Positions 1 to 64,000 of a DNA stretch of 64,000 nt are shown here, in pieces. The number at the start of each line of letters is the position of its first letter. Within the stretch, counting starts at the first letter, position 1. The stretch comes from Candidatus Eiseniibacteriota bacterium (GTDB lineage: Bacteria; Eisenbacteria; RBG-16-71-46; CAIMUX01; VGJL01). Location of the stretch: contig JBHGAY010000015.1 in the NCBI GenBank assembly GCA_041946735.1, forward strand, positions 1 to 64,000, read 5' to 3'. The notes below the pieces were generated by a model. That model had not been told where the DNA came from. It searched no databases and saw only the letters and a program-made list of their open reading frames with translations. The position numbers and the translations under genes were made by a program.

Positions 1-72
1 GGGCATGGCGAGCATCGCGGGCACCGCGGGCATGGCGAGCATCGCGGGCACCGCGGGCACCGCGGGCATCGC
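1..72 (+). repeat. 9/27-bp coding tandem repeat (MASIAGTAG)n
   Basis: gggcatggcgagcatcgcgggcaccgc twice, followed by gggcaccgc and gggcatcgc. Confidence 0.85.
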
Positions 73-1030
73 GCACGACGGGCACTCCGAGCGGATCGGG
101 ACGATCCGGTTCGAGAACGTGTCGTTCGAGTACCGGCCCGGCGAACCGGTCCTCGAACGGTTCGACCTCGAGGTGCGCGCGGGCGAGAGCATCGCCCTCG
201 TCGGTCCGACCGGTTCCGGCAAGACGACCATCGTGGGTTTGCTGTGCCGCTTCTACGAGCCGACCTCAGGGACGATCCGGATCGACGGGATCGACTATCG
301 AGAGCGCAGCCTCTCCTGGCTGCAATCGCAGGTGGCGATGGTGCTGCAATCGCCGCACCTCTTCCGCGGCACGGTCCAGGAGAACATCCGCTACGGTCGC
401 CTCGAAGCGACCGACGCGGAGATCGAGGACGCCGCTCGTCGGGTCGACGCCCACGACTGGATCGTCCGGCTGGAGAACGGCTACGAGACCGACGTCGGCG
501 AGGGGGGCAACCATCTCTCGACCGGCCAGAAGCAGCTCGTTGCCATGGCCCGCGCCGTCCTGGCTCGAAAGCAGATCTTCGTGATGGACGAGGCGACCTC
601 GTCGGTCGACACGGAGACGGAGCGCGCGATCCAGAAGGGGATCGAGGAGATCCTCGAGGGAAGGATGAGCTTCCTGATCGCGCACCGCCTCTCGACGATC
701 CGATCGTGCGACCGCATCCTCGTGATCGATCGCGGCGGGATCGTCGAGCAGGGGACGCACGAAGAGCTGATGCGGCGTGACGGCCGCTACCGGACCCTGT
801 ACCGGCACCAGTTCGCCCGTGAGAGCGGCTTGAAGCTCTTGCACATTCGCCCGGGAGCGACGGAGCCGGAGGACGGTCGAGCGGGTGGCGAACGAACCGA
901 AGGCGCGATCGCCGGCGGCCGGCGCCCGGAGGACGGAACGCGGGGCGACGGGCGGCCGAAGAACGGAACGACCGGAGACGGGCGGCCGGAAAACGGACTG
1001 CCGGGAGACGAGGAGCCGCTGACCGTATGA
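5..1030 (+). CDS. ABC transporter ATP-binding/permease (MsbA/MdlB-like exporter), C-terminal part; gene begins upstream of the window
   Basis: Walker A GPTGSGKTT, signature LSTGQKQ, Walker B FVMDEATS, H-loop IAHRLST; the frame is open at the window edge. Confidence 0.93.
   Translation: MASIAGTAGMASIAGTAGTAGIAHDGHSERIGTIRFENVSFEYRPGEPVLERFDLEVRAGESIALVGPTGSGKTTIVGLLCRFYEPTSGTIRIDGIDYRERSLSWLQSQVAMVLQSPHLFRGTVQENIRYGRLEATDAEIEDAARRVDAHDWIVRLENGYETDVGEGGNHLSTGQKQLVAMARAVLARKQIFVMDEATSSVDTETERAIQKGIEEILEGRMSFLIAHRLSTIRSCDRILVIDRGGIVEQGTHEELMRRDGRYRTLYRHQFARESGLKLLHIRPGATEPEDGRAGGERTEGAIAGGRRPEDGTRGDGRPKNGTTGDGRPENGLPGDEEPLTV
913..1010 (+). repeat. 30-bp coding tandem repeat (GDGRPxNG-like) in the ABC protein tail
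   Basis: About three copies resembling ggagacgggcggccggaaaacggac. Confidence 0.75.
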
Positions 1031-1100
1031 ACGTTTCTCCCGGTATGCACCCTTCTGCCGGGCGGCGAGGATCATCGTGCGCCCCGCGAGGAATTCCGCA

Positions 1101-1130
1101 TTGACCTTTCTGGGAACGGGGAGGTATTCT
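1101..1130 (+). promoter_or_regulatory. sigma70-type promoter for the leader/rsgA transcript
   Basis: TTGACC (1101-1106), 18-bp spacer, TATTCT (1125-1130). Confidence 0.6.
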
Positions 1131-1174
1131 CCCCACGTCCCTTGATACGCACCTCAACCCAAGGGAGGAACGAG

Positions 1175-1234
1175 ATGACCGTCTCCGTGCACATTCCCGC
1201 GATCTGGACCGTCCGCGAGAACAAGGTAGCGTAG
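1175..1234 (+). CDS. Putative leader peptide MTVSVHIPAIWTVRENKVA (19 aa)
   Basis: SD GGGAGG at 1163-1168, ATG at 1175, TAG at 1232-1234; lies just after the promoter and about 340 nt before rsgA. Confidence 0.6.
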   Translation: MTVSVHIPAIWTVRENKVA

Positions 1235-1574
1235 GACCGCGCCATTCCCGGGCTTTCCGGAGCCCTTCCTGGGCTTGTCCGGAGCCTGTCCGGAGCCTTC
1301 CCGGGATCTTCCCGGCTGCTTCGATCCTCCGCACTGATCCTCCGCTGGCGGCGAAGATCGCCTGCACGCGAAACGCCACGCCGTCGCAATTCGCGCCGGT
1401 GAGTAGACTTTGTTGGCTGTTTTCTCGTGCACTTCGCGCGACGCCGTCGCATTCGAGCACCGATTGCGTCTCCGGCGCCGTGATGGGATGCATCTATGCC
1501 CGGTCCAGCAGCCGGTGAGGCTGTGGCGTCGGCGTGGAGCGCATCCGTGAATGTGCCGAGCGGAGGATCCTCCC

Positions 1575-2918
1575 TTGGAATCGAATCGTTCGAAGGACGC
1601 GGCCCGCGAGAACGGCCTCGTCCTGTTTCGTTCCGGAAATCATTGTGAAGTCTTGACCGCGGACGGTGAGAGCAAGCTGAGCTGCCTGTGCACCGGGGCG
1701 GCAGGCGAAGAGATTGCCGTCGGTGACCTCGTGGCCGTCGAGCGGGACGGTGCGGCGAGCGGGATCATCCGCTCCGTCGAGCCCCGCACGAATCACCTTT
1801 CGCGCCGGGCTGCCGGACCACGGCCGGTCGAACAGCGGATTGCTGCGAATCTCGACTGGGGCGTCGCAGTCTTCGCCGCGGCGGAACCGAAGCCGCACTG
1901 GGGCATGCTCGACCGCTACCTCGTGCAGATGGAGACCCAGTCCATCCCTCCTCTGCTCTGCGTAACGAAGTCCGACCTCGCCGCCGGCGTCCGGTCACTA
2001 GAAGCGGATCTCGAGCCGTATCGCGCCGCTGGGTTGCCGGTTCTCCTCTGCTCGTGCGAGACGGGTGAGGGGATCGGGGAGTTGGCGGCTTTGCTGCGCG
2101 GACGCGTGTCGGTCCTGGTCGGCAAGAGCGGCGTGGGGAAGTCGACGTTGATCCAGAAGCTGACCGGTCTGACGGGCGAGAGCCTGCGGACGGCGGAAGT
2201 GAGCCGGCGGACGGGAAAGGGGAAGCATACGACCAGCGAGATCCGAATGCTGCCCCTTCCGGACGGCGGCTTCGTGATCGACACACCCGGCGCCCGCGAG
2301 TTCGCGCTCTGGGACGTTCCCCGGGAGGAGATCGCCCGGGGGTTCCCGGAGATGAGATCGCTGCTCGGGACGTGTCGTTTCGGCGGAGGATGCACCCATT
2401 CCCACGAGCCTGACTGCGCCGTGAAGCAGGCGGTCCGGGAAGGCGAGATCGATGCGCGCCGGTACCGCAGCTACCTGCGCCTCATCGGTCGAGACGGCGA
2501 CGCCGAGCTTCTGGCCGGGAAGCACGGCGCCGATGACGAGCGGCGGGCGGCGCGCGGTCCGGCGGAGGCGTTCCTGTGCATCCGCTGCGGCCTCGGCATC
2601 CCGCCCGATGCCCCGGGGACCGCGCACCGCAACCACTGTCCCGCCTGTCTGCACAGCCGGCACGTCGATCACCACCCCGGGGATCGAGCGGCGGGCTGCG
2701 GCGGGTTGATGGAGCCGATCGCCGTCTCGGCACGCCTCGACGGCGAGTGGACCGTGGTGCATCGCTGCACGTCGTGCGGCGCGGTGAAAGTGAACCGCAT
2801 AGCGGGGGACGACAATGCTCTCGCCCTGTTCTCCCTCGCGGCGCGTCCGCTCGCGCGGCCGCCGTTTCCGCTCGATCGCCTACCCGATACGGCGGGAAGC
2901 CCCGAATGGCGCACGTGA
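1575..2918 (+). CDS. rsgA: Ribosome small subunit-dependent GTPase A fused to a C-terminal RNHCP domain
   Basis: Circularly permuted GTPase motifs TKSD, GKSGVGKS, GKHTT, DTPG; Zn finger CRFGGGCTHSHEPDC; C-terminal CIRC...RNHCPACLHSRHVD...HRCTSCG; TTG start chosen after SD GGAGGA (alternative ATG at 1551). Confidence 0.9.
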   Translation: MESNRSKDAARENGLVLFRSGNHCEVLTADGESKLSCLCTGAAGEEIAVGDLVAVERDGAASGIIRSVEPRTNHLSRRAAGPRPVEQRIAANLDWGVAVFAAAEPKPHWGMLDRYLVQMETQSIPPLLCVTKSDLAAGVRSLEADLEPYRAAGLPVLLCSCETGEGIGELAALLRGRVSVLVGKSGVGKSTLIQKLTGLTGESLRTAEVSRRTGKGKHTTSEIRMLPLPDGGFVIDTPGAREFALWDVPREEIARGFPEMRSLLGTCRFGGGCTHSHEPDCAVKQAVREGEIDARRYRSYLRLIGRDGDAELLAGKHGADDERRAARGPAEAFLCIRCGLGIPPDAPGTAHRNHCPACLHSRHVDHHPGDRAAGCGGLMEPIAVSARLDGEWTVVHRCTSCGAVKVNRIAGDDNALALFSLAARPLARPPFPLDRLPDTAGSPEWRT

Positions 2919-3056
2919 GCCCCAGCGGCTGCGGCCTTCGTCGCCGGCGGAACGGCCGCGACGCGGTTCGCTTCGATTTTCGCTTGACGCCCGCGCGCCG
3001 GGGTTGCGTAGTCAATGCGGCGCATTCCACGGGGAAGCGAGGAGAGGAGGGGCCGC

Positions 3057-4277
3057 ATGAGAGTCCTGTCGATCACGAATCAGAAGGGGGGCTGCGGAAA
3101 GACCACGACGGCGGTGCATCTTGCCGCCTGTCTCGCCGCCAAGGGTCATTCGACGCTCCTCGTCGACCTCGACCCGCAGGGACATGCGGGGCTGGCGCTC
3201 GGCATCGGCGGCGCGAAGCCGCTCGAGGCATCGACGTACGAGGTGCTGACGCGCCGGCAGCCACTCGAGGCGATCCTGCACGAGGTCTCGGAGCGGCTGG
3301 CGGTAGCTCCCTCCGACGTGCGGCTCAGCGCAGTCGAGCAGGAACTGTCGGGAGTCGAGGGGCGCGAGTACCGACTCTCCGAAGCGCTCGCCTCTCTCGA
3401 GCAGAATCGCTTTCCGTTTGTCGTGATCGACACGCCTCCATCGATCGGGCTTCTGACCTTCAACGCGCTGATCGCCTCGCCGGAGGTGCTCGTTCCGATC
3501 GATGGCAGCATCTTTTCGCTGCAGGGGCTGGACCGCCTTCGCGAGACGATCGCGATCGTCGACCGGCACGTCGGCCGCGCGACGACGGTGCGCGCGCTCG
3601 CTACGATCTATGACCGGCGCACGCGACTCGCCCGCGAGGTCCTCGAGGAGATTCGTACCCGGTTCGGAGACTGGGCGCTCCACACGGTCATCCATGAGAC
3701 GGTGAAGCTCCGGGAGGCGGCGAGCCAGGGGAAGTCGATCCTGGAGATCTGTCCCTCTTCGATCGCGGCGGAGGATCACCATTCGCTCGCCGCCGAGCTG
3801 CTCCAAGCCGCGACGCGCCGCGGGACGCGGACCGAGGCGGTATCCCCCGCCTTCTCGCTGCACGGCGGCGCTCCGGTCACACCAGCCGCCGCACTCGCGC
3901 CGAAGGTCGCGGCCGTTCCGGCTGAGACGCCCACTCCAAGCGGGCAGATCGCCCCGCGCGCGCCGATCGCCGCAACCGCGCCGATCGCCGCAGCCTCCTC
4001 CATTCGCGCCGCGCGCGCCGGCGGCACTCGCTTCGTCTATCCGGACGGCACCGCGGAGGCCGTCGCTGTCGCGGGAAGCTGGAACGGGTGGGAACCGCAG
4101 CCGTGCAAGAAGGTCGGCGACCGCTGGGAGAAGACGATCCTGCTCTCTCCGGGCGTCTATGAATACCGTTTCGTCGTCGACGGCCACTGGACGCCCGATC
4201 CCTCCAACGAGCGCCGGGCGGAGAGCCCGTATGGCGGGCACAACTCCGTCGTGGAGATCGCAGGCCACGGGCGATAG
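3057..4277 (+). CDS. ParA/Soj family ATPase fused to a C-terminal AMPK-beta-like glycogen-binding (CBM48) domain
   Basis: NQKGGCGKTT, LVDLDPQG, VIDTPP; Ala/Pro linker; AVAGSWNGW...GVYEYRFVVDGHWTPDP...GGHNSV; SD GGAGG. Confidence 0.88.
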   Translation: MRVLSITNQKGGCGKTTTAVHLAACLAAKGHSTLLVDLDPQGHAGLALGIGGAKPLEASTYEVLTRRQPLEAILHEVSERLAVAPSDVRLSAVEQELSGVEGREYRLSEALASLEQNRFPFVVIDTPPSIGLLTFNALIASPEVLVPIDGSIFSLQGLDRLRETIAIVDRHVGRATTVRALATIYDRRTRLAREVLEEIRTRFGDWALHTVIHETVKLREAASQGKSILEICPSSIAAEDHHSLAAELLQAATRRGTRTEAVSPAFSLHGGAPVTPAAALAPKVAAVPAETPTPSGQIAPRAPIAATAPIAAASSIRAARAGGTRFVYPDGTAEAVAVAGSWNGWEPQPCKKVGDRWEKTILLSPGVYEYRFVVDGHWTPDPSNERRAESPYGGHNSVVEIAGHGR

Positions 4278-5322
4278 CCGGGCGAGCGATTGGTCCACGC
4301 CGCGGCCGGAACGCCACCCCGGACGCGGGCTGGCGGATCTCTCGCATCTGTTCCTCTCCCGTCCGGCCTCCGCTACCGCGGGGACGAACGAGGAGGCCGC
4401 GCCCGGCGACCACCCGGTGCCCGCCACCTCGGTGCCCGCCACCTCCGGGCCGTCCGGCCCCGCATCGCCGGCCGCTCCCGCCTCCACGCTCTTCGTCGCC
4501 TACGCGACCGACCCGCTCCTGGGCGCGCTCCTATGCCTGACCATCGCCCTGGAATCGTCGCGCCGGGGCAAAGCCGCGACGATCCATGATCCCGACCCCA
4601 ACCTGCCTTCCGTGCAGATCCTTGCCGGCGGCTCCGTCCGCCGTTCCCCGGGTGGGAAGGAGCAGTGGATCGAGAGCGGCGATGGGCTCCGCATCCCGCT
4701 CCTCGGTCGGTGGCCGGAGCGTCTCGATCCATACGATCCCGGCTTCCGCCATCCCGCCGAGCCGCGCCTCCGTGCCGTCGTCAACGCACCGGCGCGGATG
4801 CTCCTCGATCAGCCGTGCCAGCCGCCGATCAGCGACGGACAGGAGATCCTGCTGCCCCTTTCGGCACGGCTGGAAGACCTTTCCGCCGCCTACGCGATCT
4901 GCAAGCGGTTCGGCGGCAGCCCGCGGCCGCGGGTCGTCTGCTCGTGCGAGAAGGAGCCCGACTCCCAACCCGATCGCGGATGGGCGCTCTTTCGGGGTTT
5001 TGCCTCGATCACCGCGCGCCGGCTTGGAGCCGGGCCGAGCTTCTGCGGGTGCCTGCCACAGACCGGGGCGCCTCCGCTTCTCGTCGAGACGGCCCAGCGC
5101 TGGCTCGGCGCTTCTCAAGAAGAAGGAGACCCGCTGCGCCGCATCGTGGACGCGGTCGTCGGTCCCTCCCGGCACGGGCTCGCGCTCGCTGCGCCGGGCA
5201 GCGCCACGCACGCGAACTCGACCGCCGACGCGATCGCCATCGCCTACGGCTTGGAGGACGAAGAAGCGAGCGACCTGCGAGCGCTCCTCGCCCGCAGGCC
5301 GCCCGCGTCTGCTTCCGTCTAG
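4231..5322 (+). CDS. Hypothetical protein, possibly a degenerate MinD/FlhG-like fold, with an N-terminal GRGL motif
   Basis: Overlaps the parA end; GRGLADLSHLFLS, then LCLTIALESSRRGKAATIHDPDPNLPSV, which resembles the MinD/FlhG region after a lost P-loop; start uncertain. Confidence 0.6.
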   Translation: MAGTTPSWRSQATGDSRASDWSTPRPERHPGRGLADLSHLFLSRPASATAGTNEEAAPGDHPVPATSVPATSGPSGPASPAAPASTLFVAYATDPLLGALLCLTIALESSRRGKAATIHDPDPNLPSVQILAGGSVRRSPGGKEQWIESGDGLRIPLLGRWPERLDPYDPGFRHPAEPRLRAVVNAPARMLLDQPCQPPISDGQEILLPLSARLEDLSAAYAICKRFGGSPRPRVVCSCEKEPDSQPDRGWALFRGFASITARRLGAGPSFCGCLPQTGAPPLLVETAQRWLGASQEEGDPLRRIVDAVVGPSRHGLALAAPGSATHANSTADAIAIAYGLEDEEASDLRALLARRPPASASV

Positions 5323-5373
5323 GGCTCTGTCTCCGGCTCCGTCTCCGGATAGCTCCGGCGTCCGCCTCCCGGG

Positions 5374-6354
5374 CTAATCCTCCCGGCGAATCAGCAGCAT
5401 CGTGAGGTCGTCGCTGTGCGTCCCTCCCTGGAGGAACCGATGCAGGTCGTGCAGGACGGCGGACGCCGCCTTCGAAGGGGGCAGGGAGCGAACCTCGCGG
5501 AGCATCTCCTCGAGCCGCTGCGTTCCATACTCCTCGGAGCTGCCGTCCCTCGCCTCGGACAGTCCGTCCGTATAGAGGAAGAGCATGTCGCCCGGCTCGA
5601 TCCTATCCTCGGTCACGCCGTACGGCTCGGTTCCGAACATGCCGACCGGGAAGCCCGTCGCGTCGAACGTGCGGATTCGGTCCCGTCCGATCAGGACCGG
5701 TGGGCAGTGGCCGGCGTTGCAGATCCGGATCTTCCCCTGCCGGGTCAGCTCTCCGCACACCAGCGTCGCGTAGTGCGTCGCGATGTGGTTCTCGCGCAGC
5801 AGCCGGTCGGACCGCTCGACCAGCTTCTCGATACCGAGGCCTGTCGCAGCGAGGCTGCGGAAGGCCGCGTGCAGGTGCGTCATCAGGAGCGACGCCGCCA
5901 CCCCCTTGCCCGACACGTCGCCGATCAGGAAGAGAAGCGTCTCCTCCCCGCGCGGGAGCAGGTCGCACGTGTCTCCGCTGACCGGGCCCGCCGCCTCGTA
6001 GCGGAAGTGCGTCGTGTAGCCCGCATGGCTGAGATCCTGCCTGGGCAGGAGGCCGAGCTGCAGGCGCGCGGCGAGATCGAGGTCCTTCTCGAGCGCGGTT
6101 TGCTGCTGCGGCGTCAAGTCGCAGAGGCAGTACTCGATCAGCGGATTGTGGAGCAGCAGCTCGTCCTCCACCTCGCCGTGACAGAGGCGGCACACGCCGA
6201 ACTCGCCTCCATCGAGGCGTGACAGGGCCCGGTCCACCTGCTGGAGCAGCTGGGAGAGATCGACGGCGTCGGGGAGCGCCTCGATCGCCCGCTCCAAGCG
6301 CACGCGGCGGTCGACGAGTTGCTCACGAACGGCTGCTTGCACGGCAGGGTTCAT
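5374..6354 (-). CDS. SpoIIE/RsbU-type PP2C phosphatase with an N-terminal DksA/TraR-like Zn finger
   Basis: VSGDTCD, GDVSGKG, NAGHCPP, LYTDGLSE, DDLT; N-terminal ALSRLDGGEFGVCRLC...CLC; SD AAGGAGG. Confidence 0.9.
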   Translation of the reverse strand: MNPAVQAAVREQLVDRRVRLERAIEALPDAVDLSQLLQQVDRALSRLDGGEFGVCRLCHGEVEDELLLHNPLIEYCLCDLTPQQQTALEKDLDLAARLQLGLLPRQDLSHAGYTTHFRYEAAGPVSGDTCDLLPRGEETLLFLIGDVSGKGVAASLLMTHLHAAFRSLAATGLGIEKLVERSDRLLRENHIATHYATLVCGELTRQGKIRICNAGHCPPVLIGRDRIRTFDATGFPVGMFGTEPYGVTEDRIEPGDMLFLYTDGLSEARDGSSEEYGTQRLEEMLREVRSLPPSKAASAVLHDLHRFLQGGTHSDDLTMLLIRRED

Positions 6355-6671
6355 CGCACACCTCCTTGGCGCACCTCCTCGGCGGCTCGCCATGGGACGA
6401 TGCTACCCCACCGCACGCACAGGATCGACAACGCGCCATCCCACACCCCCGTCGAAGCGCCTCCCCGTCCGTCCGGCCGCTGGAAGCGGCGACCGGGCCC
6501 GCATCGCGGGCGAGCGCTCGAGGAGCGGCTCGGCGCGGAGGCGAAGGCCCGCTGCGCGCTGGCTTGAGCCGCCCGCTGCGCGCTCGTATCCTTCCCTGCG
6601 GCGCGAGGGCGCGCCGAACCCGCGCCATCCGGCGGCGCTCCTCTCCATCCACGGACCAGGAAGGAAGTTGC

Positions 6672-7958
6672 ATGAAGACCGAGACACTCCTCGACCGGTT
6701 CTGCCGCTACGTCGCCGTCGAAACGACGTCGAACGACGATTCTCCCACCTATCCGACGACCCCGGGACAGCGGGAGCTGGGCGAGCAGCTCGCCGGGGAG
6801 ATGCGCGCTCTCGGCCTCTCCTCCGTCTCCCAGGACGAGAACGGGATCGTGATCGGCACCTTGCCGGCCACGCGCCCGGAGGCGCCGGCGATCGCCTGGG
6901 TCGCGCACATGGACACCTCACCGGAGGCGAGCGGCAAGGATGTGCGCCCGATCGTGCACGCGGGCTACGACGGAGGCGACATCGTCCTGCCGGGCGATCC
7001 GGAGAAGGCGCTGCGCCCGGCGGAGACTCCGGTCCTCCAGAAGATGCGCGGGAAGACGCTCATCACGTCGGACGGGACCACCCTCCTGGGAGCGGACGAC
7101 AAGGCGGGAATCGCCGTGATCCTGACCGCCGCAGAACGGCTTCTCGCCGACCGCACGATCCCGCACGGGGAGATCCGGATCGTCTTCACCTGCGATGAGG
7201 AGGTCGGACGGGGCGTCGACAAGCTCGATCCTTCGCGGCTCGGCGCCGTCGCCGCCTACACGCTCGACGGCGAGGACGCCGGCGCGATCGAGAACGAGAC
7301 GTTCTCGGCCGATCTGGCGACGATCACGATCCGGGGCGTCAACATCCATCCCGGCCTCGCGACCGGCCGGATGGTGAACGCGATCCGCATCGCCGGGCAG
7401 CTGCTCTCGCGCCTGCCGTGGCAGCGGCTGGCTCCGGAGACGACGAGCGGGCGGGAGGCGTTCCTCCATCCCTACTCGATCGAAGGGGGCGTCGGCGAGC
7501 TCACGCTCAAAGTCCTGCTCCGCAGCTTCGAGAGCGGCGATCTGGAGCGGCAGGCGGGTTTCCTCGAACAGATCGCCGCCCCGCTGCGTGCCGAGCATCC
7601 GAAGGCTTCGATCGACATCGCGGTGAAGCGCCAGTACCGGAACATGCGCGAGGCGCTGGAAAAGGAGCCGCGAGCGGTCCGGCTCGCGATCGAGGCGATG
7701 CGCCGCGCGGGTCTGGAGCCTTCGCTCGAGGCGATCCGCGGCGGGACGGATGGGGCGCGACTGTCCGAGCTGGGGCTCCCGACGCCGAACCTCGGCACCG
7801 GCATGCACAACTTCCATTCACCCCTGGAGTTCGCCTGTCTCGAAGAGATGGAGCAGACGGTCGAAGCCCTCGTTCATCTCGCACGACTCTGGGGCGAAGA
7901 GCGACGGGGCGAAGAGCGACGGGGCGAAGAGCGACGCTCCGAGACTCGACGCTCCTAA
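6672..7958 (+). CDS. pepT: Peptidase T (M20B tripeptidase)
   Basis: AHMDTS, DGTTLLGADDKAG, FTCDEEVGRG, IRGGTDG, HNFHSPLE. Confidence 0.95.
   Translation: MKTETLLDRFCRYVAVETTSNDDSPTYPTTPGQRELGEQLAGEMRALGLSSVSQDENGIVIGTLPATRPEAPAIAWVAHMDTSPEASGKDVRPIVHAGYDGGDIVLPGDPEKALRPAETPVLQKMRGKTLITSDGTTLLGADDKAGIAVILTAAERLLADRTIPHGEIRIVFTCDEEVGRGVDKLDPSRLGAVAAYTLDGEDAGAIENETFSADLATITIRGVNIHPGLATGRMVNAIRIAGQLLSRLPWQRLAPETTSGREAFLHPYSIEGGVGELTLKVLLRSFESGDLERQAGFLEQIAAPLRAEHPKASIDIAVKRQYRNMREALEKEPRAVRLAIEAMRRAGLEPSLEAIRGGTDGARLSELGLPTPNLGTGMHNFHSPLEFACLEEMEQTVEALVHLARLWGEERRGEERRGEERRSETRRS
7891..7935 (+). repeat. Perfect 15-bp tandem repeat x3 (GEERR) at the pepT C-terminus
   Basis: ggggcgaagagcgac three times. 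Confidence 0.9.
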
Positions 7959-8317
7959 GACCTAGCGGTCGCGGCGTAGTTCTCTCGGCCTGGCCTCTCG
8001 GCGGCGGGCGGCCGCGTCCTCCGCCCGCCGCTTGCGCGCCCGCCACGCCGGCTCAGTGCGCGTGCCGCGTCCTGGTGGCCGCGACGCGGGAGGCGTGGAT
8101 GCCCAGCGGAGGTCCGCTGAAGAACATCCCGACCCCGAACCGCCTGGAATCCCGCGAGCGAAAGCGCCAGATCATCGACGCGGGCCCCCCACAGCGAGAA
8201 TGCGCCCATCACGATCGCCCCGATCCCGGCCCGCGGCCGAGTTCCGCGCATGGACCGCCGGCGGATCGACGCGGCTGTCGTTTCGAGGAAGCGCGGAGCT
8301 GCGCGCGACCGGTTCGC

Positions 8318-10588
8318 TCAGGGCTGAACGAGGTACTGGAGCTTCAGGAAGATTTGCTGCCGGGTATGGAGGGGATCCCCTTCTTTGCGCAAATCGGCGT
8401 AACGCTCGGTCCAGCCGACGTAGAACATCGTGAAGGGATTCACCTTGTACGTGAGGAGCGGCTCGAGCGCGAGCGCGTCGTCGAATCGGTCGTACTCGAC
8501 GACCAGGCGAAGGAATGCGCGCCGCGTGAACTGATAGCTCGCGCGCGTCCGCAAAAGGTATCCGTCGAACAACGTCGCCGTGTCGCCCGGGTCGCGCATT
8601 CGCGACCACGCGTAGGACGGTTCGATCAAGATGCGGCCGGACGGGCGCACGCTCGCCCACAGCTCCAGATCGGTGCTGCGTCCGAGCACCGGAGGGTCTG
8701 TGAATCGCGCGATCGTCCGCCCCTTGCGGAACTCGAGGCCTCCCTGGATTGCCGCGGAGTACTGCGTCTCGACGTTCAGCTCGGCACGCCGGATGCCGTC
8801 GAAGACGATGCCGCCGAATCGCTCGCTGCTCCATACGCCACTCACCGAGACCGTCGTCTGTCCCACGAGCCCCAGCTCCAGCTCCGGCACCAGCCACTCG
8901 TCTTTCCTCACGTTGCGGAAGTTCCAGACCCGCGCGATGTCGACCGAGGGGGTGACGCGCTGCACCACCTTCCCCGTCGGGCGGAAGAAGAGGCCGTTCC
9001 AGAACTCGATCTGGCGGATGTCGTTGCGGCCGAGCGAGCCGTTGGCGACGCGGAAGGTGGGACTGTTCTCGCTGAGCGTGAAGTTCGCGTTCCAGAGGCG
9101 CGCGTCGCGGCCCACGGAGGCGTAGAGCGAGCGGCCATCGTACCGCTCCCCGTCGAGGATGGCGGTGCGGCGGCCGTCATCGAAGGTCAGCCCCTCGAGG
9201 CCGGCGCTCGCAAGCGTATCGTGGGGCTCCGCGGTGCGGCTACCGGCCCCCTGGAAGGAGAACCGGTAGTTGTGGAAGAAGCGGAACGAGCCGTCGAGCG
9301 AGGCGAGCGCGCCGTACGACTCGTCGTCCCACCGCCGGTGCGTGAGGAGCGCGCCGACGAACGACTCCTCGCCGAGGCTCCGCCGGTAGCGGGCGATGTT
9401 CGAGATGCTCTCGTCGGTCCAGAGCATGCTGCTCTGCTCCTCGAACGGCACGACGAGAGGCGCTTCGCGATCACGCGCTCCGATCCAGGCGAAGCTCGAT
9501 CTCGCCGCGCGATTCGTCGCGCGGGCAGCGAAGATCGGATCGTGGATCGTCCGGGTGTAGACGCCGGGGACGTAGGTCTCGAAGAGATCCTGTCCCTCCT
9601 GGAAGAAGGGGCGCTTTTCCGGATAGAAGATCGCGAAGGTGCTGTTCACGTCGATCTCGGTCGCGTCCGATTCCACCTGGCTGAAGTCCGGGTTTGCCGT
9701 GGCCTCGAGCGACAAGCTCGACGAGGGAGCCCAGCGTGCGCCGAGCGAAGCCTCGACGTCCCCTTCGGCCGCGTCGAGGCCGGAGGCGGCGTTCTCGGGA
9801 TCGCGCAGCTCGCGGCCCTCGCGCGCGACGAGCGAGGGGAGCAGCTCGATCGTGCCGGCCTGCCGGACCTCGTCGATCCCGGTGAGCGTCCCGAAGTTGC
9901 AGGCCCAGCATGGCTCGTCACGGTCGATCGCCGCCCACGAGTACCGGCAGCGGCTCTCGCGCGGACGGTTGCGCCAGAAGGTGGCGCGCCAGCTCTGCGA
10001 CACCTGCTCGGGGAACCGGAGGCTGCGGAACGGCACGGCCACTTCGACCTGGAATCCCTCCGGCGTGACCCTCCCCATCGAGCGCCAGACGATGTCGAAC
10101 TGGAGGTCCTCCTCGCCATTGGACATCCAGCGCAGATCTCCCTGGATTCCGAGGGGATTGACGAAGAGCTCGTACGCCCACGCGCCGGCTCCGAATGTGT
10201 CGAGAATGATCCCGATGTAGTCGTCCGCCCAGATGGCGTCGCGGTCGTGGAGCCCCGCTCGCACCTCGGCCGGGTCGTCTTTGGCCAGGTACGCGAAGTA
10301 GAGCGCCTCGTCGTCGTAGGCGACCCAGACCTCGGTGTCCACGGGAGGCTCGACGTTGTCGCCTGGATCGGTTTCCGAGAAACCCGCGGCGCGGGCGGCG
10401 CCGGCCCAACCGGGATCGTCGAGCGAGCCGTCGATCCGGATCGTACCGGCGGCACGCGGGATGGCGAGCGTCGGGCGGAACGCGGGCTGGAAGCCCATGT
10501 CGGCGCCGGCATCGCCGGCGAGCGCGAATGCGGGGGCAAAGGGGAGCAAGAGCGCGATGCGGGCGAGCAGGAGGAGGCAGAGACTCAT
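8318..10588 (-). CDS. Secreted/outer-membrane protein with CBM9-like and DUF5916-like domains
   Basis: Signal peptide; IRIDGSLDDPGW, TEVWVAYDDEALY, NPDFSQVESD, FYPEKRPFF; beta-barrel-like C-terminus IFLKLQYL. Confidence 0.85.
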   Translation of the reverse strand: MSLCLLLLARIALLLPFAPAFALAGDAGADMGFQPAFRPTLAIPRAAGTIRIDGSLDDPGWAGAARAAGFSETDPGDNVEPPVDTEVWVAYDDEALYFAYLAKDDPAEVRAGLHDRDAIWADDYIGIILDTFGAGAWAYELFVNPLGIQGDLRWMSNGEEDLQFDIVWRSMGRVTPEGFQVEVAVPFRSLRFPEQVSQSWRATFWRNRPRESRCRYSWAAIDRDEPCWACNFGTLTGIDEVRQAGTIELLPSLVAREGRELRDPENAASGLDAAEGDVEASLGARWAPSSSLSLEATANPDFSQVESDATEIDVNSTFAIFYPEKRPFFQEGQDLFETYVPGVYTRTIHDPIFAARATNRAARSSFAWIGARDREAPLVVPFEEQSSMLWTDESISNIARYRRSLGEESFVGALLTHRRWDDESYGALASLDGSFRFFHNYRFSFQGAGSRTAEPHDTLASAGLEGLTFDDGRRTAILDGERYDGRSLYASVGRDARLWNANFTLSENSPTFRVANGSLGRNDIRQIEFWNGLFFRPTGKVVQRVTPSVDIARVWNFRNVRKDEWLVPELELGLVGQTTVSVSGVWSSERFGGIVFDGIRRAELNVETQYSAAIQGGLEFRKGRTIARFTDPPVLGRSTDLELWASVRPSGRILIEPSYAWSRMRDPGDTATLFDGYLLRTRASYQFTRRAFLRLVVEYDRFDDALALEPLLTYKVNPFTMFYVGWTERYADLRKEGDPLHTRQQIFLKLQYLVQP

Positions 10589-10673
10589 CCCGTTCCCTCG
10601 CGTCGCCGGGCGACGGGGCTTCAGGTTCGCATCCCTTTCCAGCGCGCGGAACGTCTCGGATCTCTCGCGCGGA

Positions 10674-11300
10674 TCATCGCCAGCACGCTTTGATCTGTCC
10701 CCACGTCGTCGATTCCGTGGCCGGCGCCTTCGACCTGATCGGCCGGTCGACCCACTTCAGGATCCGCCACTCGCCCCCGATCTGCAGCAGATACAGGTCC
10801 GCCTGCTCGCCCTCCACCAGGTATCGCAGCTGCTCTCCGGACGTGGCCTTTCTCGCGTCAACAGCGATGTAGAACGCCGTCAGCAGCACCTTCATCGACC
10901 CCTGGGCCACGTCGTCGCTCGGCACGGGCTCGCCGGCCTGGAAGCTGAGCCGTACTGAATCGGCAAGGTAGCCGTCGTGGTTCGGCTTGCCCCGGAACAT
11001 CGAGCCGATCGCCGCGACGTCATCGTCCCTCCCCCACGACGGCGGGATGTTGTCGTCTCCGCCGACGTCGTTAGGGTCGAAGACGAACTCGAACCCGGGA
11101 GCGAGACGATCCGCGTAGCCGGTCGAATCCCTCGCAACGATGGCGGTTCGCAGGTTGACGAGGACGTTCGGGATCGACGTGTCGGAGAGGTACGGCCCCT
11201 CGTCGTCGGGCGGCTTCGTCGTCTTGTCATTGCACGAGGTGAGCGGCAAGAGAGCGAGGAGCAGGCAGAGAGACACGCAGAAGATCGCGAGGAAACGCAT
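10674..11300 (-). CDS. Lipoprotein (possible NTF2/SnoaL-like fold) with a C-terminal TTWGQIK motif
   Basis: Lipobox LTSC after a hydrophobic stretch; ends STTWGQIKACWR. Confidence 0.8.
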   Translation of the reverse strand: MRFLAIFCVSLCLLLALLPLTSCNDKTTKPPDDEGPYLSDTSIPNVLVNLRTAIVARDSTGYADRLAPGFEFVFDPNDVGGDDNIPPSWGRDDDVAAIGSMFRGKPNHDGYLADSVRLSFQAGEPVPSDDVAQGSMKVLLTAFYIAVDARKATSGEQLRYLVEGEQADLYLLQIGGEWRILKWVDRPIRSKAPATESTTWGQIKACWR

Positions 11301-11488
11301 TGCTTGCGGCCATCCTTTCTCGGTATCCGTGGTGCGCCACGCGCGAGGCGCATCGATCTCTTCGGCCCAGGATTCTAGCAGGCCGCTCGCCGGCGATCGA
11401 GCGTCGGGTGGCGGGCCGCCGTGGTACGATCGCCGGTCGGCGCCTCCCTCGCGAAGGCGATCGGAGGGTAGGCCGAGCACGGAGGAGT

Positions 11489-11866
11489 ATGGACCGGTCC
11501 CGCCTCGTCTACTCGACCCGCGAGGGGAAGATCTGCCCCGATTGCGGCAAGCCGGTCGCCTCGTGCGCATGCCCGCGCGGGCGGAAGGCGGCGCGCCCGG
11601 CCCCGCAGCATGCCGCCGGCGCGGGCGACGGCGTGGCGCGCGTCCGCCGTGAGGTGAAGGGGCGGGGAGGCAAGACGGTCACGACGATCTCCGGCCTGCC
11701 GCTCGGCGACGGCGACCTCGCTGCGCTCGCCGCCGACCTCAAGCGCCGCTTCGGCACCGGCGGCTCCCACAAGGACGGGATCATCGTGATCCAGGGCGAC
11801 CACGCGGACGAGATTGTTGCGGAGCTCGAGCGGCGCGGCCACAGGGCGAAACGGGCCGGCGGATGA
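11489..11866 (+). CDS. yciH: SUI1/eIF1-like translation initiation factor
   Basis: SRLVYST, CPDC..CAC, RREVKGRGGKTVTTISGL, LKRRFGTGG, IQGDH; SD GGAGG. Confidence 0.93.
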   Translation: MDRSRLVYSTREGKICPDCGKPVASCACPRGRKAARPAPQHAAGAGDGVARVRREVKGRGGKTVTTISGLPLGDGDLAALAADLKRRFGTGGSHKDGIIVIQGDHADEIVAELERRGHRAKRAGG

Positions 11867-11909
11867 GCGCGGCGCCGTCCCGTAGTCCCCGCGTCCCGGA
11901 GCGACGGAC

Positions 11910-12632
11910 TTGACCGCCGCGTCGCAGCTCGCGATCCACTGCGTGCTCCACGATCCCTTCGAGGGACTCGGGAGCATCGAGGCCTGGGTGGCGGGGCGCG
12001 GTCACCGGATCTTCTGCCATCGCCTGTACGCGGGGGAGCCGTTCCCCGATCCCGCTCGGATCGATCTGCTCGTCCTGATGGGCGGGCCGATGGGCGCCGT
12101 CGACGAGGCGGCCCATCCCTGGCTCGCCGGCGAGAAGCGCTTCCTCGACCGCGCGCTCGCGTCCCGCACACGCATTCTCGGAATCTGCCTGGGCGCGCAG
12201 CTTCTCGCCGAGCGGCTCGGCTCCCGCGTCTATCGGAACGCCACCTCGGAGATCGGGTGGTTCCCGATCCGCAAGAGCGGCGGCGCGGAGATCTCCCGCT
12301 TTGCGAACGCGTTTCCCGAGGAGATGACGGTCTTCCACTGGCACAAGGACACGTTCGACCTTCCGGCGGGCGCGGTCCACCTGGCGCGCAGCGCGGCCTG
12401 CATGAATCAAGGCTTTCTCTACGCGGAACGTGTCGCCGCGATCCAGTTCCACCTGGAGTCGACCCGCGAGACGATCCAACTCCTGCTCGATCACCTCCCG
12501 CGCGATCTCTCGCCCGGACCGAACGTGCAAACGCGCGAGCGGATGCTGTCGCCGCGCAATCCGTTCCTCGAGCTGCGGAACGTGCAGTTCCGCCTGCTGG
12601 ACCGGATGGTCGAAGGGCTAGCGGTTCGCTGA
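11910..12632 (+). CDS. Class I glutamine amidotransferase-like protein
   Basis: MGGPMG, LGICLGAQL, FHWHKDTF, QFHLE. Confidence 0.9.
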   Translation: MTAASQLAIHCVLHDPFEGLGSIEAWVAGRGHRIFCHRLYAGEPFPDPARIDLLVLMGGPMGAVDEAAHPWLAGEKRFLDRALASRTRILGICLGAQLLAERLGSRVYRNATSEIGWFPIRKSGGAEISRFANAFPEEMTVFHWHKDTFDLPAGAVHLARSAACMNQGFLYAERVAAIQFHLESTRETIQLLLDHLPRDLSPGPNVQTRERMLSPRNPFLELRNVQFRLLDRMVEGLAVR

Positions 12633-12653
12633 AAGCGGGAGGATAGGAGACGC

Positions 12654-13460
12654 ATGGCGCACAACGAGTACAACGCGACGGTCGTCCAGCGGGTCGAGGT
12701 GGCTCCCGGTCTCGTCATTCTCCGCGTGGTGCCCGATCATCCGATCACGTTCGAGCCGGGACAGTACACGGTGCTCGGGCTCAAACGTTCTGCGCCGCGC
12801 GTCGTCGAGTCGGAGGTGGAGGAGCCGCAGGAGGATCCCGAGAAGATGATCCGCCGCGCGATGTCGATCGCCTCCTCGAGCAAGTCCGGGGAGTACCTCG
12901 AGTTCTATCTCACGCTCGTCGGCAGCGGGGAGCTGTCGCCACGATTGTTCAACCTGCGGATCAAGGACCGCCTCTACGTGGGGCCGAAGGCGACCGGGAT
13001 CTTCACGCTCGAGCGCGTTCCCGCCGGCCACCACGCGTTGCTCGTCGCGACCGGGACCGGGCTCGCCCCGTACATGAGCATGCTGCGCTCCGAGCTCGTC
13101 TGCGGCGGGGCTCGGCGCTTCGTCGTCCTGCACGGGGCGCGCTACTCGTGGGACCTCGGCTACCGGACCGAGTTGATCTCCCTCGACCGCCTCTGCCCGA
13201 ACATGACCTACATCCCGGCGATCTCCCGTCCGCAGGAGGATCCGACCTGGAAGGGAAGGAGCGGCTACCTCCAGGACGTCCTGTTCTCCGGCGTCGTGGA
13301 GGAGCTGACCGGCTTGCCCCTGACTCCCGACACCTTCCACGTCTTCCTGTGCGGCAATCCGGGAATGATCGACGCGGCGAAGGCGGGTTTGATCACACGC
13401 GGCTTCGCCTGCGACAAGGGCCGGGAGATCGGCACCATCCACATGGAGGAGTACTGGTAG
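12654..13460 (+). CDS. fpr: Ferredoxin/flavodoxin-NADP+ reductase
   Basis: FEPGQY, RRAMSIASS, GELSPRL, ATGTGLAPY, CGNPGM, C-terminal EEYW. Confidence 0.9.
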   Translation: MAHNEYNATVVQRVEVAPGLVILRVVPDHPITFEPGQYTVLGLKRSAPRVVESEVEEPQEDPEKMIRRAMSIASSSKSGEYLEFYLTLVGSGELSPRLFNLRIKDRLYVGPKATGIFTLERVPAGHHALLVATGTGLAPYMSMLRSELVCGGARRFVVLHGARYSWDLGYRTELISLDRLCPNMTYIPAISRPQEDPTWKGRSGYLQDVLFSGVVEELTGLPLTPDTFHVFLCGNPGMIDAAKAGLITRGFACDKGREIGTIHMEEYW

Positions 13461-13561
13461 GCGATAGCTCGCGGCGCACTCGGCCGGGGCGCGCGGCGGG
13501 GCGGCGCAGCGCGGGGCAGCGCAGGGCGGCGCCCGACTACCTGACCGATTGCGTCTGCCCC

Positions 13562-13655
13562 GCCGCGCGGCGCCGGGCCGCGCCGGGATCTGTGCGCGCG
13601 GCTGCACGGCGCCGGGCCACGCCGGGATGTGTGCGCCCCGCCGCACGGCGCCGCA
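13562..13655. repeat. 39-bp intergenic tandem repeat (about 2.4 copies) between convergent genes
   Basis: gccgcgcggcgccgggccgcgccgggatctgtgcgcgcg / gctgcacggcgccgggccacgccgggatgtgtgcgcccc / gccgcacggcgccgc. Confidence 0.75.
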
Positions 13656-13677
13656 ACCGCCCAGCTCCGGCGGCTAC

Positions 13678-14322
13678 CTACGGCGTCTCGTGCCGCATCT
13701 GCCGCCAGCAGCTCCAGCCCTGGTCCACCCAACGGATCAACTTCCAGCTCCCGCCCGGAACGTTCTGCCCATGAGGATCGGTCGAGAGGAAGTACAGGCG
13801 CTGCGGGCCCGCGAGCGACAGGACGGAGACCGAATCGGTCTCCGTATTGCGGAGGTCGATCGCGAGGAAGGCGTAGACCTGGATCTGGCGCATCGCCGGC
13901 TTTCCCGGAACGGCGGATACCTGAGGCTCGTGGTGCGTGATCCGGACCTCTTCGACGACGTACCCGTCTTTGTAGGGACGGAACGCGTAGAAGTCATCGA
14001 AGAACTGCAGCTCATCGTGGCGGTCCCAGTCGTAGTCGTACGTGCAATTGCCGCCCGGTTCGGCGTCGTAGACGAACTCCGGGTCGAGGAGCCTCTCGTA
14101 GCTCGTCCGATCCCCGGCGCGGAGCGCCGCGAAGATCGCGTTCATCGTCCCTTCGGGGGTCTGCACGAACGGGGAGCCGCCGGCGCCTGTCGGCGGATCG
14201 TCGTCGCCGCACGAAATCGAAAGAACGGCCGGAAGCGCGCAGGCAAGGAGGACGCACATCAAGCGCAGTCGTCGACGCGGTCGGGGTAGCGTGCGTGGAG
14301 CAGGAGCCGGAAGGCGTTCCAT
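13678..14322 (-). CDS. Lipoprotein, probable paralogue of 10674-11300
   Basis: Lipobox SISC; ALRAGDRTSYERLLDPEF and WKLIRWVD align with AIVARDSTGYADRLAPGF and WRILKWVD; SD AAGGAGG. Confidence 0.75.
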   Translation of the reverse strand: MERLPAPAPRTLPRPRRRLRLMCVLLACALPAVLSISCGDDDPPTGAGGSPFVQTPEGTMNAIFAALRAGDRTSYERLLDPEFVYDAEPGGNCTYDYDWDRHDELQFFDDFYAFRPYKDGYVVEEVRITHHEPQVSAVPGKPAMRQIQVYAFLAIDLRNTETDSVSVLSLAGPQRLYFLSTDPHGQNVPGGSWKLIRWVDQGWSCWRQMRHETP

Positions 14323-14397
14323 GCGACCTCCTTCGCGTTTGCGCCGCACGGTGCGTGGCCGGCGCCTTGCTCCCCGGCGGAAGAGGACGAGACAATC

Positions 14398-15270
14398 CTA
14401 CCGCTCCCCCGGCGGGGGCGAAAGGGGGGAGCTGGGTGCGACCACGGGGGTCGTAGCGCGATAAGTCAACCCGAGCAGCACGCTGGGCGTCCGGTCGGTG
14501 AAGCTCGCGTGACCCCCGCGCGCGACCGGCACGTCGATCGAGGAGATCGTAGAGAGCGCCGCGAGCCACACGCCGACACGGGAGAACGGGAAGACGCGGA
14601 TCGTCGCCGAGCCGACGAAACCGACGCCGCCGAAGTCGTAGCGCTCGCGCAGCCGCTCACCGCCGACAGTGTTCTCCGGGTGACCGAGGACGGGCCCGAC
14701 GCCGACGCCTCCCTGCACCTGGACACGTCCGATCGGCCATGCATCCGAACGCGGCCCCAACCCCTTGCGCACCGCGACGCCGAGCGCGAGGTAGTTCAGT
14801 CCGTGCGAGATGGAGAAGCTCTGGACCACCGCCTGCACCGGTGTCGGCTCGTCGACGATCGTGCCGCTGATCGTGCCGTCGATCCGCTTCGTCTCCTCGG
14901 TTCGGGCATAGAGCTTCGCGTGGACGAAGTCGAGCGTGAAGCCGACCCACGGCGCCGCGCGCAGGAAGTAGGAAGCGCCGAGGAAATAGAACGGCGGATC
15001 GTCGAGCGAGCGATCGTCGAAGGCGAGATCGCGGATCGTGAAGTCGTTGTCCAACTCCCGCTGCTCGATCGAGAGGTTTGACGACTGCGGGAACGACTCG
15101 CCGATCCCGGCGTCGAGGAGGATCTCGCCGATCGCGTGGGCGGGCGGGGGCGGGCCGAGCGCCAGAACGAGCATAGCGGCGGTCGCGAGAGCCCAGCAGC
15201 GAGCCCGGCGCGACCGCGCCCGCTCCGTCCTCCGGTCGGGACTGCTACGATCCAGGCATGTCCGGTGCAT
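14398..15270 (-). CDS. Hypothetical outer-membrane beta-barrel protein
   Basis: Signal peptide ending AHA; alternating amphipathic strands (FSISHGLNY, VLLGLTYR); start may lie downstream. Confidence 0.65.
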   Translation of the reverse strand: MHRTCLDRSSPDRRTERARSRRARCWALATAAMLVLALGPPPPAHAIGEILLDAGIGESFPQSSNLSIEQRELDNDFTIRDLAFDDRSLDDPPFYFLGASYFLRAAPWVGFTLDFVHAKLYARTEETKRIDGTISGTIVDEPTPVQAVVQSFSISHGLNYLALGVAVRKGLGPRSDAWPIGRVQVQGGVGVGPVLGHPENTVGGERLRERYDFGGVGFVGSATIRVFPFSRVGVWLAALSTISSIDVPVARGGHASFTDRTPSVLLGLTYRATTPVVAPSSPLSPPPGER

Positions 15271-15551
15271 CGAGCGACTCCTCCGCGCCGCACGCGTCGG
15301 ATCCGCCGGCGCCTGCGCGCGATCCGGCCGAGGAGCGACGGATCGAGGAGATCCAGCGCGCCTCCGACCGCGTCGTCGCCTTGATCCTATTCTCGGATCT
15401 CCCGCTCATCGACATCCGGTTGGCCGCGGCCGACGTCCGCCGCCTCTGCCAGCGCCTCTTCCCTGATCGGGCGTATCTATACGAATGGATCTACGCCCGC
15501 CGCTTCCGACGGCTGTGGCAGCAATGGCGGGGCGAGGAAGAGTGGAAGTGA
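15258..15551 (+). CDS. Small helical hypothetical protein
   Basis: Globular-looking composition (LFPDRAYLYEWIYARRFRRLWQQWR); fills the gap between two minus-strand genes. Confidence 0.6.
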   Translation: MSGASSDSSAPHASDPPAPARDPAEERRIEEIQRASDRVVALILFSDLPLIDIRLAAADVRRLCQRLFPDRAYLYEWIYARRFRRLWQQWRGEEEWK

Positions 15552-15672
15552 TCGAAGCGGTTGCCGGCTTTCCGTGCATGACAAATCGGTTGACCCAGCA
15601 TGCACCCGCACATCCGCGCCATCCCATCTGAGAACGATGGAATGGCGCAACGAAGACGGAAGAAAATCGGTT

Positions 15673-16611
15673 CTAGCGCTGAGCGGAACCGGCCCCCGCC
15701 GACGATCCGCCCGTCCGCCCGCTGGACTCCCTGCGCACCGGAACGAGCGCCGGAGATGTCTTCTCGTCGAGACCGAGCACCGTGACGAGGTCCGAGTTCC
15801 CCGGGATCACATACTTCACGTTCTGCGCGAGGGTCGCCTGCAGAACGTCGAGTTGCTTCGAGAGCGCCGCGCGATCGTGGAAGAACTGCTCGGTCGCGGT
15901 CGAGATCATCTCGATCGCCTTTGCCTCCGCAGTGGCGCGCGTCAGCCGCGCCTGCGCGTCTCCCTCGGCCTTCAGGATCTCGGCCTGCTTGAACCCCTCG
16001 GCGCGCAGGATCTCGCTCTGCCGCACCCCTTCCGACTCGAGGATCAGGGCTCGTTTGTCGCGCTCCGCCTTCATCTGGCGGCTCATCGCCTCGGTGATGT
16101 CGACGGGCGGATCGATCTTCTGCACCTCGACGCGCGTCACTTTCACACCCCAGGTGTTCGTAGCCTCGTCGAGGACGGCTCGCAGGTTCGTGTTGATCAT
16201 GTCGCGCGCGATCAAGGTTTCGTCGAGCGTCTTGTCGCCGATCAGATTCCTCAAGTTGGTCTGGGCGAGGGTGGTGGCGGCGAGGCCGAAATGCTGCACC
16301 TCGAAGACGGCGCGCACCGGATCGACGACGCGGTAGTAGATCACCGCGTCGACGGTGACCGTCACGTTGTCGCGCGTGATGACCTTCTGCGGTTCGACAT
16401 TGATCACCTGCTCGCGCATGTCGACCTTGATCAGCTCGTCGACCAGCGGCGTCAGGAACGTGAGCCCCGAGCTCGCCGTCGCGTGATACTTGCCGAGGCG
16501 CAGGACGAGCCCCTTCTCGTACTGCGAGACGATCCGCGCGCTCCTGGCGAGGATGATCAGGAGCACGAAGGCGAAGAAACCGACGATGATCAGGGTCGCG
16601 TTATGGCTCAT
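15673..16611 (-). CDS. SPFH/band 7 (QmcA-like) protein
   Basis: N-terminal TM; VITRDNVTVTVDAVIYY, WGVKVTRVE, MSRQMKAERDKRA; start overlaps the nfeD stop. Confidence 0.93.
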   Translation of the reverse strand: MSHNATLIIVGFFAFVLLIILARSARIVSQYEKGLVLRLGKYHATASSGLTFLTPLVDELIKVDMREQVINVEPQKVITRDNVTVTVDAVIYYRVVDPVRAVFEVQHFGLAATTLAQTNLRNLIGDKTLDETLIARDMINTNLRAVLDEATNTWGVKVTRVEVQKIDPPVDITEAMSRQMKAERDKRALILESEGVRQSEILRAEGFKQAEILKAEGDAQARLTRATAEAKAIEMISTATEQFFHDRAALSKQLDVLQATLAQNVKYVIPGNSDLVTVLGLDEKTSPALVPVRRESSGRTGGSSAGAGSAQR

Positions 16612-17078
16612 CACGCACCTCCGCCGGACGATCCCGGCTGCTCGGGGACGACGTAGAGGGTCACACCGTCGATTCGCGTCACGCGCGCGCGCGATCCGGG
16701 CTCGATCGGACCTCGGACCCCCGCGTCGAGGCAGGCCCTCCATTCCTCCCCCTCGGTCCGGATCCGACCGGGCCGATCGGAACTGATCGTCTCGACGACC
16801 TGCACGGTCTTGCCGAGGATCGCGTCGGTGTTCGTCGCCAGCCCGCCGCGGCCCCAGCGATTCCGGATGCGGCGGCGGCCGGCGAAGACGTAGAGGAGCG
16901 AGAGGATTCCGCCTGCGGCGACGCCGATCGCCGCCGACTTCGTGAGCAGGCCGAGGACTCCGCCGAGGAGGATCGCCGACCCGATCAAGAGGAAGTCGAA
17001 GCCGGTCACCGCGCCGAGGACGACCTCGATCAGGATCAGGACCGCTCCTGCGATGACGAGCAGCCAGTTCACCATCAT
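16611..17078 (-). CDS. NfeD family membrane protein
   Basis: TM helices plus OB domain (GRIRTEGEEWRA...VTRIDGVTLYV); classic partner of SPFH genes. Confidence 0.88.
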   Translation of the reverse strand: MMVNWLLVIAGAVLILIEVVLGAVTGFDFLLIGSAILLGGVLGLLTKSAAIGVAAGGILSLLYVFAGRRRIRNRWGRGGLATNTDAILGKTVQVVETISSDRPGRIRTEGEEWRACLDAGVRGPIEPGSRARVTRIDGVTLYVVPEQPGSSGGGA

Positions 17079-17261
17079 CGTCCCTCCTGTACAGGGGGTG
17101 GAAACTGGCGAAAACGCTACGGCCAGCCGGGAGGAGGGTCAAGCGAACTCGGCCACAATCGTTCGTGGCGAAGCGGCCTCGGGACTGGCAGAATCGGCGG
17201 GCAAGACGGCGAGAGGGCGCGCCTCGCGTGCGATTGCCGGGCGCATCCGAGGGAGGCTCCG

Positions 17262-17879
17262 ATGTCCCATCCGTTTCTGATCGGCCGCCGGGTCCAGCTT
17301 CGCGCGATCGAGGAGGAGGACGCGCCGGCGTACGTCGAGTGGCTCAGCTCCCCGGACATGCGCGAGTTCCTGCTGATCCGCTTTCCGCAGACGACGCAGG
17401 GGGAGCGGGAGTGGATCGCGTCGATGCGCGGGAAGGAGAAGCCGCCGGCGAACCTGGTCTTCTCGATCGAACGCAAGAGCGACGGGCGTCACATCGGCTG
17501 CTGCGCCCTGCACCAGATCGACTGGGTCCACCGGCGGGCGATGACCGGCAGCTTCCTCGGGCCGCCGGCGTTGCGGGGCAAGGGGCTGGGGACCGAGGCG
17601 AAGAACCTGCTGCTCGACTACGCCTTCGGGGAGCTGGGCTTGCAGTCGATCTGGGCGATCGCCTTCGACCGGAATGCCGCCTCGCGCCGGGCGCTGGAGA
17701 AGCAGGGATACCGGGCGAGCGGCGTGTTCCGGAAGGCGTTCCTGGTCGGCGGCGAGTGGAGCGACGCCGTCTACTTCGACCTCCTGCGCGAGGAGTGGGC
17801 GGCGATGCGCGGGGCGAGGAAGGGAGCGGGAGGCGGCCAGGCGGCGCGAAGCGGCAGGAGGTCGGCGGGCCGGGCCTAG
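17262..17879 (+). CDS. GNAT N-acetyltransferase, RimJ/RimL family
   Basis: LIGRRVQLRAI, RGKGLGTEAK, AFDRNAASRRALEKQGY. Confidence 0.9.
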   Translation: MSHPFLIGRRVQLRAIEEEDAPAYVEWLSSPDMREFLLIRFPQTTQGEREWIASMRGKEKPPANLVFSIERKSDGRHIGCCALHQIDWVHRRAMTGSFLGPPALRGKGLGTEAKNLLLDYAFGELGLQSIWAIAFDRNAASRRALEKQGYRASGVFRKAFLVGGEWSDAVYFDLLREEWAAMRGARKGAGGGQAARSGRRSAGRA

Positions 17880-17946
17880 CTGGCCGAGCCCTGGACGGCG
17901 AGCGCTCGGCGGCGCGGATGCGGCGACCGCCCGACGGCGACGGAGG

Positions 17947-18368
17947 CGGCGACCGCCCGGCTGTCCGCGCGTTCGAAGCGACCGGCTGCGGGTGCCGGAG
18001 GCGTTGTCCCCGCGTTCTAAGTGACCGGCCGCGGTGCTGGACGCGTTGTGCCCGCGTTTGAAGCGGCCGGCAGCGGCGCCAGACGTGCTGCTCCCGCCTT
18101 CGACGTCCCCGGCACCGCTGGGCGAGCCATGATGCGGGCGCATCCTCCGCCATGCAGCGGTGCCGCACCCACCTGCTCTCCCGCACGATCAGGCGCGCAG
18201 CGCCGCCGGACGCATCGTCCCCGCGCATCGGTCCTCACGCAGCGCCAGCGGCCCCAGGATCCCGCCGGAAGTCCCGCTCAGCAGCACTGCGGGACGTATT
18301 GTCCCCGCTTTCGGTGCGCCATGCAGCGCTGCGGGACCTATTGTTCCCGTTTTCGGTGGTGCCAGCAG
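17947..18368 (+). repeat. Left arm of a degenerate 42-bp tandem array (10 units)
   Basis: Unit starts 17947, 17989, 18032, 18074, 18116, 18158, 18201, 18243, 18285, 18327; approximate consensus cgctgcgggacgca ttgtccc cgcgtttcggtgcgccatgcag; junction gcag|cg. Confidence 0.85.
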
Positions 18369-18371
18369 GAC

Positions 18372-18709
18372 GAGTTGACACGAAAGAAAACGTAGAAAAC
18401 CTGGCCTGCGCCACCGAATGTCCCATCGCAGGCACGGAAAAGGTCACCCGCGGCGCTGCGCGCCACGTAATACGCAGGAACAGGGTGTCCCGCAGCGCCG
18501 GCGGAAGTGGTGAACACTCGGAACAGCTCGTCGCGCAGCGCCGGCGACCCCCCGAGACGCCGGAACAGCCCGTCCGCGCCTGCTGCAGGACGCATCGAAA
18601 CTGGGGACAATGCGTCCAGCAGTCCTGCAGGCACCATTGATACGCGAGGATCGTGTTACAGACAGCGCGGCATGACGCACCGAAAGCGGGGACGATAGGT
18701 CCTGCAGTG
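18372..18709 (-). repeat. Right, inverted arm of the same 42-bp array (about 8 units)
   Basis: Reverse-complement units start at 18709, 18667, 18624, 18582, 18540, 18497, 18455, 18413; 18663-18709 matches 18285-18331 at 42 of 47 positions. Confidence 0.85.
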
Positions 18710-19024
18710 GCGTCAAACGGGCTGTACCGACGCGCATCGTTTACAGCCCTGACAAGGGTCGGCTACACCGGCGTGTCGCGACGGGATGTCGGCCGGCCAG
18801 TATCTCCCTGTCGATCTCTCGACCGTTGCTCGCTCTCCTCCTCCCCACCCTTACGACATGACCGTTTATGAACGACGAACGATACCGGTCTGTCTCGCAA
18901 GGATTGCCAACGAGTTACGGAAGTCGAAGAAGCACGGAGATCGCTTCTCGCAACCAATGGCCCACCTCGTGCGTAGGTAGGGTGGCAAGGGCGAAACCGG
19001 CCTCTTGCCGGAAAGGAGCAGGTC

Positions 19025-19768
19025 ATGAGACTGCCACTCATCAGCTGGGGCGCCGAAGGCATCCGTCGCGCGGGGATCTTCATCGTGGCGATGCTGAAGG
19101 CGTGGCTGGGCATCCCGGTCGAGATCGTGAACGCCTTCGTCGCCCGGCAGGACGGGCTGGTCGCCCGCATCAACGAGTGCGGCCAGGCTGCCGACCGGAC
19201 GGTGGAGGCCAAGGCGAACTGCAACTACCGGAAGGGGGAGCTGATCCGGTGCGTGCGGCGGCTCGCGAGCGAGCTGAAGCTGGCGTGCGGCAACAACGCC
19301 CGCGCACCCCTCTATCGGTTCTTCTTCCCGAAGGGGCTGCCTGCCTTCACACGGTCGACGATCGAGTCGGTCGTCGTGCAGGTGCAGGAGCTGCACACGA
19401 AGATCGCCCTCGATGGCTGCCCGCCCTCGGTGGCGCCGTTCGCGGAGCCCCTCGCGTCCCTGCGAAGCGATCTCGAGCAGGCGGTCCAGGCACTGAAGGG
19501 CTGCCAGGAGGACGAGGCCCAGGCGAAGATCGCGTACGAGAACGAGAAGCTGCTGTGGATCGAGGCGTACGCCCAGCTCTACCACCGACTGCGCGCGCAC
19601 TTCGCCACCCAGCCGGAGCTGGCCGAGACCTTCTTCCCGGCGCCACGAATCCGCCGGCGGTCCTCGGAGGAGGCGCTGCTGGAGGGAGCGACTGCAAGCG
19701 ATGCCGGAAACGGGAACGGGAGCGAAAGCACATCCGTGGCGGCGGCGCAACCGCCCGCGGCGGCGTAG
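19025..19768 (+). CDS. Orphan alpha-helical protein with a two-fold internal repeat
   Basis: SD GAAAGGAG; both halves are long amphipathic helices ending in FFP (LYRFFFPKG, LAETFFPAP); no catalytic motif recognised. Confidence 0.85.
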   Translation: MRLPLISWGAEGIRRAGIFIVAMLKAWLGIPVEIVNAFVARQDGLVARINECGQAADRTVEAKANCNYRKGELIRCVRRLASELKLACGNNARAPLYRFFFPKGLPAFTRSTIESVVVQVQELHTKIALDGCPPSVAPFAEPLASLRSDLEQAVQALKGCQEDEAQAKIAYENEKLLWIEAYAQLYHRLRAHFATQPELAETFFPAPRIRRRSSEEALLEGATASDAGNGNGSESTSVAAAQPPAAA

Positions 19769-19926
19769 CGGCCGCCCGGGGACCAAGGCCGCATCGATAC
19801 GAAAGGAGGGCCGCGTAGTACCCCGGCAGGAGCCGTAGCCGGGGAGTTTCGAGGAGTGACAGATGCGGACGACATCGGGGCTGCGGTCCGTCACCGGATC
19901 GCAGCCCCTGTTCCTTGGGGCGGCCG
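19769..19926 (+). ncRNA. Candidate structured RNA element (multi-branched, about 158 nt)
   Basis: Nested stems 19769-77/19918-26, 19784-88/19913-17, 19789-95/19862-68, 19800-04/19847-51, 19821-27/19838-44, 19877-90/19895-908. Confidence 0.4.
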
Positions 19927-19936
19927 TTGCAGCTGC

Positions 19937-20953
19937 TCACCGTCGCATCACGAGAATCCGGGTCGCGCGCGGGGATCCCTCGACGCGCGCGAAGTAGACG
20001 CCGGGCGAGACGGGCCGGCCGGCCCGGTCCTCCGTGTCCCAGAGGACCGCGGAGCTTTCGATCCTCCCCAAATCGCGAACGAGTCGCCCGGCGGCGTCGA
20101 ACACCGCCATCTCCCGGCCGGTCGGAACAATCCCGTGGAAGCGGATCTCGGCCGCGCGCGAGACCGGGTTCGGGCTCACGCTTGTCTCGAACAGGTTCGA
20201 GCCGGGCAGATTCGCGGAGACGGCGGCCGGCTCGAGGAAGAAGAGGTCGAAGTGGAAGCCGCCGGATGCCGGGTTCTCCTCGTCCTCGAACGCCTGCCCG
20301 TAGCCGCTCGTGGAGAGCGACAGCCGGAAGTCCTCCACACCGAGAGGGATCGACTGATTCAGCTCGATCGTCTCCTCGCGGATCGAATGATAAAGGACTA
20401 CACCGCTCACACTCCCGATCAGGCTGAAGTTCGCGACACCGTTGCCCGACGCGGAGAGAGTCCCGACGATCTGGAGCTGCATCGGCGAGTCGACGAGGAA
20501 CTCGGTGTCGAGCTGCGTGGCGCCGAGCGCCTCCGCGAAGTCGGCGGTGGTCCCGATCGTCGCCTCCGCCTGGAAGTCGGCGTCGACGGTGATCGAAACC
20601 TCGCCGATCTCGGAAACCTGCTGCGCCCACGAGTGCGCGCGCGCATCCTCGACGACCGCCTCGCTCTCCACGCGTTCGTCGAAGGAGCCCGGGTCGGCGC
20701 TCTGCGTCTGGTCGTCGTGGAAGACGGTCTCCCCGTCGAGCGGATCGACGAGTGCGAAGCTCATAACCTGGCGGGATTGGGAGATGGGCTGCACGGCAGC
20801 CTCCGCTACAGGCGGATCGGCGATACCGAGCGGCAAGAGGAGGGCGCCGAAGATGGCCAGCGGAGACAGCGAGGAGCGGGGCGGGCAGGACGAGGTGGGC
20901 GAGGACGCTGCCGACGGGCTCAAAGGCGACGGCCCTGTCGTTGAAGTCGACAT
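19937..20953 (-). CDS. Secreted beta-rich protein with a C-terminal FlgD-Ig-like domain
   Basis: Signal-like LAIFGALLLPLG..AEA; C-terminal SPNPV...VFDAAGRLVRDL...WDTEDRAGRPVSPGVYFARV; start uncertain. Confidence 0.8.
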   Translation of the reverse strand: MSTSTTGPSPLSPSAASSPTSSCPPRSSLSPLAIFGALLLPLGIADPPVAEAAVQPISQSRQVMSFALVDPLDGETVFHDDQTQSADPGSFDERVESEAVVEDARAHSWAQQVSEIGEVSITVDADFQAEATIGTTADFAEALGATQLDTEFLVDSPMQLQIVGTLSASGNGVANFSLIGSVSGVVLYHSIREETIELNQSIPLGVEDFRLSLSTSGYGQAFEDEENPASGGFHFDLFFLEPAAVSANLPGSNLFETSVSPNPVSRAAEIRFHGIVPTGREMAVFDAAGRLVRDLGRIESSAVLWDTEDRAGRPVSPGVYFARVEGSPRATRILVMRR

Positions 20954-21149
20954 GGGGACCTCCCGAGGTTCACGGACGGACACGTCTGGCTAAAGAGGGC
21001 CGCGGCCGTGCCGGGCAGTGGAATTCCCCGGCTGCCCCGGTGGTCTGTGACATCGAGTCGAACGGATCGTTCCCCTGATACGCGATACGGGCGGATCGCA
21101 CCGCGCGAACGGAAGCTCGGCAGGGGAAAGAGCCGGCCGACCGGGCAGC

Positions 21150-22832
21150 CTACTTCGCCGCGGAGTCGATGACCAGATAGATCGTGGCGAGCTGCGAGAG
21201 CACTCCGAGCGTCGTGAGGGCTGACTTCCATAGGTCGCGCTGCGGCTTCCGGGGAACCCATATCGTGTCGCCCGGGCCGAGGCGGTCCACCTTGCCCTTC
21301 TTGATCCACTGGCCGGTCAGGGCGCGCACGACGGTGACCTTCCCTTTGTCGGCCTGGTCCGTGTAGCCGCCGGAGCGTTCCACGTAGCGGTCGATCTCCT
21401 CGCCCGCCAGGAACGGCACGTTGCCGGGGCGGCGCACCTCGCCCGCGACCGTGACGAACGGCTGGATCTTTGGAACGACCACGAGGTCGCCGGGCCGTAC
21501 GTAGACGTCCTGCGATCTGTCCCCCTCGAGAAAGAGAGCGGGGAAGTCCACCGAGAGGACCGGCCGGCTCGTCCGCAGCCTCATGGAGTAGTACTGGAAC
21601 TCCTCCGGGGTCATCTCGCCGGTCGGAAGCTGGCGCAGGCGATCGTACTCCGGGTCGGGCACCGCCTCCGGAATGTCTCGCGTGACGTACGCCTCCCCGA
21701 GCGCGGCGGTCGGCGTGAACCCTCCGACGTCCGCGATGAGCTGTGTGAGCAGCAGGGAGTCGGTGGGGAGCGCGTGCATCCCCGGGTTTCGCACCTCGCC
21801 GATCACGCGGACGGTCCGGCCTTCGCTGCGCTCGACACGCGGCCGCACGAAGAGAAGATCGCCCGGGCCGACGAGCATCGCGCGGTCGGCCGGATTGCGC
21901 AGGTCGAGGAGTCGCCGCGGGCGCGGCGCATCGCGCGACCCGCCGGACTGCAGATACGCGGAATCGGGCATCGCCTCCTCGTCGAGGCCATGCGCGAGGG
22001 CGAGGAGCGTTCCCACCGAGTCGCCCGGGACCACCTCGACCGGGCCGGGCTTGCGGACCGCGCCGCTCACCACCGCGGTCGCGACGTACGGCGGGACCAC
22101 GATACGGTCCCCCGCTTCGACGGTGGGATTGTGGATGAGCGCGCCGGTCGCCTCGAAGAGGGCGAGATCGACGGGGAGCACGTTGCCGTCCTGGCGAAGA
22201 AGGCGAATCGCGCGCTGCGAGCTGCGGCGAGGTTGCGCCGAGCCGGCGAGGCTCGTGAGAGGCGCGGCCGCCGCCTGCTCCAGCTCTCGCTGGCCGATCT
22301 CGAACGGCTCCGCCCGAGTGACGAGCTCCGAGGCGCGGTCGTTCGGCGTGGCTTGCTGCAGTCCCGGCTTTCGCACCTCCCCGAGGACGTAAGCGGTGAT
22401 CGTCCGCAGCTCGAGCAGGTGCAGATCGACCTCTCCGGAGCGGTAGTAGCGGGACATCGTGTCGCGGAGGAGATCGTTCGCTTGCTCGATCGTAAGGCCT
22501 GCAACGTGCACGGACGGCCCCTCCGGAAGGATCAGGTATCCGTCGGGCGTGACGCGCAGCGTTCGTTCGACGGGCGGGGTCGCGCGAACGCGGAGGCTCA
22601 ACAGGTCTCCGGGCCCGAGACGGTAGGCCGAGCGGTCGACGGGTCCTTCCAGCGGTCGCGGGAGCGGAGTCGTCCCGAGCGTACCCGGCTGGCTGTCCCC
22701 CGCAGTCCCGGGCGGCGCCGCCGGCGTTTGCGCTCCTGCGTTGCCGGACAAAGTGCATGCGAGGAGGGACGCAAGGAGCAGGAGGATCGTGCAGGCGCCT
22801 GCGCGCCACGGCCGCTTCTGGAACATCCTCAT
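21150..22832 (-). CDS. Polysaccharide export protein with SLBB repeats (Wza/KpsD-like)
   Basis: YRLGPGDLL, VTPDGYLILP, repeated V.GEVR.PG motifs; ATGA overlap with the upstream GT2. Confidence 0.9.
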   Translation of the reverse strand: MRMFQKRPWRAGACTILLLLASLLACTLSGNAGAQTPAAPPGTAGDSQPGTLGTTPLPRPLEGPVDRSAYRLGPGDLLSLRVRATPPVERTLRVTPDGYLILPEGPSVHVAGLTIEQANDLLRDTMSRYYRSGEVDLHLLELRTITAYVLGEVRKPGLQQATPNDRASELVTRAEPFEIGQRELEQAAAAPLTSLAGSAQPRRSSQRAIRLLRQDGNVLPVDLALFEATGALIHNPTVEAGDRIVVPPYVATAVVSGAVRKPGPVEVVPGDSVGTLLALAHGLDEEAMPDSAYLQSGGSRDAPRPRRLLDLRNPADRAMLVGPGDLLFVRPRVERSEGRTVRVIGEVRNPGMHALPTDSLLLTQLIADVGGFTPTAALGEAYVTRDIPEAVPDPEYDRLRQLPTGEMTPEEFQYYSMRLRTSRPVLSVDFPALFLEGDRSQDVYVRPGDLVVVPKIQPFVTVAGEVRRPGNVPFLAGEEIDRYVERSGGYTDQADKGKVTVVRALTGQWIKKGKVDRLGPGDTIWVPRKPQRDLWKSALTTLGVLSQLATIYLVIDSAAK

Positions 22833-23824
22833 CCCTCCCGGCTCTCCCGGCTCGATCCGGCGGCGGCTTTGCCTGCCTGCGGCGCGGTCGCGCCCCCTGA
22901 TCCCGTCTTTGGCCCCCGCGCAGCTTCCCACACTTTCAGGACTTCGAGAAACCCATAGATCCCGAGCATCGAGCTGGTTGCGATGCCGATCCTGCCCTCG
23001 CGCCAGCCGCTCAGGCGCAGGTAGGACCAGAGGAAGAGGCGGACTCCCGCCCAGATGGCGATGAGGCCGGTCCGGGAGCGCGCCGCCTTGAGGCCCATGG
23101 CGGAGGTGCCGGGCGAGGTGCCGTCCAGGATGCGCTGCGCCTCGCGCGTCGTGTAACGGTTCGTCTTGCGGATGAAGTCGCGGAGGGTGGGATACGGCTC
23201 GTGGAGGATCGGCGCGGCAAGGCGTCCCACCGTCCCGTCGACCTCGAGCGGCTCGTGGATGGCGTGCAAACGGTAGCGACCCCTGCCGGAGCGGAAGAGG
23301 CGGATCAGCCGGCGATGCCGGCCCCAGTAGCCGTAGCTCGGCCAGGTCCCGAGCACCGAGGTCCAGAACGGGATCGCGAAGGCCGCGTCGCTCGGCTGCG
23401 ACGCGACCGCCGCCCGCATCTCGGCGGCAAGCTCCGGCGAGACGCGCTCGTCCGCATCGACCTGCAGGATCCAGCCCGCGGGGATCTGCGGGAACGCCCA
23501 GTTGAGATTGCCGTGCACCGGGTCGATCTCGGGCGGCAGCACGTGCGGAACGATCCACGAGGTGAAGCCCGCGGCGATCTCGACGGTCCGGTCGGTCGAG
23601 CCGTTGTCGACCAGGAGGATCCGGTCGGCCCAGAGGAGGGAGCGGAGGCATCGCTCGATGTTCGCTTCTTCGTTCAGGGCGAGGACGACGGCGGTGATCG
23701 CGTGGGGATCGGTGGCCGGGCCGCCCGGCAGCGGGAGCGAATCCGACGCCGGTGCCCGCGACGGTGCGGGTGCGGACGGCATGCCGCCGGGAACGTTCAG
23801 CGGAGCGGAAGCGCCCGCGCCCAT
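22829..23824 (-). CDS. GT2 glycosyltransferase
   Basis: VVLALNEEANIERCL, VDNGSTDRT, VDADE; start uncertain (23782 or 23824). Confidence 0.9.
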   Translation of the reverse strand: MGAGASAPLNVPGGMPSAPAPSRAPASDSLPLPGGPATDPHAITAVVLALNEEANIERCLRSLLWADRILLVDNGSTDRTVEIAAGFTSWIVPHVLPPEIDPVHGNLNWAFPQIPAGWILQVDADERVSPELAAEMRAAVASQPSDAAFAIPFWTSVLGTWPSYGYWGRHRRLIRLFRSGRGRYRLHAIHEPLEVDGTVGRLAAPILHEPYPTLRDFIRKTNRYTTREAQRILDGTSPGTSAMGLKAARSRTGLIAIWAGVRLFLWSYLRLSGWREGRIGIATSSMLGIYGFLEVLKVWEAARGPKTGSGGATAPQAGKAAAGSSRESREG

Positions 23825-24945
23825 TCGTAGGTCTCCAGGGTTGCCTGCACGCATCCCGAGATCGTATAGGAGCGAGCCCAGCGCTCGTGCCCGGCGGCGC
23901 CGAGAGCCGCGCGCCGCTGCGGATCGAGCGCGAGGCGAAGGACCGCCTCCGACATCGCCGCCGGATCGCGCGGTTCGACGAGCAGCCCCGTTTCTCCGTC
24001 GGCGACGATCTCCGGGATCCCGCCGGCGCGCGTCGCGACGATCGGCAGCCCAGACGCCATCGCCTCGAGCAGCACGATGCCGAGCGCCTCCTGGCGGGAG
24101 GGGAGAACGAAGAGATCGGCAGCCGCCATCAGTCGGGCGAGATCGCGCCGGAAGCCGAGCAGGCGGAGCCGCTCGCCGGCGGGAGAGCCGTCCGCCGCCG
24201 ATCGGAGGCGCGCATCGAGCGGCCCGCGACCGGCCATCAGGAGATAGAGATCCGGGGCATCGGCGCGGCGGACCGCTCGCTCGAACGCCTCCCAGAGGTC
24301 GAGCGTCCCCTTCGTCTCATCGAGCCGTCCGGCGAAGAGCAGGAGGATCGCCGGCTGCGCGATCTTCAGCTCCTCGCGGACCTCGCGCCGCGCCGCCGCC
24401 CGCTCGACGGAGTTGCCGTCGACGCCGTGCGGGATCACGCGGATGCGCTCGGGCGGGAAGCGGTAGACGGAGGCGACGGCGCGAGCGACCACCTCACTCG
24501 GCGCGATGTAGAAGCGGGTGCGGCGCGCGCCGGCCCGCTCGATCCACAGACGCGGCCCGGTGCGCTGGTAGGGGGACCGTAGAACGTGGCCGTGCTCGGT
24601 CGCTGCGATCGCCATCGCGGGAACGCGCGGGAGAAGGGCGCGCAGCCAGGGGACCGAGACGTGGTCGTGGAGGAGCGCCGGGCGGAGCGCGCGCACCGCG
24701 CTCGCCACGGCCCTGGGCCCGCGCGGGTCGCGGCCGGTCGTCAGCCCGCAGCAGCGCACACCGGCTCCGGCGCTGCGCAGGATATCGCCCGCTCCACCGT
24801 CCCTCGAGAGATAGAGGACGCCGCAGCGCACGCCTTGCCGCGCCATCCCGACCGAGAGATCGAGGACGTGACGCTCGGCGCCGCCGCCGGTCCCCTCCCA
24901 CAGGACGTGGAGGACGTCGAGAGCGCGAGGCGCCTCGGTGCTCAT
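23797..24945 (-). CDS. GT4 glycosyltransferase
   Basis: GGGAERHV, FAGRLDETKG, PSRQEALGIVLLEAMASG. Confidence 0.92.
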   Translation of the reverse strand: MSTEAPRALDVLHVLWEGTGGGAERHVLDLSVGMARQGVRCGVLYLSRDGGAGDILRSAGAGVRCCGLTTGRDPRGPRAVASAVRALRPALLHDHVSVPWLRALLPRVPAMAIAATEHGHVLRSPYQRTGPRLWIERAGARRTRFYIAPSEVVARAVASVYRFPPERIRVIPHGVDGNSVERAAARREVREELKIAQPAILLLFAGRLDETKGTLDLWEAFERAVRRADAPDLYLLMAGRGPLDARLRSAADGSPAGERLRLLGFRRDLARLMAAADLFVLPSRQEALGIVLLEAMASGLPIVATRAGGIPEIVADGETGLLVEPRDPAAMSEAVLRLALDPQRRAALGAAGHERWARSYTISGCVQATLETYEWARALPLR

Positions 24946-26471
24946 CCGCGGATCCGCTGCATCGCGGTTCGGGCGAACGGATGCCTCAGCATCCAGAGAA
25001 CGAGGAAGTAGGCGAGGAGCCCGGCGATGCCCGCGGCCGCGAGATCGAGAAGGGCGTCTCCCCATCCCGCGAGCGGGACTGCCGGAAGCGCGCGAAGCAA
25101 GACGGCCGCCGCCACCGCCGACGTCGCCGCCCCCGCCAGCGCCGCCCCCGCCCCTCGTGCCGCCGCGCTCCACAGGCTCGCCGGCAGGCGCTTGTGCACG
25201 ATCGCGAGCAGCACGACACAGGAAGTCCAGAGGCCGGTAGCCACGCCGATCGGGACCCACAGCAGCCCGAAGCGGAGCGCGAGCAGGTTCGCGATTCCGG
25301 TCACCACGAGCTGGATGCCGCCGGCCAAGGCGAGCGGCCGCGTGCGCTGCGTCGCGTAGGAGAAGTCGCGGAGCAGGTAGTAGACGGCGACCGGCAGCAC
25401 GCCGAGGACACCGATACGCAGCAGCGTTGCTACCCCGTGGACGTCCTGCGCGTCGAAGAGGCCGCGCTGGAACGCCAGCTCCACAATCTGCGGGGCGAGG
25501 AGCAGCACGAACGCGGTGATCGGCAGGAAGAGGAAGAGGTTCAGGTCGAGGCCGCGCGCGAGCGTGTGGGCGCGGTCCGCCCCGCCGGCCGATCGATCCC
25601 GCGACATCGTGACGTAGATCGGAAGCGCCACCGACGCGGCGAGGACGGTCTGCAGCGGGGCGATCAGCTTGCGCGAGTAGGCGAGCATCGAGAGGCTCCC
25701 GGCCGGCAGGAAGGAGAGGACCGCGCGCTCGATGTAGCCCGCCGCCTGCACGAGGAAGACGCCGAGCGCGACCGGGGCGACGAGCGTGCCGACGCGCCGC
25801 AGCTCCGGCGGCAGCAGCGGGTGTCGCAGCAGCGCGCCTACCGGCCAGCCTGGCAGCAGCAGGACGAGGAGCAGCGCCTGCGCGAGCGCCGCGCCGTCGA
25901 GCGCGAACATCCAGCCGCGGTACGCCATCGTGGGCGGGAAGGCGAGCAGTACGGCCGTCTGGAGGAGGTTTCCGGTCAGCATGACGAGCGCGGGGACCGC
26001 GTAGCGGTGGTGCGCGTTGTGGATCGTCTTCGCGAACTCCGCCAGCTCGGTGAAGAAGAGCGCCGGCGCGACCGCGCGCAGCAGGCGGGCGCCCGTCTCG
26101 ATCTGCTCCGGACCGAGGCCTGGGGCGACCATCCGCAGGATCGCGACGGGCCAGAGCACCACGGCGAGCGACAGCGCGCCGGCCGCGAGCGCCGTGGCGC
26201 GGAGCCCCGAGCTGCGCAGGCGCGCGGCGCGCTCCCCGCTTGCGTCCTCCTCGAGCGCGTGCCCGTAGACCGACACGAACGCGGCGAACGTCTCCCGGAC
26301 GAGCAGGATCGTCGGTAGGAAGAGGAGCACCGCCTCGGCGTAGACGACGAGGTCGGCGCTGCGCGAGACCCCGAAGCGCGCGGCGATCGAGGCGTTGCGC
26401 GCGAGAGCGGCGAGGTTCGCGGCGACCGAGAGCGCGGTCACCGTCCCGATGCGGCGTCCGAGGAGGCTCAC
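24942..26471 (-). CDS. MurJ/MviN-like MOP flippase
   Basis: Many TM segments; IAARFGVS, IVELAFQRGLFD. Confidence 0.8.
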   Translation of the reverse strand: MSLLGRRIGTVTALSVAANLAALARNASIAARFGVSRSADLVVYAEAVLLFLPTILLVRETFAAFVSVYGHALEEDASGERAARLRSSGLRATALAAGALSLAVVLWPVAILRMVAPGLGPEQIETGARLLRAVAPALFFTELAEFAKTIHNAHHRYAVPALVMLTGNLLQTAVLLAFPPTMAYRGWMFALDGAALAQALLLVLLLPGWPVGALLRHPLLPPELRRVGTLVAPVALGVFLVQAAGYIERAVLSFLPAGSLSMLAYSRKLIAPLQTVLAASVALPIYVTMSRDRSAGGADRAHTLARGLDLNLFLFLPITAFVLLLAPQIVELAFQRGLFDAQDVHGVATLLRIGVLGVLPVAVYYLLRDFSYATQRTRPLALAGGIQLVVTGIANLLALRFGLLWVPIGVATGLWTSCVVLLAIVHKRLPASLWSAAARGAGAALAGAATSAVAAAVLLRALPAVPLAGWGDALLDLAAAGIAGLLAYFLVLWMLRHPFARTAMQRIRG

Positions 26472-28081
26472 GGCCGGCCTCCCTCCGGCGCGGCGAGCGC
26501 CGAGCGCGCGGGAAGCGGCGCACCGGACGGCAGCGGCTCACCGGCCGGTTGCGCCGCGCCTGCCGGCAAAGGCGTTCCCACCGGCAGCGCCGCCCGCGAT
26601 CCCTCCTCGACCTCCCGCTCGTACAGCCGCCGCCACGCGAACCCGGTCAGCATCCAGAACAGCAGGTTCGACGGGTTCGTGTTCATCGGGCCGTTGGAGA
26701 GATTCGCGATGAGCAGCACCGCCACCGCGGATCCCGCGATGACCCCGAACCGGCGCTCGTCAGGGTCGCGGCTGCGCGCGAGCCTCCCCAGCGCGATCAG
26801 CGGAAGCAGATGGACCGAGAAGAGGGCGAGCCAGCCGATCCATCCCGCCTCGAGCGCGGTCGTCAGGTAGAAGTTGTCGGTCGGGATCCCCCCCTCGGCG
26901 CTCGACCGCATCCCGAGCTTGTAGTAGACGAGGAGGTTCGCCGTCGATCCGATGCCTCGTCCGATCACCGGCTCATCCCAGAGCAGCTTCCATCCGCGCC
27001 GGTTCTCCTCCAGACGGAAGACGAGCGAAGTCGAGACGCCCTTCTGCAACGTGAACGACGTCATGACCCGGTTGCGGATCAGATCCCCGAATCGGATCCA
27101 TCCGATCCCGGCGACGAGAAGGGTGACGATCAGAAACCACAGCAGGAGCTTCCCGCTCCTCTGGCGCACGACGAGGATCAAGACGAACAGGAAGACCGCG
27201 GAGATCATCGTCATGTTGTAGGTCAACAGCAGCGCGTAGCCGAGCAGCGCGAGGCCGAGGACCACGATCGCGCGCTTGCCCCTGCTGCTGGCCGCGCCGA
27301 GCAGGTGCAGGGAGAGCGCGATCCCGAGGAAGGAGAGCGCCGCGACCGAGGACTGATCGTCGAGGAACGAGAAGAGCCGCTGGTACAGCTTCCCGCTGAT
27401 CGGATCGACCGCCACGAACGCGACCATGCCGGTCTCCAGGCTCAGACCGAAGCGGAGCAGGGTCTCGACCGGGACGAACGACTGGATGACCGCTCCGAGC
27501 GCGACCGCGCAGCAGAGGCCGAAGACCCACCACAGGAATCGCGGTACGCGCGTCATGCCGCCCGCCGCGTCGTACGCGATGAAGATCAGGAGCGGGTAGA
27601 GGAGATAGCCGATCGTTGCGTTGACGATCTGGAGGGCCGGGACGCCGCGAGTCGCCGTGACGGCCGCGAGCATCCCGAAGATTGCCGCGGCCCCGCCGTA
27701 GACGGCGAGCGGAACTCGCGCGCCTCGCCAGTGAGGGGAGCGGTCGGCTGCGCGCGTCAGCAGCCAGATCGGCAGGATCGCCAGGAAGAAGATCCCTTTG
27801 AACCATCCGAGAGGGAGGTGGACGATCCGCGCGAAAAAGGGCGCGAAGGTAGCGTACAGCAGAAAGAACCCGAGGAAGAGCCCCGGGCGGAGGAGCAGCA
27901 GGAACGCGCCGGCCGCGGCGACCGCGCTCGCGGCGAGCAGGATCAGCCCTCCGAACGGCGGCTTCCAGACCATTCCGGCGATGAAGAGGATCGTGCCGAG
28001 CCCGAGACCGGGAAGGAGGTAAGCCGCCGGCGCCGGGATGCGGACAATGGGGGTTTCGAGGGAGCGGACGCCCGGAGTCAT
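26468..28081 (-). CDS. Wzy polymerase / O-antigen ligase family membrane protein
   Basis: Multiple TMs; PVIGRGIG...TDNFYLTTALEAGWIG. Confidence 0.8.
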   Translation of the reverse strand: MTPGVRSLETPIVRIPAPAAYLLPGLGLGTILFIAGMVWKPPFGGLILLAASAVAAAGAFLLLLRPGLFLGFFLLYATFAPFFARIVHLPLGWFKGIFFLAILPIWLLTRAADRSPHWRGARVPLAVYGGAAAIFGMLAAVTATRGVPALQIVNATIGYLLYPLLIFIAYDAAGGMTRVPRFLWWVFGLCCAVALGAVIQSFVPVETLLRFGLSLETGMVAFVAVDPISGKLYQRLFSFLDDQSSVAALSFLGIALSLHLLGAASSRGKRAIVVLGLALLGYALLLTYNMTMISAVFLFVLILVVRQRSGKLLLWFLIVTLLVAGIGWIRFGDLIRNRVMTSFTLQKGVSTSLVFRLEENRRGWKLLWDEPVIGRGIGSTANLLVYYKLGMRSSAEGGIPTDNFYLTTALEAGWIGWLALFSVHLLPLIALGRLARSRDPDERRFGVIAGSAVAVLLIANLSNGPMNTNPSNLLFWMLTGFAWRRLYEREVEEGSRAALPVGTPLPAGAAQPAGEPLPSGAPLPARSALAAPEGGRP

Positions 28082-28202
28082 CGCTCGCTCGCCTCCGCGG
28101 GCGATGGCGCCTCCGCGCGCGGTGTCGCCGCGCCACCGCGCTTCGCCCCGTCGCGGCGCTTCGCTCCGCCTCGGACGGAAGCGGAGGCGGCGAGCCGCAC
28201 CT

Positions 28203-29345
28203 TCACGCGGCAGCCCGGCGGGCGAGGACGCGCATCACCCGGCACTGATTGCGCAGCACGCGCTCCGCATCGTAGCGCCGCGACGCCCGCAGCCCCTCCC
28301 GCCCCAGCGACGCGCGCAGCGCCTCGTCCTCGAGGATTCGCGAGAGCGCTCGATAGAGCGCGTTCACGTCGCCGGGCGGAACCAGCAAACCCTGCCGGCC
28401 GTCCTCGATCAGGTCGGTGTTCCCCGGGACGCGCGTCGCCACGATCGGAGTCCCGGACGCGAGCGCCTCGAGCACGATCTTCGGATTCCCCTCAGTCACG
28501 AGCGAGGGCAGGACGAGAACGAGCGCCGAGCCGAGATGCTGCGCGACCTCGTCCTGCGGGCGGCTGCCGAGGAATCGCACGCGCCGCCCGGGGACTTCTC
28601 GCTCCGCCTTGCGCTCCAGGCTCTCGTGCTCCTCCCCGGTGCCGAGGATCAAGAGCTCGACCCCGTCGCGCTCACGCGCGATCCGGCCGAATGCGTCGAT
28701 CAAGAGGCCCACTCCCTTGCCGGGATGCAGGCGGCCGGCGTAGAGGATCGTGGGGCGCCGGTTTGGAGCGGGCCTGAACATTGCCCGATCGACCGGATTG
28801 GGAACGACGATCGCACGCCGTCCGTAGCCTCGTGTCGCCACCGAGGCGAGCAGGGGAGTTGTCGCGATCACGAGGTCGGCGGCGAGGAGGCAACGGCTCT
28901 GCATGCGCGAGGCGAAGAGCTTCTTCGCGCCGCCGTAGTAGGCCTGCGTCGTCCGCGCCCAGTCGTAGCGGAGGTCGACCAGGAACTTGCCCCGGCCGCC
29001 CCCGCGGCGCTTCATTTCGGGAAGGACCGCGAGGTTCGAGCTGAGGACCCGCACGAGTCCCGACATGCGGTCGGCCGCCCGCACGAGGCGGCGATAGTAG
29101 ATGAGGACCTCGAGCGGCCGCGGCAGCGCGGCGGGCAGTCCCGCGAGCAAGGGACGATGGTCCACCCCGAGCTCCACGCTGAACGAGCGAGCGTCGGCGC
29201 TGTAGAGGTCGACCGCGAACTCGTGGCTATAGGCGGCGAGCGTCTTCTTGAAGTAAGGCCCCATCCCGAGCCGCAGGATGTCCGCCACCGAGGCGTCGGT
29301 GCTCAAGACCAGATGGAGAGGAAGCTTTCGGACCGCCGGATTCAT
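28203..29345 (-). CDS. GT4 glycosyltransferase
   Basis: YAGRLHPGKG, PSLVTEGNPKIVLEALASG; ATGA overlap with the upstream gene. Confidence 0.9.
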   Translation of the reverse strand: MNPAVRKLPLHLVLSTDASVADILRLGMGPYFKKTLAAYSHEFAVDLYSADARSFSVELGVDHRPLLAGLPAALPRPLEVLIYYRRLVRAADRMSGLVRVLSSNLAVLPEMKRRGGGRGKFLVDLRYDWARTTQAYYGGAKKLFASRMQSRCLLAADLVIATTPLLASVATRGYGRRAIVVPNPVDRAMFRPAPNRRPTILYAGRLHPGKGVGLLIDAFGRIARERDGVELLILGTGEEHESLERKAEREVPGRRVRFLGSRPQDEVAQHLGSALVLVLPSLVTEGNPKIVLEALASGTPIVATRVPGNTDLIEDGRQGLLVPPGDVNALYRALSRILEDEALRASLGREGLRASRRYDAERVLRNQCRVMRVLARRAAA

Positions 29346-30595
29346 CCCCGGCGCGCCTCGGCCCGCCCCTGCCCGCCGTCCTCCCGCCTCGACGAGCGTC
29401 TCAGTCTCGCGATCTCCTCGGGGAGCGGACTCTCGACGAGGGCGGCGGCCAGCAGCGCGACGAGGGCTCCGGACAAGAGCCCGGCGACGACCATCAGCTT
29501 CCGCTTCGGGGAGAATCGCTCCTCCGGCGGGACTGCGGTGTCGAGCACCTGCACGGTCGGGGTGTCGCGCGCCTCCTGGATCTTCGCCTGGTAATACTGC
29601 TGGTTCAGGTAGGTCTGCAGGAGAAGCTGCGCCTGCAGCTCCCGCTCGTAATCGGCGAGCTGGAGCGCCAGGTCCGGGATGCTGGACGTCGCGAGCGACG
29701 TGGCCGGGTCGGACGACCCCGGCCGCGATCCTTCCATCTTGGCGATCGCCTCCCGGAGCTGGGCGATCTCGTTCTCGAGATTGGTGACGACCGGGTTGTC
29801 GGGAGTCATCGATTGCCGCGCGATCCCGAGATCGACCTCTTTCGCCATCAAATCGCTCTTCAGCTTGGCCGATCCCTCGATCAGCACCTTCGTCTGGACG
29901 TCGAGCGCGACCGCGCCGTGCTGCCGCTGGAATCCGGCGACTGTCTCGCCCAGTCGGCGGATCGACGCGTTGTTCTCGTCGAGCTGGCGCTCGAGGTAAA
30001 TGCGCGTCTGCTTGGCCCGCGAGAGAGACTTCTCGCGGTTGACCGCGTCGAGCTCCGCGACCAGATCGTTCGCCGTGTCGGCCGCCTTCGCTCGCGTGCG
30101 GGCGTCGACCGAGGGTGAGGTGAACCAGCCGGTGTCCATGCGCACCGAGATCTCGATCACACCGGCATCGTTGACCGAGACGTCGGTCGCGCCGCGCAGC
30201 AACGCCACCGCCTGTTCCATTGCGAGCGGCGCCGCCGGATGCGGGATTCGCCACCAGTCGATCAGGTCCTGCTTGCGGATGACCGCTTCCATCACCGTCC
30301 GGCTCTTCAGGATCTCCTGGAAGAGCTTCGCCGTGGACATCGACTCGTCGCGGATGCCGAGGAGCCCGAGCGAGGCCTCGAGCCCCGGCGTGCCGCTGAA
30401 GCCCCCCGCGCTCGAGCTGACCGGCGGAAGCAGGCTCGTCCGCGCCACGTAGGCGCGGGGCATGACGAGCGAGAGGACGATCGAGAGCAGGAGGAACCCG
30501 GCGACGACGCCGAAGATGAGTTTCCGATGCCTCCAGGGCACCTCCAACATCGCGCCCAGGCTCCGTCCGGCGGGACGTCCTGCATGTTCCGTCAT
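29342..30595 (-). CDS. Polysaccharide co-polymerase (Wzz/GNVR type, no kinase domain)
   Basis: Two terminal TMs flanking a coiled coil; EILKSRT, VLDTAVPPEERFSPKR. Confidence 0.88.
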   Translation of the reverse strand: MTEHAGRPAGRSLGAMLEVPWRHRKLIFGVVAGFLLLSIVLSLVMPRAYVARTSLLPPVSSSAGGFSGTPGLEASLGLLGIRDESMSTAKLFQEILKSRTVMEAVIRKQDLIDWWRIPHPAAPLAMEQAVALLRGATDVSVNDAGVIEISVRMDTGWFTSPSVDARTRAKAADTANDLVAELDAVNREKSLSRAKQTRIYLERQLDENNASIRRLGETVAGFQRQHGAVALDVQTKVLIEGSAKLKSDLMAKEVDLGIARQSMTPDNPVVTNLENEIAQLREAIAKMEGSRPGSSDPATSLATSSIPDLALQLADYERELQAQLLLQTYLNQQYYQAKIQEARDTPTVQVLDTAVPPEERFSPKRKLMVVAGLLSGALVALLAAALVESPLPEEIARLRRSSRREDGGQGRAEARRG

Positions 30596-30758
30596 CGTTC
30601 GGCCCCCGCGCTAGGCGCCCGGCCGGATCCGATCGAGCGGGCGGACGGAATCCTGGCGGACGGACTCCGACCGGCGACGATTCGATCCGGTTCGAGGCGT
30701 TGCGAAGTTGAGGTTTCCGAGGTTCACGAGGTGCGGACGGCTCCTCCTTGCGGAGCGG

Positions 30759-32102
30759 TCAATCCTCATGTCGCGAGGATACACGGGCATGCCCGGCCGG
30801 TCCATGCCGCCCGGCCGGTGTGCCTGGCGTGCGACGCGGTCCTTTCGCGGCCCCGGAGAGCAGGAGCGGCCGGCCGGCCCGCGCGGCCGCCCGCACGAGC
30901 CCGCGATAGAGCCGCTCGTACTCCTCCGCCACGCGATCCCACGAATAGGCGGCGAGGGCGCGGGCGCGCGCCGCGGCGCCGAGGCGCTCGCGCGCGTCCC
31001 GGTCGCCGGCCAGGGCGGTCATCCTCCGTGCGAGGTCCTCCGCATCACCGAGATCGAAATAGGCGATCGCGTCGGATCCGACGTCCTCGATTTCGGGGAT
31101 GCGGGTCGCGATCGTCGCGCATCGCGCCGCCATCGCCTCGAGCAGGACGAGCGGCATCCCCTCAGATTCCGATGGCAGGACGAAGAGGCGGCAGCCGGCG
31201 TAGAGGCTCCACAGCTCGTCGCCGAATCGGTATCCGGCGAACCGGATCCCGGGATCGTCGCCGGCCTCGGCGCGCAACTTCGCCGCGTACTCCGGGGCGT
31301 GGTTGTGATCTCCGACGAGGACCAGCGGAAGAGGGAGCCGCGCGATCCGATAGGCGCGGATCAGGTGCTCCACCCCCTTCTGCGGGACGAGCCGGCTCAC
31401 GCACAGGAGGTAGCCGTCGCGCTCGAGTCGGAGGTCGGCGGGCAGTGGGATCGCGCCGACTCCGCCCGCGTCTCCGCCGTCGCCGATCCAGGCGGGAGGG
31501 TCGACGCCGTTGGGAATATGGACGACGCGCCGCCCGGTCGCCTCGCGCACGAAGCGAGCCTGCGAGCGCGAGACGGAGGTGAGCGCGGTCGGCGCGGCGG
31601 TGGCGGGGCGGAGCAGCGCGCGCAGCAGCGCCTTGTCGAGGCGGTTCCACTTGCCGAGCCCCCACTCGAAGCCGTGCAGGTGCAGGACGACCGGGATGCG
31701 CGCGAGCCGGCCGACTCCGGCGAGGACGCCGTTGGGATAGTTGTGGAGGCCGATCACGTCGGGCCGTTCGCGGGCGGCCGCGGCGAGTCCGACGAAGGTG
31801 TGAGAGAGCGTGTCGAGTCGCTTCGTGCGGACCGCCGTCTCGCGGCGCAGCTCCATCCCGCGCCACGTGTCGAGGCCGGCGGGCGTGTAGTGGCTGCGGC
31901 AATGGACGACGACGCGATGGCCACGGGCCGCGAGGCGGGCGCCGATCTCCTCGACCGCGTGCTCGACGCCGCCGAACGTCGCGGGGATCCCCTTGGCGCC
32001 GACGAAATGGATCCGCAGGGGCCGCTCCCGCGCGGTCCGCGCCGGCTCGTTCTGTCCGGCGCCGTCCTGTCCAGCGCCGTCCCGTACCGCTTCGACTTCC
32101 AT
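30759..32102 (-). CDS. GT4 glycosyltransferase
   Basis: GAKGIPATFGGVE, VSRLVPQKG, PSESEGMPLVLLEAMA. Confidence 0.92.
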   Translation of the reverse strand: MEVEAVRDGAGQDGAGQNEPARTARERPLRIHFVGAKGIPATFGGVEHAVEEIGARLAARGHRVVVHCRSHYTPAGLDTWRGMELRRETAVRTKRLDTLSHTFVGLAAAARERPDVIGLHNYPNGVLAGVGRLARIPVVLHLHGFEWGLGKWNRLDKALLRALLRPATAAPTALTSVSRSQARFVREATGRRVVHIPNGVDPPAWIGDGGDAGGVGAIPLPADLRLERDGYLLCVSRLVPQKGVEHLIRAYRIARLPLPLVLVGDHNHAPEYAAKLRAEAGDDPGIRFAGYRFGDELWSLYAGCRLFVLPSESEGMPLVLLEAMAARCATIATRIPEIEDVGSDAIAYFDLGDAEDLARRMTALAGDRDARERLGAAARARALAAYSWDRVAEEYERLYRGLVRAAARAGRPLLLSGAAKGPRRTPGTPAGRHGPAGHARVSSRHED

Positions 32103-32190
32103 CCCGACCCAGGCTACTCCGGCGCGTGGCGACGCGGAACCCTTGTCCCGCGTGGCACCGAGCGGCTACGCGGGGCGCGCGGCCCCCGCG

Positions 32191-32260
32191 CTCGGAAGCG
32201 CCCGGAAGCGCCCCGGAGCGCTCGGAAGCGCTCGGGAGCGCGCGGGCGCGCCCCGAAGCA
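32191..32260. repeat. 10-bp period tandem repeat (7 units) in a divergent promoter region
   Basis: ctcggaagcg cccggaagcg ccccggagcg ctcggaagcg ctcgggagcg cgcgggcgcg ccccgaagca. Confidence 0.75.
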
Positions 32261-32374
32261 CGGTCCCATCTGCTGCATCCGCGCGCGCCGCGATGCTAGA
32301 GTCCACGCGATCCGTGACGTGACCGGATCGAGGAAGCGATCGATCGCGTCCGTCGGGAGGACAGGAGGGGCCGA

Positions 32375-34228
32375 TTGAGCGGGATCTGCGGACAGTTCGG
32401 GCTCGAACCGCGCATTTTCGACGATCGGATCCTCGAGCGAATGCTGGCCCGCCTGGAGCACCGCGGGCGTCTTGCCGAGAGGATCCGCCGTCCCGACGCG
32501 AGCCTCGGGGTCTGCGACCCGGCCGGTCCGAACCGCTGGCCGCCGCGTGGCAGCGAGGACCCCTCCGAGATCTGCGCCGTCCTCGATGGCAGGATCGACA
32601 ACGCGGCCGATCTCGCGGCGGAGCTGGCGCGGGAGGGACACGCTTGCCCCGGCGCGAACCCGGCGGCTGTCGTGGCGATCGGAATGCGGGCACATGGGAT
32701 CCCGTTCCTCCAGCGGCTGCAGGGGCTCTTCGCCGCCGCTGTCCACGATCCCGCCCGCAACGTCTCCTGGCTCATTCGGGATCCCCTTGGCATGCGCCCG
32801 GTCTATCTGCATCGCACCCGCTCGCGCATCCTCTTCGCCTCGGAGATCGGGGCGCTCTTCGCCGATCCCGTCGTCCGCTCCGACGTCGATCCCTCGCAGC
32901 TACGGGTGCTCCTCACGCTCGGGTTCATGCCGTCCCCGCTGACCTTGCTGAAGGGGATCCACAAGATGCCGCCGGGGCATCTGCTCGAGGTGAGCGGCGC
33001 CTCGCTGCGCGTCATCTCGTACGCCAAGAAGGGTCCCGGGGAGGACCTCGAACTCCCGTATGAGGACGCGCTCGAAGCGTACCGAGCGACCCTGCATCGG
33101 GTCGTGCGGCGTTCGGCCGGCGAGGAGACGGTCGGGGTGCTGCTGAGCGGCGGAGCGGACTCGTCGGCGCTCGTCCTGCTGCGGACGCGCGAGGGCAGGC
33201 CCGTTGCTTCGTTCACCGCCGGGTTCCAGGATGCCGGGGAGGAGGACGAGCGGGTCGAGGCGTGGCAGGCGGCGCGAGCGCTCGGCACGCTCCATCGAGA
33301 GACGACGATCCGCGCGGTCGAGATCCCTTCGCTCCTCTCGTCGGTGGCGCGAACCATCGACGAGCCGGTCGCCGCTCCTTGGATGGCTCCGTTCTACAGG
33401 CTGGCGGCTTCGATCGAGGGACAGACGCCGGTCGTCTGGTCCGGCCAGGGGACCGGTTCGCTGCATGGCGAGTCGCCGGTCTGGCGCTGGAGGCAGTGGG
33501 GGGAGTGGGTCAGCGAGCTGCCGCCGTTCGTGGCTGGCGTCGTCGGCGGCGTCAGCCGGACGCTGGGCCGCCTCGATCGAGCCGCGGCCACCCGCAACCA
33601 CCGCATGGTCGCTTCCAGGGAAGAGAGGGAGCGGGTCCTCTCCGCGTTCTTCCTCTTCGAGGACGCCGAGCTGGACCGGCTGCTGCGGGCCGGCCACATC
33701 GGCGATCGGGAGGCGGCGCGCAAACTCCTCGATCGGTGGCGCGAACCGGTGGCGGATCGCGATCCGCTCGATCAGTCGCTCTACATCTACGCGCGGACGC
33801 ACCTGCCCGACGGGGTGCTGCTGCCGGCCGAGCGGCTCGCCTCCGAGCACGGCCTCTTCCTGCGCTTCCCCTACGCGGACCCGGAGGTCGTGCAATGGCT
33901 CGAGCGGCTGCCCGCGTCCTATCGGTTGCAGGGGGGAGCCGGGAAGCGGCTGCATCGCGATGCGCTCGCGGCATGGCTTCCGGCCGGCGTCCTCGCGCGG
34001 CCGAAGCGGCAGCTCGGCGACCTGACGCGGCTGTGGCTGCGGACGGGCGGGCGCGAGCAGGTGTCGCAGTGGCTTCTCGGCTCCGCCGCCTGGCTGCCGT
34101 CGGTGCTGGACGGCGTACGCGTCCGCGGGCTGCTCGAGGAGGCTTCGCGCGGGCGGATCGAGCGGATCGTCCTCTTGATCCACCTCGAACTGTGGATGCG
34201 CGAGATGCTCCAGGGAGGAGGACGGTGA
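32375..34228 (+). CDS. Asparagine synthetase B-like protein with degenerate catalytic motifs
   Basis: MSGICG, HRG, IRDPLGMRPVY, FASEI, LLSGGADSS, RFPY, RPKR; TTG start after SD GGAGG. Confidence 0.85.
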   Translation: MSGICGQFGLEPRIFDDRILERMLARLEHRGRLAERIRRPDASLGVCDPAGPNRWPPRGSEDPSEICAVLDGRIDNAADLAAELAREGHACPGANPAAVVAIGMRAHGIPFLQRLQGLFAAAVHDPARNVSWLIRDPLGMRPVYLHRTRSRILFASEIGALFADPVVRSDVDPSQLRVLLTLGFMPSPLTLLKGIHKMPPGHLLEVSGASLRVISYAKKGPGEDLELPYEDALEAYRATLHRVVRRSAGEETVGVLLSGGADSSALVLLRTREGRPVASFTAGFQDAGEEDERVEAWQAARALGTLHRETTIRAVEIPSLLSSVARTIDEPVAAPWMAPFYRLAASIEGQTPVVWSGQGTGSLHGESPVWRWRQWGEWVSELPPFVAGVVGGVSRTLGRLDRAAATRNHRMVASREERERVLSAFFLFEDAELDRLLRAGHIGDREAARKLLDRWREPVADRDPLDQSLYIYARTHLPDGVLLPAERLASEHGLFLRFPYADPEVVQWLERLPASYRLQGGAGKRLHRDALAAWLPAGVLARPKRQLGDLTRLWLRTGGREQVSQWLLGSAAWLPSVLDGVRVRGLLEEASRGRIERIVLLIHLELWMREMLQGGGR

Positions 34229-35697
34229 AACATCGCGTCCCGCGTGCGGCGTTTCCGCTCCTTCCGCTCCCTCCGCTGCTTCTGCTGCTTCCCGCCCTCT
34301 GGCTTCTCCGGCCACCCGCTGCGTCGGCGCGGGTGCTCCACGTCGAGCAGGCGGGTGCCGGCCGGCCGCGGGGCGTCTTCACCGAGGTGCAGGCGGCGAT
34401 CGACGCGGCGGCCGACGGCGACACGATCCGGATCGGAGAGGGCCTGTTCACGGCGAGCACGGCCGCGTCGATCGTCGATCCGCTATGCGGCAACTGCCTC
34501 GAGCATCGGACGCCGGTCGCGGCGACGGCCGGATTCCGGATCGCCGGCGCGCGGCGGCTGGCGCTGATCGGAGCGGGCGCGGAGCGGACCGTCCTCTCCA
34601 CCGGCGCCGGCTACGGCATCTGGATCGACGGCGGGGGCGGCGGCGAGGTGCGAGTCGAGCATCTCGCGGTCACGGGGGGCGCGCGCGACGCCGACGGCAA
34701 CGCGACCGATGCCGGGGTCGTCGTGCGCGGCGCCCGCGTCACGCTCGAGCAGGTGCACGTGCGCGACAACACCGCGCGCGCGGCCGACGAGAAGGTGGTC
34801 GTCGGCATCGCGGGCGTCGTGGGGCGCGAGGGGGCGGTGCTCGAGGTCGCCGGCTGTCGCATCGAGAACAACGGCTGGGACGGGATCGCGCTCTACCGGG
34901 GAGCGACGGCGCTGATCCACGACAACGTGATCGAGCAGGGACGCGGCGCTGGGATCGGCATCACGTGGGACGCCGCGGCGATCGTCCTGCGCAACCGAGT
35001 CTCCGGCTACTGGAAGGGGATTGGGACGTTCGGCAGCTCGCGCGCCGTCGTCCGCAACAACGCCGTTTTCGACAACCTGGGGTGGGGGATAATCGCGACC
35101 GGCGGCTCCTACCTCGAGGCGACGCAGAACGTGATCGTCCGCAACGGCAACTGCGGCTTCGCCGTCTGGGACTCCGCCGCAACCGGCACGGCCCGCAACA
35201 ACCTCATCGTCGACAACGGATGGCGCAAGGAGTGGGTCTGCCCGAGGGTCGGCATCTGGCACGTGGGCGATCCCGCGCGCTTCACCGTCCCCTGGAACGC
35301 GGCGTGGCGAAACGTGGCGGGGGATCTCCGGGTCGAGGGAGCGGGGGAGGCGGGCGCGGGAGCCCCAACCGGCGCCGCGGCGGCCGCAGGGGAGGGCGGG
35401 GGAGCCGCGGCGGACACGTCCGTGGCGCGGCCGATCTCGATCGATCCGCTCTTCGAGGGAGCGGCCGACTTCCGGCTGCGGGCCGGAAGCCCAGCCATCG
35501 ACGCGGGAGATCCCGACATCCAGGATGCGGACGGCTCGCGCTCCGACCTCGGTCTCGGCGGGGGATCGCAGGCGCGCGAGCATCTTGGCGCGCCTCCGCC
35601 CGCGCTGCCGGCCGAGCGCAACCGCGTCGGTTCGGCCGCCTGGGCGGCCACGATCGCTTCGAGGCGAGCCGCCCGGAGTCCGCAGCACAGTCCGTGA
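34225..35697 (+). CDS. Secreted right-handed beta-helix (pectin-lyase-like) protein
   Basis: Signal peptide; VQAAIDAAADGDTI; Asn/Gly-rich PbH1-type repeats; DFRLRAGSPAIDAG..D.DGSRSDLG; GTGA overlap. Confidence 0.85.
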   Translation: MKHRVPRAAFPLLPLPPLLLLLPALWLLRPPAASARVLHVEQAGAGRPRGVFTEVQAAIDAAADGDTIRIGEGLFTASTAASIVDPLCGNCLEHRTPVAATAGFRIAGARRLALIGAGAERTVLSTGAGYGIWIDGGGGGEVRVEHLAVTGGARDADGNATDAGVVVRGARVTLEQVHVRDNTARAADEKVVVGIAGVVGREGAVLEVAGCRIENNGWDGIALYRGATALIHDNVIEQGRGAGIGITWDAAAIVLRNRVSGYWKGIGTFGSSRAVVRNNAVFDNLGWGIIATGGSYLEATQNVIVRNGNCGFAVWDSAATGTARNNLIVDNGWRKEWVCPRVGIWHVGDPARFTVPWNAAWRNVAGDLRVEGAGEAGAGAPTGAAAAAGEGGGAAADTSVARPISIDPLFEGAADFRLRAGSPAIDAGDPDIQDADGSRSDLGLGGGSQAREHLGAPPPALPAERNRVGSAAWAATIASRRAARSPQHSP

Positions 35698-35734
35698 ACG
35701 AAGATTCGAGTGATCCGAAAGGGAGCGATTCACC

Positions 35735-37903
35735 ATGGAGCCTTCCTCACGACGAAGCCGTCGTCTCGGTGCCGTACTCACGATTCATGCTCGCTGGTTG
35801 CTCGTGCTGCTCACCGCGTGCCCCAATGCTGCAGCCCTCGCGGCGGCCGACGAGGCTGGCAAGACCGAAGAGCCGCGCTCGCGCGTCTTCCTCGCCGACA
35901 CCGTGGAGGTGACCGGGGAGCGCATGCCGGCTGACCCGATGCGCGTCGCGGTCGCCGGCAGCTCCATCCCGGCGTCGGCGCTCGACACGCGGCGGCAGGC
36001 GGGCCTCGACGAAGGGCTCGACTTGGTCCCCGGCGTCCTCGCGCAGAGCCGCGCGGGCGGGGGCGATGTGCGGATCCTGATGCGCGGGTTCGGGGCACGA
36101 GGCAACGGCGACCGGTCGAACGCCGGGACGACGCGCGGCATCCGTGTGCTTCTCGATGGGTTCCCGGTCACCGAGCCGGATGGCCGCACCAGTCTCGACC
36201 TCGCGGACGTCGGCGGCCTCTCGCAGATCCGCGTGCTCCGCTCGAACGCGTCGACGCTCTACGGGTCGGCGTCGGGGGGCGTGATCGACCTCGTCAGCGA
36301 CGTCGCCTTCGAGCATCCCTACGCGGAAGGACGGATCGCCGGCGGCAGCTTCGGCCTGCAGCGCGCGCAGGGGGAGATCGGGACGCGCGCCGGAAGCGCC
36401 CGCATCCTGCTGACCGGCGCCTGGACGAGCTTCGACGGCTGGCGCGAGCACAGCGCGAGCGAGGTGGCGATCGGCGGCCTCGCTATCCGCAGCGACCCAT
36501 CGCCGCGCACCTCGATCGGCCTCTTCCTGCGGGCGGCGCGCAACCGCTTCCGCATGCCGGGGCCGCTGACCGAGGAGCAGCTCGCCGCCGATCCGCGCCA
36601 GGCCGACTCGCTCTACGTCGCGCGAAACGACCGTCGTGACAACCGGATCGGTCGCGTCGGGCTTCGGCTCCGCCAGGCGCTCGGCAGCGGAGAGTCCCAC
36701 TCGATCGTCGCGAGCGCTTTCGTCGAGCCGAAGACGTTGCAGCGTTCCGAACGCGGCCGCTTTCGGGACTTCGAGCGGGTGCATCTCGGCGGCAATCTCC
36801 TGCACTCGCTCGCCTTCACGCTCGGGCGTTCGGGAGCGGTGCCCGCGCGCTGGAACGCCGGCTTCGAGGAGGGCTACCAGGACGGCTCGGCGCGCTTCCA
36901 CGACCTCGGTCCTGGAGGCACGCGCGGCACGACCCTCGTCTCCGACAAGAGGGAGGGGATCGAGACGCAAGGCTTCTACACCGATCTCGCCGTCCGCCCG
37001 TCGGGGCGTCTCGAGCTGGTTGCCGGTGCACGCTACGACCGCCTCCGCTACATCTTCGAGGACTACCAGGACCCCTCGCTCGGAGACGAGCGCACGCTCG
37101 ACGCGCTGAGCCCGCGGCTGAGCGTTTCGTACGAGGCGGGCCGAGGGCAGATGTTCTATGCGGCGCTCTCCGGGGGGATCGAGGCGCCGGCGTTCAATGA
37201 AGTCGACCCCCCGGCGCCGTACGACACGCTGACCGGGCTGAACCCGTTCCTCGATCCCGCGACGTCGGTCACGTACGAGATCGGAACGAAGGGGCGCATT
37301 GGAGGCGACTCCCCGGCGGCGCCGGTGCGCGTCCGCTACGACGTCGCCGCCTACCGGATCGATCTGCGCGACGAGATCGTGCCCTACGACGGTGGTGCCT
37401 ATTACCTGACGGCGGGCAAATCGCGCCGCTACGGATTCGAGGCGGGCATCGACGCGGAGAGCCGCTGGGGGCTGAGCGCGAAGGCGGCGCTGACTGTCCT
37501 CTCGAGTGAGTACCTCCGCTACGAGAACGAGCTGGGGGACTTCGACGGCAATGAGACCTCCGGGATCCCGGGGACGACGCTCACGCTCCTCCTCCGCTAC
37601 GACACCCGGCCCGGCGTCTACGCCGAGGCAAGGCTTCGCACGGTCGGGTCCTACTGGGCGGACGACGCGAACCAGGTCGAGGTGCCGGGCTACGAGCGGA
37701 TCGACTTGACGGTCGGGATGGAGCGGTCGATCGGAGGCTCGCGGGTGGTCGGGATCTTCGCGGGGATCGAAAACCTGGCTGGCGAGGACTACGTCTCCTC
37801 CGCCTTCATCAACGGCACGGGCGGACGCTACTTCGAGCCGGGGATGGAGAGGAACCTGGTTGTCGGCGTCTCGGCGCGAACCGGGCTCGGCGCGGCCGAC
37901 TGA
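35735..37903 (+). CDS. TonB-dependent receptor
   Basis: TonB box DTVEVTG; plug VPGV..MRGFG..GIRVLLDGFP; C-terminal ENL...YFEPGMERN. Confidence 0.93.
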   Translation: MEPSSRRSRRLGAVLTIHARWLLVLLTACPNAAALAAADEAGKTEEPRSRVFLADTVEVTGERMPADPMRVAVAGSSIPASALDTRRQAGLDEGLDLVPGVLAQSRAGGGDVRILMRGFGARGNGDRSNAGTTRGIRVLLDGFPVTEPDGRTSLDLADVGGLSQIRVLRSNASTLYGSASGGVIDLVSDVAFEHPYAEGRIAGGSFGLQRAQGEIGTRAGSARILLTGAWTSFDGWREHSASEVAIGGLAIRSDPSPRTSIGLFLRAARNRFRMPGPLTEEQLAADPRQADSLYVARNDRRDNRIGRVGLRLRQALGSGESHSIVASAFVEPKTLQRSERGRFRDFERVHLGGNLLHSLAFTLGRSGAVPARWNAGFEEGYQDGSARFHDLGPGGTRGTTLVSDKREGIETQGFYTDLAVRPSGRLELVAGARYDRLRYIFEDYQDPSLGDERTLDALSPRLSVSYEAGRGQMFYAALSGGIEAPAFNEVDPPAPYDTLTGLNPFLDPATSVTYEIGTKGRIGGDSPAAPVRVRYDVAAYRIDLRDEIVPYDGGAYYLTAGKSRRYGFEAGIDAESRWGLSAKAALTVLSSEYLRYENELGDFDGNETSGIPGTTLTLLLRYDTRPGVYAEARLRTVGSYWADDANQVEVPGYERIDLTVGMERSIGGSRVVGIFAGIENLAGEDYVSSAFINGTGGRYFEPGMERNLVVGVSARTGLGAAD

Positions 37904-37980
37904 GAGCCGGCCGTCCGGCGGCGGGAGAACGGGAAGAAGAAGCGAGGCGGGAGAGCGTCGCCGCTCCCCCGCCCATCTGG

Positions 37981-38016
37981 CGATCTATCGCGCGCGCGAT
38001 CGCGAGCGATAGATCG
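37981..38016. terminator. Palindromic hairpin between convergent genes
   Basis: Perfect 11-bp stem cgatctatcgc / gcgatagatcg; a second hairpin lies at about 37946-37972; no U-tract. Confidence 0.5.
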
Positions 38017-38024
38017 AGCCGTAG

Positions 38025-38885
38025 CTACGACCGGACCGACTCCGCCTTGTCGCTCGTCTTCGCCGCCGGCCGCTCCGCAGGCTGATGCGTCGAGACGTGC
38101 GCCTGGATCATCTCCGCGAGCCGCGCGTCGTCGATCTTCGCCAGCTTCGCCTGGAGATCGACTGTCTTGCCTTCGCGAGCCGCCGTGTAGCGGACCTTGT
38201 CACCGCTCTTGAATCCTTCGTTCATCAACTTCCCCACCGCTTCCGCGTTCTCCGCGGTGAAAGCGATTCCATTGAGGGAGGTGAGGACGTCGCCGACCTG
38301 GAAGCCGGCCTTCTCCGCCGGGCTGCCTGCGTCGACACGGGTGACGGTCGGCTGACAGGTCCCGTTCGCCGCGCAGATCATCTCGACGCCGAGCCATCCG
38401 TGGTTCGCGTAGTAGGTGCGCAGCATCTGCTCGCAGTCGGCCGTGTTGCTATCGCACACCACGCCGTCATGGCTGCAGACCGCCATCGCGCCCATGTAGG
38501 GGCAGCCGCCACCCGCGTTCGCCTGCGCGCCCGCGCCCTTGCCCGCGCAGCAGGACGATCCGCCGGACGTTTCCATCGCGGTCTTCTCGCCATCGGCGCA
38601 GCCCGAGCCCGCCTTCATCGCTCCCTTCGAGCCCCCGCAGACGGCGCGCGCTTGAGTTCCCTTGGCGTCGCTTCCGGAGCAGACGGGCACGAATTCGGCG
38701 GCGGCCGATGTGGAGCCGGATTGCGTCATCCCGGGGCAGACGGAAGCCTGAGTCGCGGAGCCGGAGCGGTTACAGCTCGCCTTCGACGAGCAATCGGAGA
38801 ACGCGCCGCCCGCGTGGGCGCCCCACGCGGTCAGGCCGGCCAGGGCGACGACCGCGAGCAGACCGGTCAACTTCGTGCTCTTCAT
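38025..38885 (-). CDS. Secreted Cys-rich protein with a PDZ domain
   Basis: Signal peptide ending AHA; many Cys in a low-complexity N-terminal half; GWLGVEM...VDAGSPAEKAGFQVGDVLTSLNG; SD GAGGAGG. Confidence 0.85.
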   Translation of the reverse strand: MKSTKLTGLLAVVALAGLTAWGAHAGGAFSDCSSKASCNRSGSATQASVCPGMTQSGSTSAAAEFVPVCSGSDAKGTQARAVCGGSKGAMKAGSGCADGEKTAMETSGGSSCCAGKGAGAQANAGGGCPYMGAMAVCSHDGVVCDSNTADCEQMLRTYYANHGWLGVEMICAANGTCQPTVTRVDAGSPAEKAGFQVGDVLTSLNGIAFTAENAEAVGKLMNEGFKSGDKVRYTAAREGKTVDLQAKLAKIDDARLAEMIQAHVSTHQPAERPAAKTSDKAESVRS

Positions 38886-39230
38886 CTAGGAATCCTCCTC
38901 GTTGCTTTCGACGTCGGTCGAGGTTCGGGGGGATCGGAACAGATCCCTGGCGGAGATCATACAGTTCATTAGGGGAAGCCCTCAACAGAAGGAGCTTCCC
39001 AACTACCACGACGCGCTGGAACCGCTGGAATCCATACCGGTTCCCGGGATTCTCCTCGGACGCTTGGTAGGATCTCGATCGGCCACACTCTTGGCGCCAG
39101 GAGCCGAGGATCGTTCGGCTGAGGCCAGGACGACACCCCGGATGTAGGGGCGCTGCCGGACGCGCCGGACGTAGGGGTGCCACAGGACGTAGGGGCGCCC
39201 GCCCCATGGCCGACGCCAGCAGGCCCGGAA

Positions 39231-39974
39231 TCAGACCAAGCGATCGTTCGCTTGCGCCGCCGTTGCTTGGCTTTCGACCGCGACTGCGGGTCGCCAGCGC
39301 CGGTAGCGCCAAAGCGTCTCGATCGCTTCGATCCCGTCCTTCGCGCGGATCTTCTTCCCTTCGGCCAGGCGCCGGGGCTCGTAGCGGATCGGCACCTCGT
39401 GGATGCGCTCCCCCATGCGGGCCGTTTTCGCCGTGACTTCCGGGCAGAACTCGAAGCGCTCGCACTGCAGGTCCATCGCCTCGATCAACCGCCGGTCGAC
39501 GAGCTTGTAGCAGGTCGCCTCGTCGGTCAGTCGCAGGCCGTAGAGGATGTTCGCGATCCACGTGAGCACGATCCCGCCGAGGTAGAACGAGAGGGCGGAG
39601 TACTTGCGGTTGCGTTTCTCGAGCCGGCGCGAGCCGTAGACGACGCGGGCCCCGACCCTCTGGGTCTCCTCGATCAGGCGAGCCAGGTCCTCGGGGTGGT
39701 ACTCGAGATCCGCGTCCTGCGGGACGATGAAATCGCCGCTCGCCCGCGCGAGGGCGGTGCGCAGAGCGGCCCCTTTGCCCCGGTTGGTCGGATGACGGAT
39801 CATGAGCACGCGCCCGGCATAGCGCGCGAGGATCTCCGGGGTGTTGTCGCTCGAGGCGTCGTCGACCACCACGATCTCGCGCTCCACGGGAAGGGAAGCG
39901 GAAAGCACCCGGTCCAGCAGAGCGGCGATCGTCCCCTCTTCGTTGTAGACGGGGATCAGGATGCTGAGCTTCAC
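39231..39974 (-). CDS. GT2 polyprenol-phosphate glycosyltransferase (DPM1-like)
   Basis: LSILIPVYNEE, VDDASSD, NRGKGAA, QDADLEYHP, LTDEATCYK. Confidence 0.93.
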   Translation of the reverse strand: MKLSILIPVYNEEGTIAALLDRVLSASLPVEREIVVVDDASSDNTPEILARYAGRVLMIRHPTNRGKGAALRTALARASGDFIVPQDADLEYHPEDLARLIEETQRVGARVVYGSRRLEKRNRKYSALSFYLGGIVLTWIANILYGLRLTDEATCYKLVDRRLIEAMDLQCERFEFCPEVTAKTARMGERIHEVPIRYEPRRLAEGKKIRAKDGIEAIETLWRYRRWRPAVAVESQATAAQANDRLV

Positions 39975-40074
39975 CGGGTCTTCCTCCCTCGCTGCCGCGC
40001 GATCCTCGAGATGGAAGGAGGCACTCGCAGCGCGCCCCGAAAGGATAGCGGGCCGGCGCGCAGGCGGGAAGCCG

Positions 40075-40104
40075 TTGACAGGTTCGGCGATCGGTCCGTA
40101 CCCT
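40075..40104 (+). promoter_or_regulatory. sigma70-type promoter for thrS
   Basis: TTGACA (40075-40080), 18-bp spacer, TACCCT (40099-40104). Confidence 0.6.
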
Positions 40105-40133
40105 TCCGAAAACCTCTTTCAAAGGCTAGAAAC

Positions 40134-41963
40134 ATGCAGGATCAAGAGATCGCGCAACAGGCCCGTGCCCTGGACGAGGCCTCTCGAGAGCTGTACCGCA
40201 TCCGGCACTCGCTCGCGCACGTTCTCGCGCAAGCGGTGCTGGAGATTCGCCCGGGGGCGAAGCTCGGGTTCGGTCCGCCCGTCGAGAACGGGTTCTACTA
40301 CGACTTCGAGTTTCCCGAGCCGATCACCGCCGAGGATCTTCCGAAGCTCGAGAAGCGGATGCGGGAGATTCTGCGCCGCAAGGTCCCGTTCGAGCGCGAG
40401 GAGATGCGGTCGACCGACGCGATCGAAAGGATCGCCGGGTTGGCGCAACCGTTCAAGCTCGAAGCGGCTCGAGATCTGGCCGCGAAGGGGATCGACACGA
40501 TCTCCTTCTACACGAGTGGGCCGTTCCTCGACATGTGCGAGGGCCCGCACGTCGCCGACACCTCCCAGATTCCGGCAGACGCCTTCCGCCTCGACTCGAT
40601 CGCCGGAGCGTATTGGCGCGGCGACGAGAAGAACCCGATGCTCACCCGCATCTACGGCCTCGCCTTCCGGACCAAGGAAGAGCTGGAGGCGTTCATCGAG
40701 CGGCGCCGCATCGCGATGGAGCGCGACCACCGCAAGCTGGGGCGCGAGCTGGACATCTTCGACATCGACGAGGAGGTCGGCAAGGGGCTGATCCTCTGGC
40801 TTCCGAACGGCACGGTGTTGCGCGACGAGGTCGAGAAGCTCGCGAAGGAGGCGGAGTTCCGCTACGGCTACGACCGCGTCGCGACCCCGCACCTCGCGCA
40901 TCAGGAGCTGTATCTGCGCAGCGGGCATCTTCCTTACTACAAGGACAGCATGTTCCCTCCGATGCGCTGGGAAGAGGAGGGGCGTGAAGAGGTCTTCTAC
41001 CTCAAGCCGATGAACTGCCCGCATCATCACATGATCTACCGCAGCCGCCCGCACTCCTACCGCGATCTGCCGCTGCGCCTTGCGGAATACGGGACCTGCT
41101 ATCGTTTCGAGAAGTCCGGAGAGCTGGCCGGCCTGCTGCGGGTGCGCGGCCTGACGATGAACGACGCGCACATCTACTGCACGCATGAGCAGTCGCTCGC
41201 CGAGGCGATCCTCGTCATGCGCCTCTACAAAGAGCTGTACGACGTGTTCGAGCTGAAGAACTTCACACTCCGCCTCTCGACCCACGATCCTGCGAATCGC
41301 GAGAAGTTCCACCCGGACGAAGCGATCTGGACGGAGACCGAGGCGATCTTGCGGCAGGCGCTCGTGCAGGAGGGGATTCCGTTCGAGGAGGGATTCGGCG
41401 AGGCGGCGTTCTACGGGCCGAAGATCGACGTGCAGTTCGAGAACCTGCTCGGCCGTGAGGAAACCGTCTCGACCGTGCAGCTGGACTATATGGCTGCGGA
41501 GAAGTTCGAGCTGCGCTACATCGACGAGCACGGTCAGGAGGCGAAGCCGGCGGTCATCCATCGCGCGCCGCTCTCCACCCACGAGCGGATGTTGTCATTC
41601 CTGATCGAGCACTACGGCGGGGCATTCCCGACCTGGCTCTCTCCGGTGCAAGTGCGGATCGTCACGATCAACGATGATCTATTGCCGCATGCGTACGGCC
41701 TGCGCGACCGCTTGCGGGCCGAGTACGTTCGCGCCGAGGTCGACGATCTGCCCCACTCCTTCAACAAGAAGATCCGCAACGCCTCGATGCAGAAGATTCC
41801 GATCGTGCTGGTGGTCGGGAGGCGCGAGGCGGAGGCCGGTCAGGTCACTGTCCGCCGTTACAAGAGGACAGAGCAACGGACGATGCCGTTCGAGGAGTTC
41901 TTCGCCGAGCTGCGCGAGGAGATCCGGCGGCGGATCCACGTGAAGGGGGAGGAAGGTGACTGA
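40134..41963 (+). CDS. thrS: Threonine-tRNA ligase (no N-terminal TGS domain)
   Basis: IRHSLAHVLA, DMCEGPHV, RDHRKLG, KPMNCP, GLLRVR, AFYGPKID, IHRA. Confidence 0.97.
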   Translation: MQDQEIAQQARALDEASRELYRIRHSLAHVLAQAVLEIRPGAKLGFGPPVENGFYYDFEFPEPITAEDLPKLEKRMREILRRKVPFEREEMRSTDAIERIAGLAQPFKLEAARDLAAKGIDTISFYTSGPFLDMCEGPHVADTSQIPADAFRLDSIAGAYWRGDEKNPMLTRIYGLAFRTKEELEAFIERRRIAMERDHRKLGRELDIFDIDEEVGKGLILWLPNGTVLRDEVEKLAKEAEFRYGYDRVATPHLAHQELYLRSGHLPYYKDSMFPPMRWEEEGREEVFYLKPMNCPHHHMIYRSRPHSYRDLPLRLAEYGTCYRFEKSGELAGLLRVRGLTMNDAHIYCTHEQSLAEAILVMRLYKELYDVFELKNFTLRLSTHDPANREKFHPDEAIWTETEAILRQALVQEGIPFEEGFGEAAFYGPKIDVQFENLLGREETVSTVQLDYMAAEKFELRYIDEHGQEAKPAVIHRAPLSTHERMLSFLIEHYGGAFPTWLSPVQVRIVTINDDLLPHAYGLRDRLRAEYVRAEVDDLPHSFNKKIRNASMQKIPIVLVVGRREAEAGQVTVRRYKRTEQRTMPFEEFFAELREEIRRRIHVKGEEGD

Positions 41964-42282
41964 GACGGGCTGCCGGGCCGCCGCTCGGATATGCCCGTCT
42001 GACCTTCCGCCCGAACCGCCGCTGCACTGATCGCGCCGTCGATTCGAGGAGTGCCGGCCGCACCCTCCTCCCCGCGCCTTGCGGCGTCTCTCCCTCCTCC
42101 CTGCGCTTCCGACGTCTCTTCCTCATCCGTGTCCCGAATCCGTCCACCGCACATCCGCCGGACGTTCGTCCCCCAAGCTCGCGAAAGTGATAGAATTCAC
42201 CGAACGCAAACGCACCCGAGGCCGCTCCGCATCCGGCCTCCTGCGCACCTGCGAGCTTCCACCCTCAGCCGGGAGGTTCTCG

Positions 42283-45200
42283 ATGCCGCGAGCGGTCGGC
42301 CGCCTACTTGCCCTGTTCTGCTTTCTCCTGTTTTCCCTGATGCTTGCGCCCCGCGCGGGGGCGGTGCTGGCGACGCCGGAAGAGATGGAGGCGGTCGCCC
42401 GCAACTGGATGGCCCTCACCGTCCAGCAGGCCGGAGACTGGGGGGGATCGGAGCGGCCGGAGATCGCTGGCATGCGGGAGATCCGCTCGGGAGGACGTCT
42501 TCTCGGGCGCGTGTACTCCATCAGTCCCACCGGTCACATCGCCGTCCCGGTGCTGAAGGAGTTGCCGCCGGTGAAGTGTTACTCCGAGAAGTACGACCTC
42601 GATCCGGGGGAGCCCGACGGCTTCCCGCGCCTGCTCCGCGAGGCCCTCGGCTCGATGCTCGATCTGTACGAGGCGACCTACGGAAGCTTGGACGCGAGCC
42701 AGCCGTCTGGAACGGAGACGCTCCTGGGGGAGGAGCACCGCCAGCAGTGGGATGGCCTGTTGCTCGCCCAGCCGGTCTTCCAGCGGGACCTCGAGGGCGG
42801 GCGCTTCCAGCCGCTCCTGGACTACGGTCCGCTCCTGTCCACCGAATGGCACCAGAGCTTTCCGTACAACCTCCTCTGCCCGCAAGGGGACGGCGGGCAG
42901 TGCGTCGTCGGTTGCGTCGCGACCGCCGCCGCGCAGGTCCTCCGGTACTATCAGTGGCCGCCGATCGGCCTCGGCGAATCCCAGTACTACTGGGAGGGAG
43001 ACGACTCGTGCGGCGGCGGCTCGCAGGGCGACTGGCTCTACGCGGACTTCTCCGACCCGTTCGACTGGCAGAACATGCCGGCAGACTGCGACGGCGGCTG
43101 CACGCAGCAGCAGCGCGCGGCGCTCTCGGAGCTCTGCTACGAGGTCGGCGTGGCGTTCCAGATGGACTACGGGGTTTGTGGCTCCGGCGCGTATACGAGC
43201 GAGGCGATCACCGTCCTGCCCCAATACTTCCGCTACGACGACACGATCACCGAGGAGCGCCGCAACAGCTACTCGGCGTCCGGATGGTCTCAGATGATCC
43301 GGGACGAAGTAGCGGCCGGGCGTCCGATGCTCTACGCATTCCGCTTTAGCGCGAACGAGGGGCACGCGGTGGTCTGCGACGGATGGCGGCTTTCCGGAGG
43401 CGAGGAGCAGTACCACATCAACTACGGCTGGGGCGGGTCGTTCAGCGCCTGGTACGCGATCGATCACCTCTACCATACCGACGATCCCATGCAGGAGGTT
43501 CTGTATCGCGGGATCCGTCCGTCGCCGGGGATGCGCTTCACGGTAGCGCCGGACGGCGGCGGGGATTACGCGACGATCCAGGCCGCGATCGACGTCTCGC
43601 TCGACGGCGACACGATCGAGCTGCTCGACGGCCTCTACAGGGGCGACGGCAACCGCGATCTCGTCTTCGGCGGTCGCGAGATCACTGTTCGCTCGCGCAG
43701 CGATCATCCGGAGGATTGCACGATCGACTGCGAGGGGAATCCCGGCGCCCACCGGGCCTTCCTTTTCACCTCCGGCGAGACGGCGGAGGCGCGCATCCGC
43801 GGTGTCACCATCACCGGCGGCTACCCGGGGATCGGGCAGAGCGGCGGCGCGATCCTCTGCTCCAACGGGGCCTCTCCCGTGATCGAGAACTGCGTCTTCG
43901 AGGGCAACGAGGTCGCGAGCGGGGCGGGCGGCGGAGCGATCGCGTGCGCGGGAGCGGGCGCGAGCCCCCGCCTGGTCTCGTGCACCTTCCGCGGGAATCA
44001 AGCGCAGGGACCGCTCGGAGACGGGGGCGCCGTGGCCGCCAGCGGGGCGGGAAGCGCTCCGCTCCTCGATCGCTGCGTCCTGGTCAGGAACACGGCCGGC
44101 AGGCGCGGCGGCGGAATCTCCGCCTCCTCCGGGGCGCATCCCATCGTCACCGGCTGCACGTTTCATGCGAACGGCGCTGCATCTGCACAGGGGGCGGCCG
44201 TCTGGGTGGGAGCTTCGTCAGCCGTCGACCTGGAACGATCGATCCTCGGTTTCGGCGCTTCAGGCGGCGCCGTCGCGTGCGAAGGGGCGGGTGCCAATCC
44301 GAGCCTCTCCTGCTGCGACGTCTATGGCAACGCGGGAGGGGATTGGGTCGGATGCATCGCGGGGCAGTCGGGAATGGCTGGGAACCTCTGCGCCGATCCG
44401 CTCTACTGCGGGATCGAGCAGGAGAACCTGCGCCTGACGGCGGAATCCCCGTGTGCGGAGGAGAACAACCCCGAATGCGGTGGCATCGGGGCGATGCCGG
44501 CGGGGTGCGGCCTCGTCATCGTCCTGGCTGACGGCACCGGCGACTATCCCACCATTCAGGCGGCGATGGACGCAGCGGAGGCCGGATTCGTGGTGGAGCT
44601 GGGCGACGGCGTCTATCGGGGACCGGGCAACCGCGACCTCGATTTCCGCGGCAAGACGCTGATCGTCCGCTCGCGCAGCGGCGATCCGGATTCGTGCGTG
44701 ATCGACTGCCAAGGGACCGCGGCCGAGAACCATCGGGGTTTCGAGTTCCATTCGGGCGAGGGATCGAACGCCATGGTTTCCGGCCTCACGATCCGCAACG
44801 GATACATGTCCACGTACAGCGGCGGCGGCATCTCGTGCACGAACTCCTCGAACCCGACGATCGAAGCCTGCAACCTGTACGACAACCGCTCGGACGTGGG
44901 CGGGGGCGGCCTCTTCTGTTTCCAGTCGCGCCCCACCATCCGGGACTGTACGTTCGCCGGCAACACGGGGGGGAGCGGCGGAGGCGCGTACCTGAACAGC
45001 GGGAGCCAGCCGATCCGGCTCGACCGGTGCACCTTCTCCGGAAATGCCGCCACTGCATTTGGCGGAGCGGTGTTCTGCTACTACGCCGACCTCGTCGCGG
45101 AGAACTGCATCTTCGCATTCAGTTCCCAGGGCAGCGCCTTCTACTGCTTCTACAGCTCGGTCGATCTGCGGTGCTGCGACGTGTTCGGCAACGTGGGCGG

Positions 45201-45690
45201 GGACTACGCGGCATGCATCGCCGGCGAATCGGGTGCGGATCACAACCTGTCGGTCGACCCCCAGTTCTGCGACCGAGCCGGATACGACTTCGGCCTGATG
45301 CCCGGCTCTCCGTGCAACGACGCGGTCTGCGGCCGCATCGGGGCCTGGCCTGTGGGGTGCGGAGTCATGGACGTGGAGGAAGGGGCGGCAGGACTGTCAG
45401 GACCGCCGCTCGATATCGCGGCCCCCGCGCCGAACCCGTTCGCGAGCGTCGCGAGGATTCCTTGCGCCTTCCGCTCCGCGGAGGCGGGTCGCGTCACGTT
45501 ACGGATCTTCGACGCGAGCGGGCGTAGCGTCCGCCAGCTGATCGACGAAGTCCGGCCGGCGGGACGGTGGATCGCCGAGTGGGACGGTCGCAACGACGCC
45601 GGGGACAGGCTCGCCGCGGGCGTCTATCTCGCGCGCCTCGAGGCGCCGGGCGCGGAGGGGCGATCCGTCCGCATCGTCCTGCTGAAGTGA
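42283..45690 (+). CDS. Secreted C10 (streptopain-like) cysteine peptidase with prodomain, two beta-helix modules and a C-terminal FlgD-Ig-like domain
   Basis: WHQSFPYN, GCVATAAAQV, GHAVVCDG, HINYGWGG; two DG.GDY.TIQAA.D modules; PNPF...IFDASGRSVR...WDGRNDAG..AAGVY. Confidence 0.92.
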   Translation: MPRAVGRLLALFCFLLFSLMLAPRAGAVLATPEEMEAVARNWMALTVQQAGDWGGSERPEIAGMREIRSGGRLLGRVYSISPTGHIAVPVLKELPPVKCYSEKYDLDPGEPDGFPRLLREALGSMLDLYEATYGSLDASQPSGTETLLGEEHRQQWDGLLLAQPVFQRDLEGGRFQPLLDYGPLLSTEWHQSFPYNLLCPQGDGGQCVVGCVATAAAQVLRYYQWPPIGLGESQYYWEGDDSCGGGSQGDWLYADFSDPFDWQNMPADCDGGCTQQQRAALSELCYEVGVAFQMDYGVCGSGAYTSEAITVLPQYFRYDDTITEERRNSYSASGWSQMIRDEVAAGRPMLYAFRFSANEGHAVVCDGWRLSGGEEQYHINYGWGGSFSAWYAIDHLYHTDDPMQEVLYRGIRPSPGMRFTVAPDGGGDYATIQAAIDVSLDGDTIELLDGLYRGDGNRDLVFGGREITVRSRSDHPEDCTIDCEGNPGAHRAFLFTSGETAEARIRGVTITGGYPGIGQSGGAILCSNGASPVIENCVFEGNEVASGAGGGAIACAGAGASPRLVSCTFRGNQAQGPLGDGGAVAASGAGSAPLLDRCVLVRNTAGRRGGGISASSGAHPIVTGCTFHANGAASAQGAAVWVGASSAVDLERSILGFGASGGAVACEGAGANPSLSCCDVYGNAGGDWVGCIAGQSGMAGNLCADPLYCGIEQENLRLTAESPCAEENNPECGGIGAMPAGCGLVIVLADGTGDYPTIQAAMDAAEAGFVVELGDGVYRGPGNRDLDFRGKTLIVRSRSGDPDSCVIDCQGTAAENHRGFEFHSGEGSNAMVSGLTIRNGYMSTYSGGGISCTNSSNPTIEACNLYDNRSDVGGGGLFCFQSRPTIRDCTFAGNTGGSGGGAYLNSGSQPIRLDRCTFSGNAATAFGGAVFCYYADLVAENCIFAFSSQGSAFYCFYSSVDLRCCDVFGNVGGDYAACIAGESGADHNLSVDPQFCDRAGYDFGLMPGSPCNDAVCGRIGAWPVGCGVMDVEEGAAGLSGPPLDIAAPAPNPFASVARIPCAFRSAEAGRVTLRIFDASGRSVRQLIDEVRPAGRWIAEWDGRNDAGDRLAAGVYLARLEAPGAEGRSVRIVLLK

Positions 45691-45792
45691 GTCGGTGGAG
45701 GCGCAGCGGCGGGTCGGCTCGTGCCTTGCGCCCGACGGCCCTCGGCGAGCGAGGGACGGGGAGGCGCTAAGCCTCCCCGTCGTGTTCGGCGC

Positions 45793-46194
45793 CTACAGCT
45801 GGCTCGTGCAGGACCGGCACTTCTTGGCGCCGGCGGGGATGACGTCCATGCAGTAGGGGCACTCCTTCGTGGGTGGACCCGGAGGAGGCGGAGCAGGCTT
45901 CAGGAACGTCCTCGTGATCTGGAAAACCACAAACCCGATGATCAGCAGATCGATCACGTTTCCGAGGAACGACCCGACCATGAGGGCGTTCTTTGCCGTT
46001 CCGTCCGGGTTGTGGCTGAGCGTGATCGCCCAGGTCCGCCATCCGCCACCGGGTAGGATCAGGCCGATCACCGGCATGAGAAGATCGCCGACGATCGAAG
46101 TCACGACCTTCCCGACGGCGGCGCCGATGATCACGCCGATGGCGAGCGCGAGGGCGTTCGACTTGAAGAGGAACGCCTGAAACTCCTTCCACAT
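45793..46194 (-). CDS. mscL: Large-conductance mechanosensitive channel with a C-terminal Zn ribbon
   Basis: MWKEFQAFLFKSNALALAIGVIIGAA, DLLMPVIG; tail KECPYCMDVIPAGAKKCRSCTS; SD GGAGG. Confidence 0.93.
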   Translation of the reverse strand: MWKEFQAFLFKSNALALAIGVIIGAAVGKVVTSIVGDLLMPVIGLILPGGGWRTWAITLSHNPDGTAKNALMVGSFLGNVIDLLIIGFVVFQITRTFLKPAPPPPGPPTKECPYCMDVIPAGAKKCRSCTSQL

Positions 46195-46778
46195 AGTCCA
46201 CCTCCCAAACGTTCGACCCATCGCGACAGTCAGACGGGACGCACCGTTCATACGCCCAGCCCGGAAGCCTGGCAAGCGTTCGTTTGGCGCCGGTCTCGGC
46301 CTGCGCTCGAGGAGGAGCGGGCTGGAGGGGGAACGCGGCCGCGGGCGAGCCGCCGGCCACGTGAGACGCGGCGACCGACAACACGCCCCAGCCTGGCGCG
46401 ACGGCCGGGCCGGCTATCAGCCAGAAGGAGGGATCGAGATCGTTTCGTCCGCGGGCCGGGCCTGCGGAGCACGATCCAGGGGCGCCGCGACAGGAAGGGC
46501 GCAGCCATGTGAGGACGGCGCAGAAAGCGCCCCGCCACGTGCCGACTCCCTCGACGCTTTGTTCGGATTGACTCCGTTTCGCCGTATGTGAGACGTTTTC
46601 TCCAACGGGGCATGCACGATCGTTCGTGAATGATAAAGGTGATGGCAGAATGTTGGACCGAAGAATGGATCGTGGGTCCCGTTCGGCTCTTCGCTGCCAT
46701 CGCGCGGGGATTGATGCGCAAGTGATGCATTCCCCTCGACCGGTTCCGGCCGGCCTCGCAGGAGGAAGGAGTGATCCC

Positions 46779-47225
46779 GTGAAGCGCTTCTGGCCCAGCC
46801 TGATTCTCGCCATCATCCTGCCGGTTCTCGGTTGCGGCGGCGGAAACCGCGGCGATGAGAACGCGTCTGCGACGGAGCGCGGAACGACGGCCGATACGAC
46901 GGCGGTCAACGACACGAACCGGGTCTACACCCAGGACGAGATGACCGCGTACAGGACGCAGGTGACGCAAGACCTCCAGAATATGAATCAGCAGCTGACG
47001 CAGATGCGATCCCGCATGGCGAACATGACGTCCTCGGCGCAAGCCGACATGCAGCAGCAGCTCGACCGAATCCAAACGGAGCGCCAGACGATTCAGGCCC
47101 GCGTGGACTCGTTGGAGACGGCCACCGGGACGCAGTGGACAAGGATCCGGATCCGGGTCGACCAGGACCTGAAGAACCTGCGCGCGGATCTCGAGGACGC
47201 GGGCGACAAGCTGCAATCGCAATAG
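46779..47225 (+). CDS. Coiled-coil lipoprotein
   Basis: GTG start after SD GGAG; lipobox VLGC; Gln/Thr-rich helical body. Confidence 0.8.
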   Translation: MKRFWPSLILAIILPVLGCGGGNRGDENASATERGTTADTTAVNDTNRVYTQDEMTAYRTQVTQDLQNMNQQLTQMRSRMANMTSSAQADMQQQLDRIQTERQTIQARVDSLETATGTQWTRIRIRVDQDLKNLRADLEDAGDKLQSQ

Positions 47226-47353
47226 CCGGCCGGCGGGAAGTGGCGGCCGCCCAGTGCCTCGCAGAAAGGAATTCGGCCGATCCCGGTGCGGCGCGCCGGT
47301 CCTCGCCGGCACCTCGCCCGGGATCGAGCCCAAGGCCTGACAGTGGAGGGTCG

Positions 47354-47767
47354 ATGGAGGGGTATCACGAGCCGTACGAGATCCTCGGTCCCGAGACGAG
47401 CGATCTCCACCGGGCATTGACAAGCCTGAAAGAGGAGATCGAGGCGATCGACTGGTACCACCAGCGGGTCGTCGCCGCGCATGACCCCGCCCTCCGGGAC
47501 GTCCTTACCCACAATCGGGACGAGGAGATCGAGCACGCGACGATGGTGCTCGAGTGGCTCCGGCGCAACATGCCCGGATGGGACCGAGCTCTTCGCGCCT
47601 ATCTGTTCCGGGAGGAGCCAATCACCGAGATCGAGGAGGAGGACAAGGCAGGTGGGGAGCGCCGTGAGGCCGATCTCACATCGCCGGCCCCCTCCCAGGG
47701 ATCGGTCCGGCATGGACGGCAGCCGATCCCCGACCTTGGAATCGGCAAGCTCCAAGAGGAGGCGTGA
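47354..47767 (+). CDS. Encapsulated ferritin-like protein (Flp/EncFtn) with a C-terminal targeting peptide
   Basis: YHEP, HRALTSLKEEIEAIDWYHQR, HNRDEEIEHA.M.LEWLRR; ends DLGIGKL. Confidence 0.93.
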   Translation: MEGYHEPYEILGPETSDLHRALTSLKEEIEAIDWYHQRVVAAHDPALRDVLTHNRDEEIEHATMVLEWLRRNMPGWDRALRAYLFREEPITEIEEEDKAGGERREADLTSPAPSQGSVRHGRQPIPDLGIGKLQEEA

Positions 47768-48571
47768 GTGGACATTCTCAAGCGGGCTCTCGCTCCCATC
47801 ACCGACCTCGCCTGGACCGAAATCGAAGCGGTCACTGCGAGCGCGCTTCGTACGCACATGATCGGCCGCCGGATCGTCGACGTCAGCGGACCCCACGGGT
47901 GGGACTTCGCCGCGATCGGTCTCGGCCGCCTGGACGTCGACCGGCAAAGCCTCGACGAGGTCTATTTCGGCGTCCATCAGGTGCAGCCGCTGGTCGAAGT
48001 ACGTGTTCCCTTTTCGCTCGGGATCTGGGAGCTGGACAACGTGACGCGCGGCGCCGCCGACGTCGATCTGACGGCTGCGATCGACGCGGCGAAGCGGATC
48101 GCCGACTTCGAGGACGGCGCGATCTTCAACGGCTTCGAGAAGGCGAAGATCCAGGGTCTGCTTCACGCCTCTCCGCATCCCGCGATTGCCGTTCGACCGG
48201 ACTCGGGGTCGCTCCTGGAGGGCGTTTCGAAGGCGCTCCTGGCGCTTCTCGACGCCGCGGTGCAAGGCCCCTACGTCCTCGTCCTCGGCCCGCGCCTCTT
48301 TCAGACGCTCGCCAACACTGCCTCCGGCTATCCGTTGCGCAAGCAGGTGGAGCAGCTCCTCGAAGGGAAAGCCATCTACCGGTCCGTGATCGAGGGAGGC
48401 GCGCTCGTCTCGAAGCGCGGGGGAGATCTGGAGCTCACGATCGGGCAGGACATCTCCCTCGGATATGAATCACACGACACCAAACAGGTCCGCCTCTACC
48501 TGACCGAATCGTTCACGTTCCGGATTCTCGACCCTTCGGTCGCCGTACCGCTCACGCTCGCTTCCTCGTAG
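47768..48571 (+). CDS. Family 1 encapsulin shell protein (Linocin M18)
   Basis: MDILKRALAPIT..AW.EI, DVSGPHG, GGDLELTIGQDISLGY, ESFTF. Confidence 0.95.
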   Translation: MDILKRALAPITDLAWTEIEAVTASALRTHMIGRRIVDVSGPHGWDFAAIGLGRLDVDRQSLDEVYFGVHQVQPLVEVRVPFSLGIWELDNVTRGAADVDLTAAIDAAKRIADFEDGAIFNGFEKAKIQGLLHASPHPAIAVRPDSGSLLEGVSKALLALLDAAVQGPYVLVLGPRLFQTLANTASGYPLRKQVEQLLEGKAIYRSVIEGGALVSKRGGDLELTIGQDISLGYESHDTKQVRLYLTESFTFRILDPSVAVPLTLASS

Positions 48572-48982
48572 CCGGCGTTCCCGTCCGGCCTCCAAAGAGG
48601 TCTCCGCCGCAGCGGATACCTTTCCTCTCGCGCCTCCCGGCGGCGCGGGCACTGCTTGCGCGAGCGGCAGCCCCCCATTCCCCGGGCGCTCGCGCAACGG
48701 TTGAATGCGCCGACATTCGGGCGACGAACTTGCCAGTGTGCGACACCACGTAAAGGCGAGCGAGCTTCGTAATAGCCGGGATTACATGAGATCGCATAGA
48801 CCGATTCATGTACGTTTTCGTCATCTTGAAACACGAAAGGGCCGTCAGGTTGCGATCTGCTGTTGCCGGGCGCGATTTGAACCTCGACAATGAGGAAAGA
48901 AGGACCGGGTTTCCCTCGCAGATAGGCCGCGACGGCCTAGGCCGATGCGATTGGCCGATCGACCTATTCCCAGGAGGAAGAC

Positions 48983-49132
48983 ATGCTGTGGACAATCTTC
49001 GTGATCTTGCTGGTTCTCTGGCTGCTCGGGATGGTGAGCTCCTATACCCTCGGCGGCTTCATCCATATCTTGCTCGTGCTTGCGATCGTCGTTCTCCTGA
49101 TCCGGGTGATCTCAGGTCGAAGGGTCGTGTAG
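48983..49132 (+). CDS. lmo0937 family small membrane protein (49 aa; not in the ORF track)
   Basis: MLWTIFVILLVLWLLGMVSSYTLGGFIHILLVLAIVVLLIRVISGRRVV; SD AGGAGG. Confidence 0.9.
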   Translation: MLWTIFVILLVLWLLGMVSSYTLGGFIHILLVLAIVVLLIRVISGRRVV

Positions 49133-49458
49133 CGGCTCGTCATCGGCTTCGATGATCCGCTTGGTGGCCGCCTTGCGGACGCGAACGCCAGGAGATCGGC
49201 CGGAGTGGCGAGCGCCCTCCGGTCGATCGGCGTCTCCCTGCACGTCCTTTCTCCCCGCACGCCCTTTCTCTCTGCACGACCCTTTCTTCTCGCGCGGCTC
49301 TCCCCGCACGACGGTTCCTCCCCGCGCGACCATTTCTTATCTGAGCGCCGCGAAGCCCCTCCGGGCGCCGGCGGGCCGGCCATCCCGTCCTCGGGAGGGA
49401 GTCCGCATCCGCCCGGTGGCGCGCCTTCGTGCTGTAGAATCGACCTGGGAGGTTTCCG

Positions 49459-49956
49459 ATGGAGTTCGTGCCGTCTCGAGCGCAAGCGCACCTCGTCGTC
49501 GCCGCTGTCCGTGTGCTCAGCCATACGAAGAAACGCCCTCCGACCGCCGAGGAAATGTCCGAGCTTCTCGGGATCGGACGGGAGGTCATCCTGCATCTCG
49601 CCCGGGGTCTGGAGGCGAAGCAGATCCTTCGCGCCATCCAGAACCCGTTCGAGCTGCGATGGGATCTCGAAGATCCCAGCCGCATCGACGAGCTTCCGAT
49701 GGCCGCCTCGGGACCGGACATGGGACGCGAAATCGAGGACTTCCACCGGCGGGCCGAGGACCGGCAGAAGAAAATCGAGCGAATGATGCGGGACACGGAC
49801 CCGGAGAGGTCCTCGCGCGAGAAGGCGCAGAAGATCGAGGAGGAGTTCCGGCGTTTTCGCTCGGATCGAAGCAAGCGCTCGATCTTCGGTCCCGCGGGCG
49901 GGAGCGACGGCCGGCCGGAGGAGAATGCGGAGGAGGAAGGGAAGGACCGGGAGTGA
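49459..49956 (+). CDS. Hypothetical protein with a probable winged HTH and a charged coiled-coil tail
   Basis: RPPTAEEMSELLGIGREVILHLARGLEAKQIL; SD GGAGG. Confidence 0.7.
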   Translation: MEFVPSRAQAHLVVAAVRVLSHTKKRPPTAEEMSELLGIGREVILHLARGLEAKQILRAIQNPFELRWDLEDPSRIDELPMAASGPDMGREIEDFHRRAEDRQKKIERMMRDTDPERSSREKAQKIEEEFRRFRSDRSKRSIFGPAGGSDGRPEENAEEEGKDRE

Positions 49957-50014
49957 TGGGTGGCGTTGGAGGAGCGAGAAGGCGATGCGGCCGGCGCGCG
50001 AGAACGCCGAGCGA

Positions 50015-51388
50015 TCAGGCTCTTCCCGCCGCGGCTCGCTCCTTCCTCTTTCTGTACGTTCGCGCCAGCTCGAAGAAGATGCCGAGGTCGCGCTCCAGGT
50101 GCGACTGCGTGCCGTCGAAATAGAAGATCCGGATCGGGATGCCGTCGTGGTCGCGGCTGATCTTCGGATAGACCGCCTCGCTCACGATCCCATTCATGCA
50201 GCTGAACGGGCTGATGTCGACGATGCCGTCGCACCCCTTCGACCAGAAGTAGACCGCCTTCCCGGCGGAGATCACCATCTCCCCGTACACACCCGATGCG
50301 GGGAGATACGGTTCGGCGAGATCCGTGACGATCTTCATCCTCTCCGGTTCCTCGCGCCCCTCGAAGAGCGCGTGGAACGGGGCTGCCAGCGCGTGTTCGT
50401 CACTCCGCTGGAACGCCTCCTTCACGTACGCGCCCAGCATCCGTAACGAAAATGTCTGCCCTGCGTAGCGGATCCATTTTCTCCGCTGCTCGAGATTCGT
50501 GTAGTAGATCCACTCGCTGATGTCCGAGATCCAGGCTTCGCCTCCCTGCGCCTCGATCTTGCGGACCATCTCCTCGTTGCTGAAGGTGTTCATCCGGCAG
50601 AAGATCTCGCCCACCACGCCGATCCGCAGCCGGTCCTCGGATCGTCGCGGGACCGACTCGAACGCGGCGGCCGCCTCGTCCATTGCCGACCGGAGCTTCG
50701 CGAGCGTCTCGCCCGCCGTCGCCCCACGTGTCTCGAGGATCGCGCAGACCGCGTCGATCGACCGGTCGTAGAGCCGGTCGGTCGTTCCCGCCTCGATCTC
50801 GTACGGTCGCACCCGCAACGTCGCCTTGCGGAGCAGGTCGGCGGCGACGAGGGCGCGCCACGACGCGCGCTGGACCGCCCGCGAGTCCATCCCCATCAGG
50901 TCATAGCCGCTGCCGCTCGTCGGGCTCACGATCGCCACGCTCTCTGCCCCGACCGAATCGAGCACACGGCGGAGGAACGGAGCGTACTGGCCGAAGCGGC
51001 ACGGCCCCGGAGCGGTCGGCATGAAGAAGGCGAGCCGCTCCTTGGGGATCGGGCCGTCCTGCACGATCCGCAGGATGTCTCCGAGAGTGGCGCGCTCAGG
51101 GAAGCACTCCTCCCCGGACGTGTGGCGCCCGCCGAGTTCGATGGTCCGGCTGTCGGACGGCGGGATCGGTCGAGCATCGACACCGGCGCCGCGAATCGCC
51201 GCGGCGACGCAGGTCGCGGCGGAGCCGCTCATCCGGGGGATGAAGAGAACGCGCTCGGCGATCGGAACGCCACCCGGCGCGCGATCGTTTCGCGGCCGGA
51301 CCGCGGCAGGGCGAGCGCGATCCGGATCGGCCGGCTCGCCGGCGGCTTCCGCCCTCGCGCCCTCGGGGATGCGCGTCGTATCGCTCAC
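50015..51388 (-). CDS. CoA-substrate activase-associated protein (DUF2229/HgdAB-related)
   Basis: GEECFP, GPCRFGQY, IGVVGEIF, PFSCM, FDG; GTG start after SD AAAGGAG. Confidence 0.82.
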   Translation of the reverse strand: MSDTTRIPEGARAEAAGEPADPDRARPAAVRPRNDRAPGGVPIAERVLFIPRMSGSAATCVAAAIRGAGVDARPIPPSDSRTIELGGRHTSGEECFPERATLGDILRIVQDGPIPKERLAFFMPTAPGPCRFGQYAPFLRRVLDSVGAESVAIVSPTSGSGYDLMGMDSRAVQRASWRALVAADLLRKATLRVRPYEIEAGTTDRLYDRSIDAVCAILETRGATAGETLAKLRSAMDEAAAAFESVPRRSEDRLRIGVVGEIFCRMNTFSNEEMVRKIEAQGGEAWISDISEWIYYTNLEQRRKWIRYAGQTFSLRMLGAYVKEAFQRSDEHALAAPFHALFEGREEPERMKIVTDLAEPYLPASGVYGEMVISAGKAVYFWSKGCDGIVDISPFSCMNGIVSEAVYPKISRDHDGIPIRIFYFDGTQSHLERDLGIFFELARTYRKRKERAAAGRA

Positions 51389-51411
51389 AGGGAAGGAAGC
51401 TCCTTTCGTCC

Positions 51412-54400
51412 TCACCGCGACGGACCGCCCGCCTCGACCGACCCCGATCGCGACACCGACCCGGATCGCGTAGCCGCCCCCGGTGATCGGGAGGCGCCGA
51501 GCAGTGCTGCGGCCTCCTCGACGACCGCCGAAGCGCCGCCGCGACGCTCTTCGCCTCCGCCTGCCGCCGCCGCGGCGGCCGCCCCGCTCCATCGCCGCAG
51601 CATCCCCTGGCTGTCCAGGTAGGCCTCGACGCGCGTCAGCATGCCTGCGTCGTTCGCGTGGCCGTCGAACTGCAGGGTCAGGAAGGCGCGCCCGAAGGCG
51701 TCGCGGACGAAATGCTTGATGTAGGAGTCGGGGCCGCACTTGAAGTTCGTAATGTAAATGAGGTGGAGGCGCTCGCGGCGCGAGGCGACGATCGCCGCCG
51801 CGAGGATCTTCCTTCCATAGGCCCAGTACATGTTCGCATTGACCGCCTCGATGTCGGCGTCGCCGGAGGCGAGGAACTCGAGCGGCACCACGTTCGCCCC
51901 GTAGAGATCGCGGAGCTTGCGCGGCACGTCGAGGTTCACGACGGGGTCGAAGAGGTTGTACGGGCGGCCGGCCAGAAGGACGGCCGGCTCTCCGCTCGCA
52001 TCCAGCTCCCGCATCGCCGTCTCGCCCGCCTCTCGAATCCTCCTCCGAAAGAGGGCGAGAGCCTCCTCACCCGCGGCCAGGCCCCGCTTCACGGCCCCCT
52101 TCCGCACTCCATAGCGCCGGAGGGAATCGTGCAGCGGATCGACCAGCGCCCGCGGGCCGGCCTGGATGCGGAGTAGCGGGTGGACGATCCGTTTGGCCTG
52201 CGCCTCGAACCCGGCCGCCGCGCGCACGACGTAGGGGATCGTCATCCCCCAAGGACAGCAGAAGCTTTCGATCTCGTCGTGCGTCCGCTCTGTGTTGATC
52301 AGGTTCGGCAGGAAGACGAAGTCGGTCTCGGGCATTTCGAGCGCGAGCCGGACGTGGCCGTGGGCGACCTGGATCGGGAAGCAAGGCTCGGCGACCGCCG
52401 CCTCCACTCCATCGTGCGCGATCGATCGGTTCGTCTCCGGCGTCAGGCGGACCCCGAAGCCGGTCTCGCGCAGGAAGGCGTTCCAGAACGGAAACCGGTC
52501 GAAGAAGTAGAGGGAGCGCGGGAAGGCGACCGTGCCGCGTGGGCCGCTACCCGGCTCGTACCCCTCGAGGAGCCACTCCTTTCGCAACCGCACGAGATCG
52601 TCGATGACCGGCTCGTACTGGACCCGCGCCCGGCGCCTGTAGCGATCGCCGCACTGGTCGCCCCAGAACGTCTTCTCTCCCTCGACCCGGAACTCCTGCA
52701 TGTCGCAGCGGTTCTCGCACCCCTGGCACGTGAACTCCCGGATCCGGTAGTCGACGGTGCCGAGGTCCCATCCACGGAACCGCGATGGCGCTCCGGAATC
52801 CGCGTTCGCCTTCTCCCAGGCGAGCAGGGCCGCGCCCACGGCTCCGACGACTCCGTTGTAGGGAGGGACGATGATCTCCCGGTCGAGAATCTGCGCAAAA
52901 GCCGCTGCGACGGCGTCGTTGTAGGCCGTCCCCCCTTGGAAGAAGATCACGCCGTCGATCTTGCGGCCGCGCACGACGCGGTTGATGTAGTTCGTCGCGA
53001 CCGAGAGAGCGAGTCCGGCCAGCAGATCCTCGGTCGACGCGCCACGCTGCTGGTAGGCGTTGACGTCCCGTTCCATGAAGACCGTGCAGCGTTCGCCGAG
53101 GCGCACGGGGGAGGTCGACGCGAGCGCCCGGCTCGCGAACTCCCCCTTGATGCAGACTCCCAGCTCCTCCGCCCGCTCCTCGAGGAACGACCCGGTGCCG
53201 GCCGCGCACGCTTCGTTCATCGCGAAGTCGACGACGATCCCGTCCTCGATGCGGATGTACTTCGCGTCCTGCCCGCCGATCTCGAAGATCGTATGGACCG
53301 GTGAGCCGAGCATCGTCCGCGCGATGAAGCTCGCGCCGGTCTTGTGAGCGGTGATCTCGTCGTTCACGGTGTCGGCGCCGACCAGCTCACCGATCAGCTC
53401 GCGACCCGAGCCGGTCGTCCCGACGGCCCGCACGGCGATCCGTTTTCCCAGCTCGCCGCGCAGCTCCGCGAGCGCCGCGGTGACGACCTCGATCGGCCGT
53501 CCCTGCGTGCGCGTGTAGATCTCGCGCACGATCTGGCCTTCGCGCGTCAGAAGAACCACGTTCGTGCTGACCGACCCGATGTCGATTCCGAGAGCGACCT
53601 CGACCGGAGAGCCGTTCCCACTCGACGGCATCTCGTAAGGGAGCACGCGGTCCCGAAGCGCGATGACCTTGCCGAGGTCGAGCGGGCGGGCGCGCGGCAT
53701 CGTGTCCGAGCCGAGGGACGCCTCCGACACTCGCTCCAGATCGAGAGGATGGTGCACGGCGTCGCTCGCTTCGAGGATTGCGCATCCGATCGCGGCATGC
53801 GCCGCGTGATGCTCCGGGACGATCAGGTCTTCGTCGAGATCGAAAACGTCGCGCAGCGCGCGCACCACCATCCCATTGGCCGCGACCCCGCCGACGAGTA
53901 GAACCGGCGGCCGCGGGGTCCGTCCTTTCACTACGGCGGCTCGGAAGTTGCGCGCGACGGTTTCACAAAGTCCCCGGAGCACCTCCGGGGGCGAGTAGCC
54001 TTTCTGCTGCGCGTGGATCATGTCGCTCTTCGCGAAAACGGAGCAGCGCCCGGCGATCTTGGCGGCCCGCTCGCTCGCGAGCGCGATCGCGCCCAGCTCC
54101 TCGACCTCGTAGCGCAGTCGCCCTGCCTGCTGATCGAGGAACGAGCCGGTTCCGGCAGCGCAGTCTCCGTTGGTTGCGTAATCGGCGATCCCCAGCTCGC
54201 CCGATCCTGGGTCCCGCTCGAAGAAGAGCGCCTTCGAGGACTCCCCGCCGATTTCGAAGAGCGTCCGCACCTCGGGTGCCAGGGCGCGCGTCGCCGCCGC
54301 GAGGCAGCGGAAGTCGTTCTCTTCCGGGATTCCGAAGCGCTCGCGAAGCAGGCGGGCTCCCGAGCCGGTCACACGGACCCCGTCGAACGCGCGGCCGCCG

Positions 54401-54636
54401 GCGCTCTCCCGTATCCGCTCCACGAGGAGCCGGGCGGCCTCGAGCGGACGTCCGTGGGTGCGCCGGTAGGTGGTGACGCGGAGAGATGCCGGCCCTCCGC
54501 CGGGAAGCTCGATATCGAGGAGGTCGGGGGACCAGAGATCCCCCGACGGCTCCTCGCGACGCTCCCGATCCTCGCCGATCTTCAGCAGGGCGGCCTTGAT
54601 GCTGACCGCGCCGATGTCGAGTCCCAAGTACAGCAA
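51412..54636 (-). CDS. Acyl-CoA dehydratase activase (two BadG/HgdC ASKHA domains plus a DUF2229-like domain)
   Basis: LGLDIGAVSIK, NGDCAAGTGSF, GRCSVF; GIDIGSVST, NEACAAGTGSF, ERCTVF; CQGCENRC; NFKCGPDS; TTG start after SD AGGAG. Confidence 0.9.
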   Translation of the reverse strand: MLYLGLDIGAVSIKAALLKIGEDRERREEPSGDLWSPDLLDIELPGGGPASLRVTTYRRTHGRPLEAARLLVERIRESAGGRAFDGVRVTGSGARLLRERFGIPEENDFRCLAAATRALAPEVRTLFEIGGESSKALFFERDPGSGELGIADYATNGDCAAGTGSFLDQQAGRLRYEVEELGAIALASERAAKIAGRCSVFAKSDMIHAQQKGYSPPEVLRGLCETVARNFRAAVVKGRTPRPPVLLVGGVAANGMVVRALRDVFDLDEDLIVPEHHAAHAAIGCAILEASDAVHHPLDLERVSEASLGSDTMPRARPLDLGKVIALRDRVLPYEMPSSGNGSPVEVALGIDIGSVSTNVVLLTREGQIVREIYTRTQGRPIEVVTAALAELRGELGKRIAVRAVGTTGSGRELIGELVGADTVNDEITAHKTGASFIARTMLGSPVHTIFEIGGQDAKYIRIEDGIVVDFAMNEACAAGTGSFLEERAEELGVCIKGEFASRALASTSPVRLGERCTVFMERDVNAYQQRGASTEDLLAGLALSVATNYINRVVRGRKIDGVIFFQGGTAYNDAVAAAFAQILDREIIVPPYNGVVGAVGAALLAWEKANADSGAPSRFRGWDLGTVDYRIREFTCQGCENRCDMQEFRVEGEKTFWGDQCGDRYRRRARVQYEPVIDDLVRLRKEWLLEGYEPGSGPRGTVAFPRSLYFFDRFPFWNAFLRETGFGVRLTPETNRSIAHDGVEAAVAEPCFPIQVAHGHVRLALEMPETDFVFLPNLINTERTHDEIESFCCPWGMTIPYVVRAAAGFEAQAKRIVHPLLRIQAGPRALVDPLHDSLRRYGVRKGAVKRGLAAGEEALALFRRRIREAGETAMRELDASGEPAVLLAGRPYNLFDPVVNLDVPRKLRDLYGANVVPLEFLASGDADIEAVNANMYWAYGRKILAAAIVASRRERLHLIYITNFKCGPDSYIKHFVRDAFGRAFLTLQFDGHANDAGMLTRVEAYLDSQGMLRRWSGAAAAAAAGGGEERRGGASAVVEEAAALLGASRSPGAATRSGSVSRSGSVEAGGPSR

Positions 54637-54820
54637 GAGAGGCGCTCCTGAACGGTCTCCCTGCCGCGCAGGTCGAGACCCGGCCGGTCCATACGAACGA
54701 GGGCGGCCAACCGGGGCTGAGAATACGTTCGGCCTGATGCGTTGGCAAGGACGCCCGACCGGTCGCCGCATCGCAGCTCCATGCCCGCCGATGCCCGCCG
54801 GCGGGCCGTGTCAGGCCCGG

Positions 54821-54901
54821 GCAGGCCGGCTCTCCTAGCACGCCGGCTCTCCGTGCGGGGTGCTCTCCTGGCAGGCCGGCTCTCCGTGCAGGCCGCTCCG
54901 G
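54821..54901. repeat. About 17-bp intergenic tandem repeat (about 5 copies)
   Basis: Variants of gcaggccggctctcc(ta/gt). Confidence 0.75.
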
Positions 54902-54948
54902 CTCGCCTTCGCGGCTGGCTTTCCCGGCTCGTTTCCGTGGCTCGCTTC

Positions 54949-55599
54949 TTAGCGAGGAGGCAGCGCAGAGCCGAGTTCATCGGCGAGGAGCCTGGCTTTG
55001 TGCGCCAGGTTCGCTGCGGCCTGGAGATCCTCGTGATCGAACGCCTTCCGGGCCTGGTCGATCAGGCCGCGCACGGTGCGAAGCTTCTGCTTCTGTTCTT
55101 CAGTCTGGACGCGGTCGACGGAGCGCGTGACCGACAGCTCGGCGATGCGCAGATCGTCCTCGGTCACCGCCTTCAGCCGCAGCTTCTCGGCATCGGTGAG
55201 TGCGACCGAGATCGACGACTGTCCAGCGCCGCCTTCCTCGAGGAGGGTATCCGCCGGAGAGGTCTCGGTCGTTTCGGACCCCGGCGGGCCCGCTTCGGCC
55301 TGCGGTCTCTCGCCCGGCTCGGCCGTCCGCCGTGAAGCGCCGTTGCTGCCCCCTCGAGAGGGCGCGCCGGTCGATCCCGATGCGCTCGAGGGCGGATGGA
55401 AGGCTGCGGAATCGATCGGGGCAGCTTCGGACTGCGCTCGGATCGAGTCGGCAATCTCGGCGGACCAGGTGGGAGGCGGGGGAGCATCCGGAGGACGGAA
55501 CAGCCTCTTCACGCTGCCGCATCCCGAGCCGCCAGCCGTGACCGCGAAGGCCAGAAGCACGGCGGGGGGGAGGAAGCGCCGTCCAAAGAGGCGGGTCAA
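54949..55599 (-). CDS. Lipoprotein co-transcribed with the two-component system
   Basis: Lipobox GSGC; Pro/Ser linker; helical C-terminus LIDQARKAF..AANLAHKARLLA; overlaps the kinase stop. Confidence 0.75.
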   Translation of the reverse strand: MTRLFGRRFLPPAVLLAFAVTAGGSGCGSVKRLFRPPDAPPPPTWSAEIADSIRAQSEAAPIDSAAFHPPSSASGSTGAPSRGGSNGASRRTAEPGERPQAEAGPPGSETTETSPADTLLEEGGAGQSSISVALTDAEKLRLKAVTEDDLRIAELSVTRSVDRVQTEEQKQKLRTVRGLIDQARKAFDHEDLQAAANLAHKARLLADELGSALPPR

Positions 55600-57449
55600 G
55601 CGGGCACGCCACGGGAATCACGCAACGGCGATCCCCGTCCCGCCGACAACCGTACCGGCACGCGCAACGTCACGGACGTTCCCTCGCCCACGCGGGACTC
55701 GATCTTCATGTCTCCCGCGTGCATGTGCATCGCCTGCATCACGAGCGCCAGGCCAACCCCCGTCCCCTCGCCGCGCGTCGTGAAGTAGAGGTCCGCGACC
55801 TTGTCGAGGTGCTCGGGGGGGATCCCGGGGCCGGTGTCGGAGACGACGATCTGAATCTCATTCCCCTCGGTGCGGCTCCGCACCAGGACCCGTCCCTCTC
55901 TGGAGGGGAGCGCCTGGATCGCATTGCGGACGACGTTCTCGACCGCTTGACGGAGCACCGATCGATCCCCTTGAGTCTCGGGAATCGCCGGATCCGGATG
56001 GAACTCCAGCTCCAGCCCGGCGAGGTTCGCCTCGGCTTCCATGCCCTGCTGGATCTCCTCGAGCAGATCGTTGACGTCGAGCGGAGCATACACGAGCTGT
56101 CGCAGGCGGGCGACCTTCAGGAAGCCGCTGACCGCGCGCTGCAGCCGCTGGATTTCGTCCTGCGCGGTACGTACGTGGCTATCGACCTCCTCCATGCTCA
56201 GATTGCGCGATTGCCGGAGGATGCCCAGCTCCAGGTTGATCGTCTGGAGCGGGTTGCGGATCTCGTGGGCCACACCGGCCGCCATCTGTCCGAGCCGGGT
56301 CAGCACTTTCGAATGGTCGATCAGTAGATGCAGCTCCTCGAGCGCCGTCGTCTCCTTGAACTCGATCAGGACGCCCGCGGGAGCGTCCGCGCCCGTGATG
56401 CGGTGACCGATCGCGACGTGCGCGGGGGCGTTCCCGGAGGGCGGCAACGGGACCGAGAAGGTCCCTTCCTCCGGTGATGCGTTGTCGTAGAGCCGGTCCG
56501 CCAGCACGCGCACCGGATGATCGGGCGCCAGCAGCTCATCGATCCGCTTCCCGCGCGAGGATTCGAGGTCGATTCCGAGGAGTCCTGCCGTGGTCGCGTT
56601 GATGAGAACGATCTCGCGGCGCGGGCCGAGCGTCAGGACACCTTCCCCGAGAAGCTCGACCGTCTTGCGGAAGGAGCCGAGATGCTCGCGATCCGCGCTC
56701 TCTTTCGAGAACTGCTCGGAAAGGAGGTTCAGGTCACGAGCGAGCTGGCTGAATTCGTCGACTCCCTCGGGGATCCGGCTCTCGTAGCGGCCCTCGCGCA
56801 TCGCGGCGACGCTCGTCTCGAACTGGCGGAGGCGGCGCGTGAGGAGATAGGCGAGCGCGAGGCCGAACAGCAGAGCCAGCCCGAGCTGGAAGCCCGCGGC
56901 GAGCGCCCCACGGCGAGCGACCTCCGCCATCCGCTCCTTCAAGAGAACGCTCGCGATCGCGATCCGGATCGTCGCGAACGGAGTGCCGTCCAGCAGCAGC
57001 GGGGTTTCGGTCTGGTAGACGTCCGCCGAACGGATCACGTCCCGGAAGAGGGCGAGCGTCTGCTGGAGCGTCTTCGCCTCGGGCAGCGGCGGGAGCGGGT
57101 CCGCCGGGCGGTCGACCATCCCCCGCTCGGTGCTGGCGATGACGACGTCGCTGGAATCACAAATCGCGACGAAGACGACGGCGGGGGCCTGAGCGGTCGC
57201 GGCCTGCATCACGAGTGGAAGACGGGGATCGGACCGGATGCGGCGGATCAGGTCTTCCCCCCGGTCCTTTCCGGCGAGCCAGCCGATCTGCAGCAGCGCG
57301 GACTGCGAGATCAAGGCGCTCTCGCTCCGGACTCCGTCGAGCGCCATGCGCATGACGTAGGTCATCTCGAGGAGTCCCGAGATCGAGACGAGGACGACGG
57401 CAAGCAGGAGCAGCGCGAGGATCTGGCGCGCGCTCCACTCGATTTTCAC
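55596..57449 (-). CDS. Membrane sensor histidine kinase (HAMP, PAS, HisKA, HATPase)
   Basis: AAGVAHEIRNPL, NVVRNAIQA, DTGPGI, GTGVGL; GTGA overlap. Confidence 0.93.
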   Translation of the reverse strand: MKIEWSARQILALLLLAVVLVSISGLLEMTYVMRMALDGVRSESALISQSALLQIGWLAGKDRGEDLIRRIRSDPRLPLVMQAATAQAPAVVFVAICDSSDVVIASTERGMVDRPADPLPPLPEAKTLQQTLALFRDVIRSADVYQTETPLLLDGTPFATIRIAIASVLLKERMAEVARRGALAAGFQLGLALLFGLALAYLLTRRLRQFETSVAAMREGRYESRIPEGVDEFSQLARDLNLLSEQFSKESADREHLGSFRKTVELLGEGVLTLGPRREIVLINATTAGLLGIDLESSRGKRIDELLAPDHPVRVLADRLYDNASPEEGTFSVPLPPSGNAPAHVAIGHRITGADAPAGVLIEFKETTALEELHLLIDHSKVLTRLGQMAAGVAHEIRNPLQTINLELGILRQSRNLSMEEVDSHVRTAQDEIQRLQRAVSGFLKVARLRQLVYAPLDVNDLLEEIQQGMEAEANLAGLELEFHPDPAIPETQGDRSVLRQAVENVVRNAIQALPSREGRVLVRSRTEGNEIQIVVSDTGPGIPPEHLDKVADLYFTTRGEGTGVGLALVMQAMHMHAGDMKIESRVGEGTSVTLRVPVRLSAGRGSPLRDSRGVPA

Positions 57450-58840
57450 GATCCGGCCTGCGCTCGGGTTTCGGCGCCCGCTCGATAGCTGCGCAGTTTC
57501 ATGTGCAAGGTCTTGGTGCTGATCCCCAGCAGACCCGACGCGCGCGTCTTGTTGCCCCCGCACGCTTCGAGGGTTTCGAGGATCACTGCCTTCTCTACCT
57601 CCGAGAGAGGGGTGCCGACCGAAACCGAGAGACTTCCGGCCTTCGTCGGGTTCTTCCGCACGCTCGGCCGCACCGCCGGGGGAAGTTGGGACGGCTGAAT
57701 CTCTTCCTCCTTGGAGAGGATGACGGCGCGCTGGATCGCATTACGCAGCTCACGGACGTTGCCGGGCCAGTCGTACTGCATGAGCAGCTGGAGCGTCTCC
57801 TCGGCAAAGCCCACGACCGGCTTCTGGTTCTCCTGCGCGTACTCTTCGAGGAAGCTCTGCGCGAGGAGCGGAATGTCCTCCGGGCGCTCCCGCAGCGGTG
57901 GAATGTGCAACGTGAAGACGTTCAGCCGGAAATACAGGTCCTCACGGAAATGCCCCGCTCCCATGCGCTGCTCGACATCCATGTTCGTTGCGGCGAGAAC
58001 GCGTACGTCGACCGGAGTCTCGCGCTGGCCGCCAACGCGGCGGACCTTCCGTTCCTCGAGGACGCGCAACAGCTTGCTCTGCAATGCGGCCGGCATCTCC
58101 CCGATCTCGTCGAGAAAGAGAGTCCCTTTGTCGGCGAGCTCGAACGTCCCCGGCCGCGACGCGGTCGCGCCGGTGAAGGCCCCCTTCTCGTGCCCGAAGA
58201 TCTCGCTCTCGAGAAGCGTCTCCGGAATCGCGGCGCAGTTGATCGCGACGAACCTCGCTGCGCTTCGGGGGCTCAGGTTGTGGATCGCCCGCGCCACCAC
58301 TTCCTTGCCGGTTCCGCTCTCTCCCGTAATGAGCACGGAGGCGGAGGAAGGAGCGATCTGATCGATCATCCGGTAGAGCTCGAGCATGGGAGGCGACTTC
58401 CCGATCAGACTCTGGAATCGTCCGCTCCGAACCATCTCCCGGCGGAGGTCCAGGACTTCCTGCCGCATCGACGCGCGCTCGAGCCCCTTGAAGATCACCG
58501 TCGCGAGGCGCTCCGGATCGACCGGCTTGACCAGGTAGTCGTAGACGCCGCGACGGGTCGCTTCGACCGCGCTGTCGATCGTGCCGTGCGCTGTAAGGAC
58601 AACGAGGGTCGCCTCGATTCCGCGGTCGCTCAGGTCCGAGATGAGGTCGAGCCCGCTCCTTCCCGGGAGCTGCAGGTCGGTGATGACGAGGTCCGGGGGA
58701 GACGTAAGTGCTTTCTGAAGTGCTTCTTCTGCGCCTTCGGCGAGGTCGACGGTGTGTCCCATCCCCGAGATGATCCGCGCGAGTCCCTTGCGGATCGGCT
58801 CCTCATCGTCGACGACGAGAATCCGAGTCTCCTTCGGCAT
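57446..58840 (-). CDS. sigma54-dependent response regulator (NtrC/AtoC/ZraR family)
   Basis: Receiver ILVVDDE..DLQLP; GESGTGKE, GAFTGA, LDEIGEM, WPGNVREL; Fis-type HTH. Confidence 0.95.
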   Translation of the reverse strand: MPKETRILVVDDEEPIRKGLARIISGMGHTVDLAEGAEEALQKALTSPPDLVITDLQLPGRSGLDLISDLSDRGIEATLVVLTAHGTIDSAVEATRRGVYDYLVKPVDPERLATVIFKGLERASMRQEVLDLRREMVRSGRFQSLIGKSPPMLELYRMIDQIAPSSASVLITGESGTGKEVVARAIHNLSPRSAARFVAINCAAIPETLLESEIFGHEKGAFTGATASRPGTFELADKGTLFLDEIGEMPAALQSKLLRVLEERKVRRVGGQRETPVDVRVLAATNMDVEQRMGAGHFREDLYFRLNVFTLHIPPLRERPEDIPLLAQSFLEEYAQENQKPVVGFAEETLQLLMQYDWPGNVRELRNAIQRAVILSKEEEIQPSQLPPAVRPSVRKNPTKAGSLSVSVGTPLSEVEKAVILETLEACGGNKTRASGLLGISTKTLHMKLRSYRAGAETRAQAGS

Positions 58841-58889
58841 GTGATCCCCCTCCCTGGAATCGCCGACGATACTCCAAGCCGGACCTGAC

Positions 58890-58925
58890 CGGGAAGAAAG
58901 GTAACACTACGCACCTTTCATCCCG
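58890..58925. promoter_or_regulatory. 13-bp inverted repeat, candidate activator-binding site
   Basis: cgggaagaaaggt-N10-acctttcatcccg (1 mismatch), between the divergent regulator and OmpA genes. Confidence 0.4.
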
Positions 58926-59033
58926 CAAGCACAAGCGTCGCTGGTCTCGCGGATGGACGAACTCCGGGACGCCTGGAGAGTTAAGGCGCTGAAGCAGATC
59001 AGCTTGCAGGCGCCTCCCTCAGCGTGCGCTCCA

Positions 59034-59048
59034 TGGCACGCCGCTGGT
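59034..59048 (+). promoter_or_regulatory. Possible sigma54 promoter for the OmpA lipoprotein
   Basis: TGGCACG-N4-TGGT: perfect -24 element, imperfect -12 element. Confidence 0.35.
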
Positions 59049-59088
59049 TAGTGCCTAAGGCATGGACCGAGTGCGAGGAGGTAACTGC

Positions 59089-59745
59089 GTGAGCAACTGG
59101 AGAGCGCCCGTCTGGATGGCCGTCGTTGGACTCAGCGTATTGGGACTCGGGTCGGGATGCGCCACCCGGGGTTACGTGAGAAGCCAGGTAGCGGACGCCC
59201 GAGCCGACCTTCAGCAGCAGATCGAAGATGTTCGGAACTCGTCCAGCCAGGCGCTCGAGCGAGCGGAACTGGCCTATGGGCAGTCGAACGAAGCCAAGGA
59301 CTTGGCACTCGGCCGCGTGGGATTCCATGAGGTAACCCAGTACACGTTGCGATTCGACTTCGACAGCGATGAGCTCGACGGTGAAGCGATAGAGACACTG
59401 AACCAGACCGCAGACCAGATCCAGAGCCGTCCTGATGTTCTGGTCGACGTGTATGGGTTCGCCGATCGGACGGGATCCGAACGATATAACTACGAGCTAG
59501 GCCAGCGTCGTGCGAACGAGGTGATGCGCTATCTCCTCGACCGCATGCCCAGCCAGCTGAACCGCTTCGCCGCGGTCTCCTACGGCGAGGACAAGCCTCT
59601 CGGGGAGCAGGAAACCCCCGAGGAACGGGCGGCCAACCGCAGGGTCGTGGTTTCTCTCATCGAAAGGGTCCCGTTGGAGCAACAGAACCAGGCGCAGGCG
59701 ATCCCCGAAGAGGTCCCTGAAGAGGGATCGCAGGCATCGGAATAG
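59089..59745 (+). CDS. OmpA family peptidoglycan-binding lipoprotein
   Basis: Lipobox GSGC; FDFDSDEL, GFADRTG..YNYELGQRRA, SYGEDKP, NRRV; SD GAGGAGG. Confidence 0.92.
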   Translation: MSNWRAPVWMAVVGLSVLGLGSGCATRGYVRSQVADARADLQQQIEDVRNSSSQALERAELAYGQSNEAKDLALGRVGFHEVTQYTLRFDFDSDELDGEAIETLNQTADQIQSRPDVLVDVYGFADRTGSERYNYELGQRRANEVMRYLLDRMPSQLNRFAAVSYGEDKPLGEQETPEERAANRRVVVSLIERVPLEQQNQAQAIPEEVPEEGSQASE

Positions 59746-60013
59746 CGACCGAGACGCGATAGAAAGAGTTCGAAAAGAAGACGCGGACTCCTCCCGGAGC
59801 GGGACGTTGTGCATGCCCCTCGCCCGTCCCCTCTGCGGAGGAGTCCAAATTTTTTGCCCCGATTGACGCCCTTCCCCTGGGTTCCCTACTCTCTCCTTCG
59901 TTCGCATGCACGGCGCTGCGGCGCCAGGCCGGCTGCCCGCGATTCCTTTGGGGGCCGGGAGGGTCGGGTTGGAGTCAACCGCTTGCGGCGCAAGCGGTTC
60001 GAGGAGGTGGATC

Positions 60014-61195
60014 GTGAAGCGCAACGTCGTGTCGATGCCGGGAGACGGAATCGGGAAGGTCGTCCTCCCCGAGGCGATCCGAGTCCTGGACGCGGTCGGG
60101 TTCGAAGCGAACTACATCCATGGCGATATCGGCTGGGAGTTCTGGTGCAGCGAGGGCAACGCCCTCCCGGACCGGACCATCTCGCTCCTCGAGGAGCACA
60201 AGCTCGGCCTCTTCGGCGCGATCACGTCCAAGCCCAAGGACAAGGCGGAGGCGGATCTCTCGCCAGCGTTGAAGGGGAAGGGGCACGTCTACTACAGCCC
60301 CATCGTCACGATGCGGCAGAAGTTCGATCTCGACATCTGCATCCGCCCCTGCATCGCCTTCGAAGGCAACCCGCTGAACTGGATCCGCAAGGACGGTCGC
60401 GGGAGCATCGAGGAGCCGAAGGTCGACGTCGTGATCTTCCGGCAGAACACCGAAGGGCTCTATAGCGGCATCGAGTGGACGAACCCGCCCGAGAACGTCC
60501 GCGCCGCCCTCGCGAGCCATTCGAAGTGGAAGATGTACCAAAAGGTCGCAGGACCGGATCTCGCCGTGTCGACGCGCGTCATCACGCGCCCAGCCGCCGA
60601 AAGGATCTGCCGCAACGCGTTCGAGTACGCGAAGAAGTTCGGCTACAAGTCGGTGACGATCTGTGAGAAGCCGAACGTCCTTCGTGAAACCTCCGGGATG
60701 ATGGAGTCCGTGGCGAAGCAGGTGGCGAAGGACTTTCCGGGCATCCCTCTCTGGTCGGTGAACATCGACGCGCTCATGATGTGGCTCACGAAGAACCCCG
60801 AGGCGTACGGGGTGATCGTGGCGAGCAACATGTTCGGCGACATCATCAGCGACGGCTTCGCGGGATTGGTCGGCGGGCTCGGGTTCGCATGCAGCGGCAA
60901 CATCGGCCGCAATTGCGCGGTCTTCGAACCGACCCACGGGTCCGCGCCGAAGTACGAGAAGCTTGATCCTTCGATCGTCAATCCGATCGCGATGATCCTT
61001 TCCGCGGTGATGATGCTCGAGCACGTCGGGGAGACCGCGAAGGCTTCGCGGATCAAGAGCGCGATCGCCGCAGTGATCCGCGAGGGGAAAGTCCGTACAT
61101 ACGACATGATGCGGCTCACGGGCGGCCCCGACGTGTTCGGGAAGGGCGCCGTGACCACGCAGCAGATGACCGACGCAATCCTGGCACATCTCTAG
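60014..61195 (+). CDS. Isocitrate/isopropylmalate dehydrogenase family protein
   Basis: PGDGIG, FRQNTEGLY, KPNVL, NMFGDIISD, FEPTHGSAPK, NPIAMILS; SD GAGGAGG. Confidence 0.93.
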   Translation: MKRNVVSMPGDGIGKVVLPEAIRVLDAVGFEANYIHGDIGWEFWCSEGNALPDRTISLLEEHKLGLFGAITSKPKDKAEADLSPALKGKGHVYYSPIVTMRQKFDLDICIRPCIAFEGNPLNWIRKDGRGSIEEPKVDVVIFRQNTEGLYSGIEWTNPPENVRAALASHSKWKMYQKVAGPDLAVSTRVITRPAAERICRNAFEYAKKFGYKSVTICEKPNVLRETSGMMESVAKQVAKDFPGIPLWSVNIDALMMWLTKNPEAYGVIVASNMFGDIISDGFAGLVGGLGFACSGNIGRNCAVFEPTHGSAPKYEKLDPSIVNPIAMILSAVMMLEHVGETAKASRIKSAIAAVIREGKVRTYDMMRLTGGPDVFGKGAVTTQQMTDAILAHL

Positions 61196-61270
61196 TCCAT
61201 CGACCGTCTGTCGATCGATCGTCTATTGATCGTCCATCGATCGTCGTCCGTCGTCGTCGGGTCGTCGACC
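61196..61270. repeat. About 11-bp degenerate intergenic tandem repeat
   Basis: tccatcgaccg, tctgtcgatcg, tctattgatcg, tccatcgatcg ... Confidence 0.6.
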
Positions 61271-61307
61271 GGCCGCTCTCCTCGGCCGGCAATGGGGGAG
61301 GTGGAGG

Positions 61308-62525
61308 ATGCCACACGCTGCCGAGGCGGGGCGCCGCGGAGCGGACGTTCGCTCGGACTGCTGGATCTCGATCACGCCCGAGTCCTCGGGCGGCGCGCGT
61401 CTCTCGATCCGGAGCAAGGTCGCTGCGATGTACGGAGGCGCAATCCAGGAGCAGATCGCGTCAGGGCTCGCGGAGCTTTCCATCCGTGACGCGACGGTCG
61501 AGGTCGAGGATGCCGGCGCGCTCCCGTGGGTCATCGCCGCTCGTCTGGAAGCGGCCGCCCGGCGCGCCTACGGGCCAGCGCTTGCCGGGCGCCTGCTCCC
61601 TCCCGCGAGTCCCGGGGCGAGCGCGACGACGGAGCGGGAGCGCTTCCGGCGCTCGCGCCTCTACCTACCCGGCAACGAACCGAAGTTCATGGTCAACGCC
61701 GGCCTGCACGGCGCCGACGGCATCATCCTCGATCTCGAGGACTCGGTAGCGCCGGCCGAGAAGGACGCGGCGCGGCTCCTCGTCCGCAACGCGCTCCGGT
61801 CGGTCGACTTCGGCGCGTGCGAGCGGATGGTCCGGATCAACCAGCTGCCGATGGGCTTCGACGATCTCGAGGCGGTGATCCCGGAGAACGTCCACGTCGT
61901 CCTGATCCCGAAGTGCGAGTCGGCGCAGCACGTGCACGACGTGGAGGCGAAGATCCGGAGCCTCCGCCGCTCCGACGATCCGCAGGTCTTCCTGATGCCG
62001 ATCCTCGAGACGGCGCTCGGAGTCTTGAACGCCTTCGAAATCGCGACGGCGAGCCGGGCGATCGTGGCACTGACGATCGGACTGGAGGACTACACGGCGG
62101 ACATCGGGACCGCGCGCACCGAGCAGGGAGCGGAGTCGCTGTGGGCACGCTCGATGGTGATCAACGCCGCGCGCGCGGCCGGCGTCGCCCCGATCGACAG
62201 CGTCTACTCGGACGTGATGAACACCGAGGGGCTGCGGGCGAGCGTCCTCGAGGCGAAGGCGCTCGGGTTCGAGGGGAAGGGCTGCATCCATCCCGGGCAG
62301 ATCCGCGTGATCCACGAGGGGTTTGCCCCTACCGCGGCCGAGATCGAGCGGGCGACGAAGATCGTTCGCGCGTTCGAGGATGCCGAGGCGAAGGGGCTCG
62401 GGGTGGTGTCGCTCGGAAGCAAGATGATCGACGCCCCGGTCGTGAAGAGGGCGAACCGGACGGTTCGCCTCGCGATCCGCTCGGGGAAGCTCGCGGAGGG
62501 CTGGAGGGACGCGCAGCAGGCGTGA
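61308..62525 (+). CDS. citE: Citrate lyase ACP (CitD) fused to citryl-CoA lyase (CitE)
   Basis: N-terminal RSDC...SKV..MYG..I...EDAGALPWVIAARLEAA (CitD-like); RRSRLYLPGN, ILDLEDSV, GKGCIHP, MIDAPV (CitE). Confidence 0.88.
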   Translation: MPHAAEAGRRGADVRSDCWISITPESSGGARLSIRSKVAAMYGGAIQEQIASGLAELSIRDATVEVEDAGALPWVIAARLEAAARRAYGPALAGRLLPPASPGASATTERERFRRSRLYLPGNEPKFMVNAGLHGADGIILDLEDSVAPAEKDAARLLVRNALRSVDFGACERMVRINQLPMGFDDLEAVIPENVHVVLIPKCESAQHVHDVEAKIRSLRRSDDPQVFLMPILETALGVLNAFEIATASRAIVALTIGLEDYTADIGTARTEQGAESLWARSMVINAARAAGVAPIDSVYSDVMNTEGLRASVLEAKALGFEGKGCIHPGQIRVIHEGFAPTAAEIERATKIVRAFEDAEAKGLGVVSLGSKMIDAPVVKRANRTVRLAIRSGKLAEGWRDAQQA

Positions 62526-62583
62526 ATCGGCTCGCGGCCGGCTGCCCGCAGGGGGGGAGGGGCCGGAGGGGGAGAGGGAAGCG

Positions 62584-64000
62584 ATGGCGCAGAAGCTGGT
62601 CAAGAATGCGGTAGGTCGGGAAGTCCCGGTCGAGATCAACGGAGAGCCTGCGGTCGCCTACCAGGGGGTCGGGAAAGACCGGCCGTCCGGACGGCGCGCG
62701 GCGCCGCCGATCGCCACCTGCGCGGACTATCCGGCCGACGGGAACAAGATCGTGCCCGATCTGCGCGCGGCGCTCGAGAAGGCCGGGCTGCGCGACGGGA
62801 TGACGATTTCGACGCACCACCACTTCCGCAACGGCGACCTGGTCGGGAACCGCGTGTTCGACATCGCGGCCGAGATGGGCGTGAAAGACCTGCGGTGGTT
62901 CCCGAGCGCCTCGTTCCCTTGCCACGCGCCGATGATCCGGCATCTCGAGAGCGGCGTGATCCATCACATCGAGGGGTCGATGAACGGTCCGCTCGGCGAC
63001 TACACCTCGCAGGGGAAGATGCGCGGCATGGCGGTGCTCCGCTCGCACGGCGGCCGCTATCAGGCGATCCAGGACGGCGAGGTCCATGTCGACATCGCCG
63101 TCATCGCGGCGCCGGAGGCCGACCCGTTCGGCAACGCGAACGGCCTCCATGGCCCATCAGCCTGCGGCGGCCTCGGGTTTGCCGTTGCCGACGCGGAGTA
63201 CGCCGATCGCGTCGTGGTCGTCACCGACAACCTGGTCCCGTTCCCGTGCGTGCCGTGGCAGATCAGCGGCAACCGCGTCGACTCGGTCGTCGTCGTCGAC
63301 CGGATCGGCGACCCGGCGCAGATCGTCTCCGGGACGACGCAGATCACCCGCAGCCCGGACCGGCTGCTGATCGCCGAGATGGTCGCCCGCTTCCTGGACG
63401 CGTCCGGGATTCTGCGCGATGGCTTCTCCTTCCAGGCAGGGGCCGGCGGGACGGCACTCGCCTTCGCGATCTACCTAAAGGAGATGATGAAGGAGCGGGG
63501 GATCCGGGCCCGCTTCATCCGGGGAGGCTCGACGAAGTACCTGGTCGAGATGCTCGAGGAGGGGTTGACCGATTACATCCTCGACGGGCAGACCTTCGAC
63601 CTCTTCGGCGTGCGCTCGATGGGGACGAACCCGCGCCACGTGAACACGACGCCGTTCACCTCCTACAACTATCACGGCAAGGGGAACTTCGCCTCGATGG
63701 TCGACGCGGTCGTGCTCGGAGCGACGGAAGTGGACGTCCACTTCCACGCGAACGTCGTCACCCACTCCGATGGCCGCCTGCTCCACGGAATCGGTGGATG
63801 GCAGAACTGCCTGTTCTCCGGATGCACGATCCTCGCGCTCCCTTCGTTCCGCGATCGCATCCCGGTGATCCTCGATTCCGTGACCACGTTGTGCGGCCCC
63901 GGCGAGCTGATCGACGTGATCGTCACGGAGCGCGGGATCGCGATCAATCCGCGCCGGACCGACCTGCTCGATGCCGTCCGTGGAAGCGATCTCCCGATCC
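62584..64000 (+). CDS. citF: Citrate lyase alpha subunit (citrate CoA-transferase); runs off the window end
   Basis: Translated by hand: MAQKLVKNAVGREVP...LRDGMTISTHHHFRNGD...RSHGGR...FSFQAGAGG...GATEVD...HGIGG. Confidence 0.92.
   Translation, partial: MAQKLVKNAVGREVPVEINGEPAVAYQGVGKDRPSGRRAAPPIATCADYPADGNKIVPDLRAALEKAGLRDGMTISTHHHFRNGDLVGNRVFDIAAEMGVKDLRWFPSASFPCHAPMIRHLESGVIHHIEGSMNGPLGDYTSQGKMRGMAVLRSHGGRYQAIQDGEVHVDIAVIAAPEADPFGNANGLHGPSACGGLGFAVADAEYADRVVVVTDNLVPFPCVPWQISGNRVDSVVVVDRIGDPAQIVSGTTQITRSPDRLLIAEMVARFLDASGILRDGFSFQAGAGGTALAFAIYLKEMMKERGIRARFIRGGSTKYLVEMLEEGLTDYILDGQTFDLFGVRSMGTNPRHVNTTPFTSYNYHGKGNFASMVDAVVLGATEVDVHFHANVVTHSDGRLLHGIGGWQNCLFSGCTILALPSFRDRIPVILDSVTTLCGPGELIDVIVTERGIAINPRRTDLLDAVRGSDLPI

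What the first reader, a model, noticed from the sequence alone, without database searches (positions are those of the whole stretch)
3057..5322. ParA-glycogen-binding fusion paired with a protein carrying a ParB-like GRGL motif: possible carbon-granule positioning system
Seen: an intact Soj-type ATPase is joined by an Ala/Pro linker to an AMPK-beta-like CBM48 domain. The overlapping downstream gene begins GRGLADLSHLFLS and continues into a MinD/FlhG-like region with no Walker A. I noticed no ParB CTPase gene or parS site in the window. Established: ParB/Spo0J N-termini use an LG(R/K)GL motif to stimulate ParA, and orphan ParA/MinD ATPases position carboxysomes (McdAB) and chemoreceptor arrays. 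Inference: this pair may position glycogen granules or link glucan status to ParA dynamics.
Basis: partly seen in the sequence, partly recalled or inferred. Interest (0 to 1): 0.72.

Follow-up and report, generated by a model that had tools for sequence, protein, structure and literature searches.

The report
Glycogen-binding ParA with tagged dead-ATPase partner
This two-gene unit joins a chromosome-partition-type ATPase to a glycogen-binding module and pairs it with a dead ATPase carrying a short conserved tag; a 2026 preprint proposed such pairs are immune systems, but they more likely tether and spread out the cell's glycogen stores, which is untested.

Summary
Window 3057-4277 encodes an intact Soj-type ParA, a disordered linker and an AMPK-beta-type CBM48 with intact sugar-binding residues. 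The overlapping gene (probably 4231-5322) is a FlhG/FleN-fold pseudo-ATPase; its motif lies near residue 31, not at the start. The chromosomal parABS is on another contig. The conserved tag is L-x-D-I-S-H-x-F-L-S; G(R/K)GL occurs in only 6 of 20 partners found from the ParA side. All 30 loci found by the tag alone lie directly behind this ParA and/or its CBM, and 7 have no CBM, so the tag tracks the ATPase domain. Predicted tag-ParA binding is weak (0.42, best control 0.08). An October 2026 preprint already describes the architecture ('ConB5') and proposes immunity. Against that: invariant glycogen-site residues, presence in 112 of 151 Omnitrophota genomes, absence from all 10 lacking glgA, and few defence-type neighbours. 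Best reading: ATP-gated tethering of glycogen to the nucleoid, released by the tagged partner (0.45). Rivals: glycogen sensor, immunity, another cargo. Nothing is tested experimentally. This scan has reported the family before on other DNA.

The parts
3057..4277 (+). ParA-CBM48 fusion gene, 406 aa
   Evidence: 119 of the 120 homologues listed carry PF16561
3057..3812 (+). Soj/ParA-type ATPase domain (residues 1-252): Walker A K10/K15, D37/D39/Q41, Walker B D125, DNA-binding R188 and K217; family signatures C13 and H43
   Evidence: best PDB match M. xanthus ParA 8RAY, E 5.7e-47; conservation in 134 non-redundant fusions
3822..4022 (+). Ala/Pro-rich linker, predicted disordered; from about 15 to over 400 aa long in relatives
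   Evidence: pLDDT under 50 at residues 267-314; lengths
4023..4259 (+). AMPK-beta-like CBM48; W345, R371, W378, G393, N396 align with AMPK-beta1 W100, K126, W133, G147, N150
   Evidence: mutational data for W100, K126, W133, G147 from passages of PMC6274970; N150 is recalled
4231..5322 (+). Partner gene, about 363 aa from the inferred start ATG 4231 (an ATG at 4159 is also in frame); FlhG/FleN-fold pseudo-ATPase
4321..4359 (+). Tag helix GRGLADLSHLFLS, the putative ParA-docking and activating peptide
   Evidence: helix 16-24 of the model; weak complex support
4486..5058 (+). Walker-A-less FlhG/FleN-like body
   Evidence: hhalign to a partner profile built without the window row: probability 96.3, E 1.7e-9; Foldseek FleN 5J1J, E 8.5e-9

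Best explanation
This is an orphan ParA-type ATPase fused to a glycogen-type carbohydrate module, which likely tethers glycogen particles to the nucleoid and is likely switched off by the short tag helix of the neighbouring dead FlhG-like ATPase, so that glycogen would be spread along the cell rather than heaped at one pole. Shown from sequence: the domains, intact catalytic, DNA-binding and sugar-binding residues, the dead partner, and the tag's constant link to the ATPase gene. Inferred steps: (1) ATP-bound dimers bind DNA non-specifically through R188/K217; (2) dimerisation presents two CBMs on flexible linkers, so glycogen binding gains avidity in the ATP state; (3) the tag docks in a remodelled ParB-type pocket at the dimer interface and triggers hydrolysis and release; (4) the partner acts as a spatial landmark, probably at the membrane in relatives that keep an FlhG-type C-terminal helix or use a transmembrane partner. 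The geometry is the reverse of McdAB: cargo binding is on the ATPase and the activator is separate.
For: In 134 non-redundant fusions W345 is kept in 134, W378 in 132, R/K371 in 129, G393 in 133 and N396 in 105 (D in 25); R188 in 132 and K/R217 in 121. K217 aligns with M. xanthus R238, whose change to E removes non-specific DNA binding. In 151 Omnitrophota genomes the fusion is in 112 of 141 with glgA and 0 of 10 without (Fisher p 5e-7; 46 of 70 versus 0 of 10 among genomes of 1.9 Mb or less; kin are not independent and the genomes are incomplete). The window's genome has glgA (C14) and a GH57 gene that looks like a branching enzyme (C34). A GH57 gene (one with the branching-enzyme C-terminal domain) follows the operon directly in 2 related loci of 25 examined (L182, L183). 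Tag-first scan: the family ParA domain is directly upstream in 26 of 30 loci and its CBM fragment in the other 4 (several are near-duplicates). The tag sits on unrelated bodies (pseudo-FlhG, NucS-like domain), and a similar helix leads the Omnitrophota membrane partner. Complex prediction of ParA dimer plus ATP, Mg and tag gave weak support: score 0.42, best of 3 controls 0.08; the mark was reached by 116 of 157 solved and 2 of 215 mismatched pairs, but at 0.60 or under by only 18 of the 157 and by both mismatches; runs agree in at least 82% of contacts; partner pLDDT at least 49; likeness to solved ParA-partner complexes may contribute. In E. coli, glycogen forms polar condensates that skew nucleoid and division site (abstract of PMC12706056), so there is a problem to solve.
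Against: No experiment exists. 7 of 26 tag-linked ParAs have no CBM yet keep their partners, nested among fusions in a quick tree, and one such genome (G044) still has glgA, so the core module can run without direct glycogen binding. Most glycogen makers lack it: 2 of 172 genomes of the own phylum carry it while 37 of 41 relatives have glgA; 14 of 151, 1 of 151 and 6 of 151 in three other phyla. In the phylum of G044, 14 of 14 carriers have glgA against a background of 138 of 151, which is uninformative. Only 14 of 20 genomes behind loci have a strong GlgA match; of 5 of the other 6 tested, 3 have GH57 and 2 have GlgE matches, and G046 has neither. No glycogen gene lies in the window. A ratchet normally needs the activator on the cargo, and nothing shows the partner binds glycogen. 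The window's partner lacks the FF-type C-terminal helix. The MerR-like and NucS-like genes of relatives are not explained.
Confidence: 0.45

Rival explanations
1. Glycogen-status sensor. As in AMPK, the CBM is a regulatory input: granules sequester or tune the ParA switch, which then signals through the FleN-like pseudo-ATPase and the MerR-like regulator to gene expression or the cell cycle. Glycogen is the signal, not the cargo.
For: CBM-less operons keep all other genes. A MerR-like gene lies directly upstream in many relatives (19 loci hit, some duplicates). The partner is closest to FlhG and to FleN, a transcriptional antiactivator. Glycogen inhibits AMPK through this module (passages of PMC6274970). 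Dependence on glgA fits equally well.
Against: This genome's operon has no adjacent MerR or NucS-like gene, and Omnitrophota mostly use a membrane partner instead. No output domain is shared by all versions. The DNA-binding surface is conserved as in positioning ATPases.
Confidence: 0.25
2. Immune system, as proposed by Li, Burroughs and Aravind (bioRxiv 10.64898/2026.10.19.760177): the lectin senses infection-related carbohydrate or polysaccharide depletion and ParA multimerises to block a phage.
For: Sporadic distribution outside Omnitrophota. Fast-diverging partner (mean column identity 25%). Inactive NucS-like partner in relatives, with weak PADLOC PDC-S18 similarity (E 1.5e-4). Sensing glycogen depletion would also predict dependence on glgA.
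Against: The preprint's stated argument is rapid CBM divergence, but mean pairwise identity is 41% for the CBM against 47% for the ParA domain and the ligand residues are nearly invariant. The fusion is in 112 of 151 Omnitrophota genomes, often in the same gene order. Of 112 neighbouring proteins from 27 loci, 6 hit PADLOC at 1e-10: three ABC ATPases, one sigma-54 activator, one helicase, one PLD (no positive control was run). The window version has no effector, and its neighbours are housekeeping genes.
Confidence: 0.15
3. The ParA-tag module positions some other cargo (a protein complex reached through the pseudo-FlhG, NucS-like or membrane partner), and the CBM is an accessory anchor that uses glycogen as a matrix or is dispensable.
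For: Classical geometry puts the activating peptide on the cargo adaptor (passages of PMC11407121), and here the tag is on the partners. The CBM was lost more than once.
Against: The CBM is kept with an intact site in most members. No other cargo gene recurs among neighbours.
Confidence: 0.12
4. The partner in this genome is a decaying remnant and the locus no longer works.
For: The partner is very divergent (13-28% identity to relatives), has a low-complexity insert, an unusual 47-nt overlap, and the NucS-like and MerR genes are missing.
Against: Both frames are open with gene-like codon use. The tag is intact, and the same two-gene layout is in G005, where the ATPase domain is 65% identical.
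Confidence: 0.03

Closest known systems
ParA-CBM 'carbohydrate-binding-module-containing system' (ConB5), second variant, bioRxiv 10.64898/2026.10.19.760177 (computational only)
   Same: ParA fused to a C-terminal AMPK1_CBM, followed by a divergent, catalytically dead second ParA-family gene; sporadic over several phyla. The other variant (upstream TM-CBM gene) was also seen here in Omnitrophota.
   Different: No inactive REase gene was found in this genome. The parts I read give no tag peptide, no FlhG/FleN origin for the dead partner and no glgA dependence, and they propose immunity.
Chromosomal ParABS (Soj/Spo0J; M. xanthus ParA 8RAY with the ParB N-terminal motif, PMC12462528)
   Same: PriB1-type ATPase with the DNA-binding basic residues; partner with an N-terminal basic-plus-hydrophobic helix that lines up with ParB L11/R13/L15/L18 in many relatives.
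   Different: No ParB CTPase or HTH and no parS nearby; the true parABS is on C56. Pocket residues differ (V116 to Q95, L155 to F135, D110 to R89, N64 to H43). The tag has an extra S-H-x-F-L-S turn. A CBM is fused to the ATPase.
McdA/McdB carboxysome positioning and other ParA/MinD cargo systems (review PMC11407121)
   Same: Orphan nucleoid-type ParA plus a partner with an N-terminal peptide.
   Different: The presumed cargo-binding module is on the ATPase. The partner is a pseudo-ATPase. The genes are rarely next to cargo genes. The review's main text has 0 occurrences of 'glycogen' or 'granule'.
FlhG/FleN (4RZ2, 5J1J)
   Same: Fold and profile match of the partner (E 2.8e-36 for the family profile); an FF-type C-terminal helix in about half of the relatives aligned.
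   Different: P-loop lost, N-terminal tag added, not in a flagellar locus. The genome has two FlhG-like genes with intact P-loops elsewhere (C8, C14).
AMPK beta-subunit CBM48 (1Z0M) and the CBM48 of GH13 pullulanase (5OT1)
   Same: Same module and ligand residues.
   Different: Attached to a positioning-type ATPase rather than a kinase or hydrolase.

Membership tests
ParA/Soj-type ATPase (PriB1) | Deviant Walker A KGGxGK[ST] with preceding Asn, DxD plus Gln, Walker B Asp | tested here: met
   N8, K10, K15, T16, D37, D39, Q41, D125; definitions from preprint section 12 and passages
ParA/Soj-type ATPase (PriB1) | Basic C-terminal surface for non-specific DNA binding, no membrane-targeting helix | tested here: met
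   R188 in 132 of 134, K/R217 in 121 of 134; K217 aligns with M. xanthus R238
ParA/Soj-type ATPase (PriB1) | ATP-dependent dimerisation, DNA binding and hydrolysis | not testable with these tools
   needs biochemistry; H43 replaces the Motif 2 Asn in 133 of 134, effect unknown
Chromosomal ParABS | Cognate ParB CTPase/HTH gene and parS site | tested here: not met
   partner has no ParB domain; parA-parB and two parS-like sites are on C56
Chromosomal ParABS | LG(R/K)GLxAL-type motif and its acidic and hydrophobic pocket on ParA | tested here: inconclusive
   window has PGRGL; G(R/K)GL in 6 of 20 and R/K at the R13 position in 13 of 20 ParA-first partners (counted by hand); pocket partly kept (Y61, E62, E96, I130, L132) and partly changed (R89, Q95, F135)
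CBM48 / AMPK1_CBM | Profile match above cut-off and W100/K126/W133/G147 equivalents | tested here: met
CBM48 / AMPK1_CBM | Binds alpha-glucan | not testable with these tools
   inferred from residues only
ConB5 ParA-CBM system (preprint) | ParA fused to C-terminal AMPK1_CBM (the core and defining feature) | tested here: met
ConB5 ParA-CBM system (preprint) | Variant 2: second, inactive, fast-evolving ParA-family gene | tested here: met
ConB5 ParA-CBM system (preprint) | Variant 2: inactive REase gene | tested here: not met
   a profile from 9 relatives finds nothing in this genome at E 1 (genome 94.8% complete); present in relatives
ConB5 ParA-CBM system (preprint) | Rapid CBM divergence as a sign of an immune role | tested here: not met
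   CBM 41% versus ParA 47% mean identity, ligand residues nearly invariant; dN/dS was not computed
ConB5 ParA-CBM system (preprint) | Anti-phage activity | not testable with these tools
   no experiment in the parts of the preprint read; few defence-type neighbours
FlhG/FleN | MinD-like fold | tested here: met
FlhG/FleN | Intact P-loop and place in a flagellar locus | tested here: not met
   no GKS/T in the window partner; neighbours are rsgA and a SpoIIE-type phosphatase; intact FlhG-like genes on C8 and C14
FlhG/FleN | C-terminal amphipathic membrane helix | tested here: inconclusive
   FF-type helix in about half of 19 aligned partners, absent in the window, which ends in a different short helix
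McdAB-type cargo positioning | Partner peptide binds and stimulates the ATPase | tested here: inconclusive
   weak predicted complex, 0.42 versus best control 0.08; genetic linkage in 30 of 30 tag-first loci
McdAB-type cargo positioning | Activator sits on the cargo; genes lie by the cargo genes | tested here: not met
   CBM is on the ATPase; glycogen-type gene adjacent in 2 of 25 loci, none in the window

The most novel reading that the evidence does not exclude
Many bacterial phyla carry a dedicated machine for positioning glycogen: a ParA that grips the storage polymer itself and is switched off by a portable tag helix grafted onto different landmark proteins (dead FlhG, dead nuclease, membrane lectin). 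It would be the first active segregation system for a polysaccharide reserve and an inverted form of the ParA ratchet, and the immune role proposed in print would be wrong.
Probability: 0.35. Interest if true: 0.85.

Novelty: new member of a known kind. Interest (0 to 1): 0.52.

Why it matters
Glycogen is the commonest bacterial carbon store, and in E. coli it piles up at the old pole and skews nucleoid position and division. My searches found no active positioning system for it. This small soluble two-gene version makes the question testable in E. coli with and without glg genes, and the same experiment separates the glycogen reading from the immune reading in print. The tag helix would also be a second, orthogonal ParA-activating motif, useful for understanding how several ParA/MinD ATPases avoid cross-talk. 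The architecture itself is already in a preprint, which limits the novelty.

Tried and rejected
Chromosomal partition locus: rejected, parABS is on C56. Flagellar FlhG: rejected, intact copies lie elsewhere. Assembly frameshift at the junction: rejected. GRGL as the conserved unit: rejected in favour of the longer helix. Pfam, NCBIfam and PADLOC give nothing for the partner. No promoter-like site was found in 2700-5600, and the one terminator-like hit is at chance level. No RNA holder was listed, which says nothing about expression. The glgA test in the phylum of G044 had no power. The G062 match was dropped from the fusion count: a 269-aa ParA without CBM next to pilus-assembly-like genes. 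The careful tree did not finish; the quick tree separates 28 canonical ParAs (support 98) from the family but does not prove one origin, and row L034 was mislabelled as CBM-less although it has a partial CBM. My gene caller is crude and missed some genes, so neighbour counts are lower bounds. Not used: representative-library search, protein atlas, RNA tools. The preprint's supplements (taxonomy, alignments, Fig. 5K detail) could not be seen and may mention the tag or glycogen links.
Full report
Observation. Window 3057-4277 (+) encodes 406 aa. Pfam places a ParA-type ATPase at residues 1-171 (AAA_31, E 1.6e-45) and an AMPK1_CBM at 325-401 (E 2.4e-12). The nearest solved structures by sequence are M. 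xanthus ParA 8RAY (E 5.7e-47) and, for the tail, a pullulanase CBM48 and AMPK-beta1 (E 9e-9 and 3e-8). The AF2 model has two confident domains and a disordered linker at 267-314. A second frame runs 4159-5322. It has no family hit but scores as coding. Its likeliest start is ATG 4231, which puts GRGLADLSHLFLS (4321-4359) at residue 31, so the gene does not begin with the motif. A contig from another study matches 4258-4408 exactly. The genome's chromosomal parA, parB and two parS-like sites (found with a recalled consensus) are on C56, so this ParA is an orphan.

The ATPase. In 134 non-redundant fusions (from 202 collected) the catalytic residues are nearly invariant, with two family signatures: C13 in Walker A (132) and H43 in place of the Motif 2 Asn (133). 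R188 (132) and K/R217 (121) are kept; K217 aligns with M. xanthus R238, whose R238E variant lacks non-specific DNA binding. Against the ParB pocket mapped in PMC12462528 (abstract, sections 8 and 14 and passages read), I aligned by hand: L150, L152, L187, L192 stay hydrophobic (I130, L132, I167, V172), Y81, E82, E117 are kept (Y61, E62, E96), while V116 becomes Q95 (Q in 120 of 134), L155 becomes F135 (108) and D110 is not acidic. That suggests the same site tuned to a different peptide (inference).

The CBM. W345, R371, W378 and G393 align with AMPK-beta1 W100, K126, W133 and G147, whose mutation abolishes or reduces glycogen binding (passages of PMC6274970). They are kept in 134, 129 (R/K), 132 and 133 of 134 sequences. 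Mean pairwise identity is 41% for the CBM and 47% for the ParA domain.

The partner. A profile of 18 downstream genes from relatives, built without the window row, matches the window body (hhalign 96.3%, E 1.7e-9; E 4e-16 in the genome) and matches FlhG 4RZ2 (E 2.8e-36) and FleN (E 3.6e-35) far better than Soj (E 3e-6). The AF2 model (pLDDT 67) finds FleN first in Foldseek (E 8.5e-9). The P-loop is gone in all but L030. About half of the relatives end in an FF-type helix like FlhG's; the window protein does not.

The tag. Among 20 partners found from the ParA side, G(R/K)GL occurs in 6 and a basic residue at the ParB R13 position in 13; the constant part is L-x-D-I-S-H-x-F-L-S, with His and Phe at 90% or more in the 29-row alignment. 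Scanning metagenomes for the tag alone gave 30 loci. The family ParA domain is directly upstream on the same strand in 26, and a CBM fragment in the other 4 (two cut by the contig end). Seven of the 26 have no CBM (several loci are near-duplicates). The tag sits on either the pseudo-FlhG or a NucS-like domain. In Omnitrophota an upstream membrane protein with a CBM30/CIA30-like outer domain often starts with a related helix. So the tag follows the ATPase domain, not the CBM or the partner body. Folding the ParA dimer with ATP, Mg and the tag gave weak support only: 0.42 against a best control of 0.08; passes at or under 0.60 came from 18 of 157 solved complexes and from both mismatches that passed; contact agreement at least 82%, partner pLDDT at least 49; no interface was returned.

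Distribution. 119 of the 120 best homologues listed carry the CBM. The fusion is in 2 of 172 genomes of the own phylum (this one and G005, same two-gene layout), 13 of 151 in the phylum of G044 plus one CBM-less member, 1 of 151 Acidobacteriota, 6 of 151 Planctomycetota and 112 of 151 Omnitrophota; each sample includes its centre genome, a carrier by choice, and the phylum names come from the record titles. In Omnitrophota it was found in 112 of 141 genomes with glgA and 0 of 10 without (p 5e-7, 8e-5 for genomes of 1.9 Mb or less; one CBM-less match was dropped; relatedness and incompleteness inflate this). Results that do not help: glgA is in 37 of 41 relatives of which 2 carry the fusion; the test in the phylum of G044 is uninformative; 6 of 20 genomes lack a strong GlgA match, one of them with no GH57 or GlgE match either. 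The window's genome has glgA and GH57 genes on other contigs.

Neighbourhood. The window neighbours are an ABC transporter, rsgA, a SpoIIE-type phosphatase and a peptidase; no glycogen, defence or mobility gene was seen among the ORFs scanned. Among 95 neighbours of 25 other loci, a GH57 gene follows the operon in two related loci. PADLOC hit 6 of 112 neighbours, four of them generic ATPases.

What is in print. It describes this architecture and both variants, and proposes immunity from rapid CBM divergence, without experiment. Its main text has no 'N-terminal peptide', 'ParB-like', 'Omnitrophota' or 'MerR'. Searches for ParA with CBM48 and glycogen, or for glycogen granule positioning, found nothing else on this system (listings only). 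A 2024 review of ParA/MinD cargos has no 'glycogen' (passages of PMC11407121). Glycogen forms polar condensates that skew E. coli division (abstract and outline of PMC12706056).

Mechanism. Most likely (0.45) the ATP dimer binds DNA, holds glycogen through two CBMs, and is released where it meets the tagged partner, which spreads or anchors the granules. Every functional step is inferred. The main weakness is geometry: classical systems put the activator on the cargo, and CBM-less operons exist. Hence a glycogen-sensing switch (0.25) and a different cargo (0.12) stay open. Immunity (0.15) fits the patchy distribution and the dead nuclease of relatives, but not the invariant ligand site, the near-core presence in Omnitrophota or the neighbourhoods.

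Verdict. A real, conserved two-gene system and a new member of the computationally described ParA-CBM family, lacking that variant's dead nuclease. Its function is unknown experimentally and the evidence here leans against the published immune reading. Interest 0.52; 0.85 if glycogen positioning is shown.

Noticed in passing
window 1551-2918 (+): RsgA ribosome GTPase fused to a C-terminal RNHCP zinc-binding domain, directly upstream of the ParA gene.
   Followed up: no
window 47135-48568 (+): Encapsulated-ferritin-like gene followed by a family 1 encapsulin shell gene, 43 kb from the ParA pair; a possible alternative cargo, not seen next to the pair in the other loci examined.
   Followed up: partly
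window 21153-34225: Exopolysaccharide or O-antigen cluster: Wza/SLBB export protein, MurJ-like flippase, Wzy/ligase, Wzz, asparagine synthase.
   Followed up: no
L141-L146: ParA-CBM fusions with linkers of 300 to over 400 residues, acidic or Ala/Lys-rich repeats (frames of 640-806 aa), each behind a MerR-like gene.
   Followed up: partly
L024/L140, L154, L157, L160, L169, L174-L176: CBM-less members that keep MerR-like, tagged pseudo-FlhG and/or NucS-like genes.
   Followed up: partly
L025, L035, L037, L063: Omnitrophota gene order: a secreted or outer-membrane-like gene, a membrane protein with tag-like helix and CBM30/CIA30-like domain, ParA-CBM, and in L025, L035 and L037 a small membrane protein downstream.
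   Followed up: partly
own genome C1:47096-46200 (-): MerR-like protein distantly related to the operon's MerR of relatives (45 bits against about 190 for true members), unlinked.
   Followed up: partly
own genome C17:22067-21321 (-): A third, divergent orphan ParA, a long branch in the tree.
   Followed up: no
L199/L201 (G052) and L147 (G062): Other ParA subfamilies with the same Cys in Walker A: a tandem pair, and one ahead of pilus-assembly-like genes.
   Followed up: no
G067, G112, G130, G142, G194, G210: GlgA matches in open frames of about 1030 aa, suggesting a glycogen synthase fusion in some Omnitrophota.
   Followed up: no
window 1-60: The start of the ABC transporter frame has a short tandem repeat (GMASIAGTA twice).
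   Followed up: no

Follow-up and report, generated by a model that had tools for sequence, protein, structure and literature searches.

A Chromosomal Gene-Plus-Repeat Module with 42–43-bp Tandem Arrays and a Family of Helical Proteins in Candidatus Eiseniibacteriota

Introduction

In a stretch of 64,000 nucleotides from a Candidatus Eiseniibacteriota bacterium (contig JBHGAY010000015.1, positions 1 to 64,000; hereafter the window), an array of degenerate 42-bp units lies upstream of a gene for a helical protein, which raises the question of whether the two belong together and what the array might do. Plasmid replication control, DNA segregation and RNA-based toxin-antitoxin defence all build on repeat arrays that accompany a cognate gene; in the present case this layout goes with a large and unnamed family of helical proteins, which has 930 cluster representatives. 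The unusual trait of this layout is that the length and strand polarity of the repeat unit are kept, while its sequence is free to change. Because the pairing of array and gene recurs many times in relatives, the gene-plus-repeat module is real, and it is previously undescribed.

The Repeat Array of the Window

The array occupies positions 17948-18745. Its left, distal arm (17948-18365, plus strand) consists of about 10 decayed 42-bp direct units, as found by autocorrelation, TRF and nhmmer, and its right, proximal arm (18420-18745, minus strand) of about 8 units in the opposite orientation, as found by nhmmer, inverted pairs and autocorrelation. The centre between the arms (18366-18419) is less GC-rich on direct reading, and it is collinear and conserved with a second copy of the array, C16. 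In the left arm (17940-18365) the autocorrelation at lag 42 is 0.495, against a mean of 0.305 (sd 0.035), and in the right arm (18420-18740) it is 0.419 at lag 42 and 0.428 at lag 85; two coding controls were without a peak at lag 42. Lenient TRF resolves the left arm, whose GC skew is -0.07, into 10.0 copies of period 42 with 59% match. Repeat search and TRF also returned 42-bp families and inverted 47-nt matches that are 83-89% complementary, as are the inverted pairs I2 and I3, and the nhmmer unit matches fall on the plus strand in the left arm and on the minus strand in the right arm. Since the right arm of about 326 bp corresponds to about 8 units, the initial annotation's total of about 18 degenerate units in two opposed arms stands, with autocorrelation, TRF and the inverted matches in agreement.

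The inverted layout is not an assembly artefact, because the centre is spanned by contigs from two other public runs (X2, 18176-18464; X3, 18327-18477). The raw reads of run X9 gave no coverage of the window stretch. C16, which lacks the gene, is 76% identical to the window array and has the same two-arm layout, and its homology to the window stops near 18746. Opposed arms are peculiar to the window copy and this one duplicate, and not a general feature; the other loci carry simple direct arrays. The window array is an old one (59% unit identity) that has been rearranged into two opposed arms. Rfam gave no match at E≤1 across 17000-21000, ARAGORN found no tRNA in the window, and BLAST of the window array against 40 relatives yielded at most chance-level matches of 28-30 nt.

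The Helical Protein and its Family

The gene downstream (19025-19768, plus strand) encodes a 247-aa all-helical protein of an unnamed multi-copy family, as judged from GC3, an AF2 model and profile search. Its GC content at codon positions 1, 2 and 3 is 0.68, 0.49 and 0.90, and a ribosome-binding site, AAAGGAG (19012-19018), lies 6 nt ahead of the ATG, in line with the earlier description of a helical gene with a strong SD sequence. The AF2 model (pLDDT 92) is all-helical, with helices at 32-87 and 137-192. The protein is predicted to form a symmetric dimer: the modelled homodimer has an ipSAE of 0.66, against 0.00 for the best control, with a run-to-run contact agreement of 100% and a partner pLDDT of 88, and the homodimer mark used is reached by 20 of 30 solved homodimers and 1 of 23 monomers. 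The core of the protein is near neutral (net charge +2.5 on average, pI 8.0), and the conserved residues of the family are mostly aromatic.

Family searches found no HTH, RHH or ParB signature in the family protein, and sequence and fold searches found no recognised nucleic-acid-binding fold. The fold searches matched helical bundles of a generic kind (best Foldseek E 0.028). McpS (2yfb/2yfa) matches with a TMq of 0.50-0.51 and a Foldseek E of 0.057-0.15, and McpZ, McpS and TorS give VIA Z scores of 9.3-10.3 over about 186 residues, where the noise level quoted for helical proteins is about 13; the HBM sensor domains of McpS and TorS are two stacked four-helix bundles on two long helices. A PDB profile search returned designed or coiled-coil proteins only (E≥2e-4). 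Among 53 members, Pfam indicated no consistent family (8 unrelated single-member matches at E≤0.01), NCBIfam and PHROGs gave no matches, and the PADLOC defence library gave 2 stray and inconsistent ones; none of the 930 cluster representatives is found in Pfam, NCBIfam, PHROGs or PADLOC.

These representatives, collected by profile search at E≤1e-3, and the paralogues in the same genome show that the protein is not the orphan it was first taken for. The family proteins are all-helical and about 230-260 aa long. Among 206 genomes of the phylum, 11 encode several of them; these 11 all belong to one order, an uncultured soil lineage with 8 to 13 or more copies per genome, and the window genome has 8 family matches. 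Two related-locus scans of the genome contigs gave no relative, and two alignments proved too variable to be of use. Paralogues that keep their arrays are only 20-30% identical to each other. In a pair of copies in the genome G015, homology runs from the first array unit to about 130 nt past the stop codon, so that array, leader, gene and 3′ end duplicate together, as expected of the self-contained block proposed in the initial annotation. It is well supported that the window block is one copy of a conserved self-duplicating module, present many times per genome in one order, and equally that this module is composed of a 42-43-bp tandem array, a leader of a few hundred bases, the gene, and a 3′ UTR of about 125 nt with a terminator.

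Linkage of Array and Gene

The link between array and gene is strongly supported. Among 45 family loci, drawn from 11 genomes of three taxonomic families, 37 have a dominant period of 42, 43 or 83-86 bp within 1.5 kb upstream; downstream of family genes the same periodicity was found in 0 of 46 flanks (Fisher p 5e-18, for loci that are related). Array and gene thus belong together, and the earlier impression that similar genes have periodic flanking DNA is, on these counts, correct for this order. Lenient TRF detected arrays in 33 of the 45 loci, with a median of 7.5 copies (range 2.2-18.8) and a period of 42 in 25 arrays, 43 in six, and 83 or 84 in two. The distance from the end of the array to the gene is variable (127-1053 bp).

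The co-occurrence test covered 1.2 Mb of G004, 0.16 Mb of G006 and 0.8 Mb of G009. A genome of the same taxonomic family that is without the protein family had no stretch with a period of 42, 43 or 84-86 in 1.2 Mb; the genome G000 has 16 non-coding array regions in 4.89 Mb, and at such a density the Poisson probability of finding none is 0.02. The association is not exclusive. C16 and other intergenic arrays are without the gene, and two distant family homologues are without arrays, which means that the protein needs no array in general; an array independent of the gene and homologues lacking arrays had both been named at the outset as grounds against the pairing, and each is found in part. 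In the 0.8 Mb of G009, one apparently stand-alone array is followed by a short N-terminal remnant that by eye resembles a family gene. Beside the stand-alone arrays of G000, a profile search found no family-gene remnants, with weak N-terminal matches at E 0.003-0.04. One pair of paralogues with 73% amino-acid identity has kept the array in one member only. A metagenome scan yielded 4 loci, of which only 2 combined a complete gene with sufficient upstream sequence.

Some arrays lie between convergent genes and some between divergent ones; the orientation of the upstream gene is uninformative, with no callable ORF in 27 of 42 loci. Contigs often end at arrays.

Properties of the Repeat Units

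The unit sequences differ from locus to locus, and what persists is the unit length and an excess of C over G on the strand of the gene. This bias is seen in 27 of 33 arrays (mean skew -0.098); as controls, 568 G000 upstream regions gave +0.009, and the third codon positions in family genes gave -0.018. Stand-alone arrays have no consistent skew relative to incoming transcription. Within an array, unit identity has a median of 66% (range 52-90%), many arrays falling at 52-66%. Sequence change in the arrays equals or exceeds that at third codon positions (0.65-0.77 vs 0.75-0.88). In a regular array, two invariant boxes about 21-22 bp apart are separated by variable spacers. Significant palindromes are present in 5 of 33 units (p≤0.05; about 1.7 expected), and the other 28 show no enrichment. 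The arrays have no excess of Z-DNA-prone alternating purine-pyrimidine runs (0.064 of array positions, 0.062 in dinucleotide shuffles) and no internal 10.5-bp compositional periodicity (largest z 2.2, for purines, and none for A/T).

At the RNA level, the consensus folds per unit are weak, and compensatory change is almost absent. Of 33 leaders, 7 have a terminator-like hairpin on the sense strand and 1 on the antisense strand, by a strict hairpin-plus-T-run scan whose sensitivity is low, since it found terminators after only 5 of 46 genes. The pair of copies in G015 has no common sequence upstream of the arrays and thus no common promoter there. The units are direct within each arm or array and abut without spacers. 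The candidate of a CRISPR array was rejected, because the units abut without unique spacers and Pfam gave no Cas-like match on the family protein or the two flanking genes.

Comparison with Known Systems

REP/BIME clusters and mycobacterial MIRU-type minisatellites are intergenic arrays whose units measure about 40 bp and which occupy several places in a genome, among them gaps between convergent genes. REPs are palindromic and alternate in orientation within BIMEs, and neither REPs nor MIRUs are known to be tied to one protein family. Unlike REP/BIME clusters, the module has direct units, 28 of 33 without a significant palindrome, and arrays tied to one family in 37 of 45 loci.

Type III toxin-antitoxin loci (toxIN, cptIN, tenpIN) are described as having units of 31-62 nt and proteins of 45-288 aa, and as allowing the array to end up to 340 bp from the gene (Blower et al., 2012; PMC3401426). 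The module resembles them in having tandem units of this size range, here 42-43 bp, upstream of a single gene, in the locus-specific sequence of the units, and in loci that are multi-copy, patchy and often chromosomal. It differs in that the known toxins of such loci are endoribonucleases of about 170 aa, whereas the protein here is a helical bundle, without a match to the ToxN, CptN or TenpN endoribonucleases in PADLOC, Pfam, PDB sequence or fold searches; in that the known arrays have 1.9-5.6 near-identical units, against 2.2-18.8 often decayed ones here; and in the lack of a conserved promoter upstream of the arrays, the weak RNA structure, and, by a scan of low sensitivity, a leader terminator in only 7 of 33 loci.

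The sopC site of the F plasmid consists of 12 direct 43-bp repeats, each with a 16-bp inverted repeat (PMC3177203). Its unit length and copy number are nearly the same as those of the module, its array likewise adjoins the gene of the presumed binder, and a period of about four helical turns would put binders on one face. The near-identical sopC units, however, each carry the SopB palindrome, whereas here 5 of 33 units have palindromes and median unit identity is 66%. SopB is a ParB-family HTH protein with an ATPase partner, SopA, neither of which is present in the module; and sopC is a plasmid partition locus, whereas the module is chromosomal and present in 8 or more copies. KfrA of plasmid RA3, an alpha-helical protein that oligomerises and controls its own expression, acts on an operator made up of five 9-bp direct repeats at its promoter, where repeat number and orientation are important (PMC7783346). 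The module is similar in having an all-alpha, self-associating protein (self-association being predicted here) downstream of direct repeats, but KfrA as described there has a mapped N-terminal HTH and promoter-overlapping 9-bp units, whereas here no HTH is detected, the units are 42-43 bp long, and 127-1053 bp separate the end of the array from the gene downstream.

Possible Functions of the Array

We tentatively prefer, with a probability of about one in three, the explanation that the array is a phased upstream platform at the DNA level, probably bound by the encoded dimer. The array would act in cis and in an orientation-dependent manner, within the upstream control region of its own gene. 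A repeat of about four turns (42/10.5) would bring the binders of successive units onto a common face of the helix; they could then assemble cooperatively, upstream of the promoter, into a nucleoprotein complex that sets expression of the gene. The most probable binder would be the dimeric protein of the module itself, each paralogue being matched to its own unit sequence, and stand-alone arrays would be relics or additional targets. This model shares the logic of iterons, of sopC and SopB of F, and of the direct-repeat operator of KfrA. The linkage of array and gene, their co-occurrence at the level of genomes, their joint duplication, the fixed polarity of the arrays and the predicted homodimer speak for this explanation. 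A role at the DNA level is favoured by the lack of a common upstream promoter, the non-coding periods, the weak RNA folds, the invariant boxes and the 5 of 33 units with palindromes. The weak unit identity (52-66% in many arrays) and the fast divergence of the arrays fit poorly with sequence-specific operators, and several other observations speak against a platform: the lack of an HTH, RHH or ParB signature, the generic bundle fold, near-neutral core and mostly aromatic conserved residues of the protein, the variable distance from array to gene, the lack of a 10.5-bp periodicity, the mostly non-palindromic units, and the two distant family members without arrays. Arrays between convergent genes can regulate nothing downstream, and the bias of C over G on one strand would suit a single-stranded (RNA) role better than a duplex.

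Such a platform has to be weighed against the somewhat more doubtful explanation that the arrays are fast-evolving minisatellites, kept periodic by unequal crossing-over and serving at most as spacer DNA. They would descend, along with the module, from an ancestral 42-bp array and lack any sequence-specific function; unit length would be kept by descent, without a physical ruler. This would account for the unrelated units of different loci and the slightly drifting period (42, 43, 41.5 x 2), for divergence that roughly matches or outpaces that of third codon positions, for the 73%-identity pair with one array, for within-array identities of 52-90%, which are those expected of cycles of expansion and decay, for stand-alone copies or relics, for the frequent breaks of contigs at arrays, and for the lack of structural signal (5 of 33 palindromes, no purine-pyrimidine excess, no 10.5-bp period). 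The retention of upstream arrays in 37 of 45 loci, across paralogues 20-30% identical and three taxonomic families, is nevertheless hard to explain for useless DNA, given the deletion bias of bacteria. A strand bias specific to the arrays also calls for some directional force, and 1.2 Mb of a relative without the gene family contained no arrays. Alternatively, the arrays could be transcriptional insulators, in which an untranslated, weakly structured and C-rich tract loads Rho, or stops RNA polymerase in some other way, on read-through from the upstream gene and so shields the tightly controlled gene of the helical protein. The C-over-G sense bias of 27 of 33 arrays, the weak secondary structure, the lack of a required sequence, the position between the upstream gene and the leader, and the arrays between convergent genes all suit an insulator. 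We consider it improbable, because the skew is modest (mean -0.098), stand-alone arrays show none that is consistent relative to incoming transcription, some arrays lie between divergent genes, and it leaves unexplained why a single gene family should be concerned and why the tract should be periodic.

The strand bias is equally a point for a system similar to type III toxin-antitoxin loci, in which the array is transcribed in the direction of the gene into a C-rich repeat RNA that the protein binds or processes. The repeat RNA would be an antidote, sponge or scaffold, a leader terminator would set the ratio of RNA to protein, and the geometry of the RNA-protein complex would fix unit length while unit sequence co-evolves in each paralogue. 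The layout fits the locus criteria set out in Blower et al. (2012; PMC3401426), which itself anticipates further families; each locus has its own unit sequence at constant length, leader terminator-like hairpins favour the sense strand (7 of 33 vs 1 of 33), and the patchy, multi-copy distribution resembles that of toxin-antitoxin modules. We nevertheless regard this reading as unlikely, since the all-helical bundle is unlike RNases of the ToxN/AbiQ type (PADLOC, 2 stray matches in 53 members), copy numbers (median 7.5, up to 18.8) exceed the 1.9-5.6 of the known families, and units often only 52-66% alike mean that most could not be equivalent antidotes. In addition, the consensus fold per unit is weak, the G015 pair has no conserved promoter upstream of the array, the window has no terminator in its leader and a wrongly oriented proximal arm, and arrays without the gene and genes without arrays both occur. 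Far less probable still is that the opposed arms are a functional fold-back (a long hairpin or cruciform), as the title of the initial annotation implies, or that the array encodes a 14-residue repeat protein. The 83-89% complementary 47-nt inverted matches and the same two-arm layout in C16 would suit a fold-back, but the units that match best are not placed symmetrically about the centre, the inner units of the right arm are the most decayed, and other family loci have one-directional arrays. Although 42 is divisible by 3 and open frames cross parts of arrays, the 43- and 83-bp periods of other family loci and other G000 arrays exclude a coding role, no GC3-supported ORF spanning the window array was found, and by eye the unit variants are not biased to synonymous changes.

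A broader reading, also unlikely, is that the module belongs to an unrecognised class of chromosomal repeat-plus-protein systems in which unit length, and not unit sequence, is conserved. In one version the dimer would span about four helical turns and polymerise on its own array into a paralogue-specific nucleoprotein filament; in the other, unit-length array RNAs would pair with the protein, as a fourth, non-RNase family of toxin-antitoxin or defence systems similar to type III. Either version, if true, would be a new mechanism in an uncultured phylum, with 8 to 13 or more copies of the module per genome. More generally, if the protein acts on the arrays, the module would represent a new family of nucleoprotein or RNA-protein modules and offer a first clue to the function of a widespread 'hypothetical protein'. 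Otherwise the arrays would still be a clear example of minisatellite retention at a single gene family, of use in annotation and as an explanation of contig breaks in these metagenome assemblies.

Leader, 3′ Element and Flanking Genes

The window gene is monocistronic and has unrelated chromosomal genes on both sides. One of these is a GNAT gene (PF13302, 2.3e-29), as initially annotated; the FlgD-Ig assignment of the convergent one is reached only by sub-threshold matches to FlgD_ig and Por_Secre_tail. The leader between array and gene (18746-19024, plus strand) is indeed close to the proposed 300 nt, at 279 nt, but its supposed hairpins are unsupported, because it folds no better than shuffles (z 0.01). 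The terminator scan found none in this leader. A sigma-70-like site was not found in 17500-20300, although the sigma-70 consensus may not be that of this phylum, and inspection of leaders and units by eye for conserved sigma-70, sigma-54 and ECF-type promoters gave nothing convincing. Two short leader motifs (about 18844-18869 and 18966-18977) are common to the paralogues C65, C21 and C24, with a match in C11 found by eye, and positions -60 to -1 before the gene are 80% identical to C65.

The 3′ untranslated element (19769-19912, plus strand), supported by folding z and terminator scan, has multiple stems and starts at the stop codon, as had been proposed; its folding z is -4.07, and it ends in a terminator-like 14-bp hairpin (19877-19908) followed by a T-rich tail. 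The element is common only to the closest paralogue, C65. All 34 predicted pairs are kept in both the window copy and C65, 8 of them through one-sided and none through double changes. Between these two closest paralogues the coding sequence is less conserved than the 3′ element, which is 81% identical, compared with only 64% at third codon positions.

A Conserved Array-Plus-Gene Module

The block at 17948–19912, which comprises an array of 42-bp units, a leader, a gene for a 247-residue helical protein and a 3′ element, is well supported as a conserved array-plus-gene module. Among 46 loci of the helical-protein family in 11 genomes, 45 of them with at least 360 bp upstream, the strongest lag in the range 20–100 within 1.5 kb of flank was 42, 43 or 83–86 bp in 37/45 upstream flanks vs. 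0/46 downstream flanks (Fisher p 5e-18, the loci being related and hence not independent). The loci with this upstream period number 4/6 in G000, the genome that holds the window, and, in the related genomes, 1/1 in G001, 1/1 in G003, 2/3 in G007, 6/8 in G009, 3/3 in G015, 4/6 in G017, 1/1 in G019, 2/2 in G022, 4/4 in G023 and 9/10 in G027. The tandem-repeat caller TRF, run leniently, reported arrays in 33/45 loci, with 2.2–18.8 copies (median 7.5) and a unit identity of 52%–90% (median 66%); the distance from array end to gene is 127–1053 bp (median 336). From locus to locus the units are mostly unrelated in sequence, but their length is kept at 42–43 bp or as an alternating pair of 83–86 bp. 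The G000 paralogues on contigs C11, C15 and C21 each have an upstream 42- or 43-bp array with a unit sequence of its own, that of C21 running on into C19. In a pair of copies in G015, homology starts exactly at the first unit and stops ~130 nt past the stop codon; what duplicates is therefore the whole of array, leader, gene and 3′ UTR.

G000 contigs are several times broken within 42–43-bp arrays: the arrays at the end of C21 and the start of C19 share 94% identity over 77 bp and are probably continuous, the array at the end of C4 is of the C11 unit type, and the start of C43 also lies inside such an array. In G027 and G023, family genes frequently begin within ~100 bp of a contig start.

Layout of the Block in the Window

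The block lies between a GNAT acetyltransferase gene (17262–17879, + strand; PF13302, E 2.3e-29) and a convergent gene (19937–20983, − strand) with weak matches to a type-IX-style C-terminal tag. No Rfam family or tRNA was found. Farther along, a long ORF (21150–23651, − strand) encodes a product that by eye resembles a polysaccharide-export (Wza-like) outer-membrane protein.

The decayed array occupies 17948–18745, and unit orientation divides it into a left arm of ~10 units (17948–18365, +) and a right arm of ~8 units (18420–18745, −), in agreement with the number of units proposed in the initial annotation. In its left part the lag-42 autocorrelation peaks at 0.495 (background 0.305 ± 0.035), and two coding controls gave nothing like this peak. 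The inversion is no artefact of assembly, since the centre is spanned by contigs of two further public runs. The emphasis previously placed on the inverted arms finds no support: they are a local rearrangement common only to the window and a duplicate on C16. The duplicate (C16:14941–15800; about 4940–5800 of locus L012) is a collinear copy of the whole two-armed array, 76% identical over ~765 bp. Its neighbours are a nucleotidyltransferase gene, which it precedes, and a gene for a large membrane protein, and the vicinity has no family gene.

The 279-nt leader (18746–19024), which had been described as bearing hairpins, folds at the level of shuffled sequence (z 0.01). A leader motif at 18844–18869 is kept in the C65 and C21 paralogues and, by eye, in C11, and another at 18966–18977 is kept in C65, C21 and C24 of G000; neither matched a recognisable sigma-70-type promoter spacing.

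The structured element postulated downstream of the gene was recovered: the 3′ flank folds with a z of −4.07 vs. shuffles, and at its end a T-rich tail comes after a 14-bp hairpin. Between the window gene and its closest paralogue, on C65 (60% amino-acid identity), identities by codon position are 0.74/0.74/0.64; past the stop codon, identity is 0.81 over the first 125 nt and 0.45, the background level, over the following 175 nt. Both copies retain 34/34 predicted base pairs, 8 via one-sided changes and 0 via double changes. This conserved 3′ UTR, with its predicted terminator, is common only to the C65 paralogue, and the G015 copies have a conserved 3′ UTR of a different kind.

The Helical Protein and Its Family

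The gene at 19025–19768 has GC contents by codon position of 0.68/0.49/0.90, the pattern of real genes in G000, and is preceded by a strong ribosome-binding site. The AF2 model of its product (pLDDT 92, pTM 0.79) has a framework of two 56-residue helices. A symmetric homodimer is supported by modeling, with an ipSAE of 0.66 vs. 0.00 for the best control, contacts agreeing 100% between runs and a partner pLDDT of 88, a mark attained by 20/30 solved homodimers and 1/23 monomers; the predicted interface consists of residues 15–27 and 56–71, including some conserved positions.

Far from being an orphan, as initially annotated, the protein has paralogues in G000, where tblastn and profile searches gave eight matches (that on C27 a fragment), and a five-paralogue profile matched 930 cluster representatives (E ≤ 1e-3), or 381 with the threshold set to E ≤ 1e-10. 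In a protein atlas the family clusters are all "hypothetical protein" and are commonest in Myxococcota, Bacteroidota and Acidobacteriota. No Pfam, NCBIfam or PHROGs family was consistently matched among 53 sampled members; Pfam gave eight unrelated single-member matches at E ≤ 0.01, and PADLOC two stray matches among sampled members. Fold searches returned generic long helical bundles. Matches extending over most of the protein were to McpS, McpZ and TorS, in their helical bimodular sensor domains (TMq 0.5, Z about 10), and fall under the level cited as noise for helical proteins. The family is present in 11/206 genomes of the phylum, all of one order (2/5, 6/13 and 2/15 in taxonomic families f1, f2 and f3, and 0/172 in all others), and is multi-copy in every holder genome where contigs allow, with up to at least 13 scored matches, copy numbers being lower bounds with 13 candidates scored per genome. 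A brief literature search on bacterial intergenic tandem repeats and on Eisenbacteria repeats gave nothing relevant, and an index looked up with the protein gave no look-alike; on that basis, we are aware of no account of the family or of its link to arrays.

Arrays and Genes Apart

A genome-wide scan of G000 found 25 regions with a period of 42, 43 or 84–86 bp, 9 intragenic and 16 non-coding. Family genes lie next to some, but not all, of the non-coding ones, and no family-gene remnants were detected beside the remainder. One stand-alone array of ~1 kb (C5:115291–116298; 42/84-bp period, lag identity up to 79%) sits between two convergent genes and has units weakly like the window's type. No windows with these periods were found in 1.2 Mb of G004, which belongs to the same taxonomic family and has no family gene, or in 0.16 Mb of G006. 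In 0.8 Mb sampled from G009, there was one array, of a unit type matching that genome's gene-linked arrays and followed by a ~15-residue stretch that by eye is like the N-terminus of a family gene; it looks like a decayed module. These samples suggest a genome-level tie between arrays and family, though on a small scale: for 1.2 Mb, finding no array has a Poisson probability of 0.02 at G000 density and of 0.09 when stand-alone arrays only are counted. Two loci of a distant subfamily, on metagenome contigs, have no upstream array, and the protein therefore needs no array in general.

Possible Role of the Array

The array may act as a polar, DNA-level platform upstream of the gene, with one repeat per four helical turns and the encoded dimer as its probable binder, a reading to which we assign a probability of about one in three. 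It is favoured because the arrays have no shared promoter upstream, structure in the RNA is slight (a weak consensus fold per unit, with compensatory pairs essentially absent) and invariant boxes lie ~21 bp apart in regular arrays. Significant palindromes occur in 5/33 units, and neither an excess of alternating purine-pyrimidine runs nor an internal 10.5-bp periodicity was found in the arrays. Iterons are one analogue of such a platform. Others are F sopC/SopB, with sopC given as 12 × 43 bp (PMC3177203), and the KfrA direct-repeat operator (PMC7783346).

By sequence comparison, the arrays change quickly: in paired modules with 73–88% protein identity, identity is 0.65–0.77 in the array zone, 0.75–0.88 at third codon positions and 0.76–0.83 in the leader, and in one pair the array is left in a single member. 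Such turnover agrees with a functionless satellite inherited together with the module, which is possible though not probable, and is at odds with the retention of arrays across deep paralogues and with their strand bias (C>G on the gene-sense strand in 27/33 arrays; mean skew −0.098 vs. +0.009 in 568 ORF-free upstream regions of G000 and −0.018 at family-gene third codon positions). [quoted passage not shown] Terminator-like hairpins occur in leaders on the sense strand in 7/33 and on the antisense strand in 1/33, by a scan of low sensitivity that found terminators after only 5/46 genes. A further, though improbable, reading is that the array is a Rho-type insulator. A coding-repeat reading was ruled out by the periods of 43 and 83.

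Other Repeats

Strong periodicities of G000 besides 42/43 bp include 73–75 bp, in 31 windows, and 99 bp, in 9. Lags of 73 and 74 bp, neither of them divisible by three, may represent a further type of non-coding array. In G009, 11 strong windows of the sampled 0.8 Mb have lag 61. One stretch of that genome, L159 (G009:C12:640001–660000), has a 61-bp tandem repeat of 2.7 copies (1279–1442) directly after a secreted-protein gene and, at 3769–5259 (− strand), encodes an AAA+/Clp-like ATPase with a long Lys/Ala-rich, histone H1-like N-terminal tail.

Follow-up and report, generated by a model that had tools for sequence, protein, structure and literature searches.

The array at positions 17947 to 18709 is a non-coding lattice of 42-bp units associated with a gene for an all-helical protein (ORF 19025-19768), and in the wider family of this gene it is the spacing of the units that is kept while their sequence turns over. 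The window, i.e. the whole stretch of 64,000 nucleotides that was analysed, is G000:C7:1-64000, where G000 denotes this genome and the C numbers its contigs; in it the array lies between a GNAT gene (17262-17879) and the ORF. When 49 deduplicated loci of the 19025 family were scanned and the strongest of 56 lags was taken, the strongest upstream lag was 41-44 nt in 46 of the 49, as against 1 of 48 downstream. Tentatively, and at a little short of an even chance, we read the array as a four-turn DNA lattice bound by its partner protein. The features on which the analysis is based are collected in Table 1.

Table 1. Coordinates of the array, the leader elements and the partner gene in the window.
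Feature	Position	Strand	Remarks
26-bp duplication at left array edge	17896..17959	+	probably a by-product of slippage
Left arm	17947..18368	+	10 units (8 x 42, 2 x 43 nt), partly palindromic, with palindromic junctions
Unit L9	18285..18331	+	89% complementary to the outermost right unit R1 (18663-18709)
Orientation switch	18369..18371	.	junction lattice unbroken across the switch
Right arm	18372..18709	-	8 inverted units (6 x 42, 2 x 43 nt); innermost decayed, A/T-rich
Hairpin (18712-18753) and terminal motif	18712..18768	.	partly common to the gene-less sisters C16 and C5
Leader box m1	18850..18873	+	occurs 7 times in the genome, followed each time by box m2
Box m2, predicted ECF-sigma promoter	18950..18975 (box to 18978)	+	GCAACC-N16-CGTA
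RBS-like AGGAG	19014..19018	+	from sequence
Partner gene	19025..19768	+	247-aa all-helical protein, two homologous halves of ~103 aa, low-confidence tail

Period and sequence of the array

The first-pass annotation of this DNA had described a tail-to-tail array of ten plus about eight units with a near-strict period of 42 bp. All 18 units could be aligned in register, ten on the + strand (17947-18368) and eight on the - strand (18709-18372), and the four units named there as 43 nt long (starts 17989, 18158, 18667 and 18540) were recovered as such, the remaining units being of 42 nt. The period was borne out as well. In the left arm the autocorrelation is highest at lag 42 (0.497 against 0.30, z=10); in the right arm this lag reaches z=5.9, with lag 85 slightly higher (z=6.1), and none of 300 dinucleotide shuffles equalled these lag-42 values at any lag. 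No peak was found at lag 21 in the autocorrelation of the whole array sequence. The conserved motifs are present but looser than had been described, YTGTYCC being exact in 7 of the 18 units and GCAG closing 10 of them. Pairs of units have 9-37 of 42 letters in common and unit R8 is nearly decayed.

The interiors of the units are not unique, and the likeness between units extends along their length. The earlier suggestion of a precursor of fixed-length small RNAs with conserved ends and variable interiors is not supported, nor is a CRISPR array, because in a paralogous copy the units are the same ones in the same order, and they are near-identical between strains. The array gave no match to phage and plasmid records at E 0.1, and no cas genes were found among the flanking ORFs (GNAT, NfeD, Band 7, FlgD-like and the helical gene). 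Against 34 other genomes of the order only short matches at chance level were obtained, and an Rfam search of the region returned two chance-level hits, neither near its gathering score.

The array is not an assembly artefact, as the whole stretch is covered by a single contig of run X1, from which this DNA may stem, and contigs from studies X2 and X3 run across the arm switch with the orientation unchanged and with 3 and 0 differences, respectively. Raw reads of X8 at the array amount to 2 only, too few to show flipping. A joint in X2 (18374-18571) was discounted on account of its loose ends and attributed to the C16 paralogue.

The array is non-coding

It had been argued from the 43-nt units that the repeat does not code for protein, and this view was upheld by several measures. 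There is no frame open through both arms. Between the array and its copy in C16 the substitutions per codon phase are 78, 63 and 63 of 251, i.e. without phase bias, and L079, a related array made of 13 units of 43 nt, carries stops in all six frames. Power at 3 nt was 0.8-1.4 times the mean in 37 array profiles (23 clusters), as against 2.7-8.0 in a coding control of 80 windows cut from the partner genes, and it was low in 13 pure-42 arrays as well. That the array once coded for a peptide with a 14-residue (heptad) repeat and has since decayed is therefore most improbable and already largely refuted by the low 3-nt power, the six-frame stops of L079 and the lack of codon bias against C16, even though 42 is divisible by three, the sense frame is often open in pure-42 arrays and heptad-coding DNA also gives a 10.5-nt T signal (2.25-fold in the coding control).

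A single lattice through both arms

Contig C16 contains a second copy of the whole two-armed array (75% over 754 bp). Units of the two copies pair one to one with their order retained, and the copies differ by 204 substitutions and only 5 one-base gaps, two of which cancel inside the right arm. C5 holds a third, more distant copy. Palindromes are located at the unit junctions and the lattice crosses the orientation switch without a break, the flanking junctions being 127 bp (3 periods) apart in C7, C16 and C5 alike. The whole C7 lattice measures 761 bp over 18 periods, which gives 42.3 bp per unit or 10.57 bp per turn. Units at the inner end of the left arm are similar to those at the outer end of the right arm (37 of 42 for L9 against R1), and in C5 the L9 and R1 positions are homogenised too, by a different sequence (37-38 of 42). 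The simplest origin of the two arms would be an inversion between palindromic junctions, which would leave the lattice in phase, with gene conversion or selection for pairing afterwards. In most arrays of the family the units have a single orientation and inverted ones are sporadic at most, so that the two-armed form, although real here, is a local variant of this lineage and not the essential feature.

Linkage of arrays to the helical gene family

A tie of the array to the 19025 protein had been hinted at earlier, and the strong co-occurrence of arrays and genes across the family loci argues for it at the level of sequence. Two of the 46 positive loci are weak, one because of a truncated flank and the other being the C40 paralogue, which is without an array. 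Under strict scoring, from which four duplicates among the genome loci and five near-duplicates among the metagenome loci were omitted, 36 of 62 loci scored above the best of 47 downstream controls. The peak is at lag 42 in 9 of 11 named loci, including those of Acidobacteriota, Aminicenantes and Planctomycetales, and inspection by eye of the remaining two reveals inverted halves in alternation, which repeat every 84 nt. L090 and L094 of Acidobacteriota consist, again by eye, of such alternating inverted halves of 42 nt (84-nt period) from ~470 to 60 nt upstream of the gene, so that the array comes close to the start codon. Related genes have related arrays and the arrays of different clades are unrelated in sequence; the sequence thus turns over and the period stays.

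Offsets between units were 42 (12189 cases), 43 (3627), 41 (1288) and 44 nt (205), with a mean of 42.1 or 10.53 bp per turn, so the earlier equation of the period with four turns of B-DNA holds for the family. Dyad symmetry of the units was seen in 27 of 37 arrays against a block-shuffled null. T is periodic at 10.5 nt (2.05-fold; 0 of 1000 permutations; 23 array clusters) and A less strongly (1.61-fold) and in anti-phase to T, and strand-symmetric measures at 10.5 nt are weak (W, p=0.03-0.06; AA/TT, z=0.6). In the A-minus-T signal the even harmonics 2, 4 and 6 are raised in 31 of the 37 arrays. This indicates a half unit of 21 bp, and the 10.5-nt signal may reflect only that. Neither a classical A-tract curvature signal nor a 10.5-nt spacing of local palindromes was found in the arrays. 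The arrays have a polarity with respect to the gene, 30 of 35 having more C than G on the strand of the gene. They end 50-111 nt short of the start codon at seven loci, which are from Acidobacteriota, Aminicenantes and metagenomes. Comparison of period and protein length on a quick tree gave no correlated change of length. The sole hint of such a link comes from L015 and L031 (G007), where 42- and 41-nt units alternate and the second long helix region of the protein clade is one residue shorter.

The partner protein

The AlphaFold2 model of the 19025 protein (pLDDT 91.7; 204 residues at pLDDT of at least 90) consists of helices only, in the predicted order short helix, 56-aa helix, YFPxG turn, short helix, 59-aa helix, ExFF and tail. 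Its two halves are homologous (probability 95%, E 3e-8; reversed control 0.6%). The distance from L45 to Y97 is 52 residues in 54 of 55 sequences, and helix lengths are near-invariant across the family at 20-25% identity. As modelled, the protein would be a rigid rod with an internal duplication and two-fold pseudo-symmetry. No residue is invariant among 137 homologues, the best-kept columns being M, F, P, G, W, L and Y. Several Arg/Lys columns are conserved and a basic patch follows the C-terminal FF in 62%; the core is neutral (median charge +1), and the 19025 copy is devoid of several conserved basic residues of the family.

Searches of the 137 homologues with Pfam, NCBIfam and PADLOC gave no family matched by more than 3 members, and no recognised DNA-binding domain was found in the protein by family-profile searches. 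DUF6261 (PF19775) was considered and set aside, as it matched 2 of the 137 at E 0.017 or worse with a best own-genome score of 11.4 against 27 bits; its atlas score is 0.87, and a distant relation is possible though the profile scores lie under the cut-off. The PQLLE model scored far under its cut-off. Foldseek found nothing in the PDB at E 0.001, and a wide fold search returned generic helical bundles (best Z 10.3 for McpZ, then LemA 10.2 and McpS 9.6), which neither name a function nor argue against one. Neighbours of the protein in the atlas are unnamed clusters.

In this genome the protein is matched 8 times; homologues occur in 11 of 61 relatives, with up to 22 matches in one. In the phylum they occur in 17 of 206 genomes, six of them marginal, and a library at 50% identity contains 933 representatives of the family at E 0.001. 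No relatives were found in viral contigs or plasmids, the plasmid search having been made with homologue P0010. Among the copies in this genome, C40:7526-8194 is a full-length paralogue on a long branch that stands directly behind another gene and has neither array nor leader boxes. At C27:52570-53635 (L006) a 3' fragment of a helical gene adjoins another fragment, which from its sequence we take to be related to an integron integrase. The 3' end of the partner gene and the downstream intergenic region (19743-19907) are common to the C65 paralogue (79% over 165 bp), and a 14-pair hairpin at 19877-19908 ends the common stretch.

Leader elements and a predicted ECF promoter

No T-tailed terminator was detected at the hairpin next to the array (18712-18768). 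Boxes m1 and m2 occur in seven copies each and always as a pair, upstream of five paralogues, of an ECF sigma/anti-sigma operon and of one other gene; a rescan with matrices built from those seven sites yielded one weak extra hit. Box m1 is likely a regulator site, and in 5 family relatives no convincing match to it was found. The ECF sigma of the operon scores 96 bits with TIGR02937 against a cut-off of 42.9. Box m2, GCAACC-N16-CGTA, resembles ECF promoters, for which the cited part of the literature gives AAC at -35 and CGTA or CGTC at -10 (PMC5758882). The motif is also present in the leader of the sigma gene itself, a feature of sigmaW-like regulons. The operon is at C72 (L113:521-1913). 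The seventh boxed gene, in C18 (L114), codes for a probably exported protein without a Pfam family and is a conserved unnamed member of the predicted regulon.

A matching motif derived from the leaders of helical genes was found 22 times in G009 and 20 times in G017 (controls 0 and 3). Thirty of these 42 sites were examined. Eight precede helical genes, and among the others are sites before genes for an ECF sigma, outer-membrane efflux proteins, a HlyD-type protein, ABC transporters and DUF4097 proteins; the homologue of the C18-type gene also carries a matching promoter in both genomes. Array scores before the 8 helical genes were strong in 3 and weak (43-87) in 5, and 21 of 22 non-helical sites scored 37-64, one having a short repeat. 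Family-wide the ECF-like motif is present in 22 of 57 leaders, as against 6 on the antisense strand and a mean of 8 (at most 14) in shuffles. Because the promoter is common to the ECF operon and to envelope genes, the helical genes look like part of an envelope-stress regulon, and we infer that they could be members of one in this genome and in the G009 and G017 lineages. As the predicted promoter is located between array and gene, the array would lie outside the gene's own mRNA. It should be noted here that an NfeD and SPFH/Band 7 pair is encoded near the array (15673-17078, - strand), with no promoter box found before it. NfeD and Band 7 pairs are typical of sigmaW-type stress regulons.

Arrays without an adjoining gene

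Scanning of the 4.9-Mb genome at lags 41-43 gave 26 non-coding segments, or ~24 distinct arrays. Three of the 26 segments flank a helical gene, to which C24 and the C19/C21 contig join are to be added; most arrays of 41-43 nt in this genome are thus without an adjoining gene. They fall into the families C7, C16 and C5; C11 and C4/C14; C15 and C12b; C24 and C56, with C6 and C43/C55 more loosely; C19/C21 alone; and C46 and C48, for which no gene is known. Gene-less sisters exist for 4 of 5 gene-linked array types (profile similarity 0.69-0.86 against a background of ~0.2-0.4). In G015, L261 is a gene-less sister of a gene-linked array, and seven other sampled candidates matched no gene-linked profile. 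Contig ends C4/C14, C19/C21 and C43/C55 match pairwise, with the breaks falling inside arrays, so that short-read assemblies give too low a number both of arrays and of their links to genes.

Three genomes without the gene contained 1 weak candidate in 1.2 Mb, as against 1 in G009 and 6 in G015 per 0.4 Mb each, in a small sample of related genomes of which G015 is rich in repeats at other periods too. It is suggestive only that genomes without the gene are poor in such arrays.

Interpretation of the array

Our reading of the array as a four-turn DNA lattice bound by the 19025 protein is drawn from the B-DNA spacing, the dyad-symmetric units, the flip that preserved the phase, the position of the array outside the predicted transcript and the rigid two-fold rod of the model. 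Binding of the protein to the lattice would be cooperative, with one dimer or rod to each 21 or 42 bp, and binding of this kind would keep the spacing rather than the sequence. The long helices measure ~8.5 nm (at 0.15 nm per residue) and 21 bp measure 7 nm, which is of the same order. The array in cis may tune or titrate its own gene, and the sister arrays may serve as extra sites or be relics. The 21 of 22 non-helical sites that share the promoter and have no array speak for the lattice. Several observations stand against it. The protein has no recognised DNA-binding domain and a neutral core, and the 19025 copy has lost basic residues; the arrays are polar, a property that would be superfluous in a purely symmetric DNA site; the 10.5-nt signal has T and A in anti-phase, is weak in strand-symmetric measures and may reflect only the 21-bp half unit; most of them are gene-less, the C40 paralogue has none, and the period tracks no change of protein length; and the ECF-like motif is confined to 22 of 57 leaders, with some arrays ending close to the start codon. 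A centromere- or iteron-like role, which had also been proposed for the array, finds no backing, since no ParB- or Rep-type gene is adjacent and about two dozen such arrays are present per genome.

The lattice reading can be carried further to a two-part system in which envelope stress would induce the rod proteins, each of them polymerising as a ruler on its private family of four-turn lattices, one beside the gene and others scattered, and so setting and maintaining the unit length of bacterial satellites. Such proteins would be the missing partner of the constant-size repeats. We regard this extension as doubtful, though worth stating.

An RNA alternative, which we consider unlikely, is that the array is transcribed and acts as a periodic RNA (scaffold, sponge or antitoxin) bound by the helical protein, in the manner of a type III toxin-antitoxin system. 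Repeats, hairpin and gene follow each other here as in the type III layout given in the cited part of PMC3401426, and the polarity of the arrays, their closeness to the start codon in some lineages and the homogenised L9/R1 units in two copies agree with it. The fold of the region is also more stable than that of 20 dinucleotide shuffles (z=-3.8), with a long stem of L9/L10 and R1; however, shuffles that preserve the repeats leave no folding excess in either arm (z=0.5 and -0.6), and the sense strand folds better than the antisense strand in 18 of 37 arrays only. A-form RNA has 11 bp per turn, whereas the period fits 10.5 bp per turn and 44-nt offsets are rare. The predicted promoter between array and gene, the lack of an Rfam match near its gathering score and the protein model also argue against an RNA. 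Type III systems have a single promoter, ahead of the repeats; the one predicted here lies downstream of the array, and a further one may lie upstream. ToxN, the endoribonuclease toxin, has a fold with beta strands, and the model of the helical protein has none.

It is rather improbable that the module is a slow intragenomic replicator of the RAYT/REPIN kind, whose paralogues copy or maintain their own families of arrays, the gene-less arrays being non-autonomous copies. The patchy and multi-copy distribution of the gene, present in 11 of 61 relatives and with as many as 22 matches in a single one, would fit, as would the gene-less sisters of 4 of 5 gene-linked types, L261 as one such sister in G015, and the related arrays of related genes. 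Against this, the 137 homologues share no invariant residue and their best-kept columns are unlike a nuclease site, the promoter is shared with envelope genes of the host, and no relative occurs in the viral contigs or plasmids searched. No defined ends or target duplications were resolved under end-mapping criteria that are lenient and non-discriminating.

To a similarly low degree the arrays could be satellites whose unit length is set by a process of the host, either a nucleoid protein or slippage by whole turns, and which the gene product does not read. About two dozen arrays of 41-43 nt in one genome, mostly without the gene, point this way, as do the constant-size satellites of Bacillus, for which the cited part of PMC8161180 names no partner. 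On the other hand, the arrays stand upstream and not downstream of the gene in protein clades that are 20-25% identical, and in other phyla as well; genes of other kinds under the same promoter are without an array; and genomes without the gene seem poor in such arrays.

Comparison with known systems

The closest parallel to the array itself is in the non-coding bacterial repeats described by Subirana and Messeguer, which have a constant size of 20-21 or 52 nt and a variable sequence (PMC8161180, PMC6749651). These authors propose a protein polymerising on the repeats and state that no interacting protein is known (PMC8161180). Both a non-coding tandem array of at least four units and several unrelated families of the same unit length, exact to one base more or less, are found here as in the cited descriptions, and so are short conserved words with their reverse inside one unit. 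In contrast to the described lengths of 20-21 or 52 nt, the present units are of 41-43 nt, a half unit of 21 nt being visible in no signal but A-minus-T, and they are followed by a dedicated gene family. What is new here is a class of constant-size repeats of 42-43 nt with a candidate partner protein. No description of such a module of array and gene was found in the literature searched, which was mostly that outside subscription papers.

By analogy, KfrA of IncU/IncP plasmids provides the nearest working model; as far as the cited part of PMC7783346 describes it, KfrA is an alpha-helical coiled-coil protein which forms oligomers and has a repetitive operator, located at the kfrA gene, as its binding site; the present protein is all-helical too. 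Unlike KfrA, the present system is chromosomal and multi-copy, its 42-bp units extend over 250-900 bp and precede the predicted promoter, and neither a KfrA-family hit among the Pfam matches listed nor a copy on plasmids was found. KfrA has an N-terminal DNA-binding domain, whereas no Pfam family was found for the 19025 protein. With RAYT-REPIN, in the cited part of PMC3116915, the module has in common several paralogues, each beside its own family of repeats, and gene-less copies elsewhere; it differs in that the repeats form tandem lattices and not REP doublets, that copies are few, and that an all-helical protein takes the place of the tyrosine transposase. Features of an HUH tyrosine transposase were looked for and there is no invariant column and no conserved His pair, and the model contains helices only. 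ToxIN and other type III systems likewise place a hairpin and a single gene after tandem repeats (PMC3401426, cited part), whereas the present units are degenerate, invertible and dyad-symmetric, the promoter is predicted downstream of the repeats and the protein is all-helical.

Among arrays of similar dimensions, sopC of the F plasmid has a period of ~43 bp, an internal palindrome and near-identical units which are read by a ParB-type protein. Period and palindrome are thus similar, but here there are many loci per chromosome and no ParA/ParB neighbour; no adjacent binder of the ParB or ParR type and no ParA or ParM motor was found. TIGR-Tas, in which a Nop-domain protein stands beside an array of ~36-nt units, was also considered and rejected, the period here being 42 and the neighbour being without a Pfam family.

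It is a stated question in the field how bacterial tandem repeats keep an exact unit length in spite of sequence drift, and the published guess of a polymerising protein had no candidate; the 19025 family would be the first. A large unnamed family stands behind such arrays almost wherever it was checked, and its protein is of small size, can be expressed and has a good model. There are natural controls as well: one genome contains cognate along with non-cognate arrays, the unit length varies between 42 and 43 nt, and one array has an inverted half that is in phase. Together these make a direct test possible. The shared ECF promoter gives the first physiological handle, envelope stress, on the helical genes.

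Other features of the window

Elsewhere in the window, G+C-rich repeats of 39 bp, REP-like in appearance, lie between convergent genes at 13485-13653. The region 21150-28081 resembles a cluster for surface polysaccharide, with ORFs that, by names assigned from their sequence, would code for an export protein, glycosyltransferases and flippase-like and polymerase-like membrane proteins.
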